Shown: positions 1-64,000, counted from the stretch's first letter. The stretch is DNA of 64,000 nt from Candidatus Multivoradales bacterium (GCA_965223325.1 CBDCWI010000002.1:2272001-2336000); one strand, 5' to 3'. Translations and numbers: made by a program. The notes: generated from the sequence alone by a model not told the origin.

Positions 1-1943
1 ACTGCCAGGCGATCCGAAACATCGATCTGGAAGAGGTCGACGGTGAGACCGAAGTTCCCATTCTCGTAGACGCCACCAAGGGCGTAGTTGACCGACTCTT
101 CCGGCTCGAGCGGCTGACCACCACGAAGTTGGGCGACGCGCGACGACGACGGGATGGTGCCGTTGTTGACCAGCTCCATGAGCTGGAGATCGAACTCGGT
201 CGACACGTTGAAGGCGTTCGACTGACCGGGCGTCGGAGCACGGAAGCCGGTCGAGACCGAGGCGCGCATCTGGAAGTTGTCGTTGAAGCGATAGCGCCCC
301 GACACCTTGCCGTTGGTGGTCGTACCGAAGTCTTCGAAGTCCTCGAACCGGAGCGCGAAGCCGAGCGTCCAGAGGCCGTCTTCGGTGCTGTTGTACTCGA
401 GATCGCCGTAGAGCGCCCAGTTGGCGCGCGCCCAGCTACCGGCTGCGATCGGACCGAAGCCCGGGAAACCGTTCGAGGCGGCGCTGAAGCCCTGATCAGC
501 CAGCGGACCGATCTGGTACGACTCGAGCTGGCCGATGCCGATGGTGAACTCTTCCTCGCGCCACTCGAGGCCGCCAGCAAGGTTCGTGCGATCGTTGAGC
601 GGGTAGGTGACGTCGAAGTTGGCGCTCACTTCTTCCTGCTCGTAGAGACCCGGGTCGAACGTCGTCGGGGTGTTGGGGCCGAGCGAGGCGTTGACCGTGT
701 TGTTGATGAAGAAATCCACCTCACTGTTGCCGTAAGTCACGCTCGCGTCCCAACCCATGCCGAAGCTGGTCGAACCACGCACACCGGCTACCACCGACTT
801 ATCGACACTGTCGCCGCCGAAGTTCGGAGTAAAGCCACCGGGAAAGATCTCCTGGAAGGAGAAGCAGTTCGGGTCATTGAATACCTGCGCGAGGGCGCTC
901 GGATCCGGAACGTTGTTGGTGATGTTGACAGTCGGGCAACCGCCGCCCGTCAGATCACCGATCAACAGGGTCTGGCCACCGTCATCGGAGAACACCGCGC
1001 TGCGGGTGTTCGGGTTGCGGAAGTAGAAACCGCCAGTGACCGTCTTCGAGGCGTAGTTGGTGTGCGCATAGAGCTGCTGCCCACCGCCGGTGACGTAGCC
1101 GAAGTTGCCAAAGAACTTGAAGTCGTCGTCGATCTCGGGCGAACCCCAGATCTGGGCAGGATCTCTGACAGCGGTGTTGCCAGCTGCGATCAGGCCGGCA
1201 GCATCGTTGCGCTGGACGCTACGACTGGTCGGATCGGAGCTGCCGTACTCCATGCTGAAGTTGGCGAAGCCAGTCTCCCCGAGAGGCACGCCGATGTTGG
1301 CAGCGACCGAGGTGGTGTCGCCGTCGCCTTCAGAGAAGCTGCCGGTGCGGACCTCGAACGAGCCGCCGCTCGAGGCGTCCTTGAGAAGGAAGTTCATCAC
1401 GCCGGCGATGGCGTCGGAACCGTACTGCGCCGAAGCACCGTCACGCAGGATTTCGACCTGGCGCAGCGCGATGGCTGGAATCACCGAGATGTCGGGGCCC
1501 TGCGCACCGTCCGCGACACCGTTGCCGAGCCAGTAGATGACCGCGGCACGATGGCGGCGCTTGCCATTGACCAACACGAGCGTGTGGTCGGGGGCGAGAT
1601 TTCGAAGGTTCGCGGGGCGCACGATGGTCGAAGCATCGCTGATGGGCTGGGTGTTGACGGCGTAGGAAGGAGCCAGGGTTCGCAGCAAGTTGCTGACGTC
1701 GGTATCGCCCTGGTTGAGGAAATCGTCCGAGGAGATCACGTCAACGGGCACCATCGACTCGGCGACCGAGCGGCCTTCGGTACGACTGCCGGTCACGACG
1801 ATTACGTCTTCGAACTCCTGGTCCTCGGTTGCGGGCTGGTCGCCCTCGTCGTCCTGGGCCACTGCCGCCGGGGCATTGAGCCCGAGGAGGGCCATCATCA
1901 TCGCCATGGAAAGGATCCACGGAAGAGTACTCTTGGTTCTCAA
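1..1943 (-). CDS. TonB-dependent outer-membrane receptor (3' end runs off window)
   Basis: Not in the ORF track because it has no stop in the window. Manual reading of the - strand: GGAGG RBS, then TTG start, MRTKSTLPWILSMAMMMALLGLNAPAAVAQ signal peptide, TonB box/plug EDVIVVTGSR...VPVDVIS...NLRNLAPDHTLVLVNGKRRH. Confidence 0.9.
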   Translation of the reverse strand, partial: MRTKSTLPWILSMAMMMALLGLNAPAAVAQDDEGDQPATEDQEFEDVIVVTGSRTEGRSVAESMVPVDVISSDDFLNQGDTDVSNLLRTLAPSYAVNTQPISDASTIVRPANLRNLAPDHTLVLVNGKRRHRAAVIYWLGNGVADGAQGPDISVIPAIALRQVEILRDGASAQYGSDAIAGVMNFLLKDASSGGSFEVRTGSFSEGDGDTTSVAANIGVPLGETGFANFSMEYGSSDPTSRSVQRNDAAGLIAAGNTAVRDPAQIWGSPEIDDDFKFFGNFGYVTGGGQQLYAHTNYASKTVTGGFYFRNPNTRSAVFSDDGGQTLLIGDLTGGGCPTVNITNNVPDPSALAQVFNDPNCFSFQEIFPGGFTPNFGGDSVDKSVVAGVRGSTSFGMGWDASVTYGNSEVDFFINNTVNASLGPNTPTTFDPGLYEQEEVSANFDVTYPLNDRTNLAGGLEWREEEFTIGIGQLESYQIGPLADQGFSAASNGFPGFGPIAAGSWARANWALYGDLEYNSTEDGLWTLGFALRFEDFEDFGTTTNGKVSGRYRFNDNFQMRASVSTGFRAPTPGQSNAFNVSTEFDLQLMELVNNGTIPSSSRVAQLRGGQPLEPEESVNYALGGVYENGNFGLTVDLFQIDVSDRLA

Positions 1944-1988
1944 ATCGAGACCTCCTTGTCCTCGCTCAATGTGAATAAGCCCTAAGAC

Positions 1989-2009
1989 CCAACTCGACAG
2001 TCGAGTTGG
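1989..2009. promoter_or_regulatory. Perfect 10-bp inverted repeat upstream of the TonB receptor (operator or leader hairpin)
   Basis: CCAACTCGAC-A-GTCGAGTTGG, about 45 bp upstream of the receptor start codon. Confidence 0.4.
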
Positions 2010-2114
2010 ACTTGGGCCCTTTGAAGGAAGCGAGGTTGAACAGAGAATGAACCCTTGAACGTTACCAGTGTGCGAAGGTTCAGTCCCAGTTTGGCCCCAG
2101 CCTCGCGGAACGGC

Positions 2115-2792
2115 TTAGGGCTTTCTTGCCACAACGACCGCCATCGGGACTTTCCGCCACGGGCAGTCGACGGCTAGACCGGCCGCGCAGAGGGCGCTCA
2201 TTTCCTCGTCGAGCGAGAAGTAGCGGTCTTCTTCGGCCCATTCTTCGAAGTGTTGCTGCGCACGCGGAGGGCTGATCCCGCCCTGCCCCATGTGTTCGGT
2301 CCAGCGCGCGTAGGCGAGCTTTGACAATTCAGGGTCTGTGTTCACTACGGCGTCTGCGTTGACCAGCAGACCACCCGGTGAGAGCGCTTTGGCAATGCGC
2401 TGGTAGAGACGCTTCTTAGCGTCGTACTCGCGGACATGGTGGAGCGCCAACGCCGCCATCATGCCGTCGACTCGACCGAAGTCGTCATCGAAGGAGGCGT
2501 TCCGAAACACCGCGCGCTCGCCATAGCTCGCGAGCCGCTCCCGTGCGACGTCGAGCATCTCCGAGTCGATGTCCCAGAGCTCGACCACCACACCCGGGTG
2601 GCGTTCGAGCAGCCTGCCCGCCAGCGAGCCGGTGCCCGAACCGAGATCGACGACGCGCTCTAAGCGCGGCTTCGCGAGCAGCACCGAAATCGCCTCGTCG
2701 CACATCTCGTCATAGGCGGGTATGTAGCGACGAATCGTCTCGTCGTAATCATCGATCGCCAGCCGCAAATGGCGCGAAACCGAATGACTCAT
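2115..2792 (-). CDS. Class I SAM-dependent methyltransferase
   Basis: Motif I VVDLGSGTG, acidic DIDSEML, ALALHH. Start placed at MSHSVS, downstream of the CDGSH stop. Confidence 0.85.
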   Translation of the reverse strand: MSHSVSRHLRLAIDDYDETIRRYIPAYDEMCDEAISVLLAKPRLERVVDLGSGTGSLAGRLLERHPGVVVELWDIDSEMLDVARERLASYGERAVFRNASFDDDFGRVDGMMAALALHHVREYDAKKRLYQRIAKALSPGGLLVNADAVVNTDPELSKLAYARWTEHMGQGGISPPRAQQHFEEWAEEDRYFSLDEEMSALCAAGLAVDCPWRKVPMAVVVARKP

Positions 2793-2805
2793 GGGCTGGA
2801 AGTTC

Positions 2806-3054
2806 TCAGGGCCCTTCCTCGAGACGGGCGTGCGAGCCGTCACAGAGCGGAGCCTTGTCGGTGCGCTTGCAGGTGCACAGCGCTACCCGCTTGTCTTCCT
2901 CGAGCTTCCACTTCATCGGACCGAACTCCGTTCCCGCATGGGAGCCATCACAGAATGGCTGGTTGGCCGACCGTCCGCAAGCACACCAGTAGTAGGTGCC
3001 CTCGGCAAGTTCAATCACGATCGGCTTGCTACCGCCGACTTCAGATTCCGTCAT
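2806..3054 (-). CDS. CDGSH iron-sulfur domain protein with two CDGSH motifs (CISD3/MiNT-like)
   Basis: WCACGRSANQPFCDGSH and LCTCKRTDKAPLCDGSH. Confidence 0.92.
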   Translation of the reverse strand: MTESEVGGSKPIVIELAEGTYYWCACGRSANQPFCDGSHAGTEFGPMKWKLEEDKRVALCTCKRTDKAPLCDGSHARLEEGP

Positions 3055-3084
3055 GTCATGACTCCTCGCCCGCCGCCGTCGTCA

Positions 3085-3591
3085 TCATGAGCTCGGTCCG
3101 AGGCGCTCTTCGAGCCGTCGTGCCACCGACCCGGGCACCACGTCAGCGAGCTGACCACCCAACTTGACGACTTCTTTGATCAGGGTGCTCGAGATGTCAG
3201 CCGTCTCCAGGCTCGGCAGTAGGAAGATCGTCTCGACGTTGGGATTCATCCGCCGGTTCATCATCGTCATCGGCAGCTCGTAGTCGAGGTCGGTTCCCGA
3301 GCGCAAGCCACGAACGATGGCAGCGGCACCACACTCGGCGGCGAAATCGACCAAGAGCCCTTTGAAGCGTTGCGGCCGACAGTTGTGCAGCCGACGGTCC
3401 GCCAGGATCTCGGCGATCATCTCGAGGCGTTCAGCCTCTTCGAAGACCGGCGCCTTGTGCTCGTTGATGAGCACCGCGACGATCAGCTCGTCGAACAGCG
3501 GCGCCGCACGCTCGATGAGATCGACGTGGCCGTTGTGAATCGGATCGAACGACCCAGGGAAAATCGCGGTTCTGCCTCCGCTCGTCTGCAT
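3085..3591 (-). CDS. coaD: Pantetheine-phosphate adenylyltransferase
   Basis: FPGSFDPIHNGH (HxGH), IVRGLR, ISSTLIKEV. Confidence 0.96.
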   Translation of the reverse strand: MQTSGGRTAIFPGSFDPIHNGHVDLIERAAPLFDELIVAVLINEHKAPVFEEAERLEMIAEILADRRLHNCRPQRFKGLLVDFAAECGAAAIVRGLRSGTDLDYELPMTMMNRRMNPNVETIFLLPSLETADISSTLIKEVVKLGGQLADVVPGSVARRLEERLGPSS

Positions 3592-3658
3592 GGCTGCAGC
3601 TTACCCGACGACCGGCACTTCAAGCCTGCCGAGGGCCGACACACCCGGCCGCCTACCC

Positions 3659-5890
3659 TCAGTGCGAAGTGAGGTCGAGAGTCACGACGTTGAGTGCCGC
3701 GTCGGTTACCCGCAGAAGAACGAGGGCCCCAGGCGGGGCGTCGATCGAGAAGCTCTCACGACGACCGTCGAGCAGTCCGTCCGCTGCGGGCACCTCTGTC
3801 CAGACCTCGGCATCGACCGAAACTTCGACCCGTCGCAGGGGGCTCAACCGATCCACGACGGTCGCCTCGATTCCGTCGCCGCGACGGGTCGCCTCCTCGA
3901 GTTCAGGCGGTGAGTTGTCGACCGTCACAAGAGCGCTGGTCCGTTCGCCCTCGAGCGCCTCATCTTCGGGGTTGCCACGCCGGTCACTGGCGGTGACCTG
4001 GAAGCGATAGAGCCCATCGGGCAGGGCTGTTGAATCGAACGACCAGTACGACGTCTCGAGATCTTCCGCTATCTCGAGCCATTCTGACTCGCCGCTGGCT
4101 TCGCCTTCGGGCCGGAACGCCAGTGCGAAGCGCAGCTCATCGGAGTTAGGGTCTTCGGCTTTCCAGCGCAGGGTCCGGAAGCCCTTCTTCCAAAGCGTCT
4201 TGGTGCGCTTGGCCGGTTCTTTCTTGCCCGGGTCGATGGTGGTGAAAATGCCGTCTTTGTTCGGCGTGGCGGGCTCGAAGACCTGGCTCGTGGGGTTGAA
4301 GCCCTGTGGCACCAGAATCTCACCCGGGTCGAGCACCTCGACGGACGACACCAGCGGCGCCTGGTTGGCCTGCAGATACGAGATCTCGACACTGTCGATC
4401 CGCGGGCTTACACCCCGCGCTCCGCGTAGCGCCGCTCGCCACTGCAGGTAGCGGCCACGCGGGACGTCTCCCAAGGAGACCTCACGCTCGCGGTCAGAGC
4501 GAGCGGCGACACCTTGCCACTCAGACCACGTCGCATCTGGTTTGGCGCTCATGCCGGAGCGAACCTGCCACTCGAGAGTCGCGCCCGCGGGTACCCTCCC
4601 ACGCCAATGCAGGGTGCCGAATCGCGACGGTTGCTCGGCGTCGAGCGCCTGGCTGGTGTAGCGCCCCTCGCGCTCGCTGGCCTCGGAAAAGCGATAGACC
4701 GCCGCGCCGTTGGTCGTCGCCACGATCGGGCCGGGGCCGTCCGCGGCGCTTCTCGGCGCCAGGAGGGCGATCACCTGTCGCTCCTCGAAGTCTCTCTCGA
4801 GCAGGCGCTGGCCCGCCTGCCAGGAGTACAGCTTGCCCTCGAGGCCGGTGCCGATCCACAAACGACCGCGCTCATAGAGCAACGAATGGACGGTTTCGTC
4901 CTTCCAGCTCGTTACGTTGCGAGCGACCAACCCCGGCGCGATGCGAAGCACCAGACTGCGGGCGCCCTCGAAGCTCGCCGGACGACTGCCGGCCGAAACG
5001 GCTCCTTCGGTCACCGATACCTTGCCGTCCTCGCCCTTCTCCTCGGATTCGTCTTTGCCGTTACTCTTGGCAGCCCCGCTACCGAGCGTCAGGAAGCTGG
5101 CTTCGGAAGCCAGGGCGGCAACGTAGATGTCGCCATCCGGCGCGAAGGCGAACGCGGTCACCTCGGGCTGCGCCGCGTCGTAGAGCGTGCTCAGTTTGCC
5201 GGCACGGTCGAGAAGCAAAACCAGGCCGTTGCCCGCCGTTCCGATCAGGATCTCCCCGCGCGGAGCGACCGCAAGGGTTCTAATGTGCGGATCAGTGTGA
5301 TCGAGCACGACCTCGCCGGTTCCGTCTTCGGCGACCCGCAGTAGCCGGCCTTCTGTCCCGGTCGCCACCAACAAGTGACCGTGCGCGTCACGTTCGAGGT
5401 CCCAGATGTAGCGCTCTCCAGGGTCGAAGATCGCCTCTGGATCGGTAGCGCCCGGCGCGAGGCGATACACCTTGCCGTTAGGGGACGAACCGGCGAGAAC
5501 CGAACCATCGTCATCGACATGAACGGCAAACACTTCGGGTTCCGGTAGCGAGAACAGCACCTGGGCGGTGCCGTCACGACGGGCCAGGACCACCCGCCCA
5601 CTGTTACCGGTGCCCAGCACCGCGCCCTCGGGGTGACTGGCAGCCGCAAACACGAAGGGCTCCTCGACGGGCGCAACCTTCTCGACGCGATCGGCAAGGC
5701 GCAAGGTTCCGAGTCGATCGACACCGACCCCTTCGAACTTGCCTTCGAGGAAGGCCTCTTGCGTCTGCATCTCGAAAATTCGCACCGTGCCTGCCCCCAG
5801 GGTACTGGCAACGGTCGAGAGAAACACCGCAATTGCTATGGACAAGACGTTGAGCCGCCAAAGCGTGCGCTGTGACATCGCGCCTCTCAT
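3659..5890 (-). CDS. Secreted beta-propeller protein with C-terminal FN3/Ig-like domain
   Basis: Signal peptide and repeated G-x-V-Y-R / IWDL / LLVATG blades; C-terminal W.A.D.N.D.L ... LPDGLYRFQVTASD. Overlaps the S55 gene stop. Confidence 0.75.
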   Translation of the reverse strand: MRGAMSQRTLWRLNVLSIAIAVFLSTVASTLGAGTVRIFEMQTQEAFLEGKFEGVGVDRLGTLRLADRVEKVAPVEEPFVFAAASHPEGAVLGTGNSGRVVLARRDGTAQVLFSLPEPEVFAVHVDDDGSVLAGSSPNGKVYRLAPGATDPEAIFDPGERYIWDLERDAHGHLLVATGTEGRLLRVAEDGTGEVVLDHTDPHIRTLAVAPRGEILIGTAGNGLVLLLDRAGKLSTLYDAAQPEVTAFAFAPDGDIYVAALASEASFLTLGSGAAKSNGKDESEEKGEDGKVSVTEGAVSAGSRPASFEGARSLVLRIAPGLVARNVTSWKDETVHSLLYERGRLWIGTGLEGKLYSWQAGQRLLERDFEERQVIALLAPRSAADGPGPIVATTNGAAVYRFSEASEREGRYTSQALDAEQPSRFGTLHWRGRVPAGATLEWQVRSGMSAKPDATWSEWQGVAARSDREREVSLGDVPRGRYLQWRAALRGARGVSPRIDSVEISYLQANQAPLVSSVEVLDPGEILVPQGFNPTSQVFEPATPNKDGIFTTIDPGKKEPAKRTKTLWKKGFRTLRWKAEDPNSDELRFALAFRPEGEASGESEWLEIAEDLETSYWSFDSTALPDGLYRFQVTASDRRGNPEDEALEGERTSALVTVDNSPPELEEATRRGDGIEATVVDRLSPLRRVEVSVDAEVWTEVPAADGLLDGRRESFSIDAPPGALVLLRVTDAALNVVTLDLTSH

Positions 5891-7830
5891 TGCCCGTCAC
5901 CTTTGACTTTCAGGTCAAGCCGCACCAGGCCATCGAAAGGCCGATCGAGCGCAAACACCTCGCGCTGCGTAATCGCGAGGGGCAACCGTCGCGCACCAAA
6001 GGTCGACGACGCCTGAAAGATCGACGCCACCGAGCCCGGAAGCTCGGGAAGCGACTCGGCCCCGGCAAGCACGCCGCTTGCTCGGGCTGCTCCGAGAACC
6101 ACAATACGGTCGCGCGCTTCGAAGGAGCTCACGAAGTCGAGGGCGCCTTCGAGACCGAGTTGACCGGGCGGCTCGATTTGAATACGAGTCGAGCCGACCG
6201 ACTGGCCGTCGCCAACGAACAGATAGTAGAGACCTGGGACGGCGTCGTCGGGAATGATGACCTCTACGCGCTCCTGAAAGCGCTGGCCCTGGAAGGCTTC
6301 GAGATCGAGCACGATGCCGACGCGATCGCCGGGCGTGACATCGGAACGCTCGGCGTGAGCACCCAGGAGGCTGGCCGAGCGCTGACCCGCCTGTTGATGA
6401 AAGTCGAACTCAATCGCCTCGACGACGATCGTCTCCCACGGGTTGTTGACTAGAAAACCGGTCATTTGCAGCAGGTAGACGGCACTCTCAATCGACGCTC
6501 CGAGCCCATCCCAGACACCACGCAGCTCGAGGTCACGGTGACCTGCGAGCTGGAAGCGTGCCTGTGCGGTGACGGTTTGCGCACCCGAGATGTAGCTCGA
6601 CACATTCATCGCCTCGATCGCCGACATCGCGACCAGACTGGGCGCGACCTGTGGCAAGTCAGCCAGAGTCATCGAGTAGTCGCGTTCCGCCAGGCCGTGC
6701 ACCGAAATGCCAAGCGGCACCGTGCGGGCCTCGGCACCGATGCGCCCGCGCAGGCCCGGCTCACGGTCCTGTTCGAACGCGCCGACAACCGGGCCGGTAT
6801 TCGAAATCTTGAAGGAGTTGACCTGGCTCGAAAGAACCGTCACCACTTCGGCCGATGCCATCGGAATGCTGACGGGCCCCAGGCCGAGGTAGGGATGGCC
6901 GAAGCCCAGGACCTCATCGCCAGTCCGGTCGGTGACCGTTCCGGTCACCGAAACCTGAAGGTCACCACCAACCAGCACCCCGGCAACCGCCGACCCGGGG
7001 ACGAGGTCACTGACCAATGATGGGTTGCTTCCCGACTGGACGACGGGCACCGCGGCACTGAACAACCCATGCGAGACATCAGAAAACCCGCCGATCCCGA
7101 GCACCAGACCGCTCGATGCCCGCGCCCGACCACCAGCACCGTCGAGGGCTTGCGCGGGCATCAGGGAGGCCAGGGATGCGCCGAGAATCTCACGTGCACG
7201 CGCGAGACCGGGGCGCTCGACCAGCGCGCTCAGATCAAAGTCAGAGTTGGCGGCCGGCACTGGGTTGCTGTCACTCGGCAGAACCGAAGCCCACGACTGA
7301 GCAGCGGAGTCGCTAGTGGTTGAAAGCTCACGCATGAATTCAATCGGCGTGATGCCGGCGACCGCATCATTGCTGAAACCCCAGCCGAATGCGACGGCGC
7401 CGGCGAGACGACCGTCGATGTAGACGGGACTCCCGCTCATTCCAGCGATCACTCCGTCGCGCTCGAGACCCTGACCGGTCAGCTTGCCGAGAATGAAACT
7501 GGTGCCCGGAGCTAGATCACGCATCACGCCGAGGACCTCGACTTCAAAGCGCTCCGCTTCGGCGCCCCGGAAGACCGAGAGCCCGTAGCCACGCTGACCA
7601 GCCTCGACCTCGGCAACCGGGATGGCTGGCATGCGCTCGGCAGCCGGGGCTCTGACCACCTCCACCTGGGCCGCGAGCATCGGCGGGACCAGGCCTAGAG
7701 ATGCAACGAACACGACGCGCATCGCGGTCGTTCTGGCTACGCTGTTGACGGATCGATTCATGCGGAGAGTGGCCACCTGAGAGATGTAGAGGGACACCGA
7801 GGCCGAGGACGTCGCCGATCGGCCGATCAC
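5887..7830 (-). CDS. SpoIVB peptidase S55 domain protein (true start probably 70-110 bp downstream)
   Basis: GQRGYGLSVFRG...FEVEVLGV, catalytic-Ser motif GVIAGMSGSPVYIDGRLAGAV, later GTVT...LGFGHP. Confidence 0.88.
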   Translation of the reverse strand: MIGRSATSSASVSLYISQVATLRMNRSVNSVARTTAMRVVFVASLGLVPPMLAAQVEVVRAPAAERMPAIPVAEVEAGQRGYGLSVFRGAEAERFEVEVLGVMRDLAPGTSFILGKLTGQGLERDGVIAGMSGSPVYIDGRLAGAVAFGWGFSNDAVAGITPIEFMRELSTTSDSAAQSWASVLPSDSNPVPAANSDFDLSALVERPGLARAREILGASLASLMPAQALDGAGGRARASSGLVLGIGGFSDVSHGLFSAAVPVVQSGSNPSLVSDLVPGSAVAGVLVGGDLQVSVTGTVTDRTGDEVLGFGHPYLGLGPVSIPMASAEVVTVLSSQVNSFKISNTGPVVGAFEQDREPGLRGRIGAEARTVPLGISVHGLAERDYSMTLADLPQVAPSLVAMSAIEAMNVSSYISGAQTVTAQARFQLAGHRDLELRGVWDGLGASIESAVYLLQMTGFLVNNPWETIVVEAIEFDFHQQAGQRSASLLGAHAERSDVTPGDRVGIVLDLEAFQGQRFQERVEVIIPDDAVPGLYYLFVGDGQSVGSTRIQIEPPGQLGLEGALDFVSSFEARDRIVVLGAARASGVLAGAESLPELPGSVASIFQASSTFGARRLPLAITQREVFALDRPFDGLVRLDLKVKGDGQ

Positions 7831-7873
7831 GCGTTGCTACGTACCAGACAGGAACGCGGATCATCCCAAGTGA

Positions 7874-8527
7874 CTAGCATTCGGGCTCGCTGGGACGATT
7901 GACCGCAGCCAGTTCGACGCGACCCCGGCGTAAGACGACTGGCCGCCCGGCTCGCGAAACTACCACGGTCGAGGGCAAACCACCCGCCAGCACACCCCCG
8001 TCGACGACCAGAATCCGCGGCCTGTTCTCGATGCCTCTGAACCAATCGAGCAGCTGCTGGGGCTCGAGCATCGCGGGCTGTCCCGCAGGATTGGCGCTCG
8101 TGGCCGTGAGCGGGCAATCGATCCCTGAAATCAAGCGACAGAGCCCTGAGTGATCGGGAACCCGAAGGGCGAGGCTCCCGGTTCCCGCCGCGGCGGGAAC
8201 AGCGGGAGCATCACAAGCCAGCGGCAGGACCACCGAAAGAGCCGCCGGCCACTGTTCTTTGGCCCACAGAAAGAGCGGCGTCGTGAGGTCGACTCCGAGG
8301 ATGCCGGCCTGTTCCGGCTCCGCCAGGACCACCGGCAGCGGCTTTCCACGCTCGCGCGCTTTGAGCTGATAGATCGCGTCAACCCCCCTGCCACTTCGCG
8401 GGTCGACAGCCAGGCCGTAGCTCGACTCGGTCGGAATGGCGAGCACACCACCACCATCCAGCACGTCCCGGGCGTGGTCTCCGAGACCTGGGGCGCCGAG
8501 CGCAACTCGATCGAGTGCAGCCACCAC
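7874..8527 (-). CDS. tsaC: L-threonylcarbamoyladenylate synthase (YrdC/Sua5 family)
   Basis: IPTESSYGL, IYQLKARERGKPL, ALRVP, TATSANPAG, PSTVV. Confidence 0.88.
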   Translation of the reverse strand: MVAALDRVALGAPGLGDHARDVLDGGGVLAIPTESSYGLAVDPRSGRGVDAIYQLKARERGKPLPVVLAEPEQAGILGVDLTTPLFLWAKEQWPAALSVVLPLACDAPAVPAAAGTGSLALRVPDHSGLCRLISGIDCPLTATSANPAGQPAMLEPQQLLDWFRGIENRPRILVVDGGVLAGGLPSTVVVSRAGRPVVLRRGRVELAAVNRPSEPEC

Positions 8528-8532
8528 GATGG

Positions 8533-10311
8533 TCAGGAGGCCTCGGCGACTGCCGCGCCCTCGATCAGCTCCTCGGCATGCTCGAGCGACACCTCTGTGA
8601 TCTCTTCACCCGCCAGCATGCGTGCCACTTCCTCAACGCGTGCTCTAGAACGCAACTCAACGACGGCAGTCATCGTGCGACCCTTGCCCTCGCCACCGCC
8701 GTTCACCTCCTTCTTGACCTGAAAGTGTGAGTCGCCGAAGCTCGCGACCTGCGGCAGGTGGGTGACGGCGAGAATCTGCCCGCCGACGGCCAGGCGCTTG
8801 AGCTTGCGACCGACGGCCGCCGCCTCCTGGCCGCCAATGCCGGAATCGACTTCGTCGAAGACCAGCGTTGCCGCACTGCTGGTCGAAGACATCTGGCTCT
8901 TGGTTTTCGCCTCCCCGTGAACTTTCCGGTGCACAGCCACCTGGAGCGCCAGGTAGACGCGCGCCAGTTCGCCGCCCGAAGCAACCCGGGCGAGCGCCCG
9001 CAGCTCCTCGCCGGGGTTGGGAGCAAATCGAAAGACCACCTGGTCGAACCCTGAAGGCCCGAAGTCGACTCCCGCACCGGCAACACGAAGAGCGCTCCCC
9101 GAACGCGCCCGAGTGGCCAGTTCGATGTCGAAGACCGCGTGCTCGAGTGCCAGATCAGCGAGCTCAGACTGAACGTCGGCAGCCAGTGCCTTCGCCCACC
9201 GAGCGCGCGCCTTCGAAAGATCAGACGCCGCCTTCTGGTAGGCATCGAGTGCCTTCTGCGCCTCGCGCTCGAGCTGCTCGTGCTGGTCGGCGTCACCTTC
9301 GAGATCGCCGAGCTCGGTGGTGATGGTTTCGAGATGGGCCAGCACTTCCGCACTCGAGGCACCGTACTTGCGAAACAGACGCTCGAGCGTCGCCAGGCGA
9401 TCCTCGAGGGCATCCAGGCTTGACGCATTGGCTTCGACCCGATCGAGACGGGCACGCAAAGTGCTGCCGAGCTCGCCCGTACGAATCGCGAGCTCCTCGA
9501 GTTCGGCCAGCCAACTCTCTGCTTCGCTTTCCCAATTCGACAGTTCGCGAAGCGCCGCACGCGCCCGCCCCAGCTGCGCCTCGGCAGAGTCGTCGTCATC
9601 GACGAGCGAAGTCACCCCGGTCCCGAGAGCCTGAGAAATGCTCTCGGCGTTGCGCAACAGATCGCGCTCACGACGATGTTCGTCCTCTTCGCCGGCAACG
9701 ACATGCGCGGCTTCGATCTCACTCTGCTGAAAGCGCAGGAGGTCGGTGCGCTCGTGGCGCAGGCGATCGTCGCCGCGCAGGCGTTCGAGACGCCCCGCGA
9801 CGTCTGCCCAGGCTAGATAGAGCGACTTCAGAAGGCCAGTGAGCTCGCGACCACGTGCGCCACCGTAGCTGTCGAGCCACGAACGTTGAAGATCGGGCGC
9901 CACCAACCCAAGCTCGTCGCGTTGACCGTGAATGCGAATCAGGAGTGGCGCCACCCCGGCCAATAGCCGCAGCGTAGCCGGCTGGTCGTTCAGAAAGACG
10001 CGGTTGCGACCACTAGTGGCGATCTCACGCCGGATCACCAGCTCACTGCCGGCGGAATCGATCCCGGCTGCCTCGAGCGGTTCACGCCAGCTCTCTCCTG
10101 GCGGCTCGAAAACCCCGGTGACCGTGCACGAGTCTGCCTCCGAGCGCACCAGGTCGGTCGAGGCTCGCGCGCCGGCCAGAAGAGCCAGCGAATCGACCAC
10201 CAGCGACTTGCCCGCGCCGGTCTCGCCGGTCATCACATTGAGCCCCGGGCCCAGCTCGACGGCGGCTTCGGCGATCACGGCCAGGTTACGTACATGGAGG
10301 TGTCTGAGCAC
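8533..10311 (-). CDS. recN: DNA repair protein RecN
   Basis: TGETGAGKS Walker A, IHGQ, ASGGELAR signature, FDEVDSGIGG, VTHLPQVA. Confidence 0.96.
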   Translation of the reverse strand: MLRHLHVRNLAVIAEAAVELGPGLNVMTGETGAGKSLVVDSLALLAGARASTDLVRSEADSCTVTGVFEPPGESWREPLEAAGIDSAGSELVIRREIATSGRNRVFLNDQPATLRLLAGVAPLLIRIHGQRDELGLVAPDLQRSWLDSYGGARGRELTGLLKSLYLAWADVAGRLERLRGDDRLRHERTDLLRFQQSEIEAAHVVAGEEDEHRRERDLLRNAESISQALGTGVTSLVDDDDSAEAQLGRARAALRELSNWESEAESWLAELEELAIRTGELGSTLRARLDRVEANASSLDALEDRLATLERLFRKYGASSAEVLAHLETITTELGDLEGDADQHEQLEREAQKALDAYQKAASDLSKARARWAKALAADVQSELADLALEHAVFDIELATRARSGSALRVAGAGVDFGPSGFDQVVFRFAPNPGEELRALARVASGGELARVYLALQVAVHRKVHGEAKTKSQMSSTSSAATLVFDEVDSGIGGQEAAAVGRKLKRLAVGGQILAVTHLPQVASFGDSHFQVKKEVNGGGEGKGRTMTAVVELRSRARVEEVARMLAGEEITEVSLEHAEELIEGAAVAEAS

Positions 10312-10455
10312 TGGATCTCGGGCCCTTGGAGGTTCGCGAACTTTTGTAGCTGGTCTCGAAACAGGTCTTCAAAGAGGGTCTCGGGCCGTTGTGCCCGTGG
10401 CCTCTCTACCAATAGAGGACGCAGTGGCGAAACAGAAGCTTACTGGCGCCTCGGT

Positions 10456-11271
10456 TCACTCTTCGACCAACTCGGCAGCACGCCGTTTGGCCTCGACGAT
10501 CGCCTTGATCAGGGTCACCCGCAGCCCCCCATCCTCGAGCTCGAGAATGCCGTCGACGGTACAGCCCGCCGGCGTCGTGACCTCGTCTTTGAGCAAAGCC
10601 GGATGCTTGCCGGTCTCGAGCACCATGCGCGCCGCGCCGAGGCAGGTCTGGGCCGCCAGCTCGATGGCCTGCGAGCGCGGTAGCCCGACCTTGACGCCGC
10701 CATCGGCCAGGGCCTCGATGACGATGTAGAGAAAGGCCGGGCCGCTGGCAGAAAGCCCGGTTACCGCGTCCATGTTCTTCTCGTCGACGGCGATCGTGCG
10801 CCCCAACGGCTCGAAGAGGCTGCGCACATCTTCGACCACTTCGTCGTCGGCGTGGGTCCCAGCACACAGCGCGGTCATGCCGGCTGAAATCAGCGTTGGC
10901 GTATTGGGCATCGCCCGCACCACCGGCACCCGCTCGCTCAGCCGGCGTTCAATGTAGCCGGTGGTCACCGACGCCAGAATCGACACCAGAACCTGGTCTT
11001 CGTGCAGCTCGTCGCGCAACTCAGACAAGACTCCGTCGGCCACCTGCGGTTTGACACATAACAGCACCAGGTCGGCACCAGCAACTGCCTCGATGTTGGT
11101 GTCGCAGATCTCGACGCCAAGCTCCTCGTGCACGGTCTGCCGGCGAACGTCGCGCCGCGCGGTGGCCACGATCTGCCCGGCAGACATCTCCGAACGCGCC
11201 AGGAGCCCGCGGATCAACGTCTCCCCCATCTTGCCGGCGCCGATAACAGCGATTCGCTGAAAGTCACTCAT
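10456..11271 (-). CDS. proC: Pyrroline-5-carboxylate reductase
   Basis: IGAGKMG, VRAMPNTP, TGLSASGPAF, VTTPAGCT. Confidence 0.96.
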   Translation of the reverse strand: MSDFQRIAVIGAGKMGETLIRGLLARSEMSAGQIVATARRDVRRQTVHEELGVEICDTNIEAVAGADLVLLCVKPQVADGVLSELRDELHEDQVLVSILASVTTGYIERRLSERVPVVRAMPNTPTLISAGMTALCAGTHADDEVVEDVRSLFEPLGRTIAVDEKNMDAVTGLSASGPAFLYIVIEALADGGVKVGLPRSQAIELAAQTCLGAARMVLETGKHPALLKDEVTTPAGCTVDGILELEDGGLRVTLIKAIVEAKRRAAELVEE

Positions 11272-11366
11272 GATCTCGAGATGCTAGCCGACGGCGCTCC
11301 AAAGGGCCCCGGCGCTACCATGACGGGAACCAAACAACTCGTGACTCCGGGAGGGCACCAACTGAC

Positions 11367-11840
11367 ATGACCGACCTCAAAGACATCGCGCCCGACTTCG
11401 TCGACATGGCACACCGCATCGTGTGGTGCACTGCTGCAACCGTCGATACCGCCGGGAAGCCCCGCACCAGGGTCCTCCACCCGATCTGGGAGTGGGACGG
11501 TGAGGACCTGGTCGGCTGGATCGCCACCAGCCCGCAGTCGCTCAAGGCACGCCATCTGGCGGAAACGCCGCAGCTCTCCTGCACCTATTGGGTGCCGGAG
11601 CAGGACACCTGCAGCGCCGACTGCGATGTCACCTGGCAGAACAGTGCCGAGGAGCGCCAAGCGGGCTGGGACCGCTTCAAGAACGCGGCGGCGCCGGTGG
11701 GCTACGACCCCGGCATGATCCCCGGCTGGGCACCAGACGCCGAGAGCTTCGGCATTCTGAAGCTCCAGCCCTATCGGCTGCGTCTGATGCCGGGATCGGG
11801 ACTCTTGACTGGCGAAGGCGTGCTGACCTGGGCGCGCTAG
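11367..11840 (+). CDS. Pyridoxamine 5'-phosphate oxidase-like (split-barrel flavin-binding) protein
   Basis: CTAATVDTAGKPRTR, KARHLAETPQLSCTYW; GGAGGG RBS upstream. Confidence 0.75.
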   Translation: MTDLKDIAPDFVDMAHRIVWCTAATVDTAGKPRTRVLHPIWEWDGEDLVGWIATSPQSLKARHLAETPQLSCTYWVPEQDTCSADCDVTWQNSAEERQAGWDRFKNAAAPVGYDPGMIPGWAPDAESFGILKLQPYRLRLMPGSGLLTGEGVLTWAR

Positions 11841-11874
11841 CGGCCTGACCCTGACTCCGTGGAAGGAGCGCGGA

Positions 11875-14442
11875 TTGAAGAGCATCACTTCGGGCCCCGC
11901 GGCATGGGCCCAGACTGCGTGCTCACCCGTCTTGCCCCGGGCGACGTTCTTCCAGGCGCTCGCCACCCTGCTCCTGCCCCTTCTCCTGCCGCTGACTCTG
12001 GCGGCGCACGGCCAGCTTACCCAGGTGGCGATCCCACCGAGCTACGACCAGGTGTGGCTCGACGAGCTCGGACCCTTCATCCAGGACGACGAGCGCACTC
12101 TCTATCTTTCCCTCGGGAGCAGCAAGCTACGCCAGGAGTTCAGGCGCCAATACCTGGTCGCTCGCGACCCAACACCCTCAATCTTCATCAACCCGGCCAA
12201 GCTCGAGCTCGATCACCATCTGTTTACCGCCCGAAAGCGCGGTCTGCCGCCAACCGACCTGCGCAGCCAACTCCTCCTGCTTCACGGTCCACCACAACGC
12301 CTCTATCGGCACGGCGGCTGCGGAGTTCGACTGCCTGAAGAGAAGGCCGCTGAGTCGCAATGCGTTGTCGCGTCGACCTTCGAGCTCTACGACTTCGGGG
12401 CCAACATGCCCCCGGGTAAGCCAGTCCTTTTTGTCAGCACCGAGGACGGCTGCCAGCTGTACGGAAACACCATCCGACCTCCCTTCCACTTCCGCGCTCT
12501 CTCGCGGGTCACCTGCCAGAAGGACGGCTACCACCTGCTCGACGGTCAGCTGCGGTCGGCGACCCGCGGCGCGCTGGAGTGGCAGGACATCGAAAAGACC
12601 GGTCTGCGCCTGCCTGCCCATCCAGAGTGGCCCGCATCCTTTTCGCCTGACGCAAACGATGTCAACCGTTCGGCTCTGGCTCTCGAGGTCGCCGAAATCC
12701 AAGCGCCCGAGGAGCCGCCGACAAACTCATCGACCTGGCACCTGAAGGCGGTCCTGCGGGTCCGGCCGCCCCGAGCCTGGCGTGACGTGGGGCAGCCCTG
12801 GCACCACCTGTTGGTTCGAACCTACGCTTTTTCCGGGTCGCGGCTCGTGGGTCGCTTCGACCAGGATGGAACTTTCTTCCCGCGTCACGAAGCGCACGGC
12901 GACAGTACACCGCTTGCCCTCGGGCTCACGCTCTCGCTCCCACCGGGAGATCTGACCCTGGTGACCCACGTTGAAGACGAAGGCGCGATGCTCTTTGAAA
13001 CCGCCGCCTTCGCATTCAACGCCGAGGTGGGCGAACCCGGAGGAGCGACCGCCGAGGCGTTACACCGTTCTTCCATTTTCGGCGACCGATCGGCACGCGC
13101 CGCCATGCAAGAACCCGCCCTGGCGATCGCTCCCGTCCCCGGCCCAGTACGTGGAGTGCGACCGGTCTCGCTCGCAGAATCGACGGGGATCGAACGCGTC
13201 GTGTACTCGCTCGACGGAATCGACGTCGCCAGGTCGGACACAGCGCCCTTCGAGGCGCTGGTCGACTTCGGCTCCCTGCCGCGCCCGATGGAACTCGCGG
13301 CACGTGGCTACCGAGAGAGCACCCTGGTCGCCCGACAGCAGCTGACCGTCAACCAGGGGCTGCACCACTTCGACCTCGACCTCAGTCTGCAGCCCGGCGA
13401 CGACGGGGTGCTGGTCGCGGGTCGCACGGCGCTTCCAGCCGGCGCGTCGTTCGAAGGCATCGAGCTTGACGTCAACGGTGAACCTACGCGGAGCTTCGAC
13501 ACTCCTACTTTCACCTTTCGGCCAGAGCTCGACCTCAGCCGTCACGAGACCTCGTTCGTGCGTGCGACAGCAAGGCTCGCGGACGGTCGCACCGTCGAGG
13601 ACACGGTCCTTTTGTCCGAGCTCGAGCACGACGAGGTCGATGTCGAACTGGTCGAGGTGTTCGTCAAGGCAACGCGCGGTCGAGGCACTGCCGTCGCCGA
13701 CCTCACAGCGGCCGATCTCGACATCTTCGAGCTGGGGGTCAAGCAGGAGATCCACAGCTTCGAACGCGTCCAGGACGTGCCCATCCATGTCGTCTTGCTT
13801 CTCGACACCTCGCACACCATGAGGGACAACCTCGAGCGGCTTCGGGAAACCGGCGTCGCATTTCTCAGGGACCTCATCCAGGAGGACGACCAGGCGGCAA
13901 TCATCACTTTCAACCATCGGGCCCGCGTGGCGACACCGTTCACAGGCGATCTCGAGACCCTCGAAATCGCCAGCCAGTCGCTGCGTAGCTGGGGCGGCAC
14001 GGCTCTCTTCGACAGCGCCGTGATGGCGCTCTACTACCTGCGAGGGCTCGAAGGAAAGAAGGCTCTCCTCCTGGTGAGCGACGGTGTCGAAGAAAGCTCG
14101 GACCTCGAGTTCTCGCAACTCATCGAGTACGCCGAGCGCGTCGACACCTCGGTCTACACCCTCGGCGTCGGAACCAACGACGGCTTTGAGCAGACGACTT
14201 CCAGCCGCGCCCGCCGCCATCTCAAACAACTCGCTGCGCGCACGGGCGGCGTATCGTTTCGCATCAAGCGCGCGAGTGAACTCGAGCGCGCCTTCCAGCG
14301 CATCGCAAGCGACCTCAGGACGCAGTACATCGTCACCTACCAGAGTCAGGCGGGGAACGGTGACCGGGAGTACCGAACCATTGAAGTGCGTCCGAAGAAG
14401 CCCGGCATCAAGATTGAAGCCCGCCCCGGCTACTATCCATGA
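11875..14442 (+). CDS. Secreted protein with degenerate GWxTD-like N-domain, Ig-like segments and C-terminal acidobacterial-type VWA domain
   Basis: Signal peptide; ARDPTP...LLHGPP; LLLDTSHTM (MIDAS-like), TALFDS, KKALLLVSDG, LRTQYIVTY, ARPGYY end. Confidence 0.8.
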   Translation: MKSITSGPAAWAQTACSPVLPRATFFQALATLLLPLLLPLTLAAHGQLTQVAIPPSYDQVWLDELGPFIQDDERTLYLSLGSSKLRQEFRRQYLVARDPTPSIFINPAKLELDHHLFTARKRGLPPTDLRSQLLLLHGPPQRLYRHGGCGVRLPEEKAAESQCVVASTFELYDFGANMPPGKPVLFVSTEDGCQLYGNTIRPPFHFRALSRVTCQKDGYHLLDGQLRSATRGALEWQDIEKTGLRLPAHPEWPASFSPDANDVNRSALALEVAEIQAPEEPPTNSSTWHLKAVLRVRPPRAWRDVGQPWHHLLVRTYAFSGSRLVGRFDQDGTFFPRHEAHGDSTPLALGLTLSLPPGDLTLVTHVEDEGAMLFETAAFAFNAEVGEPGGATAEALHRSSIFGDRSARAAMQEPALAIAPVPGPVRGVRPVSLAESTGIERVVYSLDGIDVARSDTAPFEALVDFGSLPRPMELAARGYRESTLVARQQLTVNQGLHHFDLDLSLQPGDDGVLVAGRTALPAGASFEGIELDVNGEPTRSFDTPTFTFRPELDLSRHETSFVRATARLADGRTVEDTVLLSELEHDEVDVELVEVFVKATRGRGTAVADLTAADLDIFELGVKQEIHSFERVQDVPIHVVLLLDTSHTMRDNLERLRETGVAFLRDLIQEDDQAAIITFNHRARVATPFTGDLETLEIASQSLRSWGGTALFDSAVMALYYLRGLEGKKALLLVSDGVEESSDLEFSQLIEYAERVDTSVYTLGVGTNDGFEQTTSSRARRHLKQLAARTGGVSFRIKRASELERAFQRIASDLRTQYIVTYQSQAGNGDREYRTIEVRPKKPGIKIEARPGYYP

Positions 14443-14492
14443 GACAACAGATCCCATGAGACACAGACCCCACCGATCTCTGGAGCCAACTC

Positions 14493-16451
14493 ATGCACGA
14501 GCATTCTCATGTCGCAAGCCCCCACAGCCCGCGGCAGGCCCGAATCGTCCTCTCCGCCTTCGTCCTCTTTGCGTTGGCGGCGACCGCTTCGGTGGCGCAG
14601 ATTCACGAAGTCACCGATGAGGTGCGGCGCGCGCGCCTGACGGAGGCCGCTGCTCACCAGCGCATGGTGATGGTGCCGATGCGCGACGGCGTCCATCTTG
14701 CCAGCGAGATCTACACTCCGAAGAACAGCGACGGCCCGTTCCCGGTGATCTTCTGGCGCACGCCCTACAACTTCTCACCACTCGCCGGCTCCAACCCCAG
14801 TCGCCCCAACGCGCTGCTCAAGTTCGCCCTCGATGCCGTCGAGCGCGGCTACGCCTTCGTGGTGCAGAACGAGCGCGGCAAGTTCTTCTCCGAAGGGGAG
14901 TGGGAGATCCTCGGCTTTCCGCGCACCGACGGCTACGACGCTCTGACCTGGCTGGCCGACCAACCCTGGTCGACCGGCAAGGTTGCCACCCTCGGTTGCT
15001 CCTCGACCGCCGAGTGGCAAATGGCGCTCGCCGCCATGAACCACCCCGCCCATGCCGCAGCAGTTCCCATGGCACAGGGCGCCGGCATCGGCCGCATGGG
15101 GCCGTTCTTCGAGCAGGGCAACTTCTTTCGCGGTGGCGCGATCCAGATGCCAATGGCCTCATGGCTCTACGGCACCCAGAACACGCAGCGCCCGACATTC
15201 CCCGACGACACAACGCGCGAAGACCTGATCCGGCTGGCAACCTACTTCGATCTCGCCCCCCGCATGCCGCCGGTGGATTGGAAAAAGGCCTTCTTTCACC
15301 TACCGGTCATCGAGCTCATGGAAGCAATCGGTGGCCCCAAGGGCACCTTCGCCGAGTTCGGCAAGCGCCTGCCGGACGACCCGGCCTGGTACGACGGCGG
15401 GCTCTACCACGACAACGAAGACTTCGGCGTGCCGGCCTTATGGATGAACTCCTGGTACGACCTTTCGGTCGGTCCGAACCTGGCACTGTTTCATCACGCG
15501 CACACCAAAGCCAGCGACGAAGCGGTCCGGAACGGGCAGTACATGGTGATCGCCCCGACCCTGCACTGTGCGATGTACCGCCTCGAGGACCCCACAATGG
15601 TCGGCGACCGCGACATGGGAACCGTCGACTTCGGCCTCGACGAGATGCTGTTCTCGTTTCTCGACCGTTACATGAAAGACGAAGACACCGGCTTCGAGAC
15701 CACCTACGACCGCGTGCGCTACTACGCGATGGGTGAGAACGAGTGGCGCGGCACCAGCGACTGGCCGCCGCCAGAAGCCACCGAGCTGGTGATGTATCTC
15801 GACAGCCAGGGTTCTGCCAACAGCCTGGGAGGCGACGGCGTGCTCACCGGCAACGCTCCCGGCAAGGCGCCCGGGAAAGCCGCCCCGACTGACAGCTTCC
15901 GCTACGACCCGATGAACCCGGTTCCAACCCGCGGCGGCAACTTCTGCTGCCTCGGCGGCGAACCCGAAGGCCCCTTCGACCAGCGGTCGGTCGAAGCGCG
16001 CCACGATGTCCTGGTCTACACCAGCGAGCCGCTCGAAGAACCGCTCGACGTCGCCGGCAACATCCCCGTGACGCTCTATGTGTCCTCCGACGCGCCGGAC
16101 ACCGACTTCACCGTCAAACTGCTCGACGTCTACCCCGATGGGCGGGCGTTCAATCTCGACGACAGCATCCTGCGGGTGCGCTACCGCGAAGGCTTCGACA
16201 AGAAGGTCTTGATGACTGAGGGTGAGGTCTATGAGATCGAGCTCGGGCCTCTCGCCACGGCCAACGTCTTCGGAGTCGGCCACCGCGTACGCGTCGAAGT
16301 GTCGAGCAGCAACTTCCCGCGCTACGACCGCAATCTCAACACCGGCGGCAACAACTATGACGAAGTCGCCGCTAGGACGGCACACAACACCGTCCATCAC
16401 TCGGCGAAGTACCCCTCACGGATCGTTCTGCCGGTGCGCCCGTCGCCGTAG
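14493..16451 (+). CDS. CocE/NonD family hydrolase (alpha-amino acid ester hydrolase-like), secreted
   Basis: PMRDGVHLA, RTPY, QNERGKFFSEG, nucleophile LGCSS, C-terminal SSSNFPRYDRNLNTGG. Confidence 0.9.
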   Translation: MHEHSHVASPHSPRQARIVLSAFVLFALAATASVAQIHEVTDEVRRARLTEAAAHQRMVMVPMRDGVHLASEIYTPKNSDGPFPVIFWRTPYNFSPLAGSNPSRPNALLKFALDAVERGYAFVVQNERGKFFSEGEWEILGFPRTDGYDALTWLADQPWSTGKVATLGCSSTAEWQMALAAMNHPAHAAAVPMAQGAGIGRMGPFFEQGNFFRGGAIQMPMASWLYGTQNTQRPTFPDDTTREDLIRLATYFDLAPRMPPVDWKKAFFHLPVIELMEAIGGPKGTFAEFGKRLPDDPAWYDGGLYHDNEDFGVPALWMNSWYDLSVGPNLALFHHAHTKASDEAVRNGQYMVIAPTLHCAMYRLEDPTMVGDRDMGTVDFGLDEMLFSFLDRYMKDEDTGFETTYDRVRYYAMGENEWRGTSDWPPPEATELVMYLDSQGSANSLGGDGVLTGNAPGKAPGKAAPTDSFRYDPMNPVPTRGGNFCCLGGEPEGPFDQRSVEARHDVLVYTSEPLEEPLDVAGNIPVTLYVSSDAPDTDFTVKLLDVYPDGRAFNLDDSILRVRYREGFDKKVLMTEGEVYEIELGPLATANVFGVGHRVRVEVSSSNFPRYDRNLNTGGNNYDEVAARTAHNTVHHSAKYPSRIVLPVRPSP

Positions 16452-16458
16452 CTGAGCA

Positions 16459-17364
16459 CTAGCCAGACGCCACGGGTGCGACTTCGAGTACTTCGGCGGG
16501 AGTTTCTCGACCTGGCAGGCGATCGATGAGGTGGGCGGTGACGACGAGGACCGGCGAGAGTTCCTTGCCGTCGTCTTCCTTCATTTCACCCTTCTCGAAC
16601 GACCGCTTCTTGCCCTTGAGCCTGAGCGCCGCGGTTTGAAGGCAGCCTTGACACTTCCAGGTGTCGACGCTGACGCACCCCGGTGCCGCAGCCGGCATCG
16701 GTAGAGCGGCGAGCAATGCCTCTTCGTTGCCCTGCGCCATCGCCACGAGCTCCTCGCCAGTCTCAGGAACCGCCCAGCGGGCAAAGGATTCGTTGTAGTC
16801 ACACCAAGACGAACAACGCTCACAGAATACGTCGTCGTCGAGCGATGAGCCTGCGACGGCCATGGTGCCGAGAATGATGACCACTGCCTCGATCCCCCAG
16901 ATCGCCCACAGGAACCATCCGCTCGGCGTGAAGCCCCTGATCGAGTACCAGCCCTCGGTCGCGAGACTCGCCCCGAGTTCCCACATCACGACTGGTGACA
17001 GGGCCAGGCCCAGAAGCGTGACCTCGGAGTCTTCTACCGAACGCGAGATCAGCAGGTAGAGAAAGATCGTCCAGGAGACGTAGAAGGCCAGCAATCCAGC
17101 GAGCAGACCCCAGGCGCCGAGTAGGCCGGGCTTGCGGCATCTGGCCGCCTTGCCAGCGCGCCCGATCGCCGAACCGAGAAAGCCGGCGAGCGCCAGCACC
17201 GCGATCACCGAGATCAGGCCGACGATTGGCGAGTAGACGACGAGGTAGGAGTACATGACCGCCAGGATGATGGCGCCGACGATCGCGGTCGGCGGCACCA
17301 GGAGCCACGCCGAACCAGCGTTGCCAGAATGCTCATGGCGTCTCATGGTGTCTTCAGTTTGCAT
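16459..17364 (-). CDS. Hypothetical membrane protein (about 4 TM) with C-terminal Cys pairs
   Basis: Several hydrophobic segments, then FCERCSSWC and WKCQGC; GAGGA RBS. Confidence 0.7.
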   Translation of the reverse strand: MQTEDTMRRHEHSGNAGSAWLLVPPTAIVGAIILAVMYSYLVVYSPIVGLISVIAVLALAGFLGSAIGRAGKAARCRKPGLLGAWGLLAGLLAFYVSWTIFLYLLISRSVEDSEVTLLGLALSPVVMWELGASLATEGWYSIRGFTPSGWFLWAIWGIEAVVIILGTMAVAGSSLDDDVFCERCSSWCDYNESFARWAVPETGEELVAMAQGNEEALLAALPMPAAAPGCVSVDTWKCQGCLQTAALRLKGKKRSFEKGEMKEDDGKELSPVLVVTAHLIDRLPGRETPAEVLEVAPVASG

Positions 17365-17429
17365 CGGTGATTCCTCGTTTCATCGCGGGGTTCGCATTGT
17401 ATTGCTATTTTATCTAGATTTTCTCTTAT

Positions 17430-17484
17430 TTGACCCCCCCCCGCTAGTTCGTACAGTTTGTTCAGTCTTGACAAAACATTCTGA
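17430..17484 (+). promoter_or_regulatory. Putative sigma70 promoter (TTGACC-N16-TACAGT) with downstream imperfect palindrome, likely autoregulatory operator
   Basis: TTGACC 17430-17435, TACAGT 17452-17457, followed by TTTGTTCAGTCTTGACAAAA, in an AT-rich intergenic region. Confidence 0.45.
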
Positions 17485-17503
17485 CCGTGGGACCGTATCC
17501 ACC

Positions 17504-18022
17504 ATGGCCATGCAAGACCTCGATCCCCTCTCTGAATTCGTCGAGAGCCTCGGTCTCTCCGCCGAGGCCGACGGCCTTCCCCGCATCGCCGGCCGCATTC
17601 TCGGGCTGTTGATCGTCGAGGAGGGCCCCTTCCACTTCGACGACCTCGCCGAACGACTGCAGGTGAGCCGCGGCAGTATCAGCACCAACACGCGCTTGCT
17701 CGAAGAACGCGGCCTGCTCGAGCGTTTCACCGTGCCGGGCGACCGGCGCGACCTTTTCCGGCTGCGGGACGACACCTACACCCGGCTGCTCGAACGCAGC
17801 CTGGAGCGCCTGGAACACATGCACGCGATCATCGATCGCTGTCGCGACCGCATCGACGAGTCGCAGGAACCGGCGTGGGCACGGCTCGGCGCCATGAAGC
17901 GCTTCTATTCGATGGCGATCGAGAACACCAAAGAGATCATCCATCGCTGGCAGGCGAGCCAGGAAGGCGCCGTCCAGGAAAGCACCGCCACCACAGAGAA
18001 CGCTGCAACCGCAGCGCACTGA
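17504..18022 (+). CDS. GbsR/MarR family transcriptional regulator
   Basis: GLPRIAGRILGLL, DDLAERLQVSRGSISTNTRLLE, PGDRRDLF; start at MAMQDL. Confidence 0.88.
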   Translation: MAMQDLDPLSEFVESLGLSAEADGLPRIAGRILGLLIVEEGPFHFDDLAERLQVSRGSISTNTRLLEERGLLERFTVPGDRRDLFRLRDDTYTRLLERSLERLEHMHAIIDRCRDRIDESQEPAWARLGAMKRFYSMAIENTKEIIHRWQASQEGAVQESTATTENAATAAH

Positions 18023-18091
18023 TCGTGGTTTGAAGCGAGAGCCCCTTCGCACTCCGATCGATCCCTGACTTCTGGCACCACGAGAACCGTC

Positions 18092-19507
18092 ATGAATGAC
18101 AAGAACGAAACCGAAGCCACTCCCACCGGCAGTAGCTCAAGCCCCCGACCCGCCTGGCGGCGGTACTGGTGGATCTTGCCGATCGCAGCCGCTCTCATCG
18201 TGCTCTTCGTGCGCGCCTTGGGAACGCCCGGCGGCGACGGTCCAACAAGGACCCAGCGCGCCACTCCGGTGCGCGCGGCCGAGATCCAGCGCGGCGGGCT
18301 CAACGTTTTGTCGTCCTATGCCGGCGAACTGACCGGCGAGATCTCTGACATTGCTGCGCAGGTGCCGGGGCTCTTGAAGAGTATTCCAGCGCGCATTGGT
18401 GACCAGGTCAGGCGTGGAGACGTGCTGGCCGTCATCGACGATGTCGACCTGCGCAACCAGTACCTCGAGGCCGAGGGTCAGGTGGGAGTCGCCGAGGCCA
18501 ACGAGCTGCGCTCCGAGGCCGAGCTCGAAAGCGCCGAGGCGGAGCACTACCGCGCTACCGATCTCTACGAGCAAGACCTCTTGAGTGTTCAGGACTACGA
18601 CCGCGTCACGGCGCAACTGGCGAGCAACAAGGCGAATCTGGCGGCAGCGAAAGCACAGAGTGCACAGGCCCGCGCCCGCCTGGCTCTTCTGCGGCGGCAA
18701 CTCGAAGACTCGCGAGTGCTCGCTCCTTTCAACGGTACGGTTGCCGAGCGCTACCTCGACCGTGGCGTTCTGGTACAGCCCGGAACCCCGATTCTGCGCC
18801 TCGCCGAAGATGACTCGCTGCGCTTGCAGTTTCGGGTTCCCGAGCGCGATCTCGGCATTGTCCGGCCTGGAGTCACCTTCACCGCCACCACTGTCGCCAC
18901 CGGCGAGAGCACGTTTACCGGCACGGTACGGCGCGTTGCCGGCGAGGTCTCACGCTCTGATCGCACCGCCCTCGTCGAAGGCGAGCTCACCTCCAGCTCC
19001 GAGATCCTGAAGCCCGGCATGTACGCCCAGGTCGAGGTGCGACTGCGCGAGATTCGCGACGAACTCATCGTGCCCGACTCCTCGGTTCTCGACCGGGTAG
19101 CCGTCGACGGCACCCAGTCGACCGGCATCTTCATCGCTGATCCGAACCCCGAGACGGGCGACGGCGAGCCGGCCGAGAACGACTCGCGACTGGCAATCGC
19201 CAAATGGGTGCCGATCTCGGTCCTCGGAACGGCAGCGGGGAAGACTGCGATTCGCGGCGAGGTCGCCCCTGGGGCACTGGTTCTCACCCTCGGTCACGGA
19301 GACCTGCGCGATGAGGCTGGGGTGAGCATCGTCCAGATCGAGACCTTCGAGCTCGATATCGAGCCGGTCCATTCCGTGCCGATAGGAATCGTGCCGACCA
19401 GCGTTTCGTCTGACCGCTCGCACGACACCGACACCGAGGCCCGAACGACGCGCCGGCCCCTCTACGCAACGGCAGCTCCCGCTGGGTCGATGGCGGTGTC
19501 GCGATGA
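18092..19507 (+). CDS. RND efflux periplasmic adaptor (membrane fusion protein)
   Basis: N-terminal TM, IGDQVRRGDVLA lipoyl-like half, coiled coil, APFNGTV, LKPGMYA. Confidence 0.92.
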   Translation: MNDKNETEATPTGSSSSPRPAWRRYWWILPIAAALIVLFVRALGTPGGDGPTRTQRATPVRAAEIQRGGLNVLSSYAGELTGEISDIAAQVPGLLKSIPARIGDQVRRGDVLAVIDDVDLRNQYLEAEGQVGVAEANELRSEAELESAEAEHYRATDLYEQDLLSVQDYDRVTAQLASNKANLAAAKAQSAQARARLALLRRQLEDSRVLAPFNGTVAERYLDRGVLVQPGTPILRLAEDDSLRLQFRVPERDLGIVRPGVTFTATTVATGESTFTGTVRRVAGEVSRSDRTALVEGELTSSSEILKPGMYAQVEVRLREIRDELIVPDSSVLDRVAVDGTQSTGIFIADPNPETGDGEPAENDSRLAIAKWVPISVLGTAAGKTAIRGEVAPGALVLTLGHGDLRDEAGVSIVQIETFELDIEPVHSVPIGIVPTSVSSDRSHDTDTEARTTRRPLYATAAPAGSMAVSR

Positions 19508-22500
19508 GTGTCTCGAGCGTTGCCGCCAGGCGCCCGGTCGGCACGGCCATGCTCTTTCTGTGCGTGGCGGTTCTCGGAATCGTTGCCTCATCGAAGCTTG
19601 CCGTCGATTTGATGCCCGAGGTCGACATGCCGAGCGTTTCGGTCACCACCAGCTACGACGGCGTTTCACCCGAAGAGATCGAGAGCCTCATCACCCGGCC
19701 GGTCGAACAGGCCTTGTCGACCATCGAAGGGCTCGACGAACTCACCTCGACCTCCTCCGAAGGGACCTCTCGCGTTCAGGCGCGCTTCGCCTGGGGCAAG
19801 GACCTCGAGGCAGCCGTCAACGACATTCGCGAAGCGCTCGACCGGGTGCGCAACGTGCTGCCCGAAGACGCCGACGCTCCGTCGATCTGGAAGTTCAACC
19901 TCTCTGACATGCCGGTGGCCTTTCTCGGCCTGTCCTCCGATGGCGACGTGCGACGAATCCGCTATCTCGCCGACGAGGTTCTCAGCCGGCGCATCGAGCG
20001 CGTCCCAGGTGTCGCCAGTGTCGATGTGCGCGGTGGGCGGGAGCGTGAAGTGCAGGTACTGCTCGACCAGAGCCGGCTCTCGGCGCTTGGCATCACGCCG
20101 CGCGAAGTCGCTTCCGCCCTCGGGCGCGAGAACCGCAACGTCTCGGCCGGCGACATGCTCGAAACCGGACGCGAGGTCTTGATCCGCACGGTCGGCGAGT
20201 ACGAGTCGGTCGAAGAGATCGGTGACGTAGTCGTTGCTACGCGAGAGAACCGCTCGATCTTCGTCCACGACGTGGGCGAGGTACGCGACGCCTTTCGCGA
20301 GATCCAGAATGAGCTGTGGATCGACGGCAAGACCGGCATGCGCATGTTCGTTCGCAAGCAGTCGGGCTCGAACACCGTCAAGGTGGTCGACGAGCTCAAG
20401 AAGGAACTGGCCTCGATCGAACGAGACTACGCCGGCCAGTTCGAGCTCAAGGTGCTCTACGACGGTTCCGAGTTCATTCGCAAGTCGGTCAGAAACGTCG
20501 AGATGGGGGCTCTCTTCGGGGCGCTCCTGGCGGTGATCGTGCTGCTCGTTTTTCTGCGCGACTTCCGTGCCACCGCAGTGATAGCAACCGCCATTCCGAT
20601 CAGCATCCTGGCGACTGTTGCCCTCATGTACTTCAACGGTTTTACCCTGAACGTCGTGTCGCTGGGTGGCATCGCCCTCGGCGTCGGCATGCTGGTCGAC
20701 TCAGCCATCGTGGTGCTCGAGAACATCTATCGCAAGCGTCGCGAGGGACTGGCTGCCCTCTCCGCCGCCATCGAAGGTAGCCGCGAGGTGGGCACGGCCA
20801 TCGTCGCCGGAACCTTGACGACGATTTCGGTCTTCATTCCGGTGGTCTTCATCCAGGGTTTCGCAGGGGTCTTCTTCAAGGAAATGGCCGTGGTAGTCAG
20901 TTTCGCTTTGGTGTGTGCCCTGATCGTCGCCATGACCCTCATCCCGGCCGCCGCCGCCCGGTGGCTCGGGGGTCGCGGCGTCGCGATGGAGAACAGCCGG
21001 TTCTTCGGCAGAATCACTGCCGCGCTGCGCCGCCTCGACCGCTGGTATGGCGAGAAGTTGGCCGTCGTTCTGCGTCAACCCGGCCGCGTTCTCGCCGCCA
21101 GCCTCCTGCTGCTCGCCCTGTCGTTTGCCCTCTTGCCGCTCATCGGTTTCGAGCTCATGCCGGAGAGCGACGAGGGCCGCTTCAGTGTCAACGTCGAGTT
21201 GCCCATTGGAACGCCGGTCGAAACGACGATCCCAGCGATGCAGGAGCTCGAGATGGCCCTCCAGGCGACCCTCGAGCCGGGTGAACTCAGCCACGTCATC
21301 ACCACCGCTGGTCCGGAAAGCTCCTGGCGCCCCGCCTCGGGCAATCAGGGATCGATGGATGTCATGCTGGTTCCGGTCACCGAGCGCGAGCGCGGCCTCG
21401 AGGAAGTTCTCGCCGACGCCCGCGAAGCGACGTCGCAGTACCCGGGCGCCAACGTTCGCATCTACCCCTCGAGCAGCAACATGATGATGCGCATGATGCG
21501 AGGTGGCGGCGAGCGCCTGACGGTCGAGATTCGCGGGCACGACCTCGAGACCGGCAGTCGCCTCGCCGAACGGGTCATGCGCGAGATGAAAGCCATTCCA
21601 GGCGTTCAGCACCCGCGCGTCGACCGCGAGGAAGGCAAGCTCGAGCGCACGCTGCATGTCGACCGTCGTCGGCTGGCCGAGCTTGGCCTCACCGGGGCCG
21701 ACGTCGCCGATACCGTCGAGACCTACGTGCTCGGCCGGGTTGCTACGCGCTACCGCATCGCCGGCGACGAGTACGACGTGCGCCTGCAGCTGCGCCATGA
21801 AGACCGCGCAATGGTCGAGCAGCTTCCGCAGCTACCGATCGTGACACCCTCGGGCCAGGTCGTTCCCCTCGGTGCATTGGCACGAACCGACGAACGCACC
21901 AGCCCCACCTCGATTGCGCGCGAGAACCAGCAACGCATTCTGCGCATCACCGCCGGCATGGGTGAGAGACCCTTCGGTGACGTCGCAGCCGATCTCGAAG
22001 CCGCCCTTCTGCGCATGGAAGTCCCCGACGGCTTCAGTGTCTCGCTCGGTGGCGAGCGCGAAGAGCAGCGCAAGGTCTTCCTCGACCTCTTGATCGGGAT
22101 CGCGTTGGCGCTGTTTCTGGTCTACACCGTGATGGCGGTGCAGTTCGAGTCGCTGCTTCAGCCGTTCATCATCATGACTGCGGTTCCGTTCAGTTTGATT
22201 GGCGTTTTCGCGACCCTGGCGCTCACTGGCACAACCCTCAATATGAACTCGTTCCTGGGTCTCATCGTGCTGGTGGGCATTGTGGTCAACAACGCCATCG
22301 TGCTGGTCGACTACATCAACGTCCTGCGGCGAGAAGAGGGCCTCGAGCTGGTCGACGCCATCACCCGCGCTGGCCGACGTCGCCTGCGCCCGATTTTGAT
22401 GACCACGCTCACCACGGCCCTCGGCCTCTTGCCGATGGCGCTTGGAATCGGCGAAGGCAGCGAGCTCCAGGCACCCCTGGCGCGGGTTGTCGTGGGGGGT

Positions 22501-22638
22501 CTTTTGACCTCGACGGCGCTGACCCTGGTCTTCGTGCCCTGCCTCTATCTGATGATCGAACGGAGGCTCGCATCGCGTCGCGCCCGCACCGAGGTCGATC
22601 TCCGGGGTTTGGCCGGTGGCCAGGTCGCGAGCTCCTGA
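19504..22638 (+). CDS. RND efflux permease (AcrB/AcrD/AcrF family)
   Basis: ARRPV start, [38 protein letters not shown]; 1044 aa; ATGA overlap with the adaptor. Confidence 0.95.
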
Positions 22639-22657
22639 TCATGAAGCGGCAGAAGAC

Positions 22658-23476
22658 CTAACGACCCCTGAACACCGGCCTGCGCTTCTCGAGAAACGCC
22701 GTTCTCCCCTCACGATAGTCGTCGCTCTCGAAACAGCGAGTGATGAGCGCTTGAACCTCGTCACCGCTCGGAGCCCGCAGAACTCCCGATGCAGCACGGA
22801 TTGCGGCCTTTGCTGCGCGCACCGTGAGCGGTGCGTTATCGGCGATCTGGGATGCCAGCTCGGTCGTCGCGTCGACAAGGCCCGCCTTTGGAACGACGCG
22901 ATCGACCAGACCCATGTGCAGTGCTTTCGCTGCATCGAACGAACGGCCGCTGAAAAGGATCTCGCGCGCCGCCGAGGGGCTTACCTGGCGCAGCAGCCTC
23001 TCGACTCCATCGTAACCGTAGGCCAGACCGAGGCGCGCAGCGGGGATCGAAAAACGGGCGTCATCGGAGGCGATCCGAATGTCAGCGTGTAGCGCCGTGG
23101 CCAGACCGCCGCCGAAACAGATCCCGGCAATCATCGCCAGCACCGGCTTCTCGAAGACATCGAAGGCCGCCGTCGCAAGACCCCAACTCTGGTCAAAGTC
23201 AGCACGCGGCGCCGGCCCGTTTCGATGGTCCTCGAACTCGGAGATATCGGCACCCGAAGCAAAGGCCTCGTCCCCGGCTCCTCGCATCACGACCACGCGT
23301 ACCGCGTCGCTCTCGGCGAACGCATCGAGCACGCCGGGCAGCGCCGCCTGCATGCCGACCGAAAGGGCGTTCTTCTTCTCCGGCTGGTCGAAGATGATCC
23401 AGCCGACGCCCTCGTGAACGAGAGCCCGCAGCCGGGCGCACCCGGTCTGCAGTTCGGCTGGCGTTCTTTCGACCAT
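22658..23476 (-). CDS. Enoyl-CoA hydratase/isomerase family protein
   Basis: KKNALS, AFASGADISEF, ICFGGG, PAARLGL, SDDYREGRTAFLEKR; start placed at MVERTP. Confidence 0.9.
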   Translation of the reverse strand: MVERTPAELQTGCARLRALVHEGVGWIIFDQPEKKNALSVGMQAALPGVLDAFAESDAVRVVVMRGAGDEAFASGADISEFEDHRNGPAPRADFDQSWGLATAAFDVFEKPVLAMIAGICFGGGLATALHADIRIASDDARFSIPAARLGLAYGYDGVERLLRQVSPSAAREILFSGRSFDAAKALHMGLVDRVVPKAGLVDATTELASQIADNAPLTVRAAKAAIRAASGVLRAPSGDEVQALITRCFESDDYREGRTAFLEKRRPVFRGR

Positions 23477-23567
23477 AGATCTAGAGCCTACCGCTGGCGT
23501 TGGACCGGCCGCACCGGCCCTCCGGGTGGGCAGGGCCGCGACGGTGCCTGCGCTATTCTTGCCGCGC

Positions 23568-24134
23568 ATGGCCGAGATCACGCAGCTTCTACATGAATGG
23601 GCAGACGGCGACGCCGAGGCCTTTGACCAGGTGATCCCGCTGGTCTATGAAGAGCTCCGCAAGATCGCCCGCAGGCAGCTGCGCGGACGCGGCGGAAGCC
23701 TTGACACGACAGGGCTGGTGCACGAGCTTTACCTGAAGATCGCCGCGCAGGCACCCAACCTCAACAACAGCGAGCACCTGATGGCCCTGTCGTCTCGGGC
23801 AATGCGCCACCTCCTGGTCAGCCGGGCGCGTAAGCGCACGGCCGACAAACGCGGCGGCCAGGCCAGGCCCGTTTCCCTGGACGAGATCCACGCCACGGTG
23901 GAGGCCCAGGCTGAATGGATGGTTGACCTCGACCGAGCGCTCGAAGGACTTCGCGAGCACGACGAACGCCTGGTGCAAACCTTCGAATGCCGCTACTTCG
24001 GTGGCCTCAGTGAAGCAGAAACGGCCAAGGCTCTTGGTACCTCGCTGCGCACCAGCCAACGCGACTGGCACCGTGCACGTGCCTGGCTGCGCGCCGCACT
24101 CGCGAGCGACGAAAAAGGCGGCAAGAAGACCTAG
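23568..24134 (+). CDS. ECF-type RNA polymerase sigma factor (TIGR02999-like, kinase-associated)
   Basis: ITQLL..W..GD..A, LVYEELRKIARRQL, SLDTTGLVHELYLK, AMRHLLV..AR...A.KRGG, RYFGGLS..ETA..L, RDW..ARAWL. Confidence 0.9.
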   Translation: MAEITQLLHEWADGDAEAFDQVIPLVYEELRKIARRQLRGRGGSLDTTGLVHELYLKIAAQAPNLNNSEHLMALSSRAMRHLLVSRARKRTADKRGGQARPVSLDEIHATVEAQAEWMVDLDRALEGLREHDERLVQTFECRYFGGLSEAETAKALGTSLRTSQRDWHRARAWLRAALASDEKGGKKT

Positions 24135-24157
24135 GCGAACGTCGTCCGCCGCCAAAC

Positions 24158-27100
24158 ATGAAGAACACCATCCCCAGGCTGGCGCTCCTCGACCGATGGC
24201 TGCAGCAGGCGCTCGAGCAAGAGCCCGATGAGCGGCGCCACTGGTTGCGCGCCAACTGCCCTGACGCTGAGGTTCGGGTGCTCGCTGAACAGAGCCTCGA
24301 CCACATCGAGGAGGACGAAGGAGGGCACGCGACTTCTCGTCCCGTCGATGCTCTGGAGCCCGGCAGTGCCTTCGCCGGACCGCTATGGATCGACCTCGAG
24401 CAGGAGCTCTCGAGCGTCGAAACCATGGCTCGAGAACGACTCGGCGCCTATGAGGTCATCAGCACCGAAGGCGACGACGAACTGGGCAAGGTCCTGATCG
24501 CTCGCCATCTCGAGTCGGGCCGGCGGGTGGTGATCAAGGCTCTCTCACCACCGCTCGGCCTCGACGACGACCAGCTGACCAACCTCCAACAGGAGGTCGA
24601 GACGCTCGCCCAGCTCGATCATCCCAACCTCGCACGCGTGTACGAGATGCTCATCGCCGAAGACAACGCCTTTCTGGTCAGTGAGCTCGTGTCCGGCGAG
24701 ACACTCGCGCTTCGCCTGGAACGTCGGGGTGCGTTCGGCCACGCCGAAGCGACTATTCTTGCCCGTCAACTGGTGGCCGCTCTCGAAGCGGGCCACCATC
24801 AGGGGTTCCGCCACCAGCGGCTGTCGCCACAGGCGCTGGTCGTTTCCGCGACCGGCGAGCTCAAACTTCTCGACCTCGGCCTGGCGACGCTTCGCGAATC
24901 GTCCGAAGTCGACGGCTCGACCGCTGCTGCCGGAGCACCCACGACTGCCTATACCAGCCCGGAACGCGCCAGCGGCAAGGCGGACGACAGTCGAGCCGAT
25001 ATATGGGCCTTTGGCTGCATCCTCTATGAGCTCCTCACCGGGGTGAGCCCGTTCGAGCGCGAGACGGCCTCGGGGACACTTGCCGCCATTCTGCGCGACG
25101 AGCCAGACTGGAGCCAACTGCCGAACGGAACGCCGGCCTCCCTGGCTGCTCTCCTTGCCCGTTGCCTGCGCAAGGATCCGTCACGCCGCTTGCGCGACAT
25201 CAGTCTGGCGTCGATGGTTCTGGGCGGCGTTACCGTTCCAGATTCACCGTCGAGTGAAGACAGCGCCAGGACCACCTCACCAGCCAACAGCCACAGCGGA
25301 ACCGCCACCGCGGCACCTTCCCCTTCTGCGCGGCATCCGCGTGCGGCGTCTGCTCGAGACGAATCGGAGGGGCGAGGCGGTTGGATCGCGGCGGTACTCG
25401 CCTCCCTGGTGGCGGCACTGATGGGCTTCTTCGTGTGGATGAACCCAGCCAAGGAAGCAAGCGCCTCTCGCCCGTCAACCGAGATGCCGGCTAGTTCGTC
25501 GCTGCGGATTCTCGAGGTCAACATGCCGCCTGGCGTCGAACTTCCGCGCGACTACCCGGCGCCGCTCGACATCTCGCCAGACGGAAGGCGGATCGTCTTC
25601 GTGGGCCAGGTCGACGAGAACACGCGTGCACTCTTTCTGCGCCGCCTCGGGCACCTCGAAGCCGAGCGGCTGCCGGACACAGAAGGCGCGCTCTCGCCAG
25701 CCTTCTCACCCGACGGACAGTCGGTCGCGTTTCTCGCCGGTCGTACTCTCAGGAAGCTCAGGATCGGCGAGCGACGCGCCATCGACATCGCCAGCCCCGG
25801 CTCAGCCCTTCGCGGTCTCGACTGGCTCGAGGACGGAGGCATCGTCTTCACGCCGAGCCAGAACTCAGGACTGACGACGGTCAACGCACTGGGACGTGAC
25901 GAGCGTGCGCTCACCACTCTCGACGCGAGCCGTGACGAGCGCAGCCATCGTTGGCCGCAAACCCTCGCCGACGGCCGCCACGTGCTGTACACGGTGGACT
26001 ACGAGGGAGCCGCCTTCGACGAGGCTTCGCTGTTTGTCGTCGACATCGATACCGGCGCGACTCAGCACGTGCTGTCCAACGCCTCGCATGGGCGCATGGC
26101 AGCAAATGGCCACCTCATCTACGCCAACGGCGGGCGCCTCCTGGGCGCAACGGTCGATCCGGAAACGTTCGCGCTGCGCGGGCAACCCACGGAGGCCCTC
26201 GGTGGTGTCGCCTATGACATTCGCAACGGGGGCACTCACCTGTCCCTCTCGGACACTGGCACCCTCGTCTGGGTTCCCCAACCGCCTCGAACCAGCAATC
26301 GCGAGCCCGTCTGGCTCAGCCCCGACGGAACACGCGAGACTCTCGTCCACGAAGAGCGCCGCTACCGCATGCTGGCGCTCTCGCATTCCGGGGAACGGCT
26401 TGCGATCGGGCTCGGAGGCGCGCTCGACGCCGATCTCTGGGCGATCGATCTCGAGGGTGGAATCAACACCCAGCTGACCAGTGACCTCAACATTGCCAGC
26501 GTCACCTGGGACCATGACGATCGTCGCCTGATTGCCAGCAGTCGCCAATCCGGGGGCGCTGTCAGCGGAGAAAACCGATGGCAGATTCACGCCGTCTCGA
26601 CCGTCGAGGCCTTCGACACCGAGGCGCTCTACGCCAGCGACCGACCGATGTTCGTGAACTCCGTACTCTCGGACGGGCGCATCGTCTTCGAGCACCTTCA
26701 CCCGACGAACGGCTGGGACCTCATGGCCCTCGACCCCGAAACCAGAGCTGTCGAAGCCCTGGTGGCAACCCCATCGAACGAGGTGCGGCTCGCGGTTTCG
26801 CCTGACGGTCGTTGGGTGGCCTTCGAGTCCGACGCCTTCGAGGGCTTCTACGAGATCTACGTCCAGCCCACTGCTGGCGGCGACCGGCTTCGGGTCTCGA
26901 ACGGTGGCGCTCGCGCCCCGACGTTTCAGCGCGACGGTCGCCTCTTCTACTTCGCCACCGAAGGCGAAAACAGCGCCATCTGGCGGGTGGACTTCGATGC
27001 AGCAGCGGAGGACTTCAGGGTCTTGCGCAACGAACGGGTCGTAGGAACCCATGTCCGCGGCGAGTTCTTTCTGATCACTCCCAACTGGGGCGGCTTCGAA

Positions 27101-27214
27101 GTCGACCGTTCCGAAGACCGCTTTCTGTTGCTGCGCCAGCGCTACACCGACGACCCTGGACCGCGGCGTCTGATGGTAGCCGAAGGATGGCGGGCAGACG
27201 GCCAGGGGCGCTGA
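24158..27214 (+). CDS. Membrane Ser/Thr pseudokinase with periplasmic TolB-like beta-propellers
   Basis: Hanks fold with degenerate motifs (EGDDELG, HQRLSPQA, DLG), intact SPE and [15 protein letters not shown]; one TM; SPDG repeats. Confidence 0.85.
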   Translation: MKNTIPRLALLDRWLQQALEQEPDERRHWLRANCPDAEVRVLAEQSLDHIEEDEGGHATSRPVDALEPGSAFAGPLWIDLEQELSSVETMARERLGAYEVISTEGDDELGKVLIARHLESGRRVVIKALSPPLGLDDDQLTNLQQEVETLAQLDHPNLARVYEMLIAEDNAFLVSELVSGETLALRLERRGAFGHAEATILARQLVAALEAGHHQGFRHQRLSPQALVVSATGELKLLDLGLATLRESSEVDGSTAAAGAPTTAYTSPERASGKADDSRADIWAFGCILYELLTGVSPFERETASGTLAAILRDEPDWSQLPNGTPASLAALLARCLRKDPSRRLRDISLASMVLGGVTVPDSPSSEDSARTTSPANSHSGTATAAPSPSARHPRAASARDESEGRGGWIAAVLASLVAALMGFFVWMNPAKEASASRPSTEMPASSSLRILEVNMPPGVELPRDYPAPLDISPDGRRIVFVGQVDENTRALFLRRLGHLEAERLPDTEGALSPAFSPDGQSVAFLAGRTLRKLRIGERRAIDIASPGSALRGLDWLEDGGIVFTPSQNSGLTTVNALGRDERALTTLDASRDERSHRWPQTLADGRHVLYTVDYEGAAFDEASLFVVDIDTGATQHVLSNASHGRMAANGHLIYANGGRLLGATVDPETFALRGQPTEALGGVAYDIRNGGTHLSLSDTGTLVWVPQPPRTSNREPVWLSPDGTRETLVHEERRYRMLALSHSGERLAIGLGGALDADLWAIDLEGGINTQLTSDLNIASVTWDHDDRRLIASSRQSGGAVSGENRWQIHAVSTVEAFDTEALYASDRPMFVNSVLSDGRIVFEHLHPTNGWDLMALDPETRAVEALVATPSNEVRLAVSPDGRWVAFESDAFEGFYEIYVQPTAGGDRLRVSNGGARAPTFQRDGRLFYFATEGENSAIWRVDFDAAAEDFRVLRNERVVGTHVRGEFFLITPNWGGFEVDRSEDRFLLLRQRYTDDPGPRRLMVAEGWRADGQGR

Positions 27215-27260
27215 TCAACCGCGACCGCTCCAGCTGTACCCCACTCGAAGAACCAACGAC

Positions 27261-30200
27261 ATGTCCAGTGCAACCGATCGACTGAAAGTTCTCGACCGCT
27301 GGTTGAGCGAAGCCCTCGAGCAACCCACAGGGAGGCGCTCGAGCTGGCTGGCCGAGAACTGTCAGGACAGAGAAGTTGCAACCGAGGTCGAGCGCATGCT
27401 GGTGGAGCTGGAGTCTCCGACGCCGGGCGACTTTCTCGATCCGGCTGGCGCATTTGCAGGTCCGTTCTGGGCCGAGGTGGAGGAGGACCTGGGGGTCGCC
27501 GACGCCACCGCAAACGGCCTGGCGAGCGGCAAGCGGCTCGGCAACTATGTGATCCGTGAGGCGATCGGCGCGGGCGGAATGGGTCAGGTCTATCGAGCAC
27601 ACCATGCCGAGCTCGATCGCGAGGTGGCCATCAAGGCTCTTCCACAGGCCTTTGCTCTGGTTCCCGAACGCATCAAGCGCTTCCGCCAGGAAGCACGGGT
27701 GCTGGCGCGCTTGAACCACCCCAACATTGCAACGCTGCACGAACTCGTCACCGTTGGCGAGAACCCCTACCTGGTTCTCGAACTGGTGCCGGGTGAGACC
27801 CTGGGAGACCGCATCAAGCGCTCTGGCGCGTTGCGCACCGACGAGGTTCTGCGCATCGCGCACCAGCTCGCCAGCGCTCTCGAAGACGCTCACCTCCAAG
27901 GCATCGTGCATCGCGACCTCAAGCCGGCCAACGTCATGGTGACCCCCGAGGGTGGCCTCAAGGTGCTCGATTTCGGCCTCGCCAAACCCCTGCAGGAGAA
28001 GACGGATCACTCCACTCGTGGGCACGCGACCGAGACGGAAGCGACACAGATCACCCGTTCGGGAACCATCCTCGGAACGACCGCCTACATGAGTCCCGAG
28101 CAGGCGGCGGGCGATGCCGTCGACCACACCAGCGACATCTGGGCCTTCGGGTGCATTCTCTTCGAGATGCTGACCGGCAGGAGTCCCTTCCTGCGCCCTG
28201 AGGCAGCCGACACCCTCGGCGCCATTCTGCGTGACGAACCCAACTGGGCCGAGCTCCCAGAGGCAACCCCACTCGAACTGGTTGAGCTCATCAAGCGGTG
28301 CCTGGTGAAAGAGCCGAGCGTGCGGCTCCGCGACATCAGTCTGGCGAGCATCAAACTGGTCGACATCGGCGATGGCGGCTCCCCCGATCTCGAGCGGCTG
28401 CGCGTCGGAGGCCCGGCCGAAGCCGCGGGTCGGTTGAGAGGAAACCAGCTTGGCTGGACGGTCGCCGCGGCCGCCAGCGCCCTCGCCATCTTGCTGGCTG
28501 CGGTGAGCCTGAGTCGTACCGTCACCCCACGCAAGAGCTCGGAAGCGGCCCTGCCTGGCGATGCCAACACCGCCACCACCAGCTCTTCGGAAGCTACGGT
28601 TCTGGCGGTCAACCTGCCGGCCGAACTCGAACTCTCGCGCATCCTCGGAATGACCCTCGCCCTCTCGCCCGGCGGCGACGAGCTCGTCTTCGTCGGCTAC
28701 CAGGGCGACCGGTCATGGCTCTACCATCGTCCGCTCGACCGCCTCGATGCCCGACCCATTCCCGGTACCGAGGGTGCGATCTATCCTGCCTTGTCTCCAG
28801 GTGGTCAGTCCCTCGCCTTCTTCGCCAACGGAGTGATCCGACGCACGAGCTTTGGGGGCAACTCTCCTGCGCAAGCCGAGGCCTTCGATGTCGCACGCGT
28901 CGGCGGAGGCGTGCGCGGCCTCGACTGGCTGCACGACGGCCGAATCGTCTATGCCCCCCTGACCGGTGGCCTCAAAGCCGTCGATTCGCACACTGGCGAT
29001 GAGCAAAGTCTCACCCTTCTCTCCCAGGGGAGCACAGAACGGAGTCATCGCTGGCCGCAGGCCCTGCCCGACGGTCGTCATGTTCTGTTTACCGTCGACT
29101 ACGACGGCGCAACGTTCGACGAAGCTGCGCTTCATCTTCTCGACCTCGAGAGCGGCACCACTCGCGAACTGGTCTCCGACGCGGCCTACGGTAGAGCGGC
29201 GAGGGACGGCCGGCTGGTGTATGCCAACGGCGGCCGGCTGTACCGCGCGCAGTTCGATCTCGCGAGCGACGCGCCGTCCTCCACACCGACCCCGCTGGTC
29301 AACGGCGTCCTCTACGATCCACGCAACGGCGGCAGCCATTTCGCCGTCGGGGACACCGGAACGCTTGCGTGGGTCCCGTCACCACCACGCCGTCAAGGCC
29401 GCCAGCTCGTCTGGCTGTCGACAGATGGTGCTGTCGAAGCGTTCGACCTTCCCGCTCGCAGATACCGGCTGTTTTCTTTGTCGCAAGACGGAGAGCGCTT
29501 GGCAATCGGTATTGGCGGCGCTCTCGACACCGACTTGTGGCTGGTTGACCTCGCCAGCGGTACGGTCGAGCAGTTGACGAGCAACCTTTCGGTGGCGAGT
29601 GTCGCGTGGGGAGAAGCTGACCGGGAGTTACTGCTGACCGCCGGCGGTCGGGCCGACACGGCCGGCGACCGTACCTGGCAGCTGCTCGCGATCGACCCCA
29701 GCAGTCGCGAACAACGGACACTGATCGAGGACTTCAGTCGACCGATTCGTGTGCAGGCACACCTGGACGACGGGCGCGCGGTCATAGCGGCACTCGACCA
29801 GACGAGCGGCTGGGACCTCCTGGCGATCGACGGCGAACGATCCGAACCAGAGGCCCTCGTGTCGACGCCAGCAAACGAAACCCGCGCCGCCGTCTCGCCC
29901 GACGGCCGCTGGTTGGCCTTCGAGTCCGACGCCTTCAGCGACTACATCGAGGTCTACATACAGTCCCTGGTGAGCGGGCGCCGCACCCGCGTCTCTGGCA
30001 CCGTCGCCCGCGCACCGCGCTTCGACCGTCAGGGTCGCCTCATCTACTGGCAGCCGGCGGGGGAAGACAGTGCCTTCCGGCGGGTGACCTTCGACAGCTT
30101 GGCCGAAAACTTCACGCCAGAGGGCGACCTGGAGATCCTCCGGCCTCGAGATCCCGAATGGCGCCACCTCGTGCCGCCTTCCTGGGGGGGCTTCGAAGTC

Positions 30201-30302
30201 GACCCAACCGGGGAGCGTTTCCTGGTGCTCCGCGAGCACCGCGAAGCGCCGTCGAGCGAGCCGCTGCGGATCTTGATTGGCGAAGGGTTGCTTTCGCCCT
30301 AG
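27261..30302 (+). CDS. Membrane Hanks-type Ser/Thr protein kinase with periplasmic TolB-like beta-propellers
   Basis: [39 protein letters not shown]; TM; SPGG/SPDG repeats. Confidence 0.94.
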
Positions 30303-31462
30303 CAACCGGCCCGACGGCGAACGTGCCGGGTGCCGACCTGATCGATCGCCGTGCAGCCCAGAAGCGCGAGGTCCCGTTCGACCTCCAAGCGGAGCAATTC
30401 GAGCGCTCGCTCGACCCCCGCCTGGCCTCCGGCAGCCAGCCCGTAGAGGTACGCACGGCCAACGGAACAGGCATCGGCACCGAGGGCCAGCGCCTTGAGA
30501 ACATGTGTCCCGCGGCGGATGCCACCGTCGACAATCAGCTCGAGCCCGTCGCCGGTCGCGTCTCGAACGGGCGCTATGCAATCGACAGGCGCCGGCACAC
30601 CATCAAGCTGGCGGCCGCCATGATTCGAGAGCATCACCGCGGTCGCACCTGCATCCTTGGCGCGCACGGCGTCCTCAGCAGTGAGCAGGCCCTTGACGAC
30701 GAACGGCCCGCCCCACTCTTCACGCAACCATGCCACGTCGTCCCACGTGAGCGTGCGATCGAACTGGCTGTTGACGTATTCGATCAGCGAAACCGTCGAC
30801 TTCGACAACACGTCGACTCGATGAACGACGTTGGCGAGCTGAAAGTCGGGGTTCTTGAGTAGGTGAAACGCCCAGTATGGGTGGGTGGCAAAGCTCCACA
30901 AGCTGCGCAGGCCAAAACGCGGCGGCATGATCATGCCGGTGCGTTTGTCACGCTCGCGGTTCCCCGCCAGGGCCGTGTCGACGGTGATGCAGAGCGCTTC
31001 GTAGTCGCTGGCACGACAGCGCTCGACGAACTCCCGGGTCAGCTCGCGGTCTTTGAGCACATAGACCTGGTACATCTTCGGGCTCGAAATGGCCGCTCCA
31101 ATGTCTTCGATGCGGGTCGTCCCCATCGTCGACAACGAGTAGAGGGTGCCGAAGCGTTCAGCCGCCCTGGCCACTGCCGGTTCCGCATCGTGGTGAAACA
31201 GGCGCGACATACCGGTAGGTGCCAAGAAGAACGGCAACGCTAGCTCCTGCCCCAGCACTCGGGTCGTGAGATCGACGTTCTCGATGTCGACCAGGTAGTT
31301 CGGCAACAGCTCCCAGTCATCGAACGCCGACGTGTTGCGGCGCAACGTGACTTCGTCATCGGAACCGCCGTCGATGTAGTGGAACATCGGCGCGGGCAGC
31401 CGACGCTTGGCGAGACTGCGCAGGTCGCAGACGTTGTGGCAACGCTCGAGGCGTTTCTTCAT
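30299..31462 (-). CDS. lldD: FMN-dependent alpha-hydroxy acid dehydrogenase (L-lactate dehydrogenase-like)
   Basis: FHYIDGGSDDE, APTG, GNRERD, SNHGGRQLDG, DGGIRRGTHVLKALALGA. Confidence 0.85.
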   Translation of the reverse strand: MKKRLERCHNVCDLRSLAKRRLPAPMFHYIDGGSDDEVTLRRNTSAFDDWELLPNYLVDIENVDLTTRVLGQELALPFFLAPTGMSRLFHHDAEPAVARAAERFGTLYSLSTMGTTRIEDIGAAISSPKMYQVYVLKDRELTREFVERCRASDYEALCITVDTALAGNRERDKRTGMIMPPRFGLRSLWSFATHPYWAFHLLKNPDFQLANVVHRVDVLSKSTVSLIEYVNSQFDRTLTWDDVAWLREEWGGPFVVKGLLTAEDAVRAKDAGATAVMLSNHGGRQLDGVPAPVDCIAPVRDATGDGLELIVDGGIRRGTHVLKALALGADACSVGRAYLYGLAAGGQAGVERALELLRLEVERDLALLGCTAIDQVGTRHVRRRAGC

Positions 31463-31498
31463 GGCTTCGCCGCGGCCCTGGAGGGCTTCGCTACCTAC

Positions 31499-32011
31499 CT
31501 ACTTGCCGTAGTCTGGCCGGTAGTGCAGGTGGCACACGACGCAGGACTGATACATCTGATCGCTCAGGGCAACAAGAGCCTCGACGTCCTTTTCCATCGC
31601 TGCCTTGTACGCCGCACGTCCGGCATCGAGCATCAGCTTCGAATCGCGCATCCAGCGGTCTTTGTCATAGGCCCGCCGGGGCATCATGATCAGATTCGCC
31701 GACTCGGCCACCACCAGCGCCTGACCCTGCAGGGTCGCCCACTCGGCGTCGGTCTCGGGGGTACGCGATGAGATGTAGAAGATCGCATCCGAGGCGGGGT
31801 AGATGATCTTGACCATCAACTCGCTCATCGACCCCACCCGCTCGGGCCCAGGGATCGCACCCTCGTAGTGGCCAGGTGGCTCATAGTCTTCGACTGGCGG
31901 TTGAGCGATTAGAGGCACAGCAGCCAGAGCTGTCCAAACGAAAGAACCAAGGGTCCATCGAATGGCGGAGAGGAGGTGTCGTCTTGTCGTCTTCATTTGT
32001 TGGAGAGTCAC
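31499..32011 (-). CDS. Secreted cytochrome c'-like (class II, helical bundle) protein
   Basis: Signal peptide, helical body, C-terminal heme motif SCVVCHLHYR. Confidence 0.75.
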   Translation of the reverse strand: MTLQQMKTTRRHLLSAIRWTLGSFVWTALAAVPLIAQPPVEDYEPPGHYEGAIPGPERVGSMSELMVKIIYPASDAIFYISSRTPETDAEWATLQGQALVVAESANLIMMPRRAYDKDRWMRDSKLMLDAGRAAYKAAMEKDVEALVALSDQMYQSCVVCHLHYRPDYGK

Positions 32012-32688
32012 CTATAGAGACCGTCGATCACCGCCAGGCCCGACGAATCGAAGCTGTCTGGCTCACCGGCGGCTTGCCAATCGAGGAAGTCGGCATCCGA
32101 CAAGACCGTTTCACCATAGGGCTCGAGATCTCGAGGAAGCGCGACCGAGTACGTACGAAACCGGGTGACGACTGGTGCATAGAAGGCGTCGGCGATTGTT
32201 CGTTGGCCCAAGAGCCACGGCCCATCGGCACCATGGGCAGAACGGAGCTGCTGCCACAGGGAGATGATGCGATCGATTCCCCGTTGGGTGTCTTCCGGCC
32301 AGTCCTGCGCTTCAGAGCGGCGATGCAGGTTCATCGGCAGGTCGCGACGAACACCGCCGAAGCCGGAATGCATCTCAGAGGTCGCCGAGCGGGCAAGAGC
32401 TCGCGTTCTACGGTCGGCCGGCCACAAACCAGCATCAGGCGCTTCTTCAGCCGCCCACTCGGCAATCGCCAGGCTGTCCCAGACTGTCAGGTCGCCAACC
32501 GAAAGCGCCGGCACTGCTCCCGTTGGTGAAACCTCGAGAACCTCTTCGATGGCCAGCTTGCCGTAGCCGGGCTGACGCAGGTCGATCAAGCGCTCTTCGA
32601 AGTCGATCCCCGCCCAACGCAACACCAACCAGGGGCGTAGCGACCAGCTCGAATAGTTCTTGTTGCCGACGTAGAGGATGGGTTTCAT
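32008..32688 (-). CDS. Glutathione S-transferase family protein
   Basis: NKNYSSWSLRPWL, SPTGAVP, WDSLAIAE, EMHSGF, TIADAFYAPV. Confidence 0.92.
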   Translation of the reverse strand: MKPILYVGNKNYSSWSLRPWLVLRWAGIDFEERLIDLRQPGYGKLAIEEVLEVSPTGAVPALSVGDLTVWDSLAIAEWAAEEAPDAGLWPADRRTRALARSATSEMHSGFGGVRRDLPMNLHRRSEAQDWPEDTQRGIDRIISLWQQLRSAHGADGPWLLGQRTIADAFYAPVVTRFRTYSVALPRDLEPYGETVLSDADFLDWQAAGEPDSFDSSGLAVIDGLYR

Positions 32689-32724
32689 GGACGTTTCATC
32701 CTGCCTTTGGAGTTGGCGCTCAGG

Positions 32725-34647
32725 TCACTTGACCCGGAACGCCAACACGGCATTCCCAGGCATCTGACCGAACAAGCTGTAGCCCGACTGCACCAGGAGC
32801 ATGTCGCCTGCTAACTGCACGCCCGAGTTGTCGATCGCACCGCCGTGCGCGTCGATCCCGTTGACCGCCTCGTAGGCCTTGACGGTGTTCTCCTCCCACA
32901 AGATCTCGCCGCTCTCTGGATGGAATGCGTAGACGGTCCCGTTGAGCGCAGCGGCGAACAACAGGTGCTCGCTCGACATCGGCGCGGCCGAAAAACTGTA
33001 CTGGAACGGGCACTCGGGCCACGGGTTGTCGCCGGCGCGAAGCTTCGCCATGTCGAGCTCACAGCCGCGCTCGGCCATGTGCGACCACAAGACCTCGCCG
33101 GTCTCGAGGTCGAGAGCGTGCACCCCCGGCCTGGGCGTGTAACCGGGGCGCGGAAAGGGCGGATCGGCGATCGGCACAAACACTCTGTCGCCTGCCACCG
33201 TGATCCCCCAGTGCACTCCGCCGAGCGCCGAGCCATCGCTCAGCCTCTCCTGCCAGAGCAGTTCACCGGTCTCCGGGTCGAGCGCGTGCACCTCGCCCGA
33301 CTTCTGACCGGCAACCAGGATGTCACGGCCGCCGGACGACCGCGCCAAGACAGCGGCAGCTCCAAAGTCGAAATCCGGACCCTTCTCGCGCGGACAGTTG
33401 GGACCGGCCCGGCGACCGCAGGCCATATTGAAGGCATCGAACTGCGTACCCTGAAAGGACCAGCGGATCGCGCCAGTGGTCATATCGAGAGCGACGATGG
33501 CGTCTGAAAGAGCGGTTGCCGGTGACGAGGTGTTCTCACCCGTGCCCACGTAGAGCTGGCCGCGCTCGGGATCGAGAGTCGGCGTCGTCCACACCGGCAC
33601 GCCCGATGGCCCCCACTGCTGAACGCCGGTCTCCGACTTGTAGGTCGGAACAGCCTCCTTGGTCATGTGGGTCGTCCACAGAATCTTCCCGTTCGCCGCA
33701 TCGAGTGCGAGGACGGCACCGTGACTCTTGCAACATTCGTACTTCGGATTGGTCGCCAAGACAACGCCAAACGCCGACAAGGGCACGAAGACCCGGTCAC
33801 CGTTCTCGTCGCTATGAGGCGCCGGAGTTCCGGTCAAGGTCGAAGCATCAAAAAGTGCCACCCGGGTCTGCCACAAGGGCTCACCAGTATGGGCGTTGAT
33901 GGCGTGCAGGGTGCCCGTCATATCGCCGACGAAAAGGGCCGTCTGCTCGCCAGCCTTGCCAACCGACATCGAGGTGCGCAGGGTCGTGCTCGCGTCGTAG
34001 TCCCACTTGATGCAGCCTGACGCGCGATCGAGCGCGAACACCGAACCCGAGACCGCAGCAACAAAGACCGTGTCTTCGGAAACCACAGGCTGGGAGCGCA
34101 CGTCGGCTACGTCGGGCAGAGCGAACGCCCAGGCGAGTTCGAGGCTGCCGACGTTCTCGGGAGTGATCGTCGAGTCGGGCTGGAATCGACTATTGCGAGC
34201 GTCGACTCCCCAGCCGGCGAGCGCCAGCGAACGAGTCGAGATCTCGCTGGACACCCCGGAGGCATCGCAGCGAGCACTTGCAGGGATCGCCGTTTTGTTG
34301 TCGCCGGCGCCGGTCAACCAGGTGGTGATGGCCATGAGTTCCAGGGTCGTCAGGCCTTCGGCTTCGGCCATCATCTTCCCGGCGGTCATCGAGGTCATGA
34401 CCTGATCGCCGCCCATCTGTCGCAGGGCATCCAGGCCAGGGCCGGTCGACTTGCCTTCCGCGCGGTGGCACACGAGACAGTTCTCGGCGAAGAGAGCCTC
34501 GCCATCGGGTTGATCCTGAACGCCCTCCTGCGCCGTAGCAGGGCCAGTGGCGGGAAGAAGCGACAGGGCAAGCGCCGCCGAGAAAACTGCTAGCACTCGG
34601 CGGTTGAACGAGAACAACGACACGGGGAGAACTGAAACAACGGTCAT
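32725..34647 (-). CDS. Quinohemoprotein: N-terminal cytochrome c plus PQQ beta-propeller dehydrogenase (polyvinyl-alcohol dehydrogenase-like)
   Basis: Signal peptide, CLVCH, ALD..TG...W PQQ repeats, vicinal YECCK, GPDFDFG, AGQKSG, GGVHWG. Confidence 0.87.
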   Translation of the reverse strand: MTVVSVLPVSLFSFNRRVLAVFSAALALSLLPATGPATAQEGVQDQPDGEALFAENCLVCHRAEGKSTGPGLDALRQMGGDQVMTSMTAGKMMAEAEGLTTLELMAITTWLTGAGDNKTAIPASARCDASGVSSEISTRSLALAGWGVDARNSRFQPDSTITPENVGSLELAWAFALPDVADVRSQPVVSEDTVFVAAVSGSVFALDRASGCIKWDYDASTTLRTSMSVGKAGEQTALFVGDMTGTLHAINAHTGEPLWQTRVALFDASTLTGTPAPHSDENGDRVFVPLSAFGVVLATNPKYECCKSHGAVLALDAANGKILWTTHMTKEAVPTYKSETGVQQWGPSGVPVWTTPTLDPERGQLYVGTGENTSSPATALSDAIVALDMTTGAIRWSFQGTQFDAFNMACGRRAGPNCPREKGPDFDFGAAAVLARSSGGRDILVAGQKSGEVHALDPETGELLWQERLSDGSALGGVHWGITVAGDRVFVPIADPPFPRPGYTPRPGVHALDLETGEVLWSHMAERGCELDMAKLRAGDNPWPECPFQYSFSAAPMSSEHLLFAAALNGTVYAFHPESGEILWEENTVKAYEAVNGIDAHGGAIDNSGVQLAGDMLLVQSGYSLFGQMPGNAVLAFRVK

Positions 34648-34797
34648 GAGCTGAGATCTCTTGCTGTCAACGGGCCACTCTGTCGGGAATGCGCTCAGAT
34701 GCTATCGCGCCCTCTTCATGCGGGACGGCCAGTGCCACAACCCCCAGCAACAGCGTAGGCTCACCAGGTGGACACCCACAGCAGCTCGCACCGAACG

Positions 34798-36654
34798 ATG
34801 AGCACCTTGCACAAGGTGCTGCTCGCCCTCGTGCTGCTCGTGGCTGCGTTCCTGCGTTTTGCCGACGGCGGCGCCGGACTCGACGGCGAGCGCTTCTTCG
34901 ACGAGCGCTACAGCGTCAACAACCTTCGCCGGGCGCTTGACCCACAAGCGACTGCGCCCGCCAACTACTACTACCCGGCACTGTCGTACCTTCCGCAGTT
35001 GGCCATCGCCCGATGGTCTGGCGAGTCGTGGTTCGAGGGGCGGCAGCTCACACCAGCCGGCTACCGCCAGGCCCGTTCCGTTTCGACCATCTTCGGCCTG
35101 CTTTCGATCCTTTTCACTTTCATGCTCGGCCGCCACCTATGGAGCAGCAGCGTCGGGCTCCTCGCCGCGACCGTGGTGACCGCAGCGCCGCTCCATCTGA
35201 GGCTGTCGGTGATGTGGAAACCCGACGCTCTTCTCCTGGCTTCGATCCTGGGCGTCGTTCTTTTGACGCTCCATGCACTCGAGAACCGCAGTCGCCCCAG
35301 CCTTCGGCGCTACGCTTGGGTCGGTCTGGCCGTAGGGACCGCCCTGTCGAGCAAGCTCAACGGCGGGGCCGCGGCGCTCCCGATCGCGGCTTTTGGCCTC
35401 TTCTATGCACACCGCGATCGAAGGCACATTCTGGGTGTTGCGCTGGCCGCGCTCCTTGCGGCCGCTGTTTTTCTGGCGATCCACTCCGATCCTCGGCCTT
35501 ACTTCGACGCCCTGGCAGAGAATCAGGAGATCTACGCCAGCCAAACCGAAGCGGGGGCCGGAGCTGGCAAGGCTCTGCTCGATGCCGGCACAGTCCTGCT
35601 CGGGCCGGAGTTTCTCGGCCCTGTGGTCGGGCTCTCCGGAGCGGCCGGTCTCATCCTGCTCTTCAGTCCAAGCGGCCCCGCCAAGAGCCGGCGTGACCTC
35701 TCCGTCGCGCTGTCGTTTCCGGTTCTCTACCTGGCCATCTACCTCGCCACGACCCAGTACAGCAAAGCCAACAACCTGCTACCCCTCCTGCCCTTCGTGG
35801 GTTTGTGCGCCGCGGTCGCCTGGAGCGAGGGATGGAAGCGACTGCTGAACAGTCGGTCTGGCTCTCTGGGCGGCCGCCCGATGAAGGCCGCGACAGCGGT
35901 CGCCGCCCTCGCGCTGGCTGTTTGGCTTCTTGCGCCCGCTACGAAGCTGGTCTACGAGAACGTCGTTCCTACGACTCTCGATCTGGCATTCGACTCGGCG
36001 TTCGAGAGCGTACCCGGGCTCGAAGGGCGTGTTCTGGTCTTCGAAGAGCGACCGCGACGCGTCGCGCTTTTGCAACGCCAGCAGCGTGAGGCGCTTCGTG
36101 TTGGGCTCGAAGACTGGAACAACGTAGCGCTCGACCGAGCCGACGTCGAGATCCTCAATGCCTCACCCGAGCGCGCAAGTTTCTACGAGCAACGCATCAA
36201 CCGGAACCGAGCCGCAACGGTAACGAGAATTACATCGGGCTTCGGGCGCGCCCGCGGGCCAGAACAAGTCGTCATCGCGCACCCATGGCCCCACCTGGCC
36301 AGTCAGAACGCTACGTTCGTCGCCCGAGGAGTCGAAACTTCCGGGGAGAGAAGCTACGTCACCACGATCCCGACCGCCATCCGCAACGACCTCGTTGCCC
36401 TGGTTTCGTTCGAGTTTCTCCTGCCGCACGCCCTCAGCCCGGCGGGCGAGCTCACCGCGTCGATCACAATCGGGGGCGAGTCGCGCACTGGACTCATGAT
36501 TCGAGACCGCAAGACCCAGACGCGCTACCTGAGTCATCGCCAACCACCGTGCGCATCGGAGGCCTGCGACGTCGTGATTACCTTCGAGGGCGCGACCGCC
36601 TCTACCCTGCCGGCGAGGGTCGACGTCACGGCCCACTACTGGGCCGGCAGGTAG
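34798..36654 (+). CDS. ArnT/PMT-like (GT39/GT-C) membrane glycosyltransferase
   Basis: TM then FLRF...FFDE acidic motif, YYYP, many TMs, KPD, SSKLNG, soluble C-terminal domain. Start could be 34768. Confidence 0.75.
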   Translation: MSTLHKVLLALVLLVAAFLRFADGGAGLDGERFFDERYSVNNLRRALDPQATAPANYYYPALSYLPQLAIARWSGESWFEGRQLTPAGYRQARSVSTIFGLLSILFTFMLGRHLWSSSVGLLAATVVTAAPLHLRLSVMWKPDALLLASILGVVLLTLHALENRSRPSLRRYAWVGLAVGTALSSKLNGGAAALPIAAFGLFYAHRDRRHILGVALAALLAAAVFLAIHSDPRPYFDALAENQEIYASQTEAGAGAGKALLDAGTVLLGPEFLGPVVGLSGAAGLILLFSPSGPAKSRRDLSVALSFPVLYLAIYLATTQYSKANNLLPLLPFVGLCAAVAWSEGWKRLLNSRSGSLGGRPMKAATAVAALALAVWLLAPATKLVYENVVPTTLDLAFDSAFESVPGLEGRVLVFEERPRRVALLQRQQREALRVGLEDWNNVALDRADVEILNASPERASFYEQRINRNRAATVTRITSGFGRARGPEQVVIAHPWPHLASQNATFVARGVETSGERSYVTTIPTAIRNDLVALVSFEFLLPHALSPAGELTASITIGGESRTGLMIRDRKTQTRYLSHRQPPCASEACDVVITFEGATASTLPARVDVTAHYWAGR

Positions 36655-36676
36655 GCGGCGCCCCGCTATTGGACGG

Positions 36677-37582
36677 TCAGCCGCGGGGCGAGAACAGCGC
36701 GCGCGTGACGTACCAGGCGATCTTCGGGTTCTCGCGCAAGCGGCGCACCGAGTAGGCGTACCAGTCGGCACCGTAGGGCACATAGACACGGACCTTGTGG
36801 CCGTCATCGATCAGCTGCTTGCGAAGCTGTTCGGTGACCCCGAGCAACATCTGAAACTCGTAGCGGTCCCTCGAGAGCCCACGTTCTTCGATGCGCTCGA
36901 GCGCACCGCTGACCAGCACGTCGTCGTGCGTGGCGATCCCGGTGTAGACGTTGTGATCGAAGAGCAGGTCGAGTGCTTCGAGAAACTTCTCGCGAATCAC
37001 CCGGTCGCTCTGGTAGGCGATGGCCTCGGGCTCGATGTAGATCCCCTTGCAGAGGCGAATGTTGGGGTTGCTCTCGGGTAGTTCTTCCCGGATGTCGCGC
37101 GGGGTGCGCTTGAGGTATGCCTGGAGAACCGTTCCGACATTGCCGTACTTGGCCTGCATTTCGCGCACCATGCGAAGCGTCGCATCCGTGCACGGGTGAT
37201 CTTCCATGTCGACGCGCACAAAGTTGCCACGCTCCCAGGCCGCGACCACCACCTTTTCGAGGTTGTACAGACAGAAGCCTTCGTCGATCTCGAGACCCAG
37301 CAGGGTGAGCTTGATCGAGATGTTGGCGTCGAGACCTTCGCGCTCGATCGTCGCCAGCACGTTCATGTACTCCTCGACCGCCGCCTCGGCCGCACCACGC
37401 TCGGTGACTTCTTCGCCAAGGAGCGCAAGGGTCGCACACAAGCCGGCTTCGTTGAGCGCGCGAATGGTTTTGACCGCTTCATCGAGCTGTTCACCGGCGA
37501 CATAGCGCGACGCGACGGTACGCACGATCGGCTTCGGCACCAGCGGCAAGGCGCCGGCGATCACAGAATCCAGAATGCCCAA
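36677..37582 (-). CDS. Monofunctional proline dehydrogenase
   Basis: RYVAGE, SIKLT, RVDMED, LQAYL, RLCKGIY, IATHD, EFQMLLG, YVPYG..WYAYSVRRL. Confidence 0.93.
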   Translation of the reverse strand: MGILDSVIAGALPLVPKPIVRTVASRYVAGEQLDEAVKTIRALNEAGLCATLALLGEEVTERGAAEAAVEEYMNVLATIEREGLDANISIKLTLLGLEIDEGFCLYNLEKVVVAAWERGNFVRVDMEDHPCTDATLRMVREMQAKYGNVGTVLQAYLKRTPRDIREELPESNPNIRLCKGIYIEPEAIAYQSDRVIREKFLEALDLLFDHNVYTGIATHDDVLVSGALERIEERGLSRDRYEFQMLLGVTEQLRKQLIDDGHKVRVYVPYGADWYAYSVRRLRENPKIAWYVTRALFSPRG

Positions 37583-37601
37583 CTCGAGTCTCCGCCGGCG
37601 A

Positions 37602-38516
37602 TCAAACGTGTTCGTGTGCGTGGTAGCTCGAGCGCACCAGGGGGCCCGACTCGCAGTGGCTGTAGCCGAGGTCGAACGCCAGCTCGCGGATCTCGGCGAA
37701 GCGCTCCGGAGTCACGAAACGGTCGACTTCGAGATGATCGTGCGTTGGCTGCAGGTATTGGCCGACGGTGAGGATCTCGACCCCCGCGCCACGAACGTCG
37801 CGCACCGTCTCTTCGAGCTCGGCGTCGGTTTCACCAATGCCAACCATCAGTCCCGTCTTGACCCGCCCAGGGTACTCTCCCGCGTCGCGGCGACGCGCGG
37901 CCTCGGCCAGTAGGGCGAGCGAGCGCTCGTAGCTCGATCCGGGACGGGCCGCCCGGTACATCCTGGGCACGGTTTCCATGTTGTGCGAAAACACTTCAGG
38001 AAGCGCACCGAGCACGATGTCGAGAGCGTCGGGAACGTTGCGGAAGTCGGGAGTGAGCACTTCGACGGCGGTCTCGGGCGTGCGTTCCTTGATCGCACCA
38101 ATGACATCGGCGAAGTGCTGCGCGCCGCCGTCGCCCAGGTCGTCGCGATCGACCGAGGTGATCACCGCGTGCTGGAGGCCCATGGCCGCGACGGCTTCGG
38201 CGACGTGACCGGGCTCGGCCTGGTCGACCCCGGGCTCGGGGCGACCGGTCTTGACGGCACAGAAGCCGCAGCGCCTCGTGCAGGTATCACCAAGGATCAT
38301 GAAGGTCGCCGTACCGTGCTCACCCCAGCACTCGTAGATGTTCGGGCAGCGCGCTTCCTGACAAACCGTGTGGAGGTCCAGTCGGTCGACCAACGCCTTG
38401 ACCTCGCGATAGCGCGGCGGCGTCGTCAACCGGATCTTGAGCCACTCGGGGCGCGCTGTTCGCTTGGCGCGCGCCGCCTTCTCGGGCGCAATGCCGATTT
38501 TCACCAGGTCTGCCAT
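37602..38516 (-). CDS. lipA: Lipoyl synthase
   Basis: TVCQEARCPNIYECW, CTRRCGFC radical-SAM motif, VRSSYHA. Confidence 0.97.
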   Translation of the reverse strand: MADLVKIGIAPEKAARAKRTARPEWLKIRLTTPPRYREVKALVDRLDLHTVCQEARCPNIYECWGEHGTATFMILGDTCTRRCGFCAVKTGRPEPGVDQAEPGHVAEAVAAMGLQHAVITSVDRDDLGDGGAQHFADVIGAIKERTPETAVEVLTPDFRNVPDALDIVLGALPEVFSHNMETVPRMYRAARPGSSYERSLALLAEAARRRDAGEYPGRVKTGLMVGIGETDAELEETVRDVRGAGVEILTVGQYLQPTHDHLEVDRFVTPERFAEIRELAFDLGYSHCESGPLVRSSYHAHEHV

Positions 38517-38591
38517 GGCATCTGAGTCTACCCGCCCAGGCGCCCTCGCGGCAGGTCCAGGGCGGACCGGAAAACCGAACCATCCCGGTCG

Positions 38592-38999
38592 TTACGTCGC
38601 CGCGAGGTCCTGATCCCAGAACGCGGCTTCGATCTTGTGGCCGTCGAGATCACGCACGAAACAGCCGTAGTAGGGGGCACCGTACTCTTCGCGCGGGCCA
38701 GGTTCCCCGTCGGGCTCAGCGCCGGCGGCGAGCGCCGCCTCCCAGAACGAACGCACCTCCTGCTTGCTCGCCGCAATGAAACCAAAGTGGGTTCCGTTGC
38801 CGACATTGGCCTCGTTGCCATCGATGGGGGTCTGTACCCAGAACTCCGGAAACTGTCGGCCGTAGGCCACCGCGCCCGGGTGTTCGAGCACGCGGGTTGC
38901 CCCGATGGTCGCGAGGACAGAGTCGTAGAACTTCGTTGCCTTGTCGAACTCATTGGTGCCGAGCGAAGTGTGGGACATGATGCTGGGGTTCTCGCTCAT
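38592..38999 (-). CDS. VOC/glyoxalase family protein
   Basis: SHTSLGTN, FYDSVL, GNGTHFGF, YYGCFVRDLDGHKIEA; start placed at MSENP. Confidence 0.88.
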   Translation of the reverse strand: MSENPSIMSHTSLGTNEFDKATKFYDSVLATIGATRVLEHPGAVAYGRQFPEFWVQTPIDGNEANVGNGTHFGFIAASKQEVRSFWEAALAAGAEPDGEPGPREEYGAPYYGCFVRDLDGHKIEAAFWDQDLAAT

Positions 39000-39066
39000 C
39001 AAGGAGATCTCCGTTGGAACTGATGGTTCGCGGGGCCAGCATAGCGCTAGTCGGTACACTGCCGGC

Positions 39067-39888
39067 ATGAAAGTCAAAGACAAAGTCGTTGTGGTCACCG
39101 GTGGAGCCAGCGGAATCGGAGAAGCGATGGCCGAACGCTTCCATCGCGACGGAGCGCGGCTCGTTGTCGTCGCCGATCTCGACGGTGAAGGTGCAGAGCG
39201 CGTCGGCACCGCGGTCGGCGGTTTCGGTGTCGGCCTCGACGTGCGCGACGAGGACGCAATCCAGAACCTCGTCGCCCGCACCGTGAAGGAGGCAGGCCCA
39301 GTAGACCTGTTCGTTTCGAATGCTGGCTACGTCACCGTTGGTGGCCTGGAGGTCTCCAACGACGAGCTCAACAACATGTGGCAGGTGCACGTCATGTCGC
39401 ACATCTACGCCGCCCGCGCGGTGTTGCCAGCAATGATCGAGCGCGGCGAAGGCTACCTCTTGAGCACCGCGTCTGCCGCCGGTCTTCTCAGCCAAATCGG
39501 CTCCCTCGCCTACTCGATCACCAAACACGCCGCCGTTTCTCTGGCGGAATGGATCGCCATCACCCACGGCCATCAGGGGATCAAGGTCTCGGTTCTCTGC
39601 CCGCAGGCCGTCGCGACCAATATCGGAGCCAACAGTCCCAGTCGCGACATCACGGAAGGGCCGGGCGTCGCCAGCGGCGACGGTGTTCTGTCGTCCGAGG
39701 AGGTCGCCGAGTGCGTCACCCAGGCTCTCGACGAGGAGCGCTTCTGGGTTCTGCCGCACGCCGAAGTCGCCGAATACACTCGCCGAAAAGCGACCGACAT
39801 CGACCGTTGGCTAGGCGGCATGCGCCGCTTCCAGGACAAGCTGTTCGACGGCCGGCCGTTACCTGGCGATTGGTTGTTGCCCGACTGA
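39067..39888 (+). CDS. SDR family oxidoreductase
   Basis: VTGGASGIG, SNAG, YSITK (YxxxK); start at MKVKDK. Confidence 0.92.
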   Translation: MKVKDKVVVVTGGASGIGEAMAERFHRDGARLVVVADLDGEGAERVGTAVGGFGVGLDVRDEDAIQNLVARTVKEAGPVDLFVSNAGYVTVGGLEVSNDELNNMWQVHVMSHIYAARAVLPAMIERGEGYLLSTASAAGLLSQIGSLAYSITKHAAVSLAEWIAITHGHQGIKVSVLCPQAVATNIGANSPSRDITEGPGVASGDGVLSSEEVAECVTQALDEERFWVLPHAEVAEYTRRKATDIDRWLGGMRRFQDKLFDGRPLPGDWLLPD

Positions 39889-39898
39889 ATCGCCGCGG

Positions 39899-40789
39899 TC
39901 AGACGTCGAGACCGACATCTAGATTCGGTGCACTGTGGGTGAGCCAACCCACCGACATTTGATCGACGCCGGTGGCAGCGATCCCGGGTGCGGTCTCAGG
40001 GGAGATTCCGCCTGAAGCTTCGGTGAGCACGCGACCGTCACAAAGCGCAACCGCCTTCTCGAGGCCTTCGAGGGTGAAGTTGTCGAGCAGGACGGCATCG
40101 ACACCGATCGCCAGGGCCTCTTCGAGCTGTTCGAGCGAGTCGACCTCGAGTTGAATCTTGACCATGTGCCCCACGCCAGCGCGAGCCCGGGCGACAGCCT
40201 CCTCGACCGAGCCGGCAATCGCGATGTGGTTGTCTTTGATCAGCACCGCGTCGTCGAGACCGAAGCGGTGGTTCGTGCCACCGCCGCAGCGCACCGCATA
40301 CTTCTCGAGCGCCCGCAGTCCAGGAGTGGTCTTGCGCGTGCACACGATGCGCGTACGTGCGGCCCCGAGCGACGCCACCAGGTCGCGGGTGGTGGTGGCG
40401 ATTCCACACAGGCGACCGAGCAGGTTGAGGGCGGTGCGCTCGGCGGTGAGAATCGCGCCGGCGGGCCCCTCGATGCGCGCGATCTCGGTGCCCGCCGCAG
40501 CGTCTTCGCCATCGTCGACCAGGATGGTGATCTCACAGGCAGGATCGAGCAGGCGAAAGACCTCGAGTGCCGGCCGCACACCAGCGACGCGACCCGGCTT
40601 CCTCACCACGACGCGTGCCACGGTCGTAGCTGCGGCCGGAACGATCGCCTCGGTGGTCAGGTCACCGGCTTCGCCGAGATCCTCTTCGAGCGCCCGCCGT
40701 AGGAGCGGCTCGACGATGAGACGATGCGGAGGGCGCAGACTGTTGCGCGCGGTGGAGTTGCCTGAAGCGGAGTTGCCCGAAGTGCTCAA
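39899..40789 (-). CDS. nadC: Nicotinate-nucleotide pyrophosphorylase (QAPRTase)
   Basis: ALEEDLG..GDLT, ERTALN, TRKTTPGLR, HRFGLDDAVLIKDNH, LLDN, EASGG; TTG start overlaps the nadB stop. Confidence 0.95.
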   Translation of the reverse strand: MSTSGNSASGNSTARNSLRPPHRLIVEPLLRRALEEDLGEAGDLTTEAIVPAAATTVARVVVRKPGRVAGVRPALEVFRLLDPACEITILVDDGEDAAAGTEIARIEGPAGAILTAERTALNLLGRLCGIATTTRDLVASLGAARTRIVCTRKTTPGLRALEKYAVRCGGGTNHRFGLDDAVLIKDNHIAIAGSVEEAVARARAGVGHMVKIQLEVDSLEQLEEALAIGVDAVLLDNFTLEGLEKAVALCDGRVLTEASGGISPETAPGIAATGVDQMSVGWLTHSAPNLDVGLDV

Positions 40790-42531
40790 GCGCCTGCTTC
40801 CTGAACCGCGCGCCTCTCCTCGGGCGCCGGGATAGGACCCTCGAACACCACCTGGTTTCCTTCGACGCGAAGTGCCAGGCGACGCTGCCAGAGGGCGCGC
40901 GCACGCGGGAAGTCGGTGCGGTAGTGACCGCCGCGACTCTCCTCGCGACGGAGCGCGGCACGCGTTACCAGGCGCGCGACGAGGACCATGTTGCGCAGCT
41001 CGCCGGCCTCCCGGGTGTGCACTTCGCGCCAGCTGCTGGCGGTGTCGCGCGCGATCGCGTCGATGTCTTCGCCCGCGGCGGTGAGTCCCTCCGCGTCTCG
41101 CTCGAGGGCGACGTGCTTCCACATCACACTGCGCAACCGCGCGCGCAGAGCGTGACCGGGGCCAAGAGCGCGCCCGGCGAGGCTCAGGCCGCCATCGCCA
41201 GCGATCCGCCGGTTCGTGGGGCCGGCCCGGTCGGAGTGGCCAGCGAAGGCGTCGATCTCGATCTGGGCACCAACCCGGCTGCCGAAGACCAGTCCTTCGA
41301 GCAGCGAGTTGCTCGCCAGCCGGTTCGCACCGTGGACGCCCGATGACGTCACCTCACCCGCTGCCCAGAGGCCAGGAAGCGACGTTCTGCCCTCGGCATC
41401 CACGGCGACGCCACCCATCGTGTAGTGGGCCGCCGGCGATACCGGCACGGGCTCCGTGAGCGGGTCGATTCCCACCGCTTCGCAGCTCTCGATCAAAGTC
41501 GGGAACCGACGCTCGAGATCCTTCAGGTGACGCACGTCGAGAAACGTCTCATGACCCGCTGCCCGGTGCCGCACGATCGTGCGCGCCACCTGGTCGCGCG
41601 CGGCCAGTTCGCCTTCGGGTAGAACGGCGGCAACGAAGCGTTCGCCCTTCTCGTCGATGAGATGACCTCCGGCACCGCGCAGTGCCTCGGTGAGAAGCGG
41701 CGAACCCTCTAGCCGATCGAGATCGGGAACTGCCAGCGAAGTGGGGTGAAACTGCACGAACTCCATATCGAGCAGGCGCGCGCCGGCACGGGCCGCCATC
41801 GCCATGCCGTCGCCGGTGACTTCGGCTGGGTTGGTGGTGTGCGCATAGAGCTGGCCGAGGCCGCCGGTAGCCAGCACCGTCGCCTCGGCGAAGATGGCGA
41901 CGCGCCGCGAGCCGGTCTCCGAGAGCTCGATCCCCACCACCCCCACCACCGAGTCGTCGCCGGCCTGGTTGGCAGCGAGCAGAAAGTCGACCGCAAAGAA
42001 GTGCTCGGCGATTTCGACATGGTCTGTCCGGCGAACTGCTTCGGAAAGCACCCGCACTACCTCGGCGCCGGTGCGATCGCCCCCGGCATGCAGAATGCGC
42101 GCTCGTGCGTGGCCACCTTCGCGGCCGAGGGCCAGCTCGCCCTCACTGTCGAGGTCGAAGCGCGCACCGAGCTCGAGGAGCCGCTCGATCGCCGCCGGCG
42201 CCGCGCCAGTAACCTGAGCGATCGCCTCGGCGTCGCCCAGTCCGCGCGCCACCCGCTCGGTGTCTTCGGCGTGCAGGAGAGGAGAGTCGTCTTCACCCAT
42301 CGCCGCCGCGATGCCACCCTGGGCCCAGGGGCTCGAGCCACTCGCCAACGCCCCCTTGGTGACTAGGAGCGTTGAACGCGGCGTTGCACCCAAGGCAACC
42401 GAAAGGCCCGCAACCCCGCTTCCGAGCACCAACACTTCGGTGTACCGCACCTCCTCGATGTCGGCCCCCTCGAGGCCAGTGCCTTCAAGGACGCTGCCTT
42501 CGAGGGTGGTGTTTGATTCGGTGAGCTTCAT
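40786..42531 (-). CDS. nadB: L-aspartate oxidase
   Basis: GSGVAGL, SPWAQGGIAA, REGGH, EFVQFHPT, EALRG, HYTMGG, HGANRLASNSLLE, EESRGGH. Confidence 0.95.
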   Translation of the reverse strand: MKLTESNTTLEGSVLEGTGLEGADIEEVRYTEVLVLGSGVAGLSVALGATPRSTLLVTKGALASGSSPWAQGGIAAAMGEDDSPLLHAEDTERVARGLGDAEAIAQVTGAAPAAIERLLELGARFDLDSEGELALGREGGHARARILHAGGDRTGAEVVRVLSEAVRRTDHVEIAEHFFAVDFLLAANQAGDDSVVGVVGIELSETGSRRVAIFAEATVLATGGLGQLYAHTTNPAEVTGDGMAMAARAGARLLDMEFVQFHPTSLAVPDLDRLEGSPLLTEALRGAGGHLIDEKGERFVAAVLPEGELAARDQVARTIVRHRAAGHETFLDVRHLKDLERRFPTLIESCEAVGIDPLTEPVPVSPAAHYTMGGVAVDAEGRTSLPGLWAAGEVTSSGVHGANRLASNSLLEGLVFGSRVGAQIEIDAFAGHSDRAGPTNRRIAGDGGLSLAGRALGPGHALRARLRSVMWKHVALERDAEGLTAAGEDIDAIARDTASSWREVHTREAGELRNMVLVARLVTRAALRREESRGGHYRTDFPRARALWQRRLALRVEGNQVVFEGPIPAPEERRAVQEAGA

Positions 42532-42599
42532 TCCTGGCTCCGGTTCAGAGGGTTGGTCTGCGAGTTCCAATGGCGTATCGATCGGTTGAAGGGCGCGGT

Positions 42600-43664
42600 T
42601 CAGTTGACTGGCGCACCCGGCGTGCGGGTGATCTTGACCTCGAGCATGCGCTCGACCGCCCGGCGCGCACGCTCGGCGACGTCTTCCGGAACCGTGACCT
42701 CGTGGGTCATGTTCTGGAGCGAAGCCAGGATCTTCGGCAAGGTGATGCGCTTCATGTGCGGGCACAGGTTGCAGGGGCGCACGAACTCGGTCTTCGGGTT
42801 GGCGACCGCGACGTTGTCGCTCATCGAGCACTCGGTGATCATCACCACGCGCTCCGGCGCCTTGTCAGCGACCCAACCACTCATCGCCGAGGTCGAGCCC
42901 ACGAAGTCCGACGCGTTGCAGACTTCGGGCGGACACTCCGGATGCGCCAGAACCACCACCCCCGGGTAGCGCTCGCGCGCATCCTCGATGTCACGCGCGG
43001 TGAAGCGCTCGTGAACCTCGCAATGACCCTTCCAGAGAATCAACTCGACGTCGGTCTGGGTCGCAACCCAGTTGCCGAGGTACTCGTCGGGCAGAAAGAT
43101 CACCCGGTCGACACCCAGCGACTCAACCACGTCGACCGCGTTGCCCGAAGTGCAGCACACGTCAGACTCGGCCTTCACCTCGGCCGAGGTGTTGACGTAG
43201 GTCACCACCGGCACGCCCGGGTAACGCTCCTTGAGCAGCCGAATGTCGGCACCAGTGATCGAGTCAGCCAGCGAACACCCGGCACGCATGTCCGGTATGA
43301 GCACCGTCTTCGACGGATTGAGGAGCTTCGCAGTCTCGGCCATGAAGTGCACCCCACAAAGAACGATCACCGAAGCGTCGGTCTCGGCCGCCAACCGCGC
43401 CAGGGCCAGCGAGTCGCCCGAAAGATCGGCCACCCCATGGAAGATCTCGGGCGTCTGGTAGTTGTGCGCCAGGATCACCGCGTCGCGCTCCTTCTTGAGC
43501 TTGTTGATCGCATCGATATAGGGCGCATGCACCGCCCACTCGATCTCCGGAATCACGTCCCGTACACGCTCCCAGGCATCCGCGGTGGCAAGTGCCACCT
43601 CCGGCGTATAGAGCAGGACGGAGTTCTCGGCTGCTTTGTTGGAATCGGAAGCTCTGGCGGTCAT
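42600..43664 (-). CDS. nadA: Quinolinate synthase
   Basis: [41 protein letters not shown]. Confidence 0.97.
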
Positions 43665-43700
43665 CGGGTGAGGTCTCCTGAACTCGCAGTCTGCGAAATA

Positions 43701-43721
43701 TTATGCTCGATCTGAGCATAA
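43701..43721. promoter_or_regulatory. NadQ operator 1
   Basis: TTATGCTC-GATCT-GAGCATAA matches both arms of the 21-bp NadQ consensus ttATRCTC-N5-GAGYATaa; 37 bp upstream of nadA. Confidence 0.85.
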
Positions 43722-43765
43722 AGATCGGTCAAGAACAGCCGATTCCTAGGAGAATCGGCCAGCTT

Positions 43766-43786
43766 TTATGCTCGATATGAGTATAA
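43766..43786. promoter_or_regulatory. NadQ operator 2, overlapping the nadA -10 element
   Basis: TTATGCTC-GATAT-GAGTATAA. Confidence 0.85.
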
Positions 43787-43809
43787 GGTCCTGAGAACAC
43801 TCTTGTCAA
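43780..43809 (-). promoter_or_regulatory. Sigma70 promoter of nadABC
   Basis: Minus strand TTGACA (43809-43804), 18-bp spacer, TATACT (43785-43780). Confidence 0.7.
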
Positions 43810-43865
43810 GAACTTTCGTGGGCTCCTTCCTGGGCGACTCGAACTGGGAGTCTGTCGAACAGAGG

Positions 43866-43894
43866 TTGACAGTGGGCACGCAGAAGTACATACT
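43866..43894 (+). promoter_or_regulatory. Sigma70 promoter of vapBC, likely leaderless transcript
   Basis: TTGACA-N17-CATACT ending 6 nt before the ATG at 43901; no SD; AAGTA-CA-TACTT palindrome over the -10. Confidence 0.65.
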
Positions 43895-43900
43895 TTTCGT

Positions 43901-44161
43901 ATGAAACGTACGTCTCTTACGATTGACGAGCAGCTGCTGCAGGAGGCCCAGCGCTTGAGTGGCGAACGCAGCTACTCTAAAACCGTCGACCGGGCTCTGC
44001 ACGATTTCGTCAAGCGCATCAAGGCCCGCAGGATCCTCGAGCTGCGTGGCAGAGACCTATGGCGAGGCAGCCTCGATGAGATGCGCGGTGATCAGCCGGG
44101 CCGGGCCACAGGACCGGTCGCGGCAGTTCGGCAAGACGAAGTCGCAGAAGGCGATCCGTGA
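43901..44161 (+). CDS. vapB: Type II TA antitoxin, VapB family (RHH)
   Basis: MKRTSLTIDEQLLQEA...KTVDRAL...L.G...W.GSLDEMR; GTGA overlap with the PIN toxin. Confidence 0.88.
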   Translation: MKRTSLTIDEQLLQEAQRLSGERSYSKTVDRALHDFVKRIKARRILELRGRDLWRGSLDEMRGDQPGRATGPVAAVRQDEVAEGDP

Positions 44162-44547
44162 TCCTCGTCGATACCTCGGTCTGGATCGAGTTCTTCAACA
44201 GTTCGAGCGACCTCGACCTGGAAGCTGCCATCGACTTCGATGACATCGTGACCTGTCTGCCGGTTGTCCAGGAGATCCTGCAGGGCTTCGACAATGAGCG
44301 CGCCTATCGCCTGGCCCAGGAGGCACTGGCGAGCTTCCCGATCGTCGAGTCCCCACTCTCTCTGGAGGTCTTCCACGAGGCCGTTGACCTCTACCGCTCC
44401 GCCCGGCGCAGTGGCCACACGATCCGGTCGAGCGTCGACTGCCTGATCGCCGCCTGCGCAAGACGTAACGCGCTCACGATTCTTCACCGCGACCGTGACT
44501 TCGATGCCCTCGCACAGATCGCGCCGCTCGAAGTCGTCCGGATCTAG
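44158..44547 (+). CDS. vapC: Type II TA PIN-domain toxin
   Basis: MILVDTSVWIEFF, QEILQG, SSVDCLIAA, LHRDRDFD. Confidence 0.93.
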   Translation: MILVDTSVWIEFFNSSSDLDLEAAIDFDDIVTCLPVVQEILQGFDNERAYRLAQEALASFPIVESPLSLEVFHEAVDLYRSARRSGHTIRSSVDCLIAACARRNALTILHRDRDFDALAQIAPLEVVRI

Positions 44548-44626
44548 GACGGCCCCTGCCAGACAGCGAAAACGGCGCCCCGGGTTCTCACCGTGAGCGC
44601 CGTCTCGCCTTTCTCGGGGTGAGCCT

Positions 44627-45469
44627 CTAGTCGGAAGTCTCCAGCGCGTTGTCGAGCGCTGCTTTGAACTCGTTGAACGCCTTCGCGCCACGCAGGAATG
44701 TCACGCCAGTGACCTTGGTGGGATCATTCGGGTCGGTTCTGGCCACCACGAAGCTCGGCGTTCCGCTGGCGCCGACCTTCTGCGCCTGCACCATGTCATT
44801 GCGAACCGACTTGGCGTAGGTCTCGGCTTCCATGCACTGCTCGAACTCGGCAACGTCGAGACCGAGCGTTTCGGCGTGCGCATTGATGGGCTCGATCTTC
44901 TTCTGGTTGGCAAACAGCAGATCGTGCATCTCCCAGTACTTGCCCTGGTCGTTGGCACAGTGCGTCGCTTCAGCGGCCGTAAAGGCGTCTTTATGAATCG
45001 ATTCCAGCGGTAGATCGAGAAGGGCGTAGCGGATCTTGCCGGTGTCGACGTACTCCTTCTGGATCTGCGGCAGGGTGTTCTGGGTGTAGCGGGCGCAGAA
45101 CGGGCACTGATAGTCGGTGAACTCGACCAGGGTGACCTTCGCGTCCTCGTTGCCCTTTAAAACGTTGTTGCCAAGGTCGATCGTCATGCCTGCAACCGAC
45201 GGGCCGGTTGGGCGCGCGGGTGCTGCCGCGGCGGGCCGGGCAGCGAGCTGCTTGGAGATCTCCTCGAGCTGCTTGCGAATCTCGGCCTGGCCGGCCTGTA
45301 GAGCATCGATCCGGCGTTCAAGGTCGATCTCGCTACGAATCGCGTCCTGCCCCGCCTTCAAGGCCTCGATCTCACGACGGAGTTCCTCCTGGTCCTTCTG
45401 GGCCGCGAGCGGGGCGACGAAAAGGGCACCGAGACTGACGGCGACCAGAATGCGTTTGGTGTGCTTCAT
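44627..45469 (-). CDS. DsbA-family periplasmic thiol-disulfide oxidoreductase with N-terminal coiled coil
   Basis: AAGGAG RBS, signal peptide, duplicated coiled-coil unit (RREIEALKAGQ / RRIDALQAGQ), EFTDYQCPFC, GASGTPSF. Confidence 0.9.
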   Translation of the reverse strand: MKHTKRILVAVSLGALFVAPLAAQKDQEELRREIEALKAGQDAIRSEIDLERRIDALQAGQAEIRKQLEEISKQLAARPAAAAPARPTGPSVAGMTIDLGNNVLKGNEDAKVTLVEFTDYQCPFCARYTQNTLPQIQKEYVDTGKIRYALLDLPLESIHKDAFTAAEATHCANDQGKYWEMHDLLFANQKKIEPINAHAETLGLDVAEFEQCMEAETYAKSVRNDMVQAQKVGASGTPSFVVARTDPNDPTKVTGVTFLRGAKAFNEFKAALDNALETSD

Positions 45470-45671
45470 CGTTTCTATCTCCTTTGAAAACTCTTGCCTC
45501 GCGCGATTCGATGCGGAGGCTCGACTCTGAACTTGACGGTGCGGTGTTTCTTTTCGGTACCGCTTGGGCAAACAACACGGCCCGCCGGACGAGGAGGGTT
45601 CCCTGAATCAGGGCTTCAATGAAGAGTCGACGTTTCCGCGGAAACGTCTTCGGCGGTTTGGCCAAAAAAAC

Positions 45672-45687
45672 AGCAATCCCCGTGCCA
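45672..45687 (-). promoter_or_regulatory. Sigma54 (-24/-12) promoter upstream of dsbA
   Basis: Minus strand TGGCACGGGGATTGCT is an exact match to TGGCACG-N4-TTGCW. Confidence 0.75.
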
Positions 45688-45760
45688 TGGAACGAAGCTT
45701 CACAGCGGCATAGGAATGTTGAGAAGAACCTATCTTACGCACCCGGTTCTCCGCCGGCAG

Positions 45761-48169
45761 TCACGGTTCATAACTCCACCCGTCCACCATCAAGCCGTTG
45801 TTTTTCGAGTAGCCCACCTGGCGCAAGGTAATGAGTCCTTGTGCATCGCGCACCAGGGTGGTTGGCGTGCCACTAACCTGATAGGCGATCTGGCTCTGGC
45901 GCAGTGGATCGACCGCGACGACGGAGAAGAAGGCCTCGTCCCAGCCGTCGAGGAAGCTCGAAACCTTCTCGGAGCTCTCATCGCTGATCGCCACCACCGG
46001 TAGGCCGCGACTCTCAGCAAACGCCAGGACCTCAGGCACCGCCGCCTTGCAGGGGCCACACCACGTCGCCCAGAAGAAGAGCACCGCGGGCTCCGAGGCG
46101 GCGGGCGCATCGCCACGAACCAGCTTCAGATTGTCAGGCAGCCGCGGCGCCGCCTCCCCCACCGTCGGCGGGCCAGTGAGCTCCGGCCACACGCGCGGGT
46201 ACGGCTCGAGTTCGAGATGGGCCAGGAAACGCTCGTCGCGATCGAGCGAGGAACCCAGCCTGACCACCTCGATCGGCAGCGGAACGCCCTGCGCCGAGAC
46301 CATCGTCCACTCTTTGAGCTGGCGCTGGGTCTCGAACAGGCGACCGGGCGGCCCGAGAAGAACGTCACCTGGCTCGAAGCCGGCGCGCTCGGCTGGAGAG
46401 TCGGGGTAGATGACGTCGAGTAGGGTCGCGCCTTCGGGAAGGTGGCGCGCTGCCCGCACATCGGGCGAAAGCGGCCTGAAACGCACGCCGAGCCAGGACG
46501 GCTGCAGTTCCTTCGCCAACAGCAAGTCCTCTTCGAGACCAGGGAAGGCATTGGTCACCCGCACAGGCGGCTCGTCCATCGCGTTGCCAAGGCCAATCTC
46601 GAGGCTTTCGCACTCCTTGAGCGCCGCCAGCGCCGCCTGCTTGGCTTCCAAATCAGGCGCTTCCATCAACGTCCTGCCGGCAATCGACACGAGGATGTTG
46701 CGCATCCGCTGGAGCACCGCCATGCGCACCTCGAGCCGGTACTCAGCCTCATCACCCTCGAGGGCGTTCTGCTCGAGGCGCTCCAGACGCTCGCGCAAGG
46801 AGCGCCGGTAGTAAACATAGTCACTGGTGTGATCGAGCACCTGCTCGAGCAGCCACGCACGACTGGTCGCGTCCAGATTGCTGAGCGCATTCTTCGACAG
46901 GCGCTTCTCGAGCTCGGGATGTTCTTCCGCAACCGCCCGCAGGATTCCTTCCTTGAGGTCAACCAGCGTTTCATTCCAACGCTTAGTGTAGGTCGCAATC
47001 TCCTCGCGCAAGGCCTCCAGATCCGCCACATAGCCCGCCATCTCAGCCAGGCTGCGCGGGCTGAAGGTGCCATAGGCATCGCCCAGCCGATCGAGGAGAC
47101 GGATCTCGGGCTCCCAGCGCGCCCGGTCGCGCCACGCCTCCTCGAGGAGCAAGTCGGCGAAGGCGTCGAGCTCGAGATTCGCGGCAGTCGCAGCAGCCTC
47201 GAGCGTGCGCAGGAGGTAGAGGTCGCTGGTGGCCAGGGGGATATCAGGCGTCGCGTCGGTTTCGATCACCTGCCAATGCGCCTCTGCCGTCGTCTCGACG
47301 CGGTCGAGCGCTTCGATGAACCGAAAGGCATGGCCGATGCGATCTCGATCGCGACCTTCCGGGTAACAACCGTAGGCCCGTCGATCACGGGTGGTCGAAA
47401 AGAAGCCGCACACCGAGCCGTCGGGCTCTGAGCCATCGGGGTCGAAGATCAGTTCCGCGAAAGAGCCGGAGTAGCACTGCGACATGACCATCGTGGTGCT
47501 GGTGGTCTCGGGCAGGAGGCCAAGCATTGAGCGCAGCTCTTCGACCGAGAGCTTCTCTTTCCACATTGAGATGTGGTTGTTGGCGGGGTCTTCCTTGTTG
47601 AGGGTGCCGTGGTCGGTGACGAAGAGGAAGAGTTTCTGGCCCTGTCCCTCTGAACCCTGAAACCTGGTGAACTCGCCCTCGAGGGCCGAGATAGTGGCCT
47701 CTTCAAAGCTTGGACCGCGCCACGTCGTATCAATCAACTCGGTCTGTGGGCGCAGGCGCTTACCGGCTCGTGTGCCTTCGATCAACCGGTAGCGATCGGG
47801 TTTTGGATCGCGCCGGGCCAGGTCCTTACCGGGGTCCTTGCCGTCGGCAGAGAGAATCGAGATGGTGTGGTTCGGGAAACCCGCAGCCAGCAAGTGCCTC
47901 GTCAGGTCTTCGAGGTGGTTCAGATGAGAAAGATAGTTCGAAGTGGGATTGTGGCCGCCGTTGAGGAGGATGGCGTTCGTGATCTTCGCTTCGGCCGTCG
48001 CGTCGTTGGTTCCGGTCGGATAGGAAGCGGTCGAGCCTTCAAAATGAGCCGGTTCCTCTGCCATTGCCTTCGCCGCAGTCGAAGCGGCAAGGAGAGGAAG
48101 CAAAGCCAGGACGGCCGCCACCCGACGAGAGAAGCGTCCCACGGAGATCGCAAGAAATCCTCGAGGCAT
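45761..48169 (-). CDS. Secreted clan CD (C13 legumain-like) peptidase - helical linker - PDZ - TlpA/thioredoxin fusion
   Basis: Signal peptide; AILLNGG..NY..H; LFVTDHG (His); MSQCYSGSF (Cys); WLGV...DSPAERAGFEPGDVL (PDZ); FWATWCGPC and GTPT (thioredoxin). Start moved from 48322 because that segment spans a terminator. Confidence 0.8.
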   Translation of the reverse strand: MPRGFLAISVGRFSRRVAAVLALLPLLAASTAAKAMAEEPAHFEGSTASYPTGTNDATAEAKITNAILLNGGHNPTSNYLSHLNHLEDLTRHLLAAGFPNHTISILSADGKDPGKDLARRDPKPDRYRLIEGTRAGKRLRPQTELIDTTWRGPSFEEATISALEGEFTRFQGSEGQGQKLFLFVTDHGTLNKEDPANNHISMWKEKLSVEELRSMLGLLPETTSTTMVMSQCYSGSFAELIFDPDGSEPDGSVCGFFSTTRDRRAYGCYPEGRDRDRIGHAFRFIEALDRVETTAEAHWQVIETDATPDIPLATSDLYLLRTLEAAATAANLELDAFADLLLEEAWRDRARWEPEIRLLDRLGDAYGTFSPRSLAEMAGYVADLEALREEIATYTKRWNETLVDLKEGILRAVAEEHPELEKRLSKNALSNLDATSRAWLLEQVLDHTSDYVYYRRSLRERLERLEQNALEGDEAEYRLEVRMAVLQRMRNILVSIAGRTLMEAPDLEAKQAALAALKECESLEIGLGNAMDEPPVRVTNAFPGLEEDLLLAKELQPSWLGVRFRPLSPDVRAARHLPEGATLLDVIYPDSPAERAGFEPGDVLLGPPGRLFETQRQLKEWTMVSAQGVPLPIEVVRLGSSLDRDERFLAHLELEPYPRVWPELTGPPTVGEAAPRLPDNLKLVRGDAPAASEPAVLFFWATWCGPCKAAVPEVLAFAESRGLPVVAISDESSEKVSSFLDGWDEAFFSVVAVDPLRQSQIAYQVSGTPTTLVRDAQGLITLRQVGYSKNNGLMVDGWSYEP

Positions 48170-48289
48170 CAGGACTCCAACCGTTCGGCTGACAGAGAAA
48201 GCGCGTCGGAGCGAGTAAGCCCTCGATCCGACCGCTGCCACTACACCATAGGCGAAGCCTATGTCGGCCATAGCACCTCTTAGAAGGTC

Positions 48290-48315
48290 AAAGGAGGGCG
48301 CCGAAGCGCCCTCCT
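48290..48315 (-). terminator. Intrinsic terminator-like hairpin after the Cys-rich gene
   Basis: AGGAGGGCGC-TTCG-GCGCCCTCCT, then TT (short U tract). Confidence 0.6.
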
Positions 48316-48360
48316 CCGCCATGAACCCATACGGGTCTTCATTTCAGGTTGCCGATACCG

Positions 48361-51300
48361 CTAGGGAGAAACGCAGCTGAAGAGGTCGTCGGCCTGTGCG
48401 GCGCCCTTGCTCCCCTTCTTCTTCGGCGGCCTTCGCGCCTCCTCGCACATGCTCGGATCTGCTGAGGTGTTGCCCAGCGCCAGGTAGGACTGCTCGAGCT
48501 CCCAGGAGTGGCAGTTGAGGGGTGTGGCAACACACTCGTTCTCGGCCCAGGGACAGGCTTCGGTGGAGCAGTCCGCGCCCGAGGCCGAACAGGTCATTGT
48601 CACACCGTCGTCCTGCAACTCACACTCATCGACATCGCAACTCGGCGCGTCTGCACCACACTCCTGGTCTGGGACGGCAGAGCACGTGCCGGTATAGCAG
48701 TAGCCCTCCATCTCGCCGGTGTAGACAAACGTTCCGCCGTTGTTGTAGCAGTCGACCTGCGCCGAGCACCACACCTGTTCGTCTCGAAGGTCGTCGGTAT
48801 CGTCGCAGGCCAGGTTGCACATTTCGAACAAGGCCTCGACGCTCGAACCGTCGCAGACCAGATCGTTCTGTGCATCCGGAAGGCCATCTCCGTCGATGTC
48901 ATCGAGAGTGTCGTCGCCGTCACCGTAGCCGCTGACCACACAGTTGGCTGCCATCGTAATCAGGTCACGCGCCAGCTTGTTCCGCTTGTCCTTGCCGCTG
49001 TCAATGCAGATGCCCTCGATCGCACAGGTATCGACGGGGGGCGTGGCTGACGGCGGATTGATGCTGACTCCACAGACCTGGAACTGCGTCGCAAGTCCAA
49101 GGCCCGGATCGAGCGCCGCACCGATCACGAGCGCCAGGTTGTCTGGATGAGTGCCCCAGTAGCCAGGCGTTCGACAGACCTCGACCAGGCACATGTCGCC
49201 GTCGGGCTCTTCGACGTTTGAACAACCCGTCACCGAGTCACATGTGTCGGTAGTGCACTCGTTGCCGTCACTGCAGTCGACCGGCGGACCCTCGCAGACA
49301 CCGTTGACACAGAAGTCGCCGCCGCCCGCGCGATCACCGGTACAGGCGTCGTCGTCATCGCATGAGATTGGTGGGTCGTCGGGAACGTTCGCATTGACGC
49401 ATTCGCCCGTGTCCTTCTCGCACGAGTCGTTCGTACATAGGTTGTCGTCGTCACAGTCCTTCGACGAGTCGTTGACGCAAGCTCCGTCGGCATCGCACAC
49501 ATCGAGGGTACAGAGATCGTCATCCTCGTTGCACGGAGTATCGACCGGTTCGTTGTTCGGCTGGCATTCGCCGGTGGCGTCGCACGTGTCGGGGTTCGTA
49601 CACTCATTGTTGGTGCCTGAACCACACGCCGTGCCGGCTGGCTTCGGACCGCCACCGCCGCAGGCACCGGCAGTGCAAACCTGACCGTCGTTGCACTCAT
49701 CGCCAGAGTCCCCACACGACGTATCGTCGGGAGCATCGTTCGGCTGGCATACGCCTGAGGCGTCGCAGGTGTCGGGGTTCGTGCACTCGTCGTTGGTGTC
49801 CGAGCCACACGCAGTGCCGGCCGGCTTCGGACCGCCACCGCCGCAAGCACCGGCAGTGCAAACCTGACCGTCGTTGCACTCATCGCCAGAGTCCCCACAC
49901 GACGTATCGTCGGGAGCATCGTTCGGCTGGCATACCCCTGAGGCGTCGCAGGTGTCGGGGTTCGTGCACTCGTCGTTGGTGTCCGAGCCACACGCAGTGC
50001 CGGCCGGCTTCGGACCGCCACCGCCGCAAGCACCGGCAGTGCAAACCTGACCGTCGTTGCACTCATCGCCAGAGTCCCCACACGACGTATCGTCGGGAGC
50101 ATCGTTCGGCTGGCATACCCCTGAGGCGTCGCACGTATCGGGGTTCGTGCACTCGTCGTTGGTGTCCGAGCCACACGTCGTGCCGGCTGGCTTCGGACCG
50201 CCACCGCCGCAAGCACCGGCAGTGCAGAACTGACCATCGTTGCACTCATCGCCAGAGTCCCCACACGACGTATCGTCGGGAGCGTTGTTCGGCTGGCATA
50301 CCCCTGAGGCGTCGCACGTGTCGGGATTCGTGCATTCGTCGTTGGTGTCCGAGCCACACGTCGTGCCGGCTGGCTTCGGACCGCCACCGCCGCAAGCACC
50401 GGCAGTGCAGAACTGACCATCGTTGCACTCATCGCCAGAGTCCCCACACGACGTATCGTCGGGAGCATCGTTCGGCTGGCATACGCCTGAGGCGTCGCAG
50501 GTGTCGGGGTTCGTGCACTCATTGTTGGTGTCCGAGCCACACGCCGTGCCGGCTGGCTTCGGACCGCCACCGCCGCAGGCACCGGCAGTGCAAACCTGAC
50601 CGTCGTTGCATTCATCGCCAGAGTCCCCACACGACGTATCGTCGGGAGCGTTGTTCGGCTGGCATGCGCCTGCTCCGTCACAGGTGTCAGGATTCGTGCA
50701 CTCGTCGTTGGTGTCCGAGCCACACATCGTGCCCGACGTCGCGAATCCGCCGTCGACACACGCACCGTTGAGACAGACGTCGGCAGGTACACAGACGTCG
50801 CTTCCGTCATCGCCGCAAATCATGGAGTCTGTGTCGCTGAAGTCAGGATCACCACATTCTCCTGCCCCATCGCAGTAGAGGTTTACGGCGCAAACACCGG
50901 TCCCGTCCGTACCACAGCCGCTAGTCGTTGGCTCGTGGTTGGGAACGCACATTCCTTCCCCGTCACAAGTGTCCGGATTGGTGCAGGCGTCGTCTGTATC
51001 GTCACCACACGCTACCCCCTCGCCCTTGTTGCTGATGTCGCAAACCGCAACCGACACGGTGTTGATTACGCAAGCACCAACCTCGCACTGGTTGGCCGTT
51101 GCAGCACAGGCTGCGTTGAAATCAGGATCGTCGCAGTCCTCAGCCGTGACGAGGCAATCTGAGCGGACCGACGGGTTCGATTCCGAGGGAAGCGTGCACA
51201 CGTCTTGGAATTCCGGTGTACCCGTAAAGTCAAGAAAGTCGACCCAGCAGAGCACTGTCGTGTCGGTGCCGACCGTCTCAGGGTCGCCGTCGTCGAACGG

Positions 51301-51792
51301 GCCTTCTGAAGAGTACGAGACCTCGCATATCGTCGCGGGGTCGTCAACAGGCACACCGCCTACGCAGCTAAGTGGCGCAGTGTTCTCGCACGTCAGGACT
51401 TCATACGAGAGTTCGTCAACCGGACCGTTCCCACCGGCGGAATTGATCAGAGTCACTTCGATCGCGTAGTTCGAGTTCCCATCGCCATCAGTGTCGTAGT
51501 AGATCTGAGCATCGAGAGTATTCGCCCCACTGACAGTCGTATCGTCGAAGTTGAAACTAACGTGCTCCTCGTAGGGATCATTGTCTCCAAGGTCGCGACA
51601 TAGGTAGGTGAGATCTTTCTGCCCCGCCTCGTCATCCGCACCCTGGAAATCGGCCGTACAGGTCGTAGGCGCGGGTTCTTCGGCCGCTACCAGTGAAGCG
51701 GCTCCGAAAACCCCGACAAGGCCCATGGCCAGAGTCATCAGACCCAGGTTCTTTGCGCCGAAGCGCCTTCTACAGTTCGCGATACTTCCCAT
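48361..51792 (-). CDS. Secreted acidic cysteine-rich repeat protein (disintegrin-like / Dictyostelium CTDC-like repeats)
   Basis: AAGGAGG RBS before MGSIANC..., signal peptide, about 115 Cys by manual count, DxDxDG motifs, CDDDNLCTNDSC-type repeats, C-terminal CRTPGYWGTH domain. Confidence 0.85.
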   Translation of the reverse strand: MGSIANCRRRFGAKNLGLMTLAMGLVGVFGAASLVAAEEPAPTTCTADFQGADDEAGQKDLTYLCRDLGDNDPYEEHVSFNFDDTTVSGANTLDAQIYYDTDGDGNSNYAIEVTLINSAGGNGPVDELSYEVLTCENTAPLSCVGGVPVDDPATICEVSYSSEGPFDDGDPETVGTDTTVLCWVDFLDFTGTPEFQDVCTLPSESNPSVRSDCLVTAEDCDDPDFNAACAATANQCEVGACVINTVSVAVCDISNKGEGVACGDDTDDACTNPDTCDGEGMCVPNHEPTTSGCGTDGTGVCAVNLYCDGAGECGDPDFSDTDSMICGDDGSDVCVPADVCLNGACVDGGFATSGTMCGSDTNDECTNPDTCDGAGACQPNNAPDDTSCGDSGDECNDGQVCTAGACGGGGPKPAGTACGSDTNNECTNPDTCDASGVCQPNDAPDDTSCGDSGDECNDGQFCTAGACGGGGPKPAGTTCGSDTNDECTNPDTCDASGVCQPNNAPDDTSCGDSGDECNDGQFCTAGACGGGGPKPAGTTCGSDTNDECTNPDTCDASGVCQPNDAPDDTSCGDSGDECNDGQVCTAGACGGGGPKPAGTACGSDTNDECTNPDTCDASGVCQPNDAPDDTSCGDSGDECNDGQVCTAGACGGGGPKPAGTACGSDTNDECTNPDTCDASGVCQPNDAPDDTSCGDSGDECNDGQVCTAGACGGGGPKPAGTACGSGTNNECTNPDTCDATGECQPNNEPVDTPCNEDDDLCTLDVCDADGACVNDSSKDCDDDNLCTNDSCEKDTGECVNANVPDDPPISCDDDDACTGDRAGGGDFCVNGVCEGPPVDCSDGNECTTDTCDSVTGCSNVEEPDGDMCLVEVCRTPGYWGTHPDNLALVIGAALDPGLGLATQFQVCGVSINPPSATPPVDTCAIEGICIDSGKDKRNKLARDLITMAANCVVSGYGDGDDTLDDIDGDGLPDAQNDLVCDGSSVEALFEMCNLACDDTDDLRDEQVWCSAQVDCYNNGGTFVYTGEMEGYCYTGTCSAVPDQECGADAPSCDVDECELQDDGVTMTCSASGADCSTEACPWAENECVATPLNCHSWELEQSYLALGNTSADPSMCEEARRPPKKKGSKGAAQADDLFSCVSP
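49556..50725 (-). repeat. Intragenic tandem repeat, 183-bp unit, six copies plus a partial
   Basis: TTCGGCTGGCAT recurs at 49556, 49739, 49922, 50105, 50288, 50471 and 50654; the unit encodes a 61-aa, 8-Cys module. Confidence 0.95.
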
Positions 51793-52445
51793 CGTCGCCT
51801 CCTTCATTTGGACAGGGACACAACAGGCGGGCTGCTGAACGCAGGTGCCCGCCCCGATTCGCTGCCAGTCACCAATGGTTGGAGACCGCAACACAGACGT
51901 TCGCGCACACCGAGACCTGACTTCGGGCACCAACCGGCACTCTCGAAATCTGTTCTTGCTCTGGAGTGGTGCTCGTCTCGCACGTTGCAGCCTCAATTTC
52001 CCGACCAGGGTCGGGGCAATTCTCGGGACTGACTCTCCAGACAAAAAAAAACGCGAGGCGGCGGTTCGAGCACTGCTGTTTGGCAGCGCGGGGCGCGGGG
52101 AGGACTGACTTCGATGAGACCCGAACTCGGCCCACGGCCATCGCTGAGAAGAGCACTCTAGTCACAGTCAGCAACATATGCAAGAAGGCCAAGAAGCGAA
52201 CCATTCAAGGGATCCACCGCAACCTGGCAACTGAGACAGTCCGGGTACTGTCGGAGCCCGAGACCAGTACCTACGCCCAACCCGGAGGGCTCTTTTCACC
52301 TTCCTGGGCTCCTTTCCCGGACTGGCGCTTTCTTGCTGGCGTCCCGCTCGATGAGCCCGCTGCATTGTCATATCTATCGACGTTGAGCTATGTTACAGCG
52401 GACTCCTACTCCACACCTCAAGGCGATTCCATTCGGGAGGATTCC

Positions 52446-53648
52446 ATGCACATGCTCCACTCCACCAACGCGTCGCTAACAGGAAGCGGCCTTCGACGGC
52501 CGCTCCTCGCAATCGTTGCGACCTTCGCAGCAATCTGGTTCACGCTCCCGGCACTTGCACAGACCGAAGCGACCAAGAGTGAATCTGCTCGCGCGCGCGG
52601 CTGGGTCTCCCATGCCGTCGACGCACAACCCATCGCTCGCGAGCGCAGCCACACGGGAGACGTGCCCCTCTGGGACCAGGGTGATTTTTCGACCACTGAC
52701 AGCAACAACATCTCGAGCTATGTCGTCGCAATGGACATCAGTTTCAGTTCCACAATTCGTTTCGACGGCTTCACGATCTGGCTGTCTGATGACGAGGTGA
52801 ACGACAACGGAGTCCTCGATAGCTTCGCGGGAACGATCTCGTGGGCATTCATGGCCGATGCCGCCGGCGAACCTGGCGATGTTGTCGTAACGGGCCACTC
52901 CGCGATGCCGGACTTGACGGACATGGGCTTTCAGGACGCCTTCGATGCCGACCTGTTCCAGCTCGATCTCGACGTTCCGGCGCTACTGCTCGATGCGGGG
53001 GACTATTGGTTTGCCATTCACGAGGGGCAGTGGGGAGACGCCGACGACGACTCCCCTGTCTGGTGGCAGCACCCGGCGACCACGGTGGGAGTTCCAGGTC
53101 GGCGCAATTTCGACGAGCAGAACCTCAATGACAATTGGGAAACTGCCGGCGACTCAGCTTTCGTTCTCTACGGCGACGGCCTCGATCAGAGCCAGAGCGC
53201 AATGAGCACCAGCGTGACAGGAACACTGGCGCAGTCTTTCAAGCCCAGCGTGCTCTCACTCTCCGGGGTCAGCCTTCTGACCGTCGGCTCGGGCACGGAG
53301 GCCGTCAGTGCCTCGGTCTGGGACGAGCTCCCCAATGACGGTGGAGTCCTGCTCGCTGAGGGCGGAGTTGCAAACGCCAGTCTGGGAGATTGGGTGGAGA
53401 TCTCCTGGCAACCCATCGATGTCGACCCTTCCGAGGATTACTTCATCGTTCTGCCCGCGCATGGGTTCTCCGTTGCAGCGCAGGACGCGAACCCCTATGC
53501 CGATGGCCAGGCCTACGAAGGTGCCGTTTACACACCGAATGCCGCCCGCGATTTGGCTTTTCGTACCTGGGCAACCTATCCGATTCCGTTCTTCGCCGAC
53601 GGTTTCGAAAGCGGTGAAACAGACCGTTGGACGAAGACGGTTCCCTGA
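52446..53648 (+). CDS. Secreted acidic beta-sandwich protein with C-terminal FADGFESG tail
   Basis: GGGAGGA RBS before MHMLHS, signal peptide ending ALA-Q, AGDYWFAI, DLAFRT, ends FFADGFESGETDRWTKTVP. Confidence 0.75.
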   Translation: MHMLHSTNASLTGSGLRRPLLAIVATFAAIWFTLPALAQTEATKSESARARGWVSHAVDAQPIARERSHTGDVPLWDQGDFSTTDSNNISSYVVAMDISFSSTIRFDGFTIWLSDDEVNDNGVLDSFAGTISWAFMADAAGEPGDVVVTGHSAMPDLTDMGFQDAFDADLFQLDLDVPALLLDAGDYWFAIHEGQWGDADDDSPVWWQHPATTVGVPGRRNFDEQNLNDNWETAGDSAFVLYGDGLDQSQSAMSTSVTGTLAQSFKPSVLSLSGVSLLTVGSGTEAVSASVWDELPNDGGVLLAEGGVANASLGDWVEISWQPIDVDPSEDYFIVLPAHGFSVAAQDANPYADGQAYEGAVYTPNAARDLAFRTWATYPIPFFADGFESGETDRWTKTVP

Positions 53649-53971
53649 CCAAAGCGCTCTCGCCTGCCGCCGCCTCGGGCGACGTGTGATTCTTGCGGCG
53701 CAAACACAAATCGATCGGCAAACAGTTCAGAGAGCAATAAAGCGCTACTCGTCGCACGGAGGGAGGATTCTAAGGCCCTGTCTCGAAAAGAGTTAGGCGA
53801 AACAATGCACAGATCTTCATATCGCCGCAGCTCTCTATTCGGGGTTTCCTTGGCGCCCATAGACAACAGTGACATGATCACGCCGGTTTTGGCTCCATTG
53901 TCCTGTTAGCGACTGTTCCACCCGCCTAGCTAGAGTCTGCAGAATTCCCCCTTCAACAATAGGAGGTTCTG

Positions 53972-54880
53972 ATGACTCTCGTCCTCGAACTGCGGCGGCG
54001 ATGGCCGCTAGCCTGCGCATTGATTCCCGTTCTCGGAATCTGCGTCCTCTCCGCCCCGGCCACCGCGCAGGTCGGGCCCGGATCTGAGCTCTTCCAGATC
54101 GGCACGCCTGGTGCGGCCACGGTCGTCGGCAACGCCGACCTGCCCGGCCTCGATTGGGCCGACCTGTTCGACAAGCACGGCCGCACAACCGAATTGGCGG
54201 CCGCCGGGTCACTGGTCTTGTTCGACCAGGACTACGTCTCCAAAGGCGAGGGCTTCGAAGGCAGCGCTGCCGCCGGCCACGGCTTGTTCAACAACGGCAT
54301 CGCCGAGAGTGATCACGACCTCAGCAACGCCTACTTCTACGAGACAACGAACGCGAGTGGCGAGGCGCACCTCTTCATCGCATTCGAACGCCTGGCAACG
54401 GGCGACAGCAAGGTGTGGTTCGAGCTCAACCAGGATCGCCAGAGCATGGGGCGCGGTGGCTACACCAAGAACGTTCCATGGACGGTCGACGGTGAACGCA
54501 CTGTCGGCGACCTCGGTGTAGCTCTCGAGTTCTCCGCCAGCCACATTGCCGGAGTCCTGGTCCAGGCCTGGGACGGCTCGAGCTGGCGCACTCTCACCGA
54601 GCTCGGCGGCGAAGGTTGCGGCGACGGAGACAACTTCTGCATCGCTACCAATGTGGCCGCCATTGAGGGCGGGCCCTGGCACGTCAAAGGCAACGGCAAC
54701 GCCGGTGGCGGGAAAGGTAAGGGAAAAGGCAACGCCAACAAAGGCGATCTCGAAGCCCAGACCTTCATTGAAATGGGAGTGAACCTCGGCGCCCTTCTGG
54801 GAGCCAACCCTGAATACGCGACGGCACAGGCCTGGACGCCTCAGGACATGATGCTTTGCCACCTGTGGGGAGCACGCTGA
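53972..54880 (+). CDS. Secreted hypothetical protein, translationally coupled to the downstream repeat protein
   Basis: AGGAGG RBS, signal peptide (ATA-Q), DLSNAY...FERL...FELNQ...RTVGDL; TGATG overlap with the next gene. Confidence 0.75.
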   Translation: MTLVLELRRRWPLACALIPVLGICVLSAPATAQVGPGSELFQIGTPGAATVVGNADLPGLDWADLFDKHGRTTELAAAGSLVLFDQDYVSKGEGFEGSAAAGHGLFNNGIAESDHDLSNAYFYETTNASGEAHLFIAFERLATGDSKVWFELNQDRQSMGRGGYTKNVPWTVDGERTVGDLGVALEFSASHIAGVLVQAWDGSSWRTLTELGGEGCGDGDNFCIATNVAAIEGGPWHVKGNGNAGGGKGKGKGNANKGDLEAQTFIEMGVNLGALLGANPEYATAQAWTPQDMMLCHLWGAR

Positions 54881-57800
54881 TGAAGAACCTCACCAGTCGC
54901 TATGTAACTCCACTCATCGTTTTCACGGTTCTCGTCCTTCTCGGCTCGGGGTCACCCGTCGCCGCACAGACCTGTATCCAGGATCTTTCGGACTTCGGCC
55001 TGCAATGTACGGCCAAGGACGTCAAGGTCACCAACATCGAAACCGCCAGTGGCGAAGAGCTGGCCTGCCCAGTGGGTGAGGAGATCGAGGTCGACCTGGT
55101 CGCCACTCTGCTCGCCGGCGCGCAGGAGCGCTACGACATCGGAATCTTCGTTTCCGAGAATGAGTTCGCCAATGCCCAGGAAGGCATGTGCGGCGTCTAC
55201 ACCCTCGAACCCACAACGACAGATCCCGCCCTCGCCGGTCCGATGGGGCCCTTCCTCGAGCTCGAGACCTACCCCGACATGTGCGGGGATATCGGCGCCG
55301 AACAGACGGTCATGTACCACTTCACCGCAACGGTCTCATGCGTCGACCTCGACGACGACGGCCTGGTGGATATCGAGACCTGCCTGTCATGGGAGAACAA
55401 CAAGAAGAACGACGACGGGTGCGAAGCACCCGACCCGAATGATCTCGAGAACTTCCAAGCACTACCCGGCACGCCGTCGAAGTGCCGCTGCGAAACCGCC
55501 AACGTCGGCAACCTGGTGGTGGCACCGAAGCTCTCGGTAAAGAAGGAAATCGAGGGCAGCCCCGCATCCGTTCCCGACAACTTCACCGTGGTCGCCGACG
55601 GGCCGGATGAGACGGATCCCGATCCCGACACATCGACCCTCGACGTTCCTTCCGACGGAACACCTGTTGCAGTCCCCGACACCACCATCGGCACCTGGAC
55701 GTTGACTGAAGACGTGCCGATGGGCTGGGAGTTCAAGAGCGTCAGCTGCACCGACGGTACGACCGGCGCGGCCGGTTCGGTCAGTGTCGACCTCGACTAC
55801 GGCGACGAGGTGGTCTGCACCTTCACCAACCGGCAGCTGCCGGGCAACATCATCATCGAGAAGCAGGCCGACTTCGATCCCACGAAGTCCTTCAATTTCA
55901 CGGGCCCAGCCGATTCCTCGTTCTCTCTCCAGGACGGTGAAGACACGGGAATGCAATACGAGGGTCTCGCTGCGGCTACCTATCAGTTCTTCGAACTGGT
56001 TCCTGACGACTGGAGCCTGACAAGCATCGTCTGCACCGATGGATCGTCTACGTCAGAAGTAACGGACACCGACGGCAACCCTGGCATCAGCATCGACCTC
56101 ATGCCGGCAGAGACGGTTCGCTGCGTGTTCACCAACGAGCCCAACGACGGCACCATCAAGATCGTCAAGCACACTGGTATTGAGACCACGCAAGACTTCG
56201 TCTTCAGCGGTGTCCCGACCCCGGACGGTACCGTCACGATCAACGGCACCGATGCCAGCGGCATGAACATGACGGCGGAGATCCCGGCTTCACCGGGTTC
56301 GTACACCATTGGTGAGAACGTCACTCCTGGTTGGTCGCTCACCGGCATCGAATGTACGCCGTCGACCCTCAATGAAGAAAAGGACCTCGCGAACCGGCAG
56401 ACGACGTTTACGTTGCCGCCGGGGGTGGACGCGGTGTGCACCTTTACCAACGAGGAAGACAAGAAGGGCACCTTCAAGGTGGTCAAGAAGATCGTCGGCT
56501 ATGACCCCGGCACAGATGCCGGCGTCTTGTTCGATTTTGACGTGCCATGGTCAGACGACCCGATTCAACTCGGGCACAACAGCATGGCATCGATGGAGCT
56601 CGATCCCGGAATGGTCACCGCCGCGGAAGACGTGGTGAACATGCCGGAGGGCTTCACCTTCGTCGGTGTCCGGTGTGTGAGCGACGCTGACCCGGAAAAC
56701 CCGGAGGTGGCCACGAGCAGCGACGACGCGGAAGTCACGGTCGAGTTGATGGCCGAGGAGACCATCACCTGTACGTGGACCAACAAACGCGTCCCAGGCA
56801 CCGGCAGTATCACGGTCACCAAACAGGCCGAGGACGACTGCCATGCGATGTTCGACTTCGACGTCAGCTGGCTCGAGTCCGACAGTCCGTTCGACCTGTG
56901 GCTCATCGATGCGGATTGCCCGCCGAATGAACATCCAGCGGACATGCTGATCCACGAGAGTGGCGAGCTGGAAGCGCCGATGACCTACACCATCGAGGAA
57001 ACCTTCGTCCAGGACGGTTGGTTCCTTGCCGACATCCAGTGCACAGTCACCGGAGACGGCGGCTCGACCTGGACTCCGGACGTTACGAACCACACGGTGA
57101 GCATCGACCTCGAACCGGGTGACAACGTGCACTGCGTGTTCTACAACGAGCCCGAGGTCCCAGGCACTGGCAAGCTCACTCTCCGCAAGGCAACCTGGCC
57201 GAAGGACTGCCACGCCATGTTCGACTTCGACGTCAGCTGGCTGGACAATACGCCCTACGACCTCTGGTTGATGGAGTGGACGTGCTACGGCAACGAAGCG
57301 CCAATGTTCGAGCTGCCTGCCGGCATTGAGCACACGGTGATCGAAACCTTCATCCAGGAGGGTTGGGCCCTCGATGACATCATCTGCACGAGCGATATGC
57401 CGCCGCCACAAGTCGATATCGACGTCGCGAGCCGCACGCTCAAGGTGACCCTCAGACCCGATGAGAACGTGGTTTGCACCTTCAAGAACAAGGAGGTGAC
57501 CGATGGAACCGGCACCATCATCGTCAAGAAGGATGCACTGAAGAACTACGACGACACCCTCATGTGGGACTTCGAGCTCAGTGGTGGCGATCTTCCGGCA
57601 CCGGTTCAGACCTGGCTCGGAGACGAAGAAAGCACCACCTGGCCTGGCCTCACACCGGGCAACTACTGGCTCAAGGAGCTGTGGGGGCCAAGCGGTTGGC
57701 ACGTGCAGGAGATCGTCTGTAAAGACGAGACCGGCCAGTGGGTAGCGCATACCTATAACGGCCACATGGTCGACATCGACCTCCAGCCGGGGCAGACCAT

Positions 57801-58191
57801 CACCTGTACCTTCGTCAACGCGAAGGACAGCCACATGTACTTCTCGAAGCAGGCGACGCCTGACACGCAGGTGCCGTTCCGCTTCGTCTGGGGCAAGGTG
57901 GTCTACACCGACAGCGGCTGGTCCTATCAGTCGTACTCGTCCTTCGACATGCGTGATGGTGAGATAAAGCATCCCACCCAGAGCATGCCGAGCGGTAAGT
58001 ACTGGCTGTTCGAGTACGCCAGTAGTGGTTGGCAGGTCGACAAAGTGGTCTGTGGCGGGCAGGTGATGCCGGTCTACAGCGCCACCGCCAGAGACAGCTA
58101 CGGCAATCTCCACCCCGGCAAGTTGATCAAGTTCGACCACACCGCTGGCGAAAGCATCACTTGTACCTTCTACAACGAGCCCTGCGAGTAG
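54880..58191 (+). CDS. Secreted adhesin/pilin-like protein with Cys-rich N-domain and eight prealbumin/CnaB-like (SpaA-type) repeats
   Basis: Signal peptide; eight repeats each ending C(T/V)(F/W)xN and containing an aromatic-x-hydrophobic-x-x-(I/V)-x-C strand. Confidence 0.82.
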   Translation: MKNLTSRYVTPLIVFTVLVLLGSGSPVAAQTCIQDLSDFGLQCTAKDVKVTNIETASGEELACPVGEEIEVDLVATLLAGAQERYDIGIFVSENEFANAQEGMCGVYTLEPTTTDPALAGPMGPFLELETYPDMCGDIGAEQTVMYHFTATVSCVDLDDDGLVDIETCLSWENNKKNDDGCEAPDPNDLENFQALPGTPSKCRCETANVGNLVVAPKLSVKKEIEGSPASVPDNFTVVADGPDETDPDPDTSTLDVPSDGTPVAVPDTTIGTWTLTEDVPMGWEFKSVSCTDGTTGAAGSVSVDLDYGDEVVCTFTNRQLPGNIIIEKQADFDPTKSFNFTGPADSSFSLQDGEDTGMQYEGLAAATYQFFELVPDDWSLTSIVCTDGSSTSEVTDTDGNPGISIDLMPAETVRCVFTNEPNDGTIKIVKHTGIETTQDFVFSGVPTPDGTVTINGTDASGMNMTAEIPASPGSYTIGENVTPGWSLTGIECTPSTLNEEKDLANRQTTFTLPPGVDAVCTFTNEEDKKGTFKVVKKIVGYDPGTDAGVLFDFDVPWSDDPIQLGHNSMASMELDPGMVTAAEDVVNMPEGFTFVGVRCVSDADPENPEVATSSDDAEVTVELMAEETITCTWTNKRVPGTGSITVTKQAEDDCHAMFDFDVSWLESDSPFDLWLIDADCPPNEHPADMLIHESGELEAPMTYTIEETFVQDGWFLADIQCTVTGDGGSTWTPDVTNHTVSIDLEPGDNVHCVFYNEPEVPGTGKLTLRKATWPKDCHAMFDFDVSWLDNTPYDLWLMEWTCYGNEAPMFELPAGIEHTVIETFIQEGWALDDIICTSDMPPPQVDIDVASRTLKVTLRPDENVVCTFKNKEVTDGTGTIIVKKDALKNYDDTLMWDFELSGGDLPAPVQTWLGDEESTTWPGLTPGNYWLKELWGPSGWHVQEIVCKDETGQWVAHTYNGHMVDIDLQPGQTITCTFVNAKDSHMYFSKQATPDTQVPFRFVWGKVVYTDSGWSYQSYSSFDMRDGEIKHPTQSMPSGKYWLFEYASSGWQVDKVVCGGQVMPVYSATARDSYGNLHPGKLIKFDHTAGESITCTFYNEPCE

Positions 58192-58259
58192 AGGGCCCCT
58201 GGAACAGAGCCCACGCGCCAGGTTGAGGCTTCGACGCCTTAGACCTGGGAAGTGAATCC

Positions 58260-58305
58260 GGCCGGCTGGATCCGCTACTAGCGGAAACAGCCGGCCTCTT
58301 TCTTT
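58260..58305 (+). terminator. Intrinsic terminator after the adhesin gene, between convergent genes
   Basis: GGCCGGCTG...CAGCCGGCC stem with inner TCCGCTA-C-TAGCGGA, followed by TCTTTCTTT. Confidence 0.6.
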
Positions 58306-58321
58306 GCGATCTCTCCGACCG

Positions 58322-59305
58322 TCAGACGGTGCGTGTACCTGGAAGACCGACCCCGGGCGCCGGGCGCTCGCGGACGACTTCGCGCCTGAAGCGAAACAAC
58401 TCCGCCGGCCGGCCGACTCCGCTCGGAGCCATCTGGCCTGTCCCTTCGACCAATCCACCGCGCTCGACCAGCCGGCGGAAGTTCTGCTTGTGGAGGCGCA
58501 CACCCGAAAGGGCCTCCACCAGCCTCTGTAACTGCAGCAGGGTGAAGGTCTGGGGCATGAGCTCAAAGACCAGTGGGCGGTACTTGAGCTTGCCGCGCAG
58601 CCGGCTGATGGCGGTCGCCAACATGCGGCGGTGGTCGAGCGCCATGGCGGTTCCGAAGCGCGGCGTTTCTTTTGTGGTTTCGACCCGACCGGAGCGTTCG
58701 GCTTCGGCGACCAGCCCGGCCTCCCAAAGGAGCTCGTAGCGCTCGAGGCAGCGCTCCTCGTCCCACTGGCCGCTACCGTGACCGAAAGCGATCTCGACGC
58801 GCTCGCGGCGGTCACCGCTCTTGTCCTTGCCCGCCCATGCTTCGAGCGCCGGCACGATTCTCGAGTTGAGCAGTCGAGGCCGGCCACCGCGCCAGTCTTC
58901 CCACGGCAAGAAGCGATAGCAGTCACGCCAGCGGGCCGAGACACCTTCGGCCAGGGCGTGCTCATGTACCAGGGCGAGGTAGGCCAGCGAGACTTGGCGA
59001 TCGGCTTCGCCGAGCTCGGGATCGCGATCGAGATCACCAAAGGTGTATAGCTGTTCGACGTAGCCGATCTCGAGGCCCGTCTGTTCGCGCACCCAACCGC
59101 GCAAGCCCTTCTCGAGCGTCCGGTCGGCCAACGGATCGAGCGGACCGTAGGGCAAGGCCGGGTCCTCGCTTTCGTCGCCAAACGCCTTGACCTCGACGGT
59201 CAGGATTCTCGGCACCTCGTCGGTCACCGCAACGATCACCGCGTTCAAACCAACGCTGACACTGCGCCCCACATAGGCCTTTCCACCCGGAGACGGAGCG
59301 GTCAC
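58322..59305 (-). CDS. nadQ: NadQ NAD-biosynthesis repressor (NUDIX-like plus wHTH)
   Basis: GYVEQLYTFGD, PWEDWR, LERYELL.EAGL, DHRRMLATA..RLRGKLKYRP, FTLLQLQ, HKQNFRR, GRPAELFRF; GTG start overlaps the lipB stop; cognate boxes at nadA. Confidence 0.85.
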   Translation of the reverse strand: MTAPSPGGKAYVGRSVSVGLNAVIVAVTDEVPRILTVEVKAFGDESEDPALPYGPLDPLADRTLEKGLRGWVREQTGLEIGYVEQLYTFGDLDRDPELGEADRQVSLAYLALVHEHALAEGVSARWRDCYRFLPWEDWRGGRPRLLNSRIVPALEAWAGKDKSGDRRERVEIAFGHGSGQWDEERCLERYELLWEAGLVAEAERSGRVETTKETPRFGTAMALDHRRMLATAISRLRGKLKYRPLVFELMPQTFTLLQLQRLVEALSGVRLHKQNFRRLVERGGLVEGTGQMAPSGVGRPAELFRFRREVVRERPAPGVGLPGTRTV

Positions 59306-60084
59306 TGGGCGGCGCGCTTCTCTTGTCGATCCGCCAACCAGTGCTCGGTGAGATCTTCGATCGGCCGTTCTAGACGCTCCGGACTGACATGGCCGAAAGG
59401 TTCGAGGCCACGCTCGAAGACGTCGCCGAAGTGGCGCGCACACAGACCCGCAACATTTTCGACTGTCGGGCAGCGCAGTTCGTAGGGCGCCAGGCACTTT
59501 TCGACCGAGGTGATGCTCGAGCTGGTCAGGCCGCACGGCGAGATCAGATCGAAGTAGGTGAGGTCGGTATTCAGGTTGAGCGCGAAGCCATGGGTGGTTA
59601 CCCAGCGCTTCAGGTGCACGCCGATCGAGGCGATCTTCTTCTGCCCCACCCACACGCCAATGGGGCGCTGATCGTCGGAGTGCTCGGCGTGCAACTGCAG
59701 GTCAGCGAGGGTGCGAATGAGCACCGTCTCGAGGTCCCGCACGTAGCGGCGCACGTCGCGACGATCCGGCCGCAGGTCGATCACCGGATAGCCAACCAAC
59801 TGACCCGGGCCATGAAACGTCGCCTGCCCCCCTCGGTCGCTCTCGATGAGCTCAACGCCTCGGGCTTCGAGCAACTGCCTGGGAACAAGGACTCCTTCGA
59901 GGGAAGCGTTACGCCCCAGGGTGACCACCGGGGAGTGCTCGAGCAGAAGGAGAGCTCCGGGGTGGGTCCCGGCTAGGACCATTGCGCGCAGCTCTTCCTG
60001 AATACGCACAGCAACCTGGTAGCCCACCCGCCCGAGATAGACGACTCGGATGGGCGGCCTGGAGGAACGAGAGCCCGACAGCAT
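59302..60084 (-). CDS. lipB: Lipoyl(octanoyl) transferase
   Basis: LLEHSPVVTLGR, DRGGQATFHGPGQLVGYP, KIASIG, THGFALN, PCG. Confidence 0.95.
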   Translation of the reverse strand: MLSGSRSSRPPIRVVYLGRVGYQVAVRIQEELRAMVLAGTHPGALLLLEHSPVVTLGRNASLEGVLVPRQLLEARGVELIESDRGGQATFHGPGQLVGYPVIDLRPDRRDVRRYVRDLETVLIRTLADLQLHAEHSDDQRPIGVWVGQKKIASIGVHLKRWVTTHGFALNLNTDLTYFDLISPCGLTSSSITSVEKCLAPYELRCPTVENVAGLCARHFGDVFERGLEPFGHVSPERLERPIEDLTEHWLADRQEKRAAQ

Positions 60085-60137
60085 CCCCCGATTCTAGTCG
60101 GTCGCGGGCCTCTGCCCCCGGAACCTCCCGGAGGCGC

Positions 60138-61463
60138 TCACCCCATCGGGTCGAGCTCGGTCCACGGGTCGGTCACAAGAACCCGCTTCATCTCTACCAT
60201 GAAGCGCTCGGCGTCGGCGCCGTCGATCAACCGATGGTCGTAGCTCAAGCACAGGTAGGCCATTGGACGGATCGAGATCGAGTCGTTACCGTGCTCGTCG
60301 GTGACGACGACCGGGCGCTTCTCGATCGCACCCAGGCAGAGAATCGCGACCTGTGGCTGGTTGATGAGCGGCGTGCCGAAGAGGCTCCCGAAGACACCCG
60401 GGTTGGTGACCGTGAAGGTACCGCCCTGGATCTCTTCGGGTTTGAGCTGGCGGGCGCGGGCGCGTTCGGCCAGGTCGTTGGCGCGCTCCGCCAGGCCAAT
60501 GATGTTGAGCTGGTCGGCGTTGTGGATCACGGGAACGATCAGGCCCCAGTCGAGCGCCACCGCCATCCCGAGATGGATGTCGCGCTTGTAGATGATGTCG
60601 GTGCCTTCGATCGCGGCGTTGAATTTTGGAAACGCCTTCAAACCTTCGCAGGCGGCGCGAAAGAAGAACGGCATGTAGGTGAGTTTGGTGCCGGTCTTCT
60701 CCAGGAAACCCTTGCGCGCCCGCTGGCGTGCCGCAACGACACTCGACAGGTCGACGTCGAAGACCGTCGCGACGTGCGCCGAGGTCTGCTGGGAATACAA
60801 CATGTGCGCCGCGGTCAAACGACGAATCCGCGACATCGGCTCGCGGGTTATGACCTCGTTGGGGCCATGCGCCTTGACCGAGTACTCAAAGCCCGGCGGC
60901 AACCACGTCCCGGCAGCAGCCACTCCCGAAGCCGCTGCGGCCGGTACCGACGGAGCAGCACCTGAACGTCGCAGCTCGAGGTAGGCCTCGATATCTTTAC
61001 GGGTCACTCTGCCGTGGACACCGGTGCCAACGACCTCTGCCAGGTCGACGTTCTCCTTGGCGGCGATCTTGCGCACGACCGGACTCGACGACACCCGCAC
61101 GCGTTCTTCGAGCGTCGCGGTACCGCCGCTTGCCGAGGGTACTCCCGCGGTACCTGCTGGGTGGGGTGCTACTTCCGAGTTTGAGCGCGCCGCTGGCTTG
61201 GCAGGGGCTTTCAGAACGGCTTCACCCTCGGCACCAATCGCGCCGATCACCGTATCGACCTCGACGGTTTCCCCCTCCCCGAACTTGATCTCGAGCAAGA
61301 CCCCCGACGCCGGCGCCGGCACTTCGGCGTCGACCTTGTCGGTCGAGATCTCGAGTAGAGGCTGATCACGCTCGACCGTCTCGCCTACAGCGACCAGCCA
61401 TCTGGTGATCGTTCCTTCGGCAATCGACTCCCCCATCTGGGGCATTACGACTTCAGTAGCCAT
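60138..61463 (-). CDS. 2-oxo acid dehydrogenase E2 (dihydrolipoamide acyltransferase, SucB/DlaT-like)
   Basis: Lipoyl motif EISTDKVDAE, E3-binding SPVVRKIA...GTG..GRVT, catalytic SYDHRLIDG. Substrate specificity not resolvable by eye. Confidence 0.92.
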   Translation of the reverse strand: MATEVVMPQMGESIAEGTITRWLVAVGETVERDQPLLEISTDKVDAEVPAPASGVLLEIKFGEGETVEVDTVIGAIGAEGEAVLKAPAKPAARSNSEVAPHPAGTAGVPSASGGTATLEERVRVSSSPVVRKIAAKENVDLAEVVGTGVHGRVTRKDIEAYLELRRSGAAPSVPAAAASGVAAAGTWLPPGFEYSVKAHGPNEVITREPMSRIRRLTAAHMLYSQQTSAHVATVFDVDLSSVVAARQRARKGFLEKTGTKLTYMPFFFRAACEGLKAFPKFNAAIEGTDIIYKRDIHLGMAVALDWGLIVPVIHNADQLNIIGLAERANDLAERARARQLKPEEIQGGTFTVTNPGVFGSLFGTPLINQPQVAILCLGAIEKRPVVVTDEHGNDSISIRPMAYLCLSYDHRLIDGADAERFMVEMKRVLVTDPWTELDPMG

Positions 61464-61475
61464 CGTCTACTCCGA

Positions 61476-62864
61476 TCAAACGTGGACGGCTCGGCCGCTC
61501 GCGGCAAGCGCCGCCTCCGCCATCGCCTCCGACAGAGTGGGATGCGCGTGCATGGTGCGGAAGATCTCTTCCGCCGTGGCTTCGATGCGTAGGGCTACGC
61601 AGGCTTCAGCGATGAGGTCGGTCGCGTGGGCGCCGACAATGTGAACCCCCAGCACCTGGTCGTACTCGGTCTCGCGCACGATCTTGACGAAGCCCTCGGT
61701 CTTGCCCAGGATCGCCGCCTTCGCCAGGGCGGTGAACGGGAACTTGCCGGCCTCGACGGTGAAACCGCGCGCCTTGGCTTCTACTTCGGTCAAACCAACG
61801 CTCGCTACTTCAGGGTCACAGTAGGTGCACGACGGGACACGGTCGTAGTCGAGAGGCTCGACCCCTTCGGCGCCTGCCATGTGTTCGGCCGCCAGCACAC
61901 CTTCTGCCGAAGCCTTGTGCGCCAACCAGGGCGCGCGCACCACGTCACCAATCGCGTAGATCGACGGCACAGATGTGCGCATCCAGGCGTCGACGGCGAT
62001 CACGCCGTCGCGAAGCTCGACCCCGGCGGCCTCGAGACCGATGTCCTGGATCACCGGCGCGCGGCCAATCGCAACCAACACTTTCTCGGCTTCGATCGCT
62101 TCGCCGTCGCCTTCGAGGGTGACGGTCGCACCCTTCTTCGAAGGCTCGACTCTCTCTACTCCAACTCCGAGCACCAGCTTGATGCCGCGTTTCTTGAACG
62201 CCCGGGCGAGCTCCTTCGAGACGTCGGCATCTTCGACCGGCAGCAACCGGTCGAGCTTCTCGACCAGGGTCACTTCGCTTCCAAGCGACTTGAAGATCGA
62301 AGCGAACTCGACCCCGACCGCCCCCGCTCCGAGCACCACCAGCGACTTCGGCACCTTCTCCAGAGCGAGAATACCGTCGGAGTCAAAGACCTTCTTTTGA
62401 TCAACCGGCATCGACGCGAAGGCCCGCGGCGTCGAGCCGGTGGCAATCAGAACGAAGCGGCCCTCGAGAACCGTGCTGCCGTCTGGGGCGGTGACTTCGA
62501 CCTCGCCGGCCGCCTTCAAGCGACCAAAGCCCTGATACGTCTTGATCTTGTTCTTCTTGAACAGGTAGGCAATTCCTTTTGCGTTCTTGTCGATGACGCC
62601 CTGCCGGAAAGTGCGCGCTCCAGCACCATCAAACGACGCAGCACCGGCCTTTACACCGAAGGTCTTGGCGTGGCGGATCTCGTCGATCAGGCTGGCCGTA
62701 TGAAGCCACGCCTTGGTGGGAATGCAACCGCGATGAAGACAAGTTCCGCCAAAGGCAGGGTCCTTCTCGACGACGGCTACATTAAGCCCTAGTTGCGCGG
62801 CACGAATGGCCGCAACATAGCCACCCGGGCCAGTTCCAATGACAATCAGATCGAAGGTTGACAT
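61476..62864 (-). CDS. lpdA: Dihydrolipoyl dehydrogenase (E3)
   Basis: GTGPGGYVAAIRAAQLG, GGTCLHRGCIPTK, GAGAVGVE, HAHPTLSE. Confidence 0.96.
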   Translation of the reverse strand: MSTFDLIVIGTGPGGYVAAIRAAQLGLNVAVVEKDPAFGGTCLHRGCIPTKAWLHTASLIDEIRHAKTFGVKAGAASFDGAGARTFRQGVIDKNAKGIAYLFKKNKIKTYQGFGRLKAAGEVEVTAPDGSTVLEGRFVLIATGSTPRAFASMPVDQKKVFDSDGILALEKVPKSLVVLGAGAVGVEFASIFKSLGSEVTLVEKLDRLLPVEDADVSKELARAFKKRGIKLVLGVGVERVEPSKKGATVTLEGDGEAIEAEKVLVAIGRAPVIQDIGLEAAGVELRDGVIAVDAWMRTSVPSIYAIGDVVRAPWLAHKASAEGVLAAEHMAGAEGVEPLDYDRVPSCTYCDPEVASVGLTEVEAKARGFTVEAGKFPFTALAKAAILGKTEGFVKIVRETEYDQVLGVHIVGAHATDLIAEACVALRIEATAEEIFRTMHAHPTLSEAMAEAALAASGRAVHV

Positions 62865-62943
62865 GATTCTTCCAAGTTGAACGGCCTACGAATCGCAGCG
62901 AGTCTAGCCGAAGCAAACCCCCGAGATGACCGATTCTGGCCCC

Positions 62944-64000
62944 ATGACTCCCCCACATCCAGCAGAGCCCAACCGACTCGGCCTGGTCCTCACCGGCGGC
63001 GGTGCCCGCGCCGCATACCAGGTAGGCGTCCTGCGTGCCATGGCGCAGCGTTTCCCCGATCTCGACTTCGACGTTCTAACGGGCGTCTCAGCGGGGGCGA
63101 TCAACGTCGCCCACCTGGGGGGCCACCCGGCAGCCTTTGATACCGCGATCGAAGAGCTGGCGGAGCTCTGGCTTTCTCTGCGGCCCGATGAGGTCTTCGA
63201 TGTCGACGCGCCGTCGCTGCTCTGGAAGATTTTGCAGTTCAACCTGCGCATGCTGCTGGGCGGGTTTCGCGGCGCCCCCGAAGTGCGCGGTAGCCTCGAC
63301 ACCAGGCCGCTACGCAAGTTCCTAGAAGGCGCCCTCGCTCCTGACCAGAACGGCAGGCTGGCGGGAATCGAGCGCAAGCTCGACTCCGGTCGACTCGACG
63401 CGATCGCGCTCACGACCATCGAGTACAACACTTCACAGACGGTCACCTGGGTCGAGGGCCGCGGGGTCGATCACTGGGAGCGCACCCACCGCCTCAGCCG
63501 CGAATGTCACCTCTCGCTCGAACACGTCATGGCGTCGGCCGCCCTCCCGCTGATCTTCCCCGCCATCGAGCTAGAAGGCAGCTACCACGGTGACGGCGGC
63601 ATCCGCCTCTCCGCCCCCCTCTCGCCAGCGATCCACCTCGGAGCAACCAGAATCCTCGCCGTCTCGACCCGCTACCGCCGCCCACCCGGCCCGCGCACCG
63701 AGGTCGACGTGATCGGCTACCCACCCCCGGCACAGATCGCCGGCGTGCTCTTGAACGCGATTTTCCTGGACAACCTGGACCAGGACGTCTCCCGCGCCGA
63801 GCGCCTGAACCTGCTATTGGCGAACGAAGCGCGCGGAAAACTAAGGCCACTAGATCTAGTCGTAGTACGCCCGTCAGAAGACCTGGGCCGCCTGGCCGGC
63901 GAATTCGAAGCCCAGCTCCCGAGCCTGTTCCACTTTGTGGTCCGCGGCTTCGGCTCGAGCAAGACCAAGAGCCCGGACGTTCTGAGCATGCTGATGTTCC
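62944..64000 (+). CDS. Patatin-like phospholipase (3' end runs off window)
   Basis: Manual translation from ATG 62944: GLVLTGGGARAAYQVG, GVSAG nucleophile, ASAALP, DGG motif (YHGDGGIR). Confidence 0.9.
   Translation, partial: MTPPHPAEPNRLGLVLTGGGARAAYQVGVLRAMAQRFPDLDFDVLTGVSAGAINVAHLGGHPAAFDTAIEELAELWLSLRPDEVFDVDAPSLLWKILQFNLRMLLGGFRGAPEVRGSLDTRPLRKFLEGALAPDQNGRLAGIERKLDSGRLDAIALTTIEYNTSQTVTWVEGRGVDHWERTHRLSRECHLSLEHVMASAALPLIFPAIELEGSYHGDGGIRLSAPLSPAIHLGATRILAVSTRYRRPPGPRTEVDVIGYPPPAQIAGVLLNAIFLDNLDQDVSRAERLNLLLANEARGKLRPLDLVVVRPSEDLGRLAGEFEAQLPSLFHFVVRGFGSSKTKSPDVLSMLMF

Follow-up and report, generated by a model that had tools for sequence, protein, structure and literature searches.

To our knowledge, bacteria are thought to make few very disulfide-rich proteins, and the known Dsb machinery serves housekeeping roles. 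Among the C13 peptidases, GPI8 is a transpeptidase that works on C-terminal signals of secreted proteins. Legumain is Asn-specific, and its zwitterionic S1 pocket is formed by Arg44, His45, Ser216, and Asp231 (PMC4357240). Literature searches for a protein that joins a C13 peptidase to PDZ and thioredoxin domains found no paper on this combination; a further search gave legumain reviews.

In a window of Candidatus Multivoradales bacterium DNA (the whole stretch analyzed, 64,000 nucleotides), three genes for secreted proteins lie together on the minus strand. These encode a Cys-rich repeat protein (48361-51792; 1143 aa, 117 Cys), a fusion of a C13 peptidase, a helical domain, a PDZ domain, and a thioredoxin (45761-48322; longest frame 853 aa), and a DsbA-like oxidoreductase (44627-45469; 280 aa). 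An earlier note on this DNA had proposed these co-oriented genes as a dedicated pathway for a heavily disulfide-bonded surface protein, and all three genes were found where it had placed them. They are part of a 14.6-kb island between nadA and nrtR (43700-58320, unstranded), which was delimited by synteny and by a shift in GC content (0.59-0.63 in the island vs. 0.64-0.66 in the flanks) and which parts nrtR from nadABC. In all three relatives compared (G001, G010, and G007), the island is missing and nrtR adjoins nadA directly, such that the description of this region as an accessory block holds. The island was acquired horizontally. Homologs of the fusion and of the Cys-rich protein were found in none of the 40 relatives searched, and this pattern, together with the empty syntenic site in three relatives, suggests that the two genes were co-transferred. 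Other secreted proteins are encoded on the plus strand of the island, as judged by Pfam matches and sequences (52446-53648, 53972-54880, and 54856-58191, the last being a SpaA-domain protein). A reading of the island as a defense system was rejected, with zero PADLOC matches among six island proteins.

The fusion protein likely starts at Met52 (48169) according to homolog alignment, which would provide an N-terminal signal peptide or anchor; this N-terminus has no lipobox Cys. The C13 domain (47198-47989) has the legumain fold, as supported by Foldseek, a family profile, and PF01650 (Peptidase_C13; 22.0 bits for the whole protein vs. 25.2 bits for the domain alone, cut-off 22.8), and PF01650 is matched by 19 of the 24 family members. 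Searched with an AF2 model (pLDDT 81 overall), Foldseek ranks 1-14 are legumains, led by 4awb_A (E 7.7e-9, TM 0.57 normalized to the target, 263 columns), and the matches include the GPI transamidase chain 8imx_K (E 1.3e-6) and the peptide ligases (PALs) 9vsx, 7f5q, and 5h0i. The family profile matches legumain with an E-value of 1.8e-5. The catalytic residues Asn129 (47936-47938), His238 (47609-47611, in TDHG), and Cys283 (47474-47476, in MSQCYSG) align with Asn42, His148, and Cys189 of legumain, with its DHG and EACESG motifs as counterparts. All three residues are invariant in both alignments (A1 and A2), as are TDHG and SQC(Y/F)SG, including in the distant homologs from Legionella and Rhodanobacter. 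The C13 fold with intact His and Cys motifs, read earlier from the sequence, is therefore well founded.

The peptidase is followed by a helical domain (residues about 376-590; 46553-47197), for which the AF2 model has helices at residues 385-572 with pLDDT mostly above 90 and for which no Pfam match was found. Prolegumain entries align to the fusion over 449-474 columns, but with an rmsd of 19-22 Å. The PDZ domain (46208-46537) is of the HtrA/DegP type, based on the family profile and a partial TIGR02037 match. PDZ_6 (23.0 bits) and PDZ_2 (18.2 bits) both fall short of the Pfam cut-off of 27; with the family profile, however, PDZ domains from DegP, DegQ, and AlgW are recovered (best E 2.6e-14), and the region is beta-rich in the model (residues 613-704). 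The C-terminal thioredoxin domain (45764-46165) is supported by Pfam (AhpC-TSA, 33.1 vs. a cut-off of 26; Redoxin, 30.7 vs. 26.6), by profile, and by Foldseek, with PDB matches to Etrx1/2, ResA, DsbE, CycY, TlpA, and CcmG. Its WCGPC motif contains Cys755 (46058-46060) and Cys758 (46049-46051). In an alignment of 24 homologs, Cys758 is invariant along with His238 and Cys283, and Cys755 is at least 90% conserved. These matches agree with the PDZ and WCGPC thioredoxin domains that had been proposed as fusion partners of the peptidase. The thioredoxin had also been said to form or shuffle disulfides; the TlpA-type assignment stands and this role was overstated, since the domain is of the reducing TlpA/ResA/DsbE/Etrx type, for which family knowledge points to a role as reductant.

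The Cys-rich protein has a Cys content of 10.2% and is also abundant in Asp and Gly. Its gene is single-copy and is the most Cys-rich frame of the genome; across 6.69 Mb, only about five more frames reach 25 Cys. After what looks like a signal peptide, the protein has a beta-sandwich domain at its N-terminus, then Cys-rich repeats, and finally a C-terminal domain that is also rich in Cys. The N-terminal domain (residues 39-232; 51097-51678) has the conserved motifs QGADDxPGQKDLT and FDTDGDG (alignment A3), and its AF2 model is an all-beta sandwich (pLDDT 75). A fold search against the PDB gave no match at E ≤ 0.001, the best being a weak similarity to carbohydrate-binding beta-sandwiches (E 0.017). 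A word search, which has limited sensitivity, matched three other proteins. This domain was found in one of 401 genomes of one phylum, in a copy 4.7 kb from a fusion gene, and it also adjoins the fusion in L086, L017, and L162. The same domain is shared with two SpaA-repeat proteins (P0273 and P0274).

The repeats form a tandem array (49555-50733) of a 183-bp unit in 6.4 copies with 94% matches (Tandem Repeats Finder). The units encode 61-aa modules with eight Cys apiece, of which six are near-identical (starting at residues 412, 473, 534, 595, 656, and 717); the earlier estimate of about 1140 aa, about 115 Cys, and six modules was thus close to the exact values. The C-terminal domain (48364-49182; motif VCRTxGxWxTH) aligns with P0272, L114, and L085 (alignment A4), and the copy in L114 adjoins both a DsbA-like gene and a fusion gene. 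A word search with this domain matched only the query itself, at a sensitivity low enough to miss P0272, which has the domain. In Pfam, the protein matches Dicty_CTDC alone, with a score of 26.3 bits that narrowly misses the cut-off of 27. NCBIfam gave zero matches, such that the tripartite build of N-terminal domain, repeats, and CRTxGFW C-terminal domain has no curated family, and a protein atlas search found no usable match. The product is probably a surface or adhesin-like secreted protein.

The DsbA-like gene likely starts with the ATG at 45469, which has AAGGAG just before it. Its product has a signal peptide as read from the sequence, a coiled-coil-like N-terminal segment, and a Thioredoxin_4/DSBA domain that scores above both cut-offs (104.7 vs. 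23.2 bits and 58.8 vs. 25.6 bits, respectively) with CPFC at residue 122, in agreement with the proposed CPFC DsbA. The genome has one other Thioredoxin_4 gene and, elsewhere, one DsbD_TM gene, whereas no VKOR was found in it. A sigma-54-type promoter consensus (TGGCAC-N5-TTGC; TGGCACGGGGATTGC) lies at 45673-45687 on the minus strand, roughly 200 nt before the DsbA-like gene begins. It is the sole match in 64 kb (expected 0.13; at least one match in 12 of 100 shuffles), and this promoter type was not seen in the homologous DsbA-positive loci. Given this promoter and the 290-bp gap between the fusion and DsbA-like genes, the latter may be regulated separately. A search for sequencing runs that contain this stretch returned four DNA-type entries from one study and none of RNA. 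The earlier note had listed a terminator together with this internal promoter as a possible break between the genes; the promoter was recovered, and the terminator is a weak pattern match (seven matches vs. 6.2 ± 2.6 expected). Inclusion of DsbA in a single pathway is likewise backed in part, by adjacency, and is weakened by a promoter of its own that was not seen in homologous loci.

The fusion belongs to a large, uncharacterized family, for which one search yielded 437 clusters and a second 1071 representatives; most members come from uncultured bacteria. Its neighborhood was examined in 137 non-duplicate loci. In 19 of these, a DsbA-like gene lies no more than about 1.1 kb from the fusion, and 16 of the 19 pairs share a strand; 10 loci have a homologous Cys-rich protein nearby. 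The complete trio is seen in L042, L093, and L114, arranged as Cys-rich, DsbA, and fusion, whereas the window reads Cys-rich, fusion, and DsbA. In the subclade of the window (100% local support), 13 of 23 loci have a DsbA-like and/or Cys-rich neighbor; when only informative loci are counted, which extend 1.5 kb or more on each side, the figure is 9 of 13. Outside this subclade, the corresponding counts are 5 of 81 and 1 of 43. All of these counts exceed the number of independent events, because some loci are related to each other and a few (L012, L088, and L089) are nearly identical. An unbiased tally of the nearest neighbors by Pfam (137 ORFs, called with a GC3-GC2 score) has Thioredoxin_4/DSBA at the top with 10 members, followed by protein kinases with six.

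Linkage of the three genes is therefore real, clade-specific, and shuffled in order, and the recurrent module that had been predicted was recovered when enrichment beside fusion homologs was checked. It recurs in the subclade of the window and in one small second clade (L113, L127, L114, and L138), not family-wide, and no family-wide conserved neighbor was found. The largest neighbor cluster was considered as a candidate for such a conserved neighborhood and was rejected, as its members, large proteins low in Cys, occur at 12 of 64 loci. The Cys-rich neighbors are mosaic, sharing some modules only (the N-terminal domain, the repeats, or the C-terminal domain) and not representing one orthologous gene. 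A possible DsbA fusion in L157, which could have served as a Rosetta stone, was also rejected: its 955-aa frame is an out-of-frame run-on, as one DsbA-like gene terminates shortly before it in a different frame and another lies downstream. Separately, the fusion has a deep Myxococcota clade in which 6 of 15 loci encode, at a distance of 2.5-9 kb, unrelated proteins whose Cys content is 10-14%. We take this as a weak hint; this Cys-rich family has three to six loci per genome, and the genomes are related to each other.

From the observed domains, catalytic residues, acquisition, and linkage, we infer a substrate and a series of biochemical steps. Because related bacteria keep these genes together, the products probably fold, proofread, or trim the Cys-rich protein. 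The reading that we prefer, at a probability of roughly one half, is that the DsbA-like protein and the protease-reductase serve a variable disulfide-rich cargo by folding it oxidatively, proofreading it reductively, and trimming it or controlling its quality by proteolysis. The DsbA-like protein would introduce disulfides into the exported Cys-rich protein. The thioredoxin domain of the fusion would reduce wrong disulfides, acting in isomerization or proofreading if electrons flow in the presumed direction, and would presumably be recharged by the DsbD-type protein of this genome. The PDZ domain may grip exposed C-termini or unfolded stretches, and the C13 domain may then cut, either destroying unfoldable molecules or trimming the client; reduction by the fused thioredoxin could render knotted substrates cleavable. 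Complex prediction for fusion residues 110-853 with the last 120 residues of the Cys-rich protein gave no answer in either direction (score 0.00, mark 0.32), with the fold of the partner being uncertain.

An alternative that we consider possible, if on the unlikely side, is that the fusion is a housekeeping-type protease for periplasmic quality control, or one that protects itself, and that the DsbA-like and Cys-rich genes merely co-travel with it in islands of secreted proteins. In such a protease, the thioredoxin would unlock any disulfide-bonded substrate or keep Cys283 reduced in an oxidizing compartment, much as periplasmic reductases guard single catalytic cysteines (DsbG and DsbC with L,D-transpeptidases). 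The size of the family and its mostly stand-alone occurrence fit this alternative, as does the presence of further secreted-protein genes in the remainder of the island. Of the 74 loci flanked by 1 kb or more on each side, 61 (about 80%) have neither a DsbA-like nor a Cys-rich neighbor, which indicates that the fusion does not generally depend on a linked client or DsbA; the word "dedicated" in the earlier note is accordingly an overstatement. However, a general protease leaves unexplained why DsbA is the top nearest-neighbor family and why rare Cys-rich modules occur beside the fusion in changed orders within one subclade.

It is distinctly unlikely that the C13 domain matures the Cys-rich protein, whether by site-specific release of peptides or by AEP/PAL- or GPI8-like transpeptidation with the PDZ domain reading the C-terminus; in the latter version, modules would be cyclized or ligated, or the protein would be attached to the envelope. 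The C13 family does include the AEP ligases and GPI transamidase, and the PALs and 8imx_K are among the structural matches noted above. Furthermore, the modules are near-identical and each has a QPN(D/N)(A/E)P site, with seven such sites in the protein. The SpaA-repeat proteins that share its N-terminal domain end in signals that we take to be LPXTG-type sortase motifs, and relatives of the Cys-rich protein would thus be covalently anchored by another Cys transpeptidase. However, the asparaginyl endopeptidase/ligase S1 pocket is not conserved in the fusion: in an HMM alignment, the four pocket residues of legumain (PMC4357240) align to Leu/Gln, Ser, Ala, and His (NYRH vs. NY(L/Q)S, SSYAC vs. 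(x)AYGC, and LGDW vs. (I/V)GHA), such that all of these determinants of Asn/Asp specificity are replaced. The argument from the NDA/NNA sites in the modules fails with this pocket, and the Asn specificity raised earlier is not borne out. The QPN(D/N) sites fall within the units, between the fourth and fifth Cys, rather than at unit borders, and the repeats of the homologous Cys-rich neighbors are degenerate without conserved sites. Also, the C-terminal domain is followed by a hydrophilic tail that ends in DDLFSCVSP (C-terminus, EEARRPPKKKGSKGAAQADDLFSCVSP); no hydrophobic sorting signal was found in the Cys-rich protein, and the tails of its homologs are not conserved, which counts against the suggested anchoring by transpeptidation.

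In a specific form of this idea, the C13 domain would be a bacterial, non-degradative counterpart of sortase, GPI8, or AEP ligases, making a PDZ-guided cut at a defined site after local reduction by its own thioredoxin, a possibility that we regard as quite improbable. Such an enzyme might release disulfide-knotted peptides from the 61-aa modules or move the protein onto an envelope acceptor, outcomes that we hold to be just as doubtful. Finally, a lack of any functional relation, with the three genes being chance neighbors in a mosaic island, agrees with the separate promoter signal at the DsbA-like gene and the heterogeneous family neighborhoods but is very improbable, as independent contigs repeat the linkage in altered gene orders and chance adjacency within 1.1 kb of a gene present about twice per genome is estimated at about 0.001 per locus.

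The preferred reading, cargo folding and proofreading by the DsbA-like protein and the fusion, draws attention to a mobile island that unites a 117-Cys protein, its own putative oxidase, and an unstudied enzyme with reductase, peptide-binding, and legumain-like protease domains, a pairing that the comparative data find retained across a whole subclade. If correct, it would define a client-linked module for folding and proofreading and would provide a candidate natural substrate for a family of hundreds that databases name merely "redoxin" or "thiol-disulfide isomerase". Those who make or process disulfide-rich peptides might also take an interest in a protease that reduces its own substrate, or in a C13 enzyme from a prokaryote whose specificity pocket is new. 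Should the ligase-like form instead be true, the locus would encode a previously unknown secretion-stage machine for maturing disulfide-rich surface proteins in diderm bacteria.

Compared with known systems, the fusion is closest to legumain, AEP, and PAL (MEROPS C13, PF01650; 4aw9/4awb and 5h0i), which have the same fold, provide the best structural and profile matches, and share the catalytic Asn, His-Gly, and Cys; its helical domain sits where legumain has the prodomain. It differs from these enzymes in its low identity (~15%), in the replacement of the S1 residues Arg44, His45, Ser216, and Asp231, and in being a bacterial, exported protein, known from sequence, that is joined to PDZ and thioredoxin domains. 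GPI8/PIGK, the catalytic subunit of GPI transamidase (8imx chain K), also has this fold, whereas the client here has no hydrophobic C-terminal signal, the partner subunits are absent, and the NYRH motif is not conserved. The co-encoded CPFC DsbA-family protein and WCGPC reducing-type thioredoxin, together with the DsbD_TM gene in the genome, resemble the DsbA, DsbC/DsbG, and DsbD pathway and the TlpA, ResA, CcmG, and Etrx proteins. Unlike in those pathways, the reductase shares one polypeptide with a protease and a PDZ domain, and the two enzymes form an accessory, cargo-linked pair rather than a housekeeping one; no VKOR was detected in the genome. HtrA, DegP, and DegQ likewise combine a protease with PDZ in the envelope, and the PDZ domain of the fusion is closest to those of DegP, DegQ, and AlgW; however, the fusion has a clan CD cysteine peptidase in place of a serine protease and an additional redox domain. 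For the Cys-rich protein, the repeats are near the Dicty_CTDC-like proteins of Dictyostelium (PF00526), scoring just below the family cut-off, and the homolog P0272 has a precomputed match to the disintegrin-like family PF00200. Its N-terminal domain also heads SpaA-repeat proteins and thereby connects it to the SpaA/DUF11 stalk adhesins, whereas the combination of this domain with the repeats and the CRTxGFW domain sets it apart from curated families of Cys-rich repeat proteins and SpaA adhesins.

Three co-oriented genes on the minus strand (44627-51792) bear out the observation of the earlier note; they encode a secreted protein with 117 Cys residues and six 61-aa units of 8 Cys each, a fusion of a C13 peptidase with PDZ and WCGPC thioredoxin domains, and a DsbA-like protein with a CPFC motif. 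The Cys-rich protein (48361-51792, minus strand) has 1143 aa and is rich not only in Cys (10.2%) but in Asp (14.4%) and Gly (12.8%). A signal-like segment at its N-terminus is followed by an N-domain of 190 aa and then by Cys-rich repeats; the C-domain, also rich in Cys and bearing the motif VCRTxGxWxTH, precedes a hydrophilic tail. The six units are encoded by a tandem array (49555-50733, minus strand) with a 183-bp unit, 6.4 copies, and 94% matches. The sole Pfam match of the protein is Dicty_CTDC, slightly below the cut-off. A beta-sandwich fold is predicted for the N-domain, and a search of solved structures with its model found no significant relative. The same domain also heads P0272, a protein with the same tripartite build, and two long proteins with SpaA/DUF11 repeats and terminal LPXTG-like signals, which we take to be sortase motifs. 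This sharing suggests that the Cys-rich protein is a surface, adhesin-like protein with a stalk of disulfide-rich modules. Outside the window, the genome has a second very Cys-rich frame (G000:C2:3024953-3026776, G000 being the window's own genome; 608 aa, 70 Cys).

The three genes reside in an island of ~14.6 kb (43.7-58.3 kb), with nadA, nadB, and nadC downstream and an NrtR-type regulator upstream. In three relatives (one same-genus and two same-family genomes), nrtR adjoins nadA, with synteny in the genes further out; the block is therefore an insertion, which bears out the earlier description of it as accessory. As a result, the regulator gene is separated from nadA-nadB-nadC (39899-43664 and 58322-59653). 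The GC content of the island is slightly below that of its flanks. A search of 40 relatives (37 with a completeness of 90% or more) found neither the fusion nor the Cys-rich protein in any of them. Further island genes with apparently secreted products are located on the plus strand (52446-53648, 53972-54880, and 54856-58191). For two of these, Pfam, NCBIfam, and PADLOC give no family, and the third (54856-58191) encodes a 1111-aa protein containing 31 Cys and no fewer than six SpaA-type prealbumin domains. At L102, one of the other loci carrying a fusion homologue, a SpaA-like segment is fused to Cys-rich repeats and adjoins the fusion gene.

The fusion gene (45761-48322, minus strand) encodes 853 aa in its longest frame; translation likely starts at Met52, which would give a signal peptide lacking a lipobox Cys. 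A ~200-aa helical domain, confidently modeled, lies between the peptidase and PDZ domains, and the thioredoxin domain is of the TlpA/ResA type. Asn129, His238 (TDHG), and Cys283 (MSQCYSG) are invariant in an alignment of 24 fusion homologues, and even distant homologues with a single domain (from Legionella, Rhodanobacter, and Bacteroidales) retain them. The best structural match of the AF2 model (pLDDT 81) is legumain (4awb_A; E 7.7e-9, TM 0.57 to target, 16% identity), followed by plant AEP/PAL ligases and a GPI-transamidase subunit, and the C-terminal domain matches DsbE, ResA, Etrx2, and CcmG. Legumain is also the first PDB match of the peptidase-domain profile (E 1.8e-5), and PF01650 is passed by the peptidase domain alone (25.2 vs. 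22.8 bits) and by 19 of the 24 members. Judged by these profiles, the fusion is thus a C13 member in the broad sense. Thioredoxins of the group to which its C-terminal domain belongs are generally described as extracytoplasmic reductants, and a DsbD-type gene is present elsewhere in the genome. A word-index search that scored 8000 candidates matched 437 clusters at E ≤ 0.001; most of these are 720-855 aa long with thioredoxin-family Pfam matches, and their only names are "thiol-disulfide isomerase/thioredoxin," "redoxin family protein," or "C13 family peptidase." In an exhaustive search, there were 1071 representatives at E ≤ 0.001, of which 183 reached E ≤ 1e-30; judging by their titles, the genomic matches come from MAGs, with Acidobacteriota, Myxococcota, and Binatia among the groups represented. 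A literature search for this domain combination found no paper.

The DsbA-like gene (44627-45469, minus strand) most likely starts with the ATG at 45469, preceded by AAGGAG, and encodes 280 aa. The earlier note had placed a sigma-54 site and a terminator between the genes. A perfect sigma-54 consensus does occur ~200 nt 5' of the DsbA-like start as the single match in the window (chance expectation 0.13; at least one match in 12 of 100 shuffles), but terminator-like matches are no commoner than in shuffled sequence. No sigma-54 motif was seen in the DsbA-positive homologous loci.

For comparison of gene neighborhoods, 73 genomic loci were gathered and 64 analyzed, leaving out the nine most distant, single-domain homologues (L071-L079); with 80 metagenomic loci added and 7 duplicates removed, 137 loci resulted. 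Profile searches of all six-frame segments placed a DsbA-like domain no more than ~1.1 kb from the fusion in 19 of the 137 loci (16 on the same strand; one more match, 4.9 kb away, was not counted) and homologues of portions of the Cys-rich protein nearby in 10. All three genes are present in L042, L093, and L114, where the Cys-rich gene comes first, then DsbA, then the fusion. Where both flanks extend to at least 1 kb (74 loci), DsbA is present in nine, a Cys-rich homologue in five, and either of them in 13. Many contigs are short, and related loci in these counts are non-independent (L012, L088, and L089 are near-identical). A Pfam scan of 137 nearest-neighbor ORFs out of 200 listed (genes called by GC3) gave Thioredoxin_4/DSBA as the commonest family (10), followed by protein kinases (6), and no other conserved neighbor of the fusion was found among the loci. 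In a FastTree phylogeny of 105 sequences, the window's fusion belongs to a clade of 24 with 100% support (FastTree local value, not bootstrap). Loci positive for DsbA or Cys-rich genes make up 13 of the 23 others in this clade, and nine of the 13 whose two flanks each reach at least 1.5 kb. Outside the clade, the figures are 5 of 81 overall and 1 of 43 informative loci, and three of the five positives group in a second small clade. The co-occurrence anticipated by the earlier note is therefore present and concentrated in the window's clade.

Several loci have features of their own. L157 (9396-13072) has DsbA-like genes on either side of the fusion gene; a 955-aa DsbA-fusion frame there was rejected as an out-of-frame artefact. 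L017 (2-4335) has tandem fusion genes, one truncated by the contig end, 4.7 kb upstream of the sole N-domain homologue in that 8.4-Mb genome. The Cys-rich neighbor in L042 (2-2353) has a long, almost exact internal duplication, so recent repeat expansion is not unique to the window's gene. Three Cys-rich neighbors have a Cys 2-4 residues before the C-terminus, namely, that of the window (48364-48420, ...FSCVSP) and those of L114 and L086 (gene ends, ...FSLSCP and ...PASCI), unlike P0272. L043, L046, L047, L055, L060, and L069 belong to a deep fusion clade of Myxococcota. Their genomes have 2-3 fusion paralogues each, and unrelated proteins with 10-14% Cys are encoded 2.5-9 kb from the fusion; because this Cys-rich family occupies 3-6 loci in each genome, its proximity may be due to chance.

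The Cys-rich neighbors are mosaics with just some modules in common. We favor, at a probability of about one half, a conserved pair of DsbA-like oxidase and protease-PDZ-reductase attached to variable disulfide-rich cargo. The DsbA-like protein would oxidize the cargo, the thioredoxin domain of the fusion would reduce or isomerize wrong disulfides, PDZ may capture the cargo, and the C13 domain may cleave it for quality control or trimming. Alternatively, the fusion may be a quality-control enzyme, either general or self-protecting, whose gene simply travels along with the others. The majority of the fusion family has neither a DsbA nor a Cys-rich neighbor, as this explanation would have it; given the concentration of both partners around the window's fusion and its closest homologues, we regard it as possible but rather unlikely.

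Specific processing or transpeptidation, as the earlier note had it, is in keeping with the structural matches to plant ligases and the GPI transamidase, and appears doubtful on the residues of the substrate pocket. The Asn/Asp-specific pocket of legumain is formed by Arg44, His45, Ser216, and Asp231 (PMC4357240). In our alignment, these correspond to Leu/Gln, Ser, Ala, and His in the fusion, and the substituted residues are themselves conserved within its family. The argument from NDA/NNA sites in the repeats is thereby left without a basis. Of the pathway proposed earlier, support extends to the gene linkage and not to Asn specificity, ligation, or anchoring.

That the three genes lack any functional relation is the least probable explanation. 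The partners are rare, which makes chance adjacency unlikely: the genome has two Thioredoxin_4 genes, one copy of the Cys-rich gene, and only about five other frames with at least 25 Cys, and the N-domain was found in one of 401 genomes of one phylum, as a single copy 4.7 kb from a tandem fusion pair.

With the pairing of oxidase and protease-reductase as the preferred reading, the fusion family now has a candidate natural substrate in the Cys-rich protein. Such a system would be of the same kind as the known extracytoplasmic folding and quality-control systems, but built here around an uncharacterized enzyme family.
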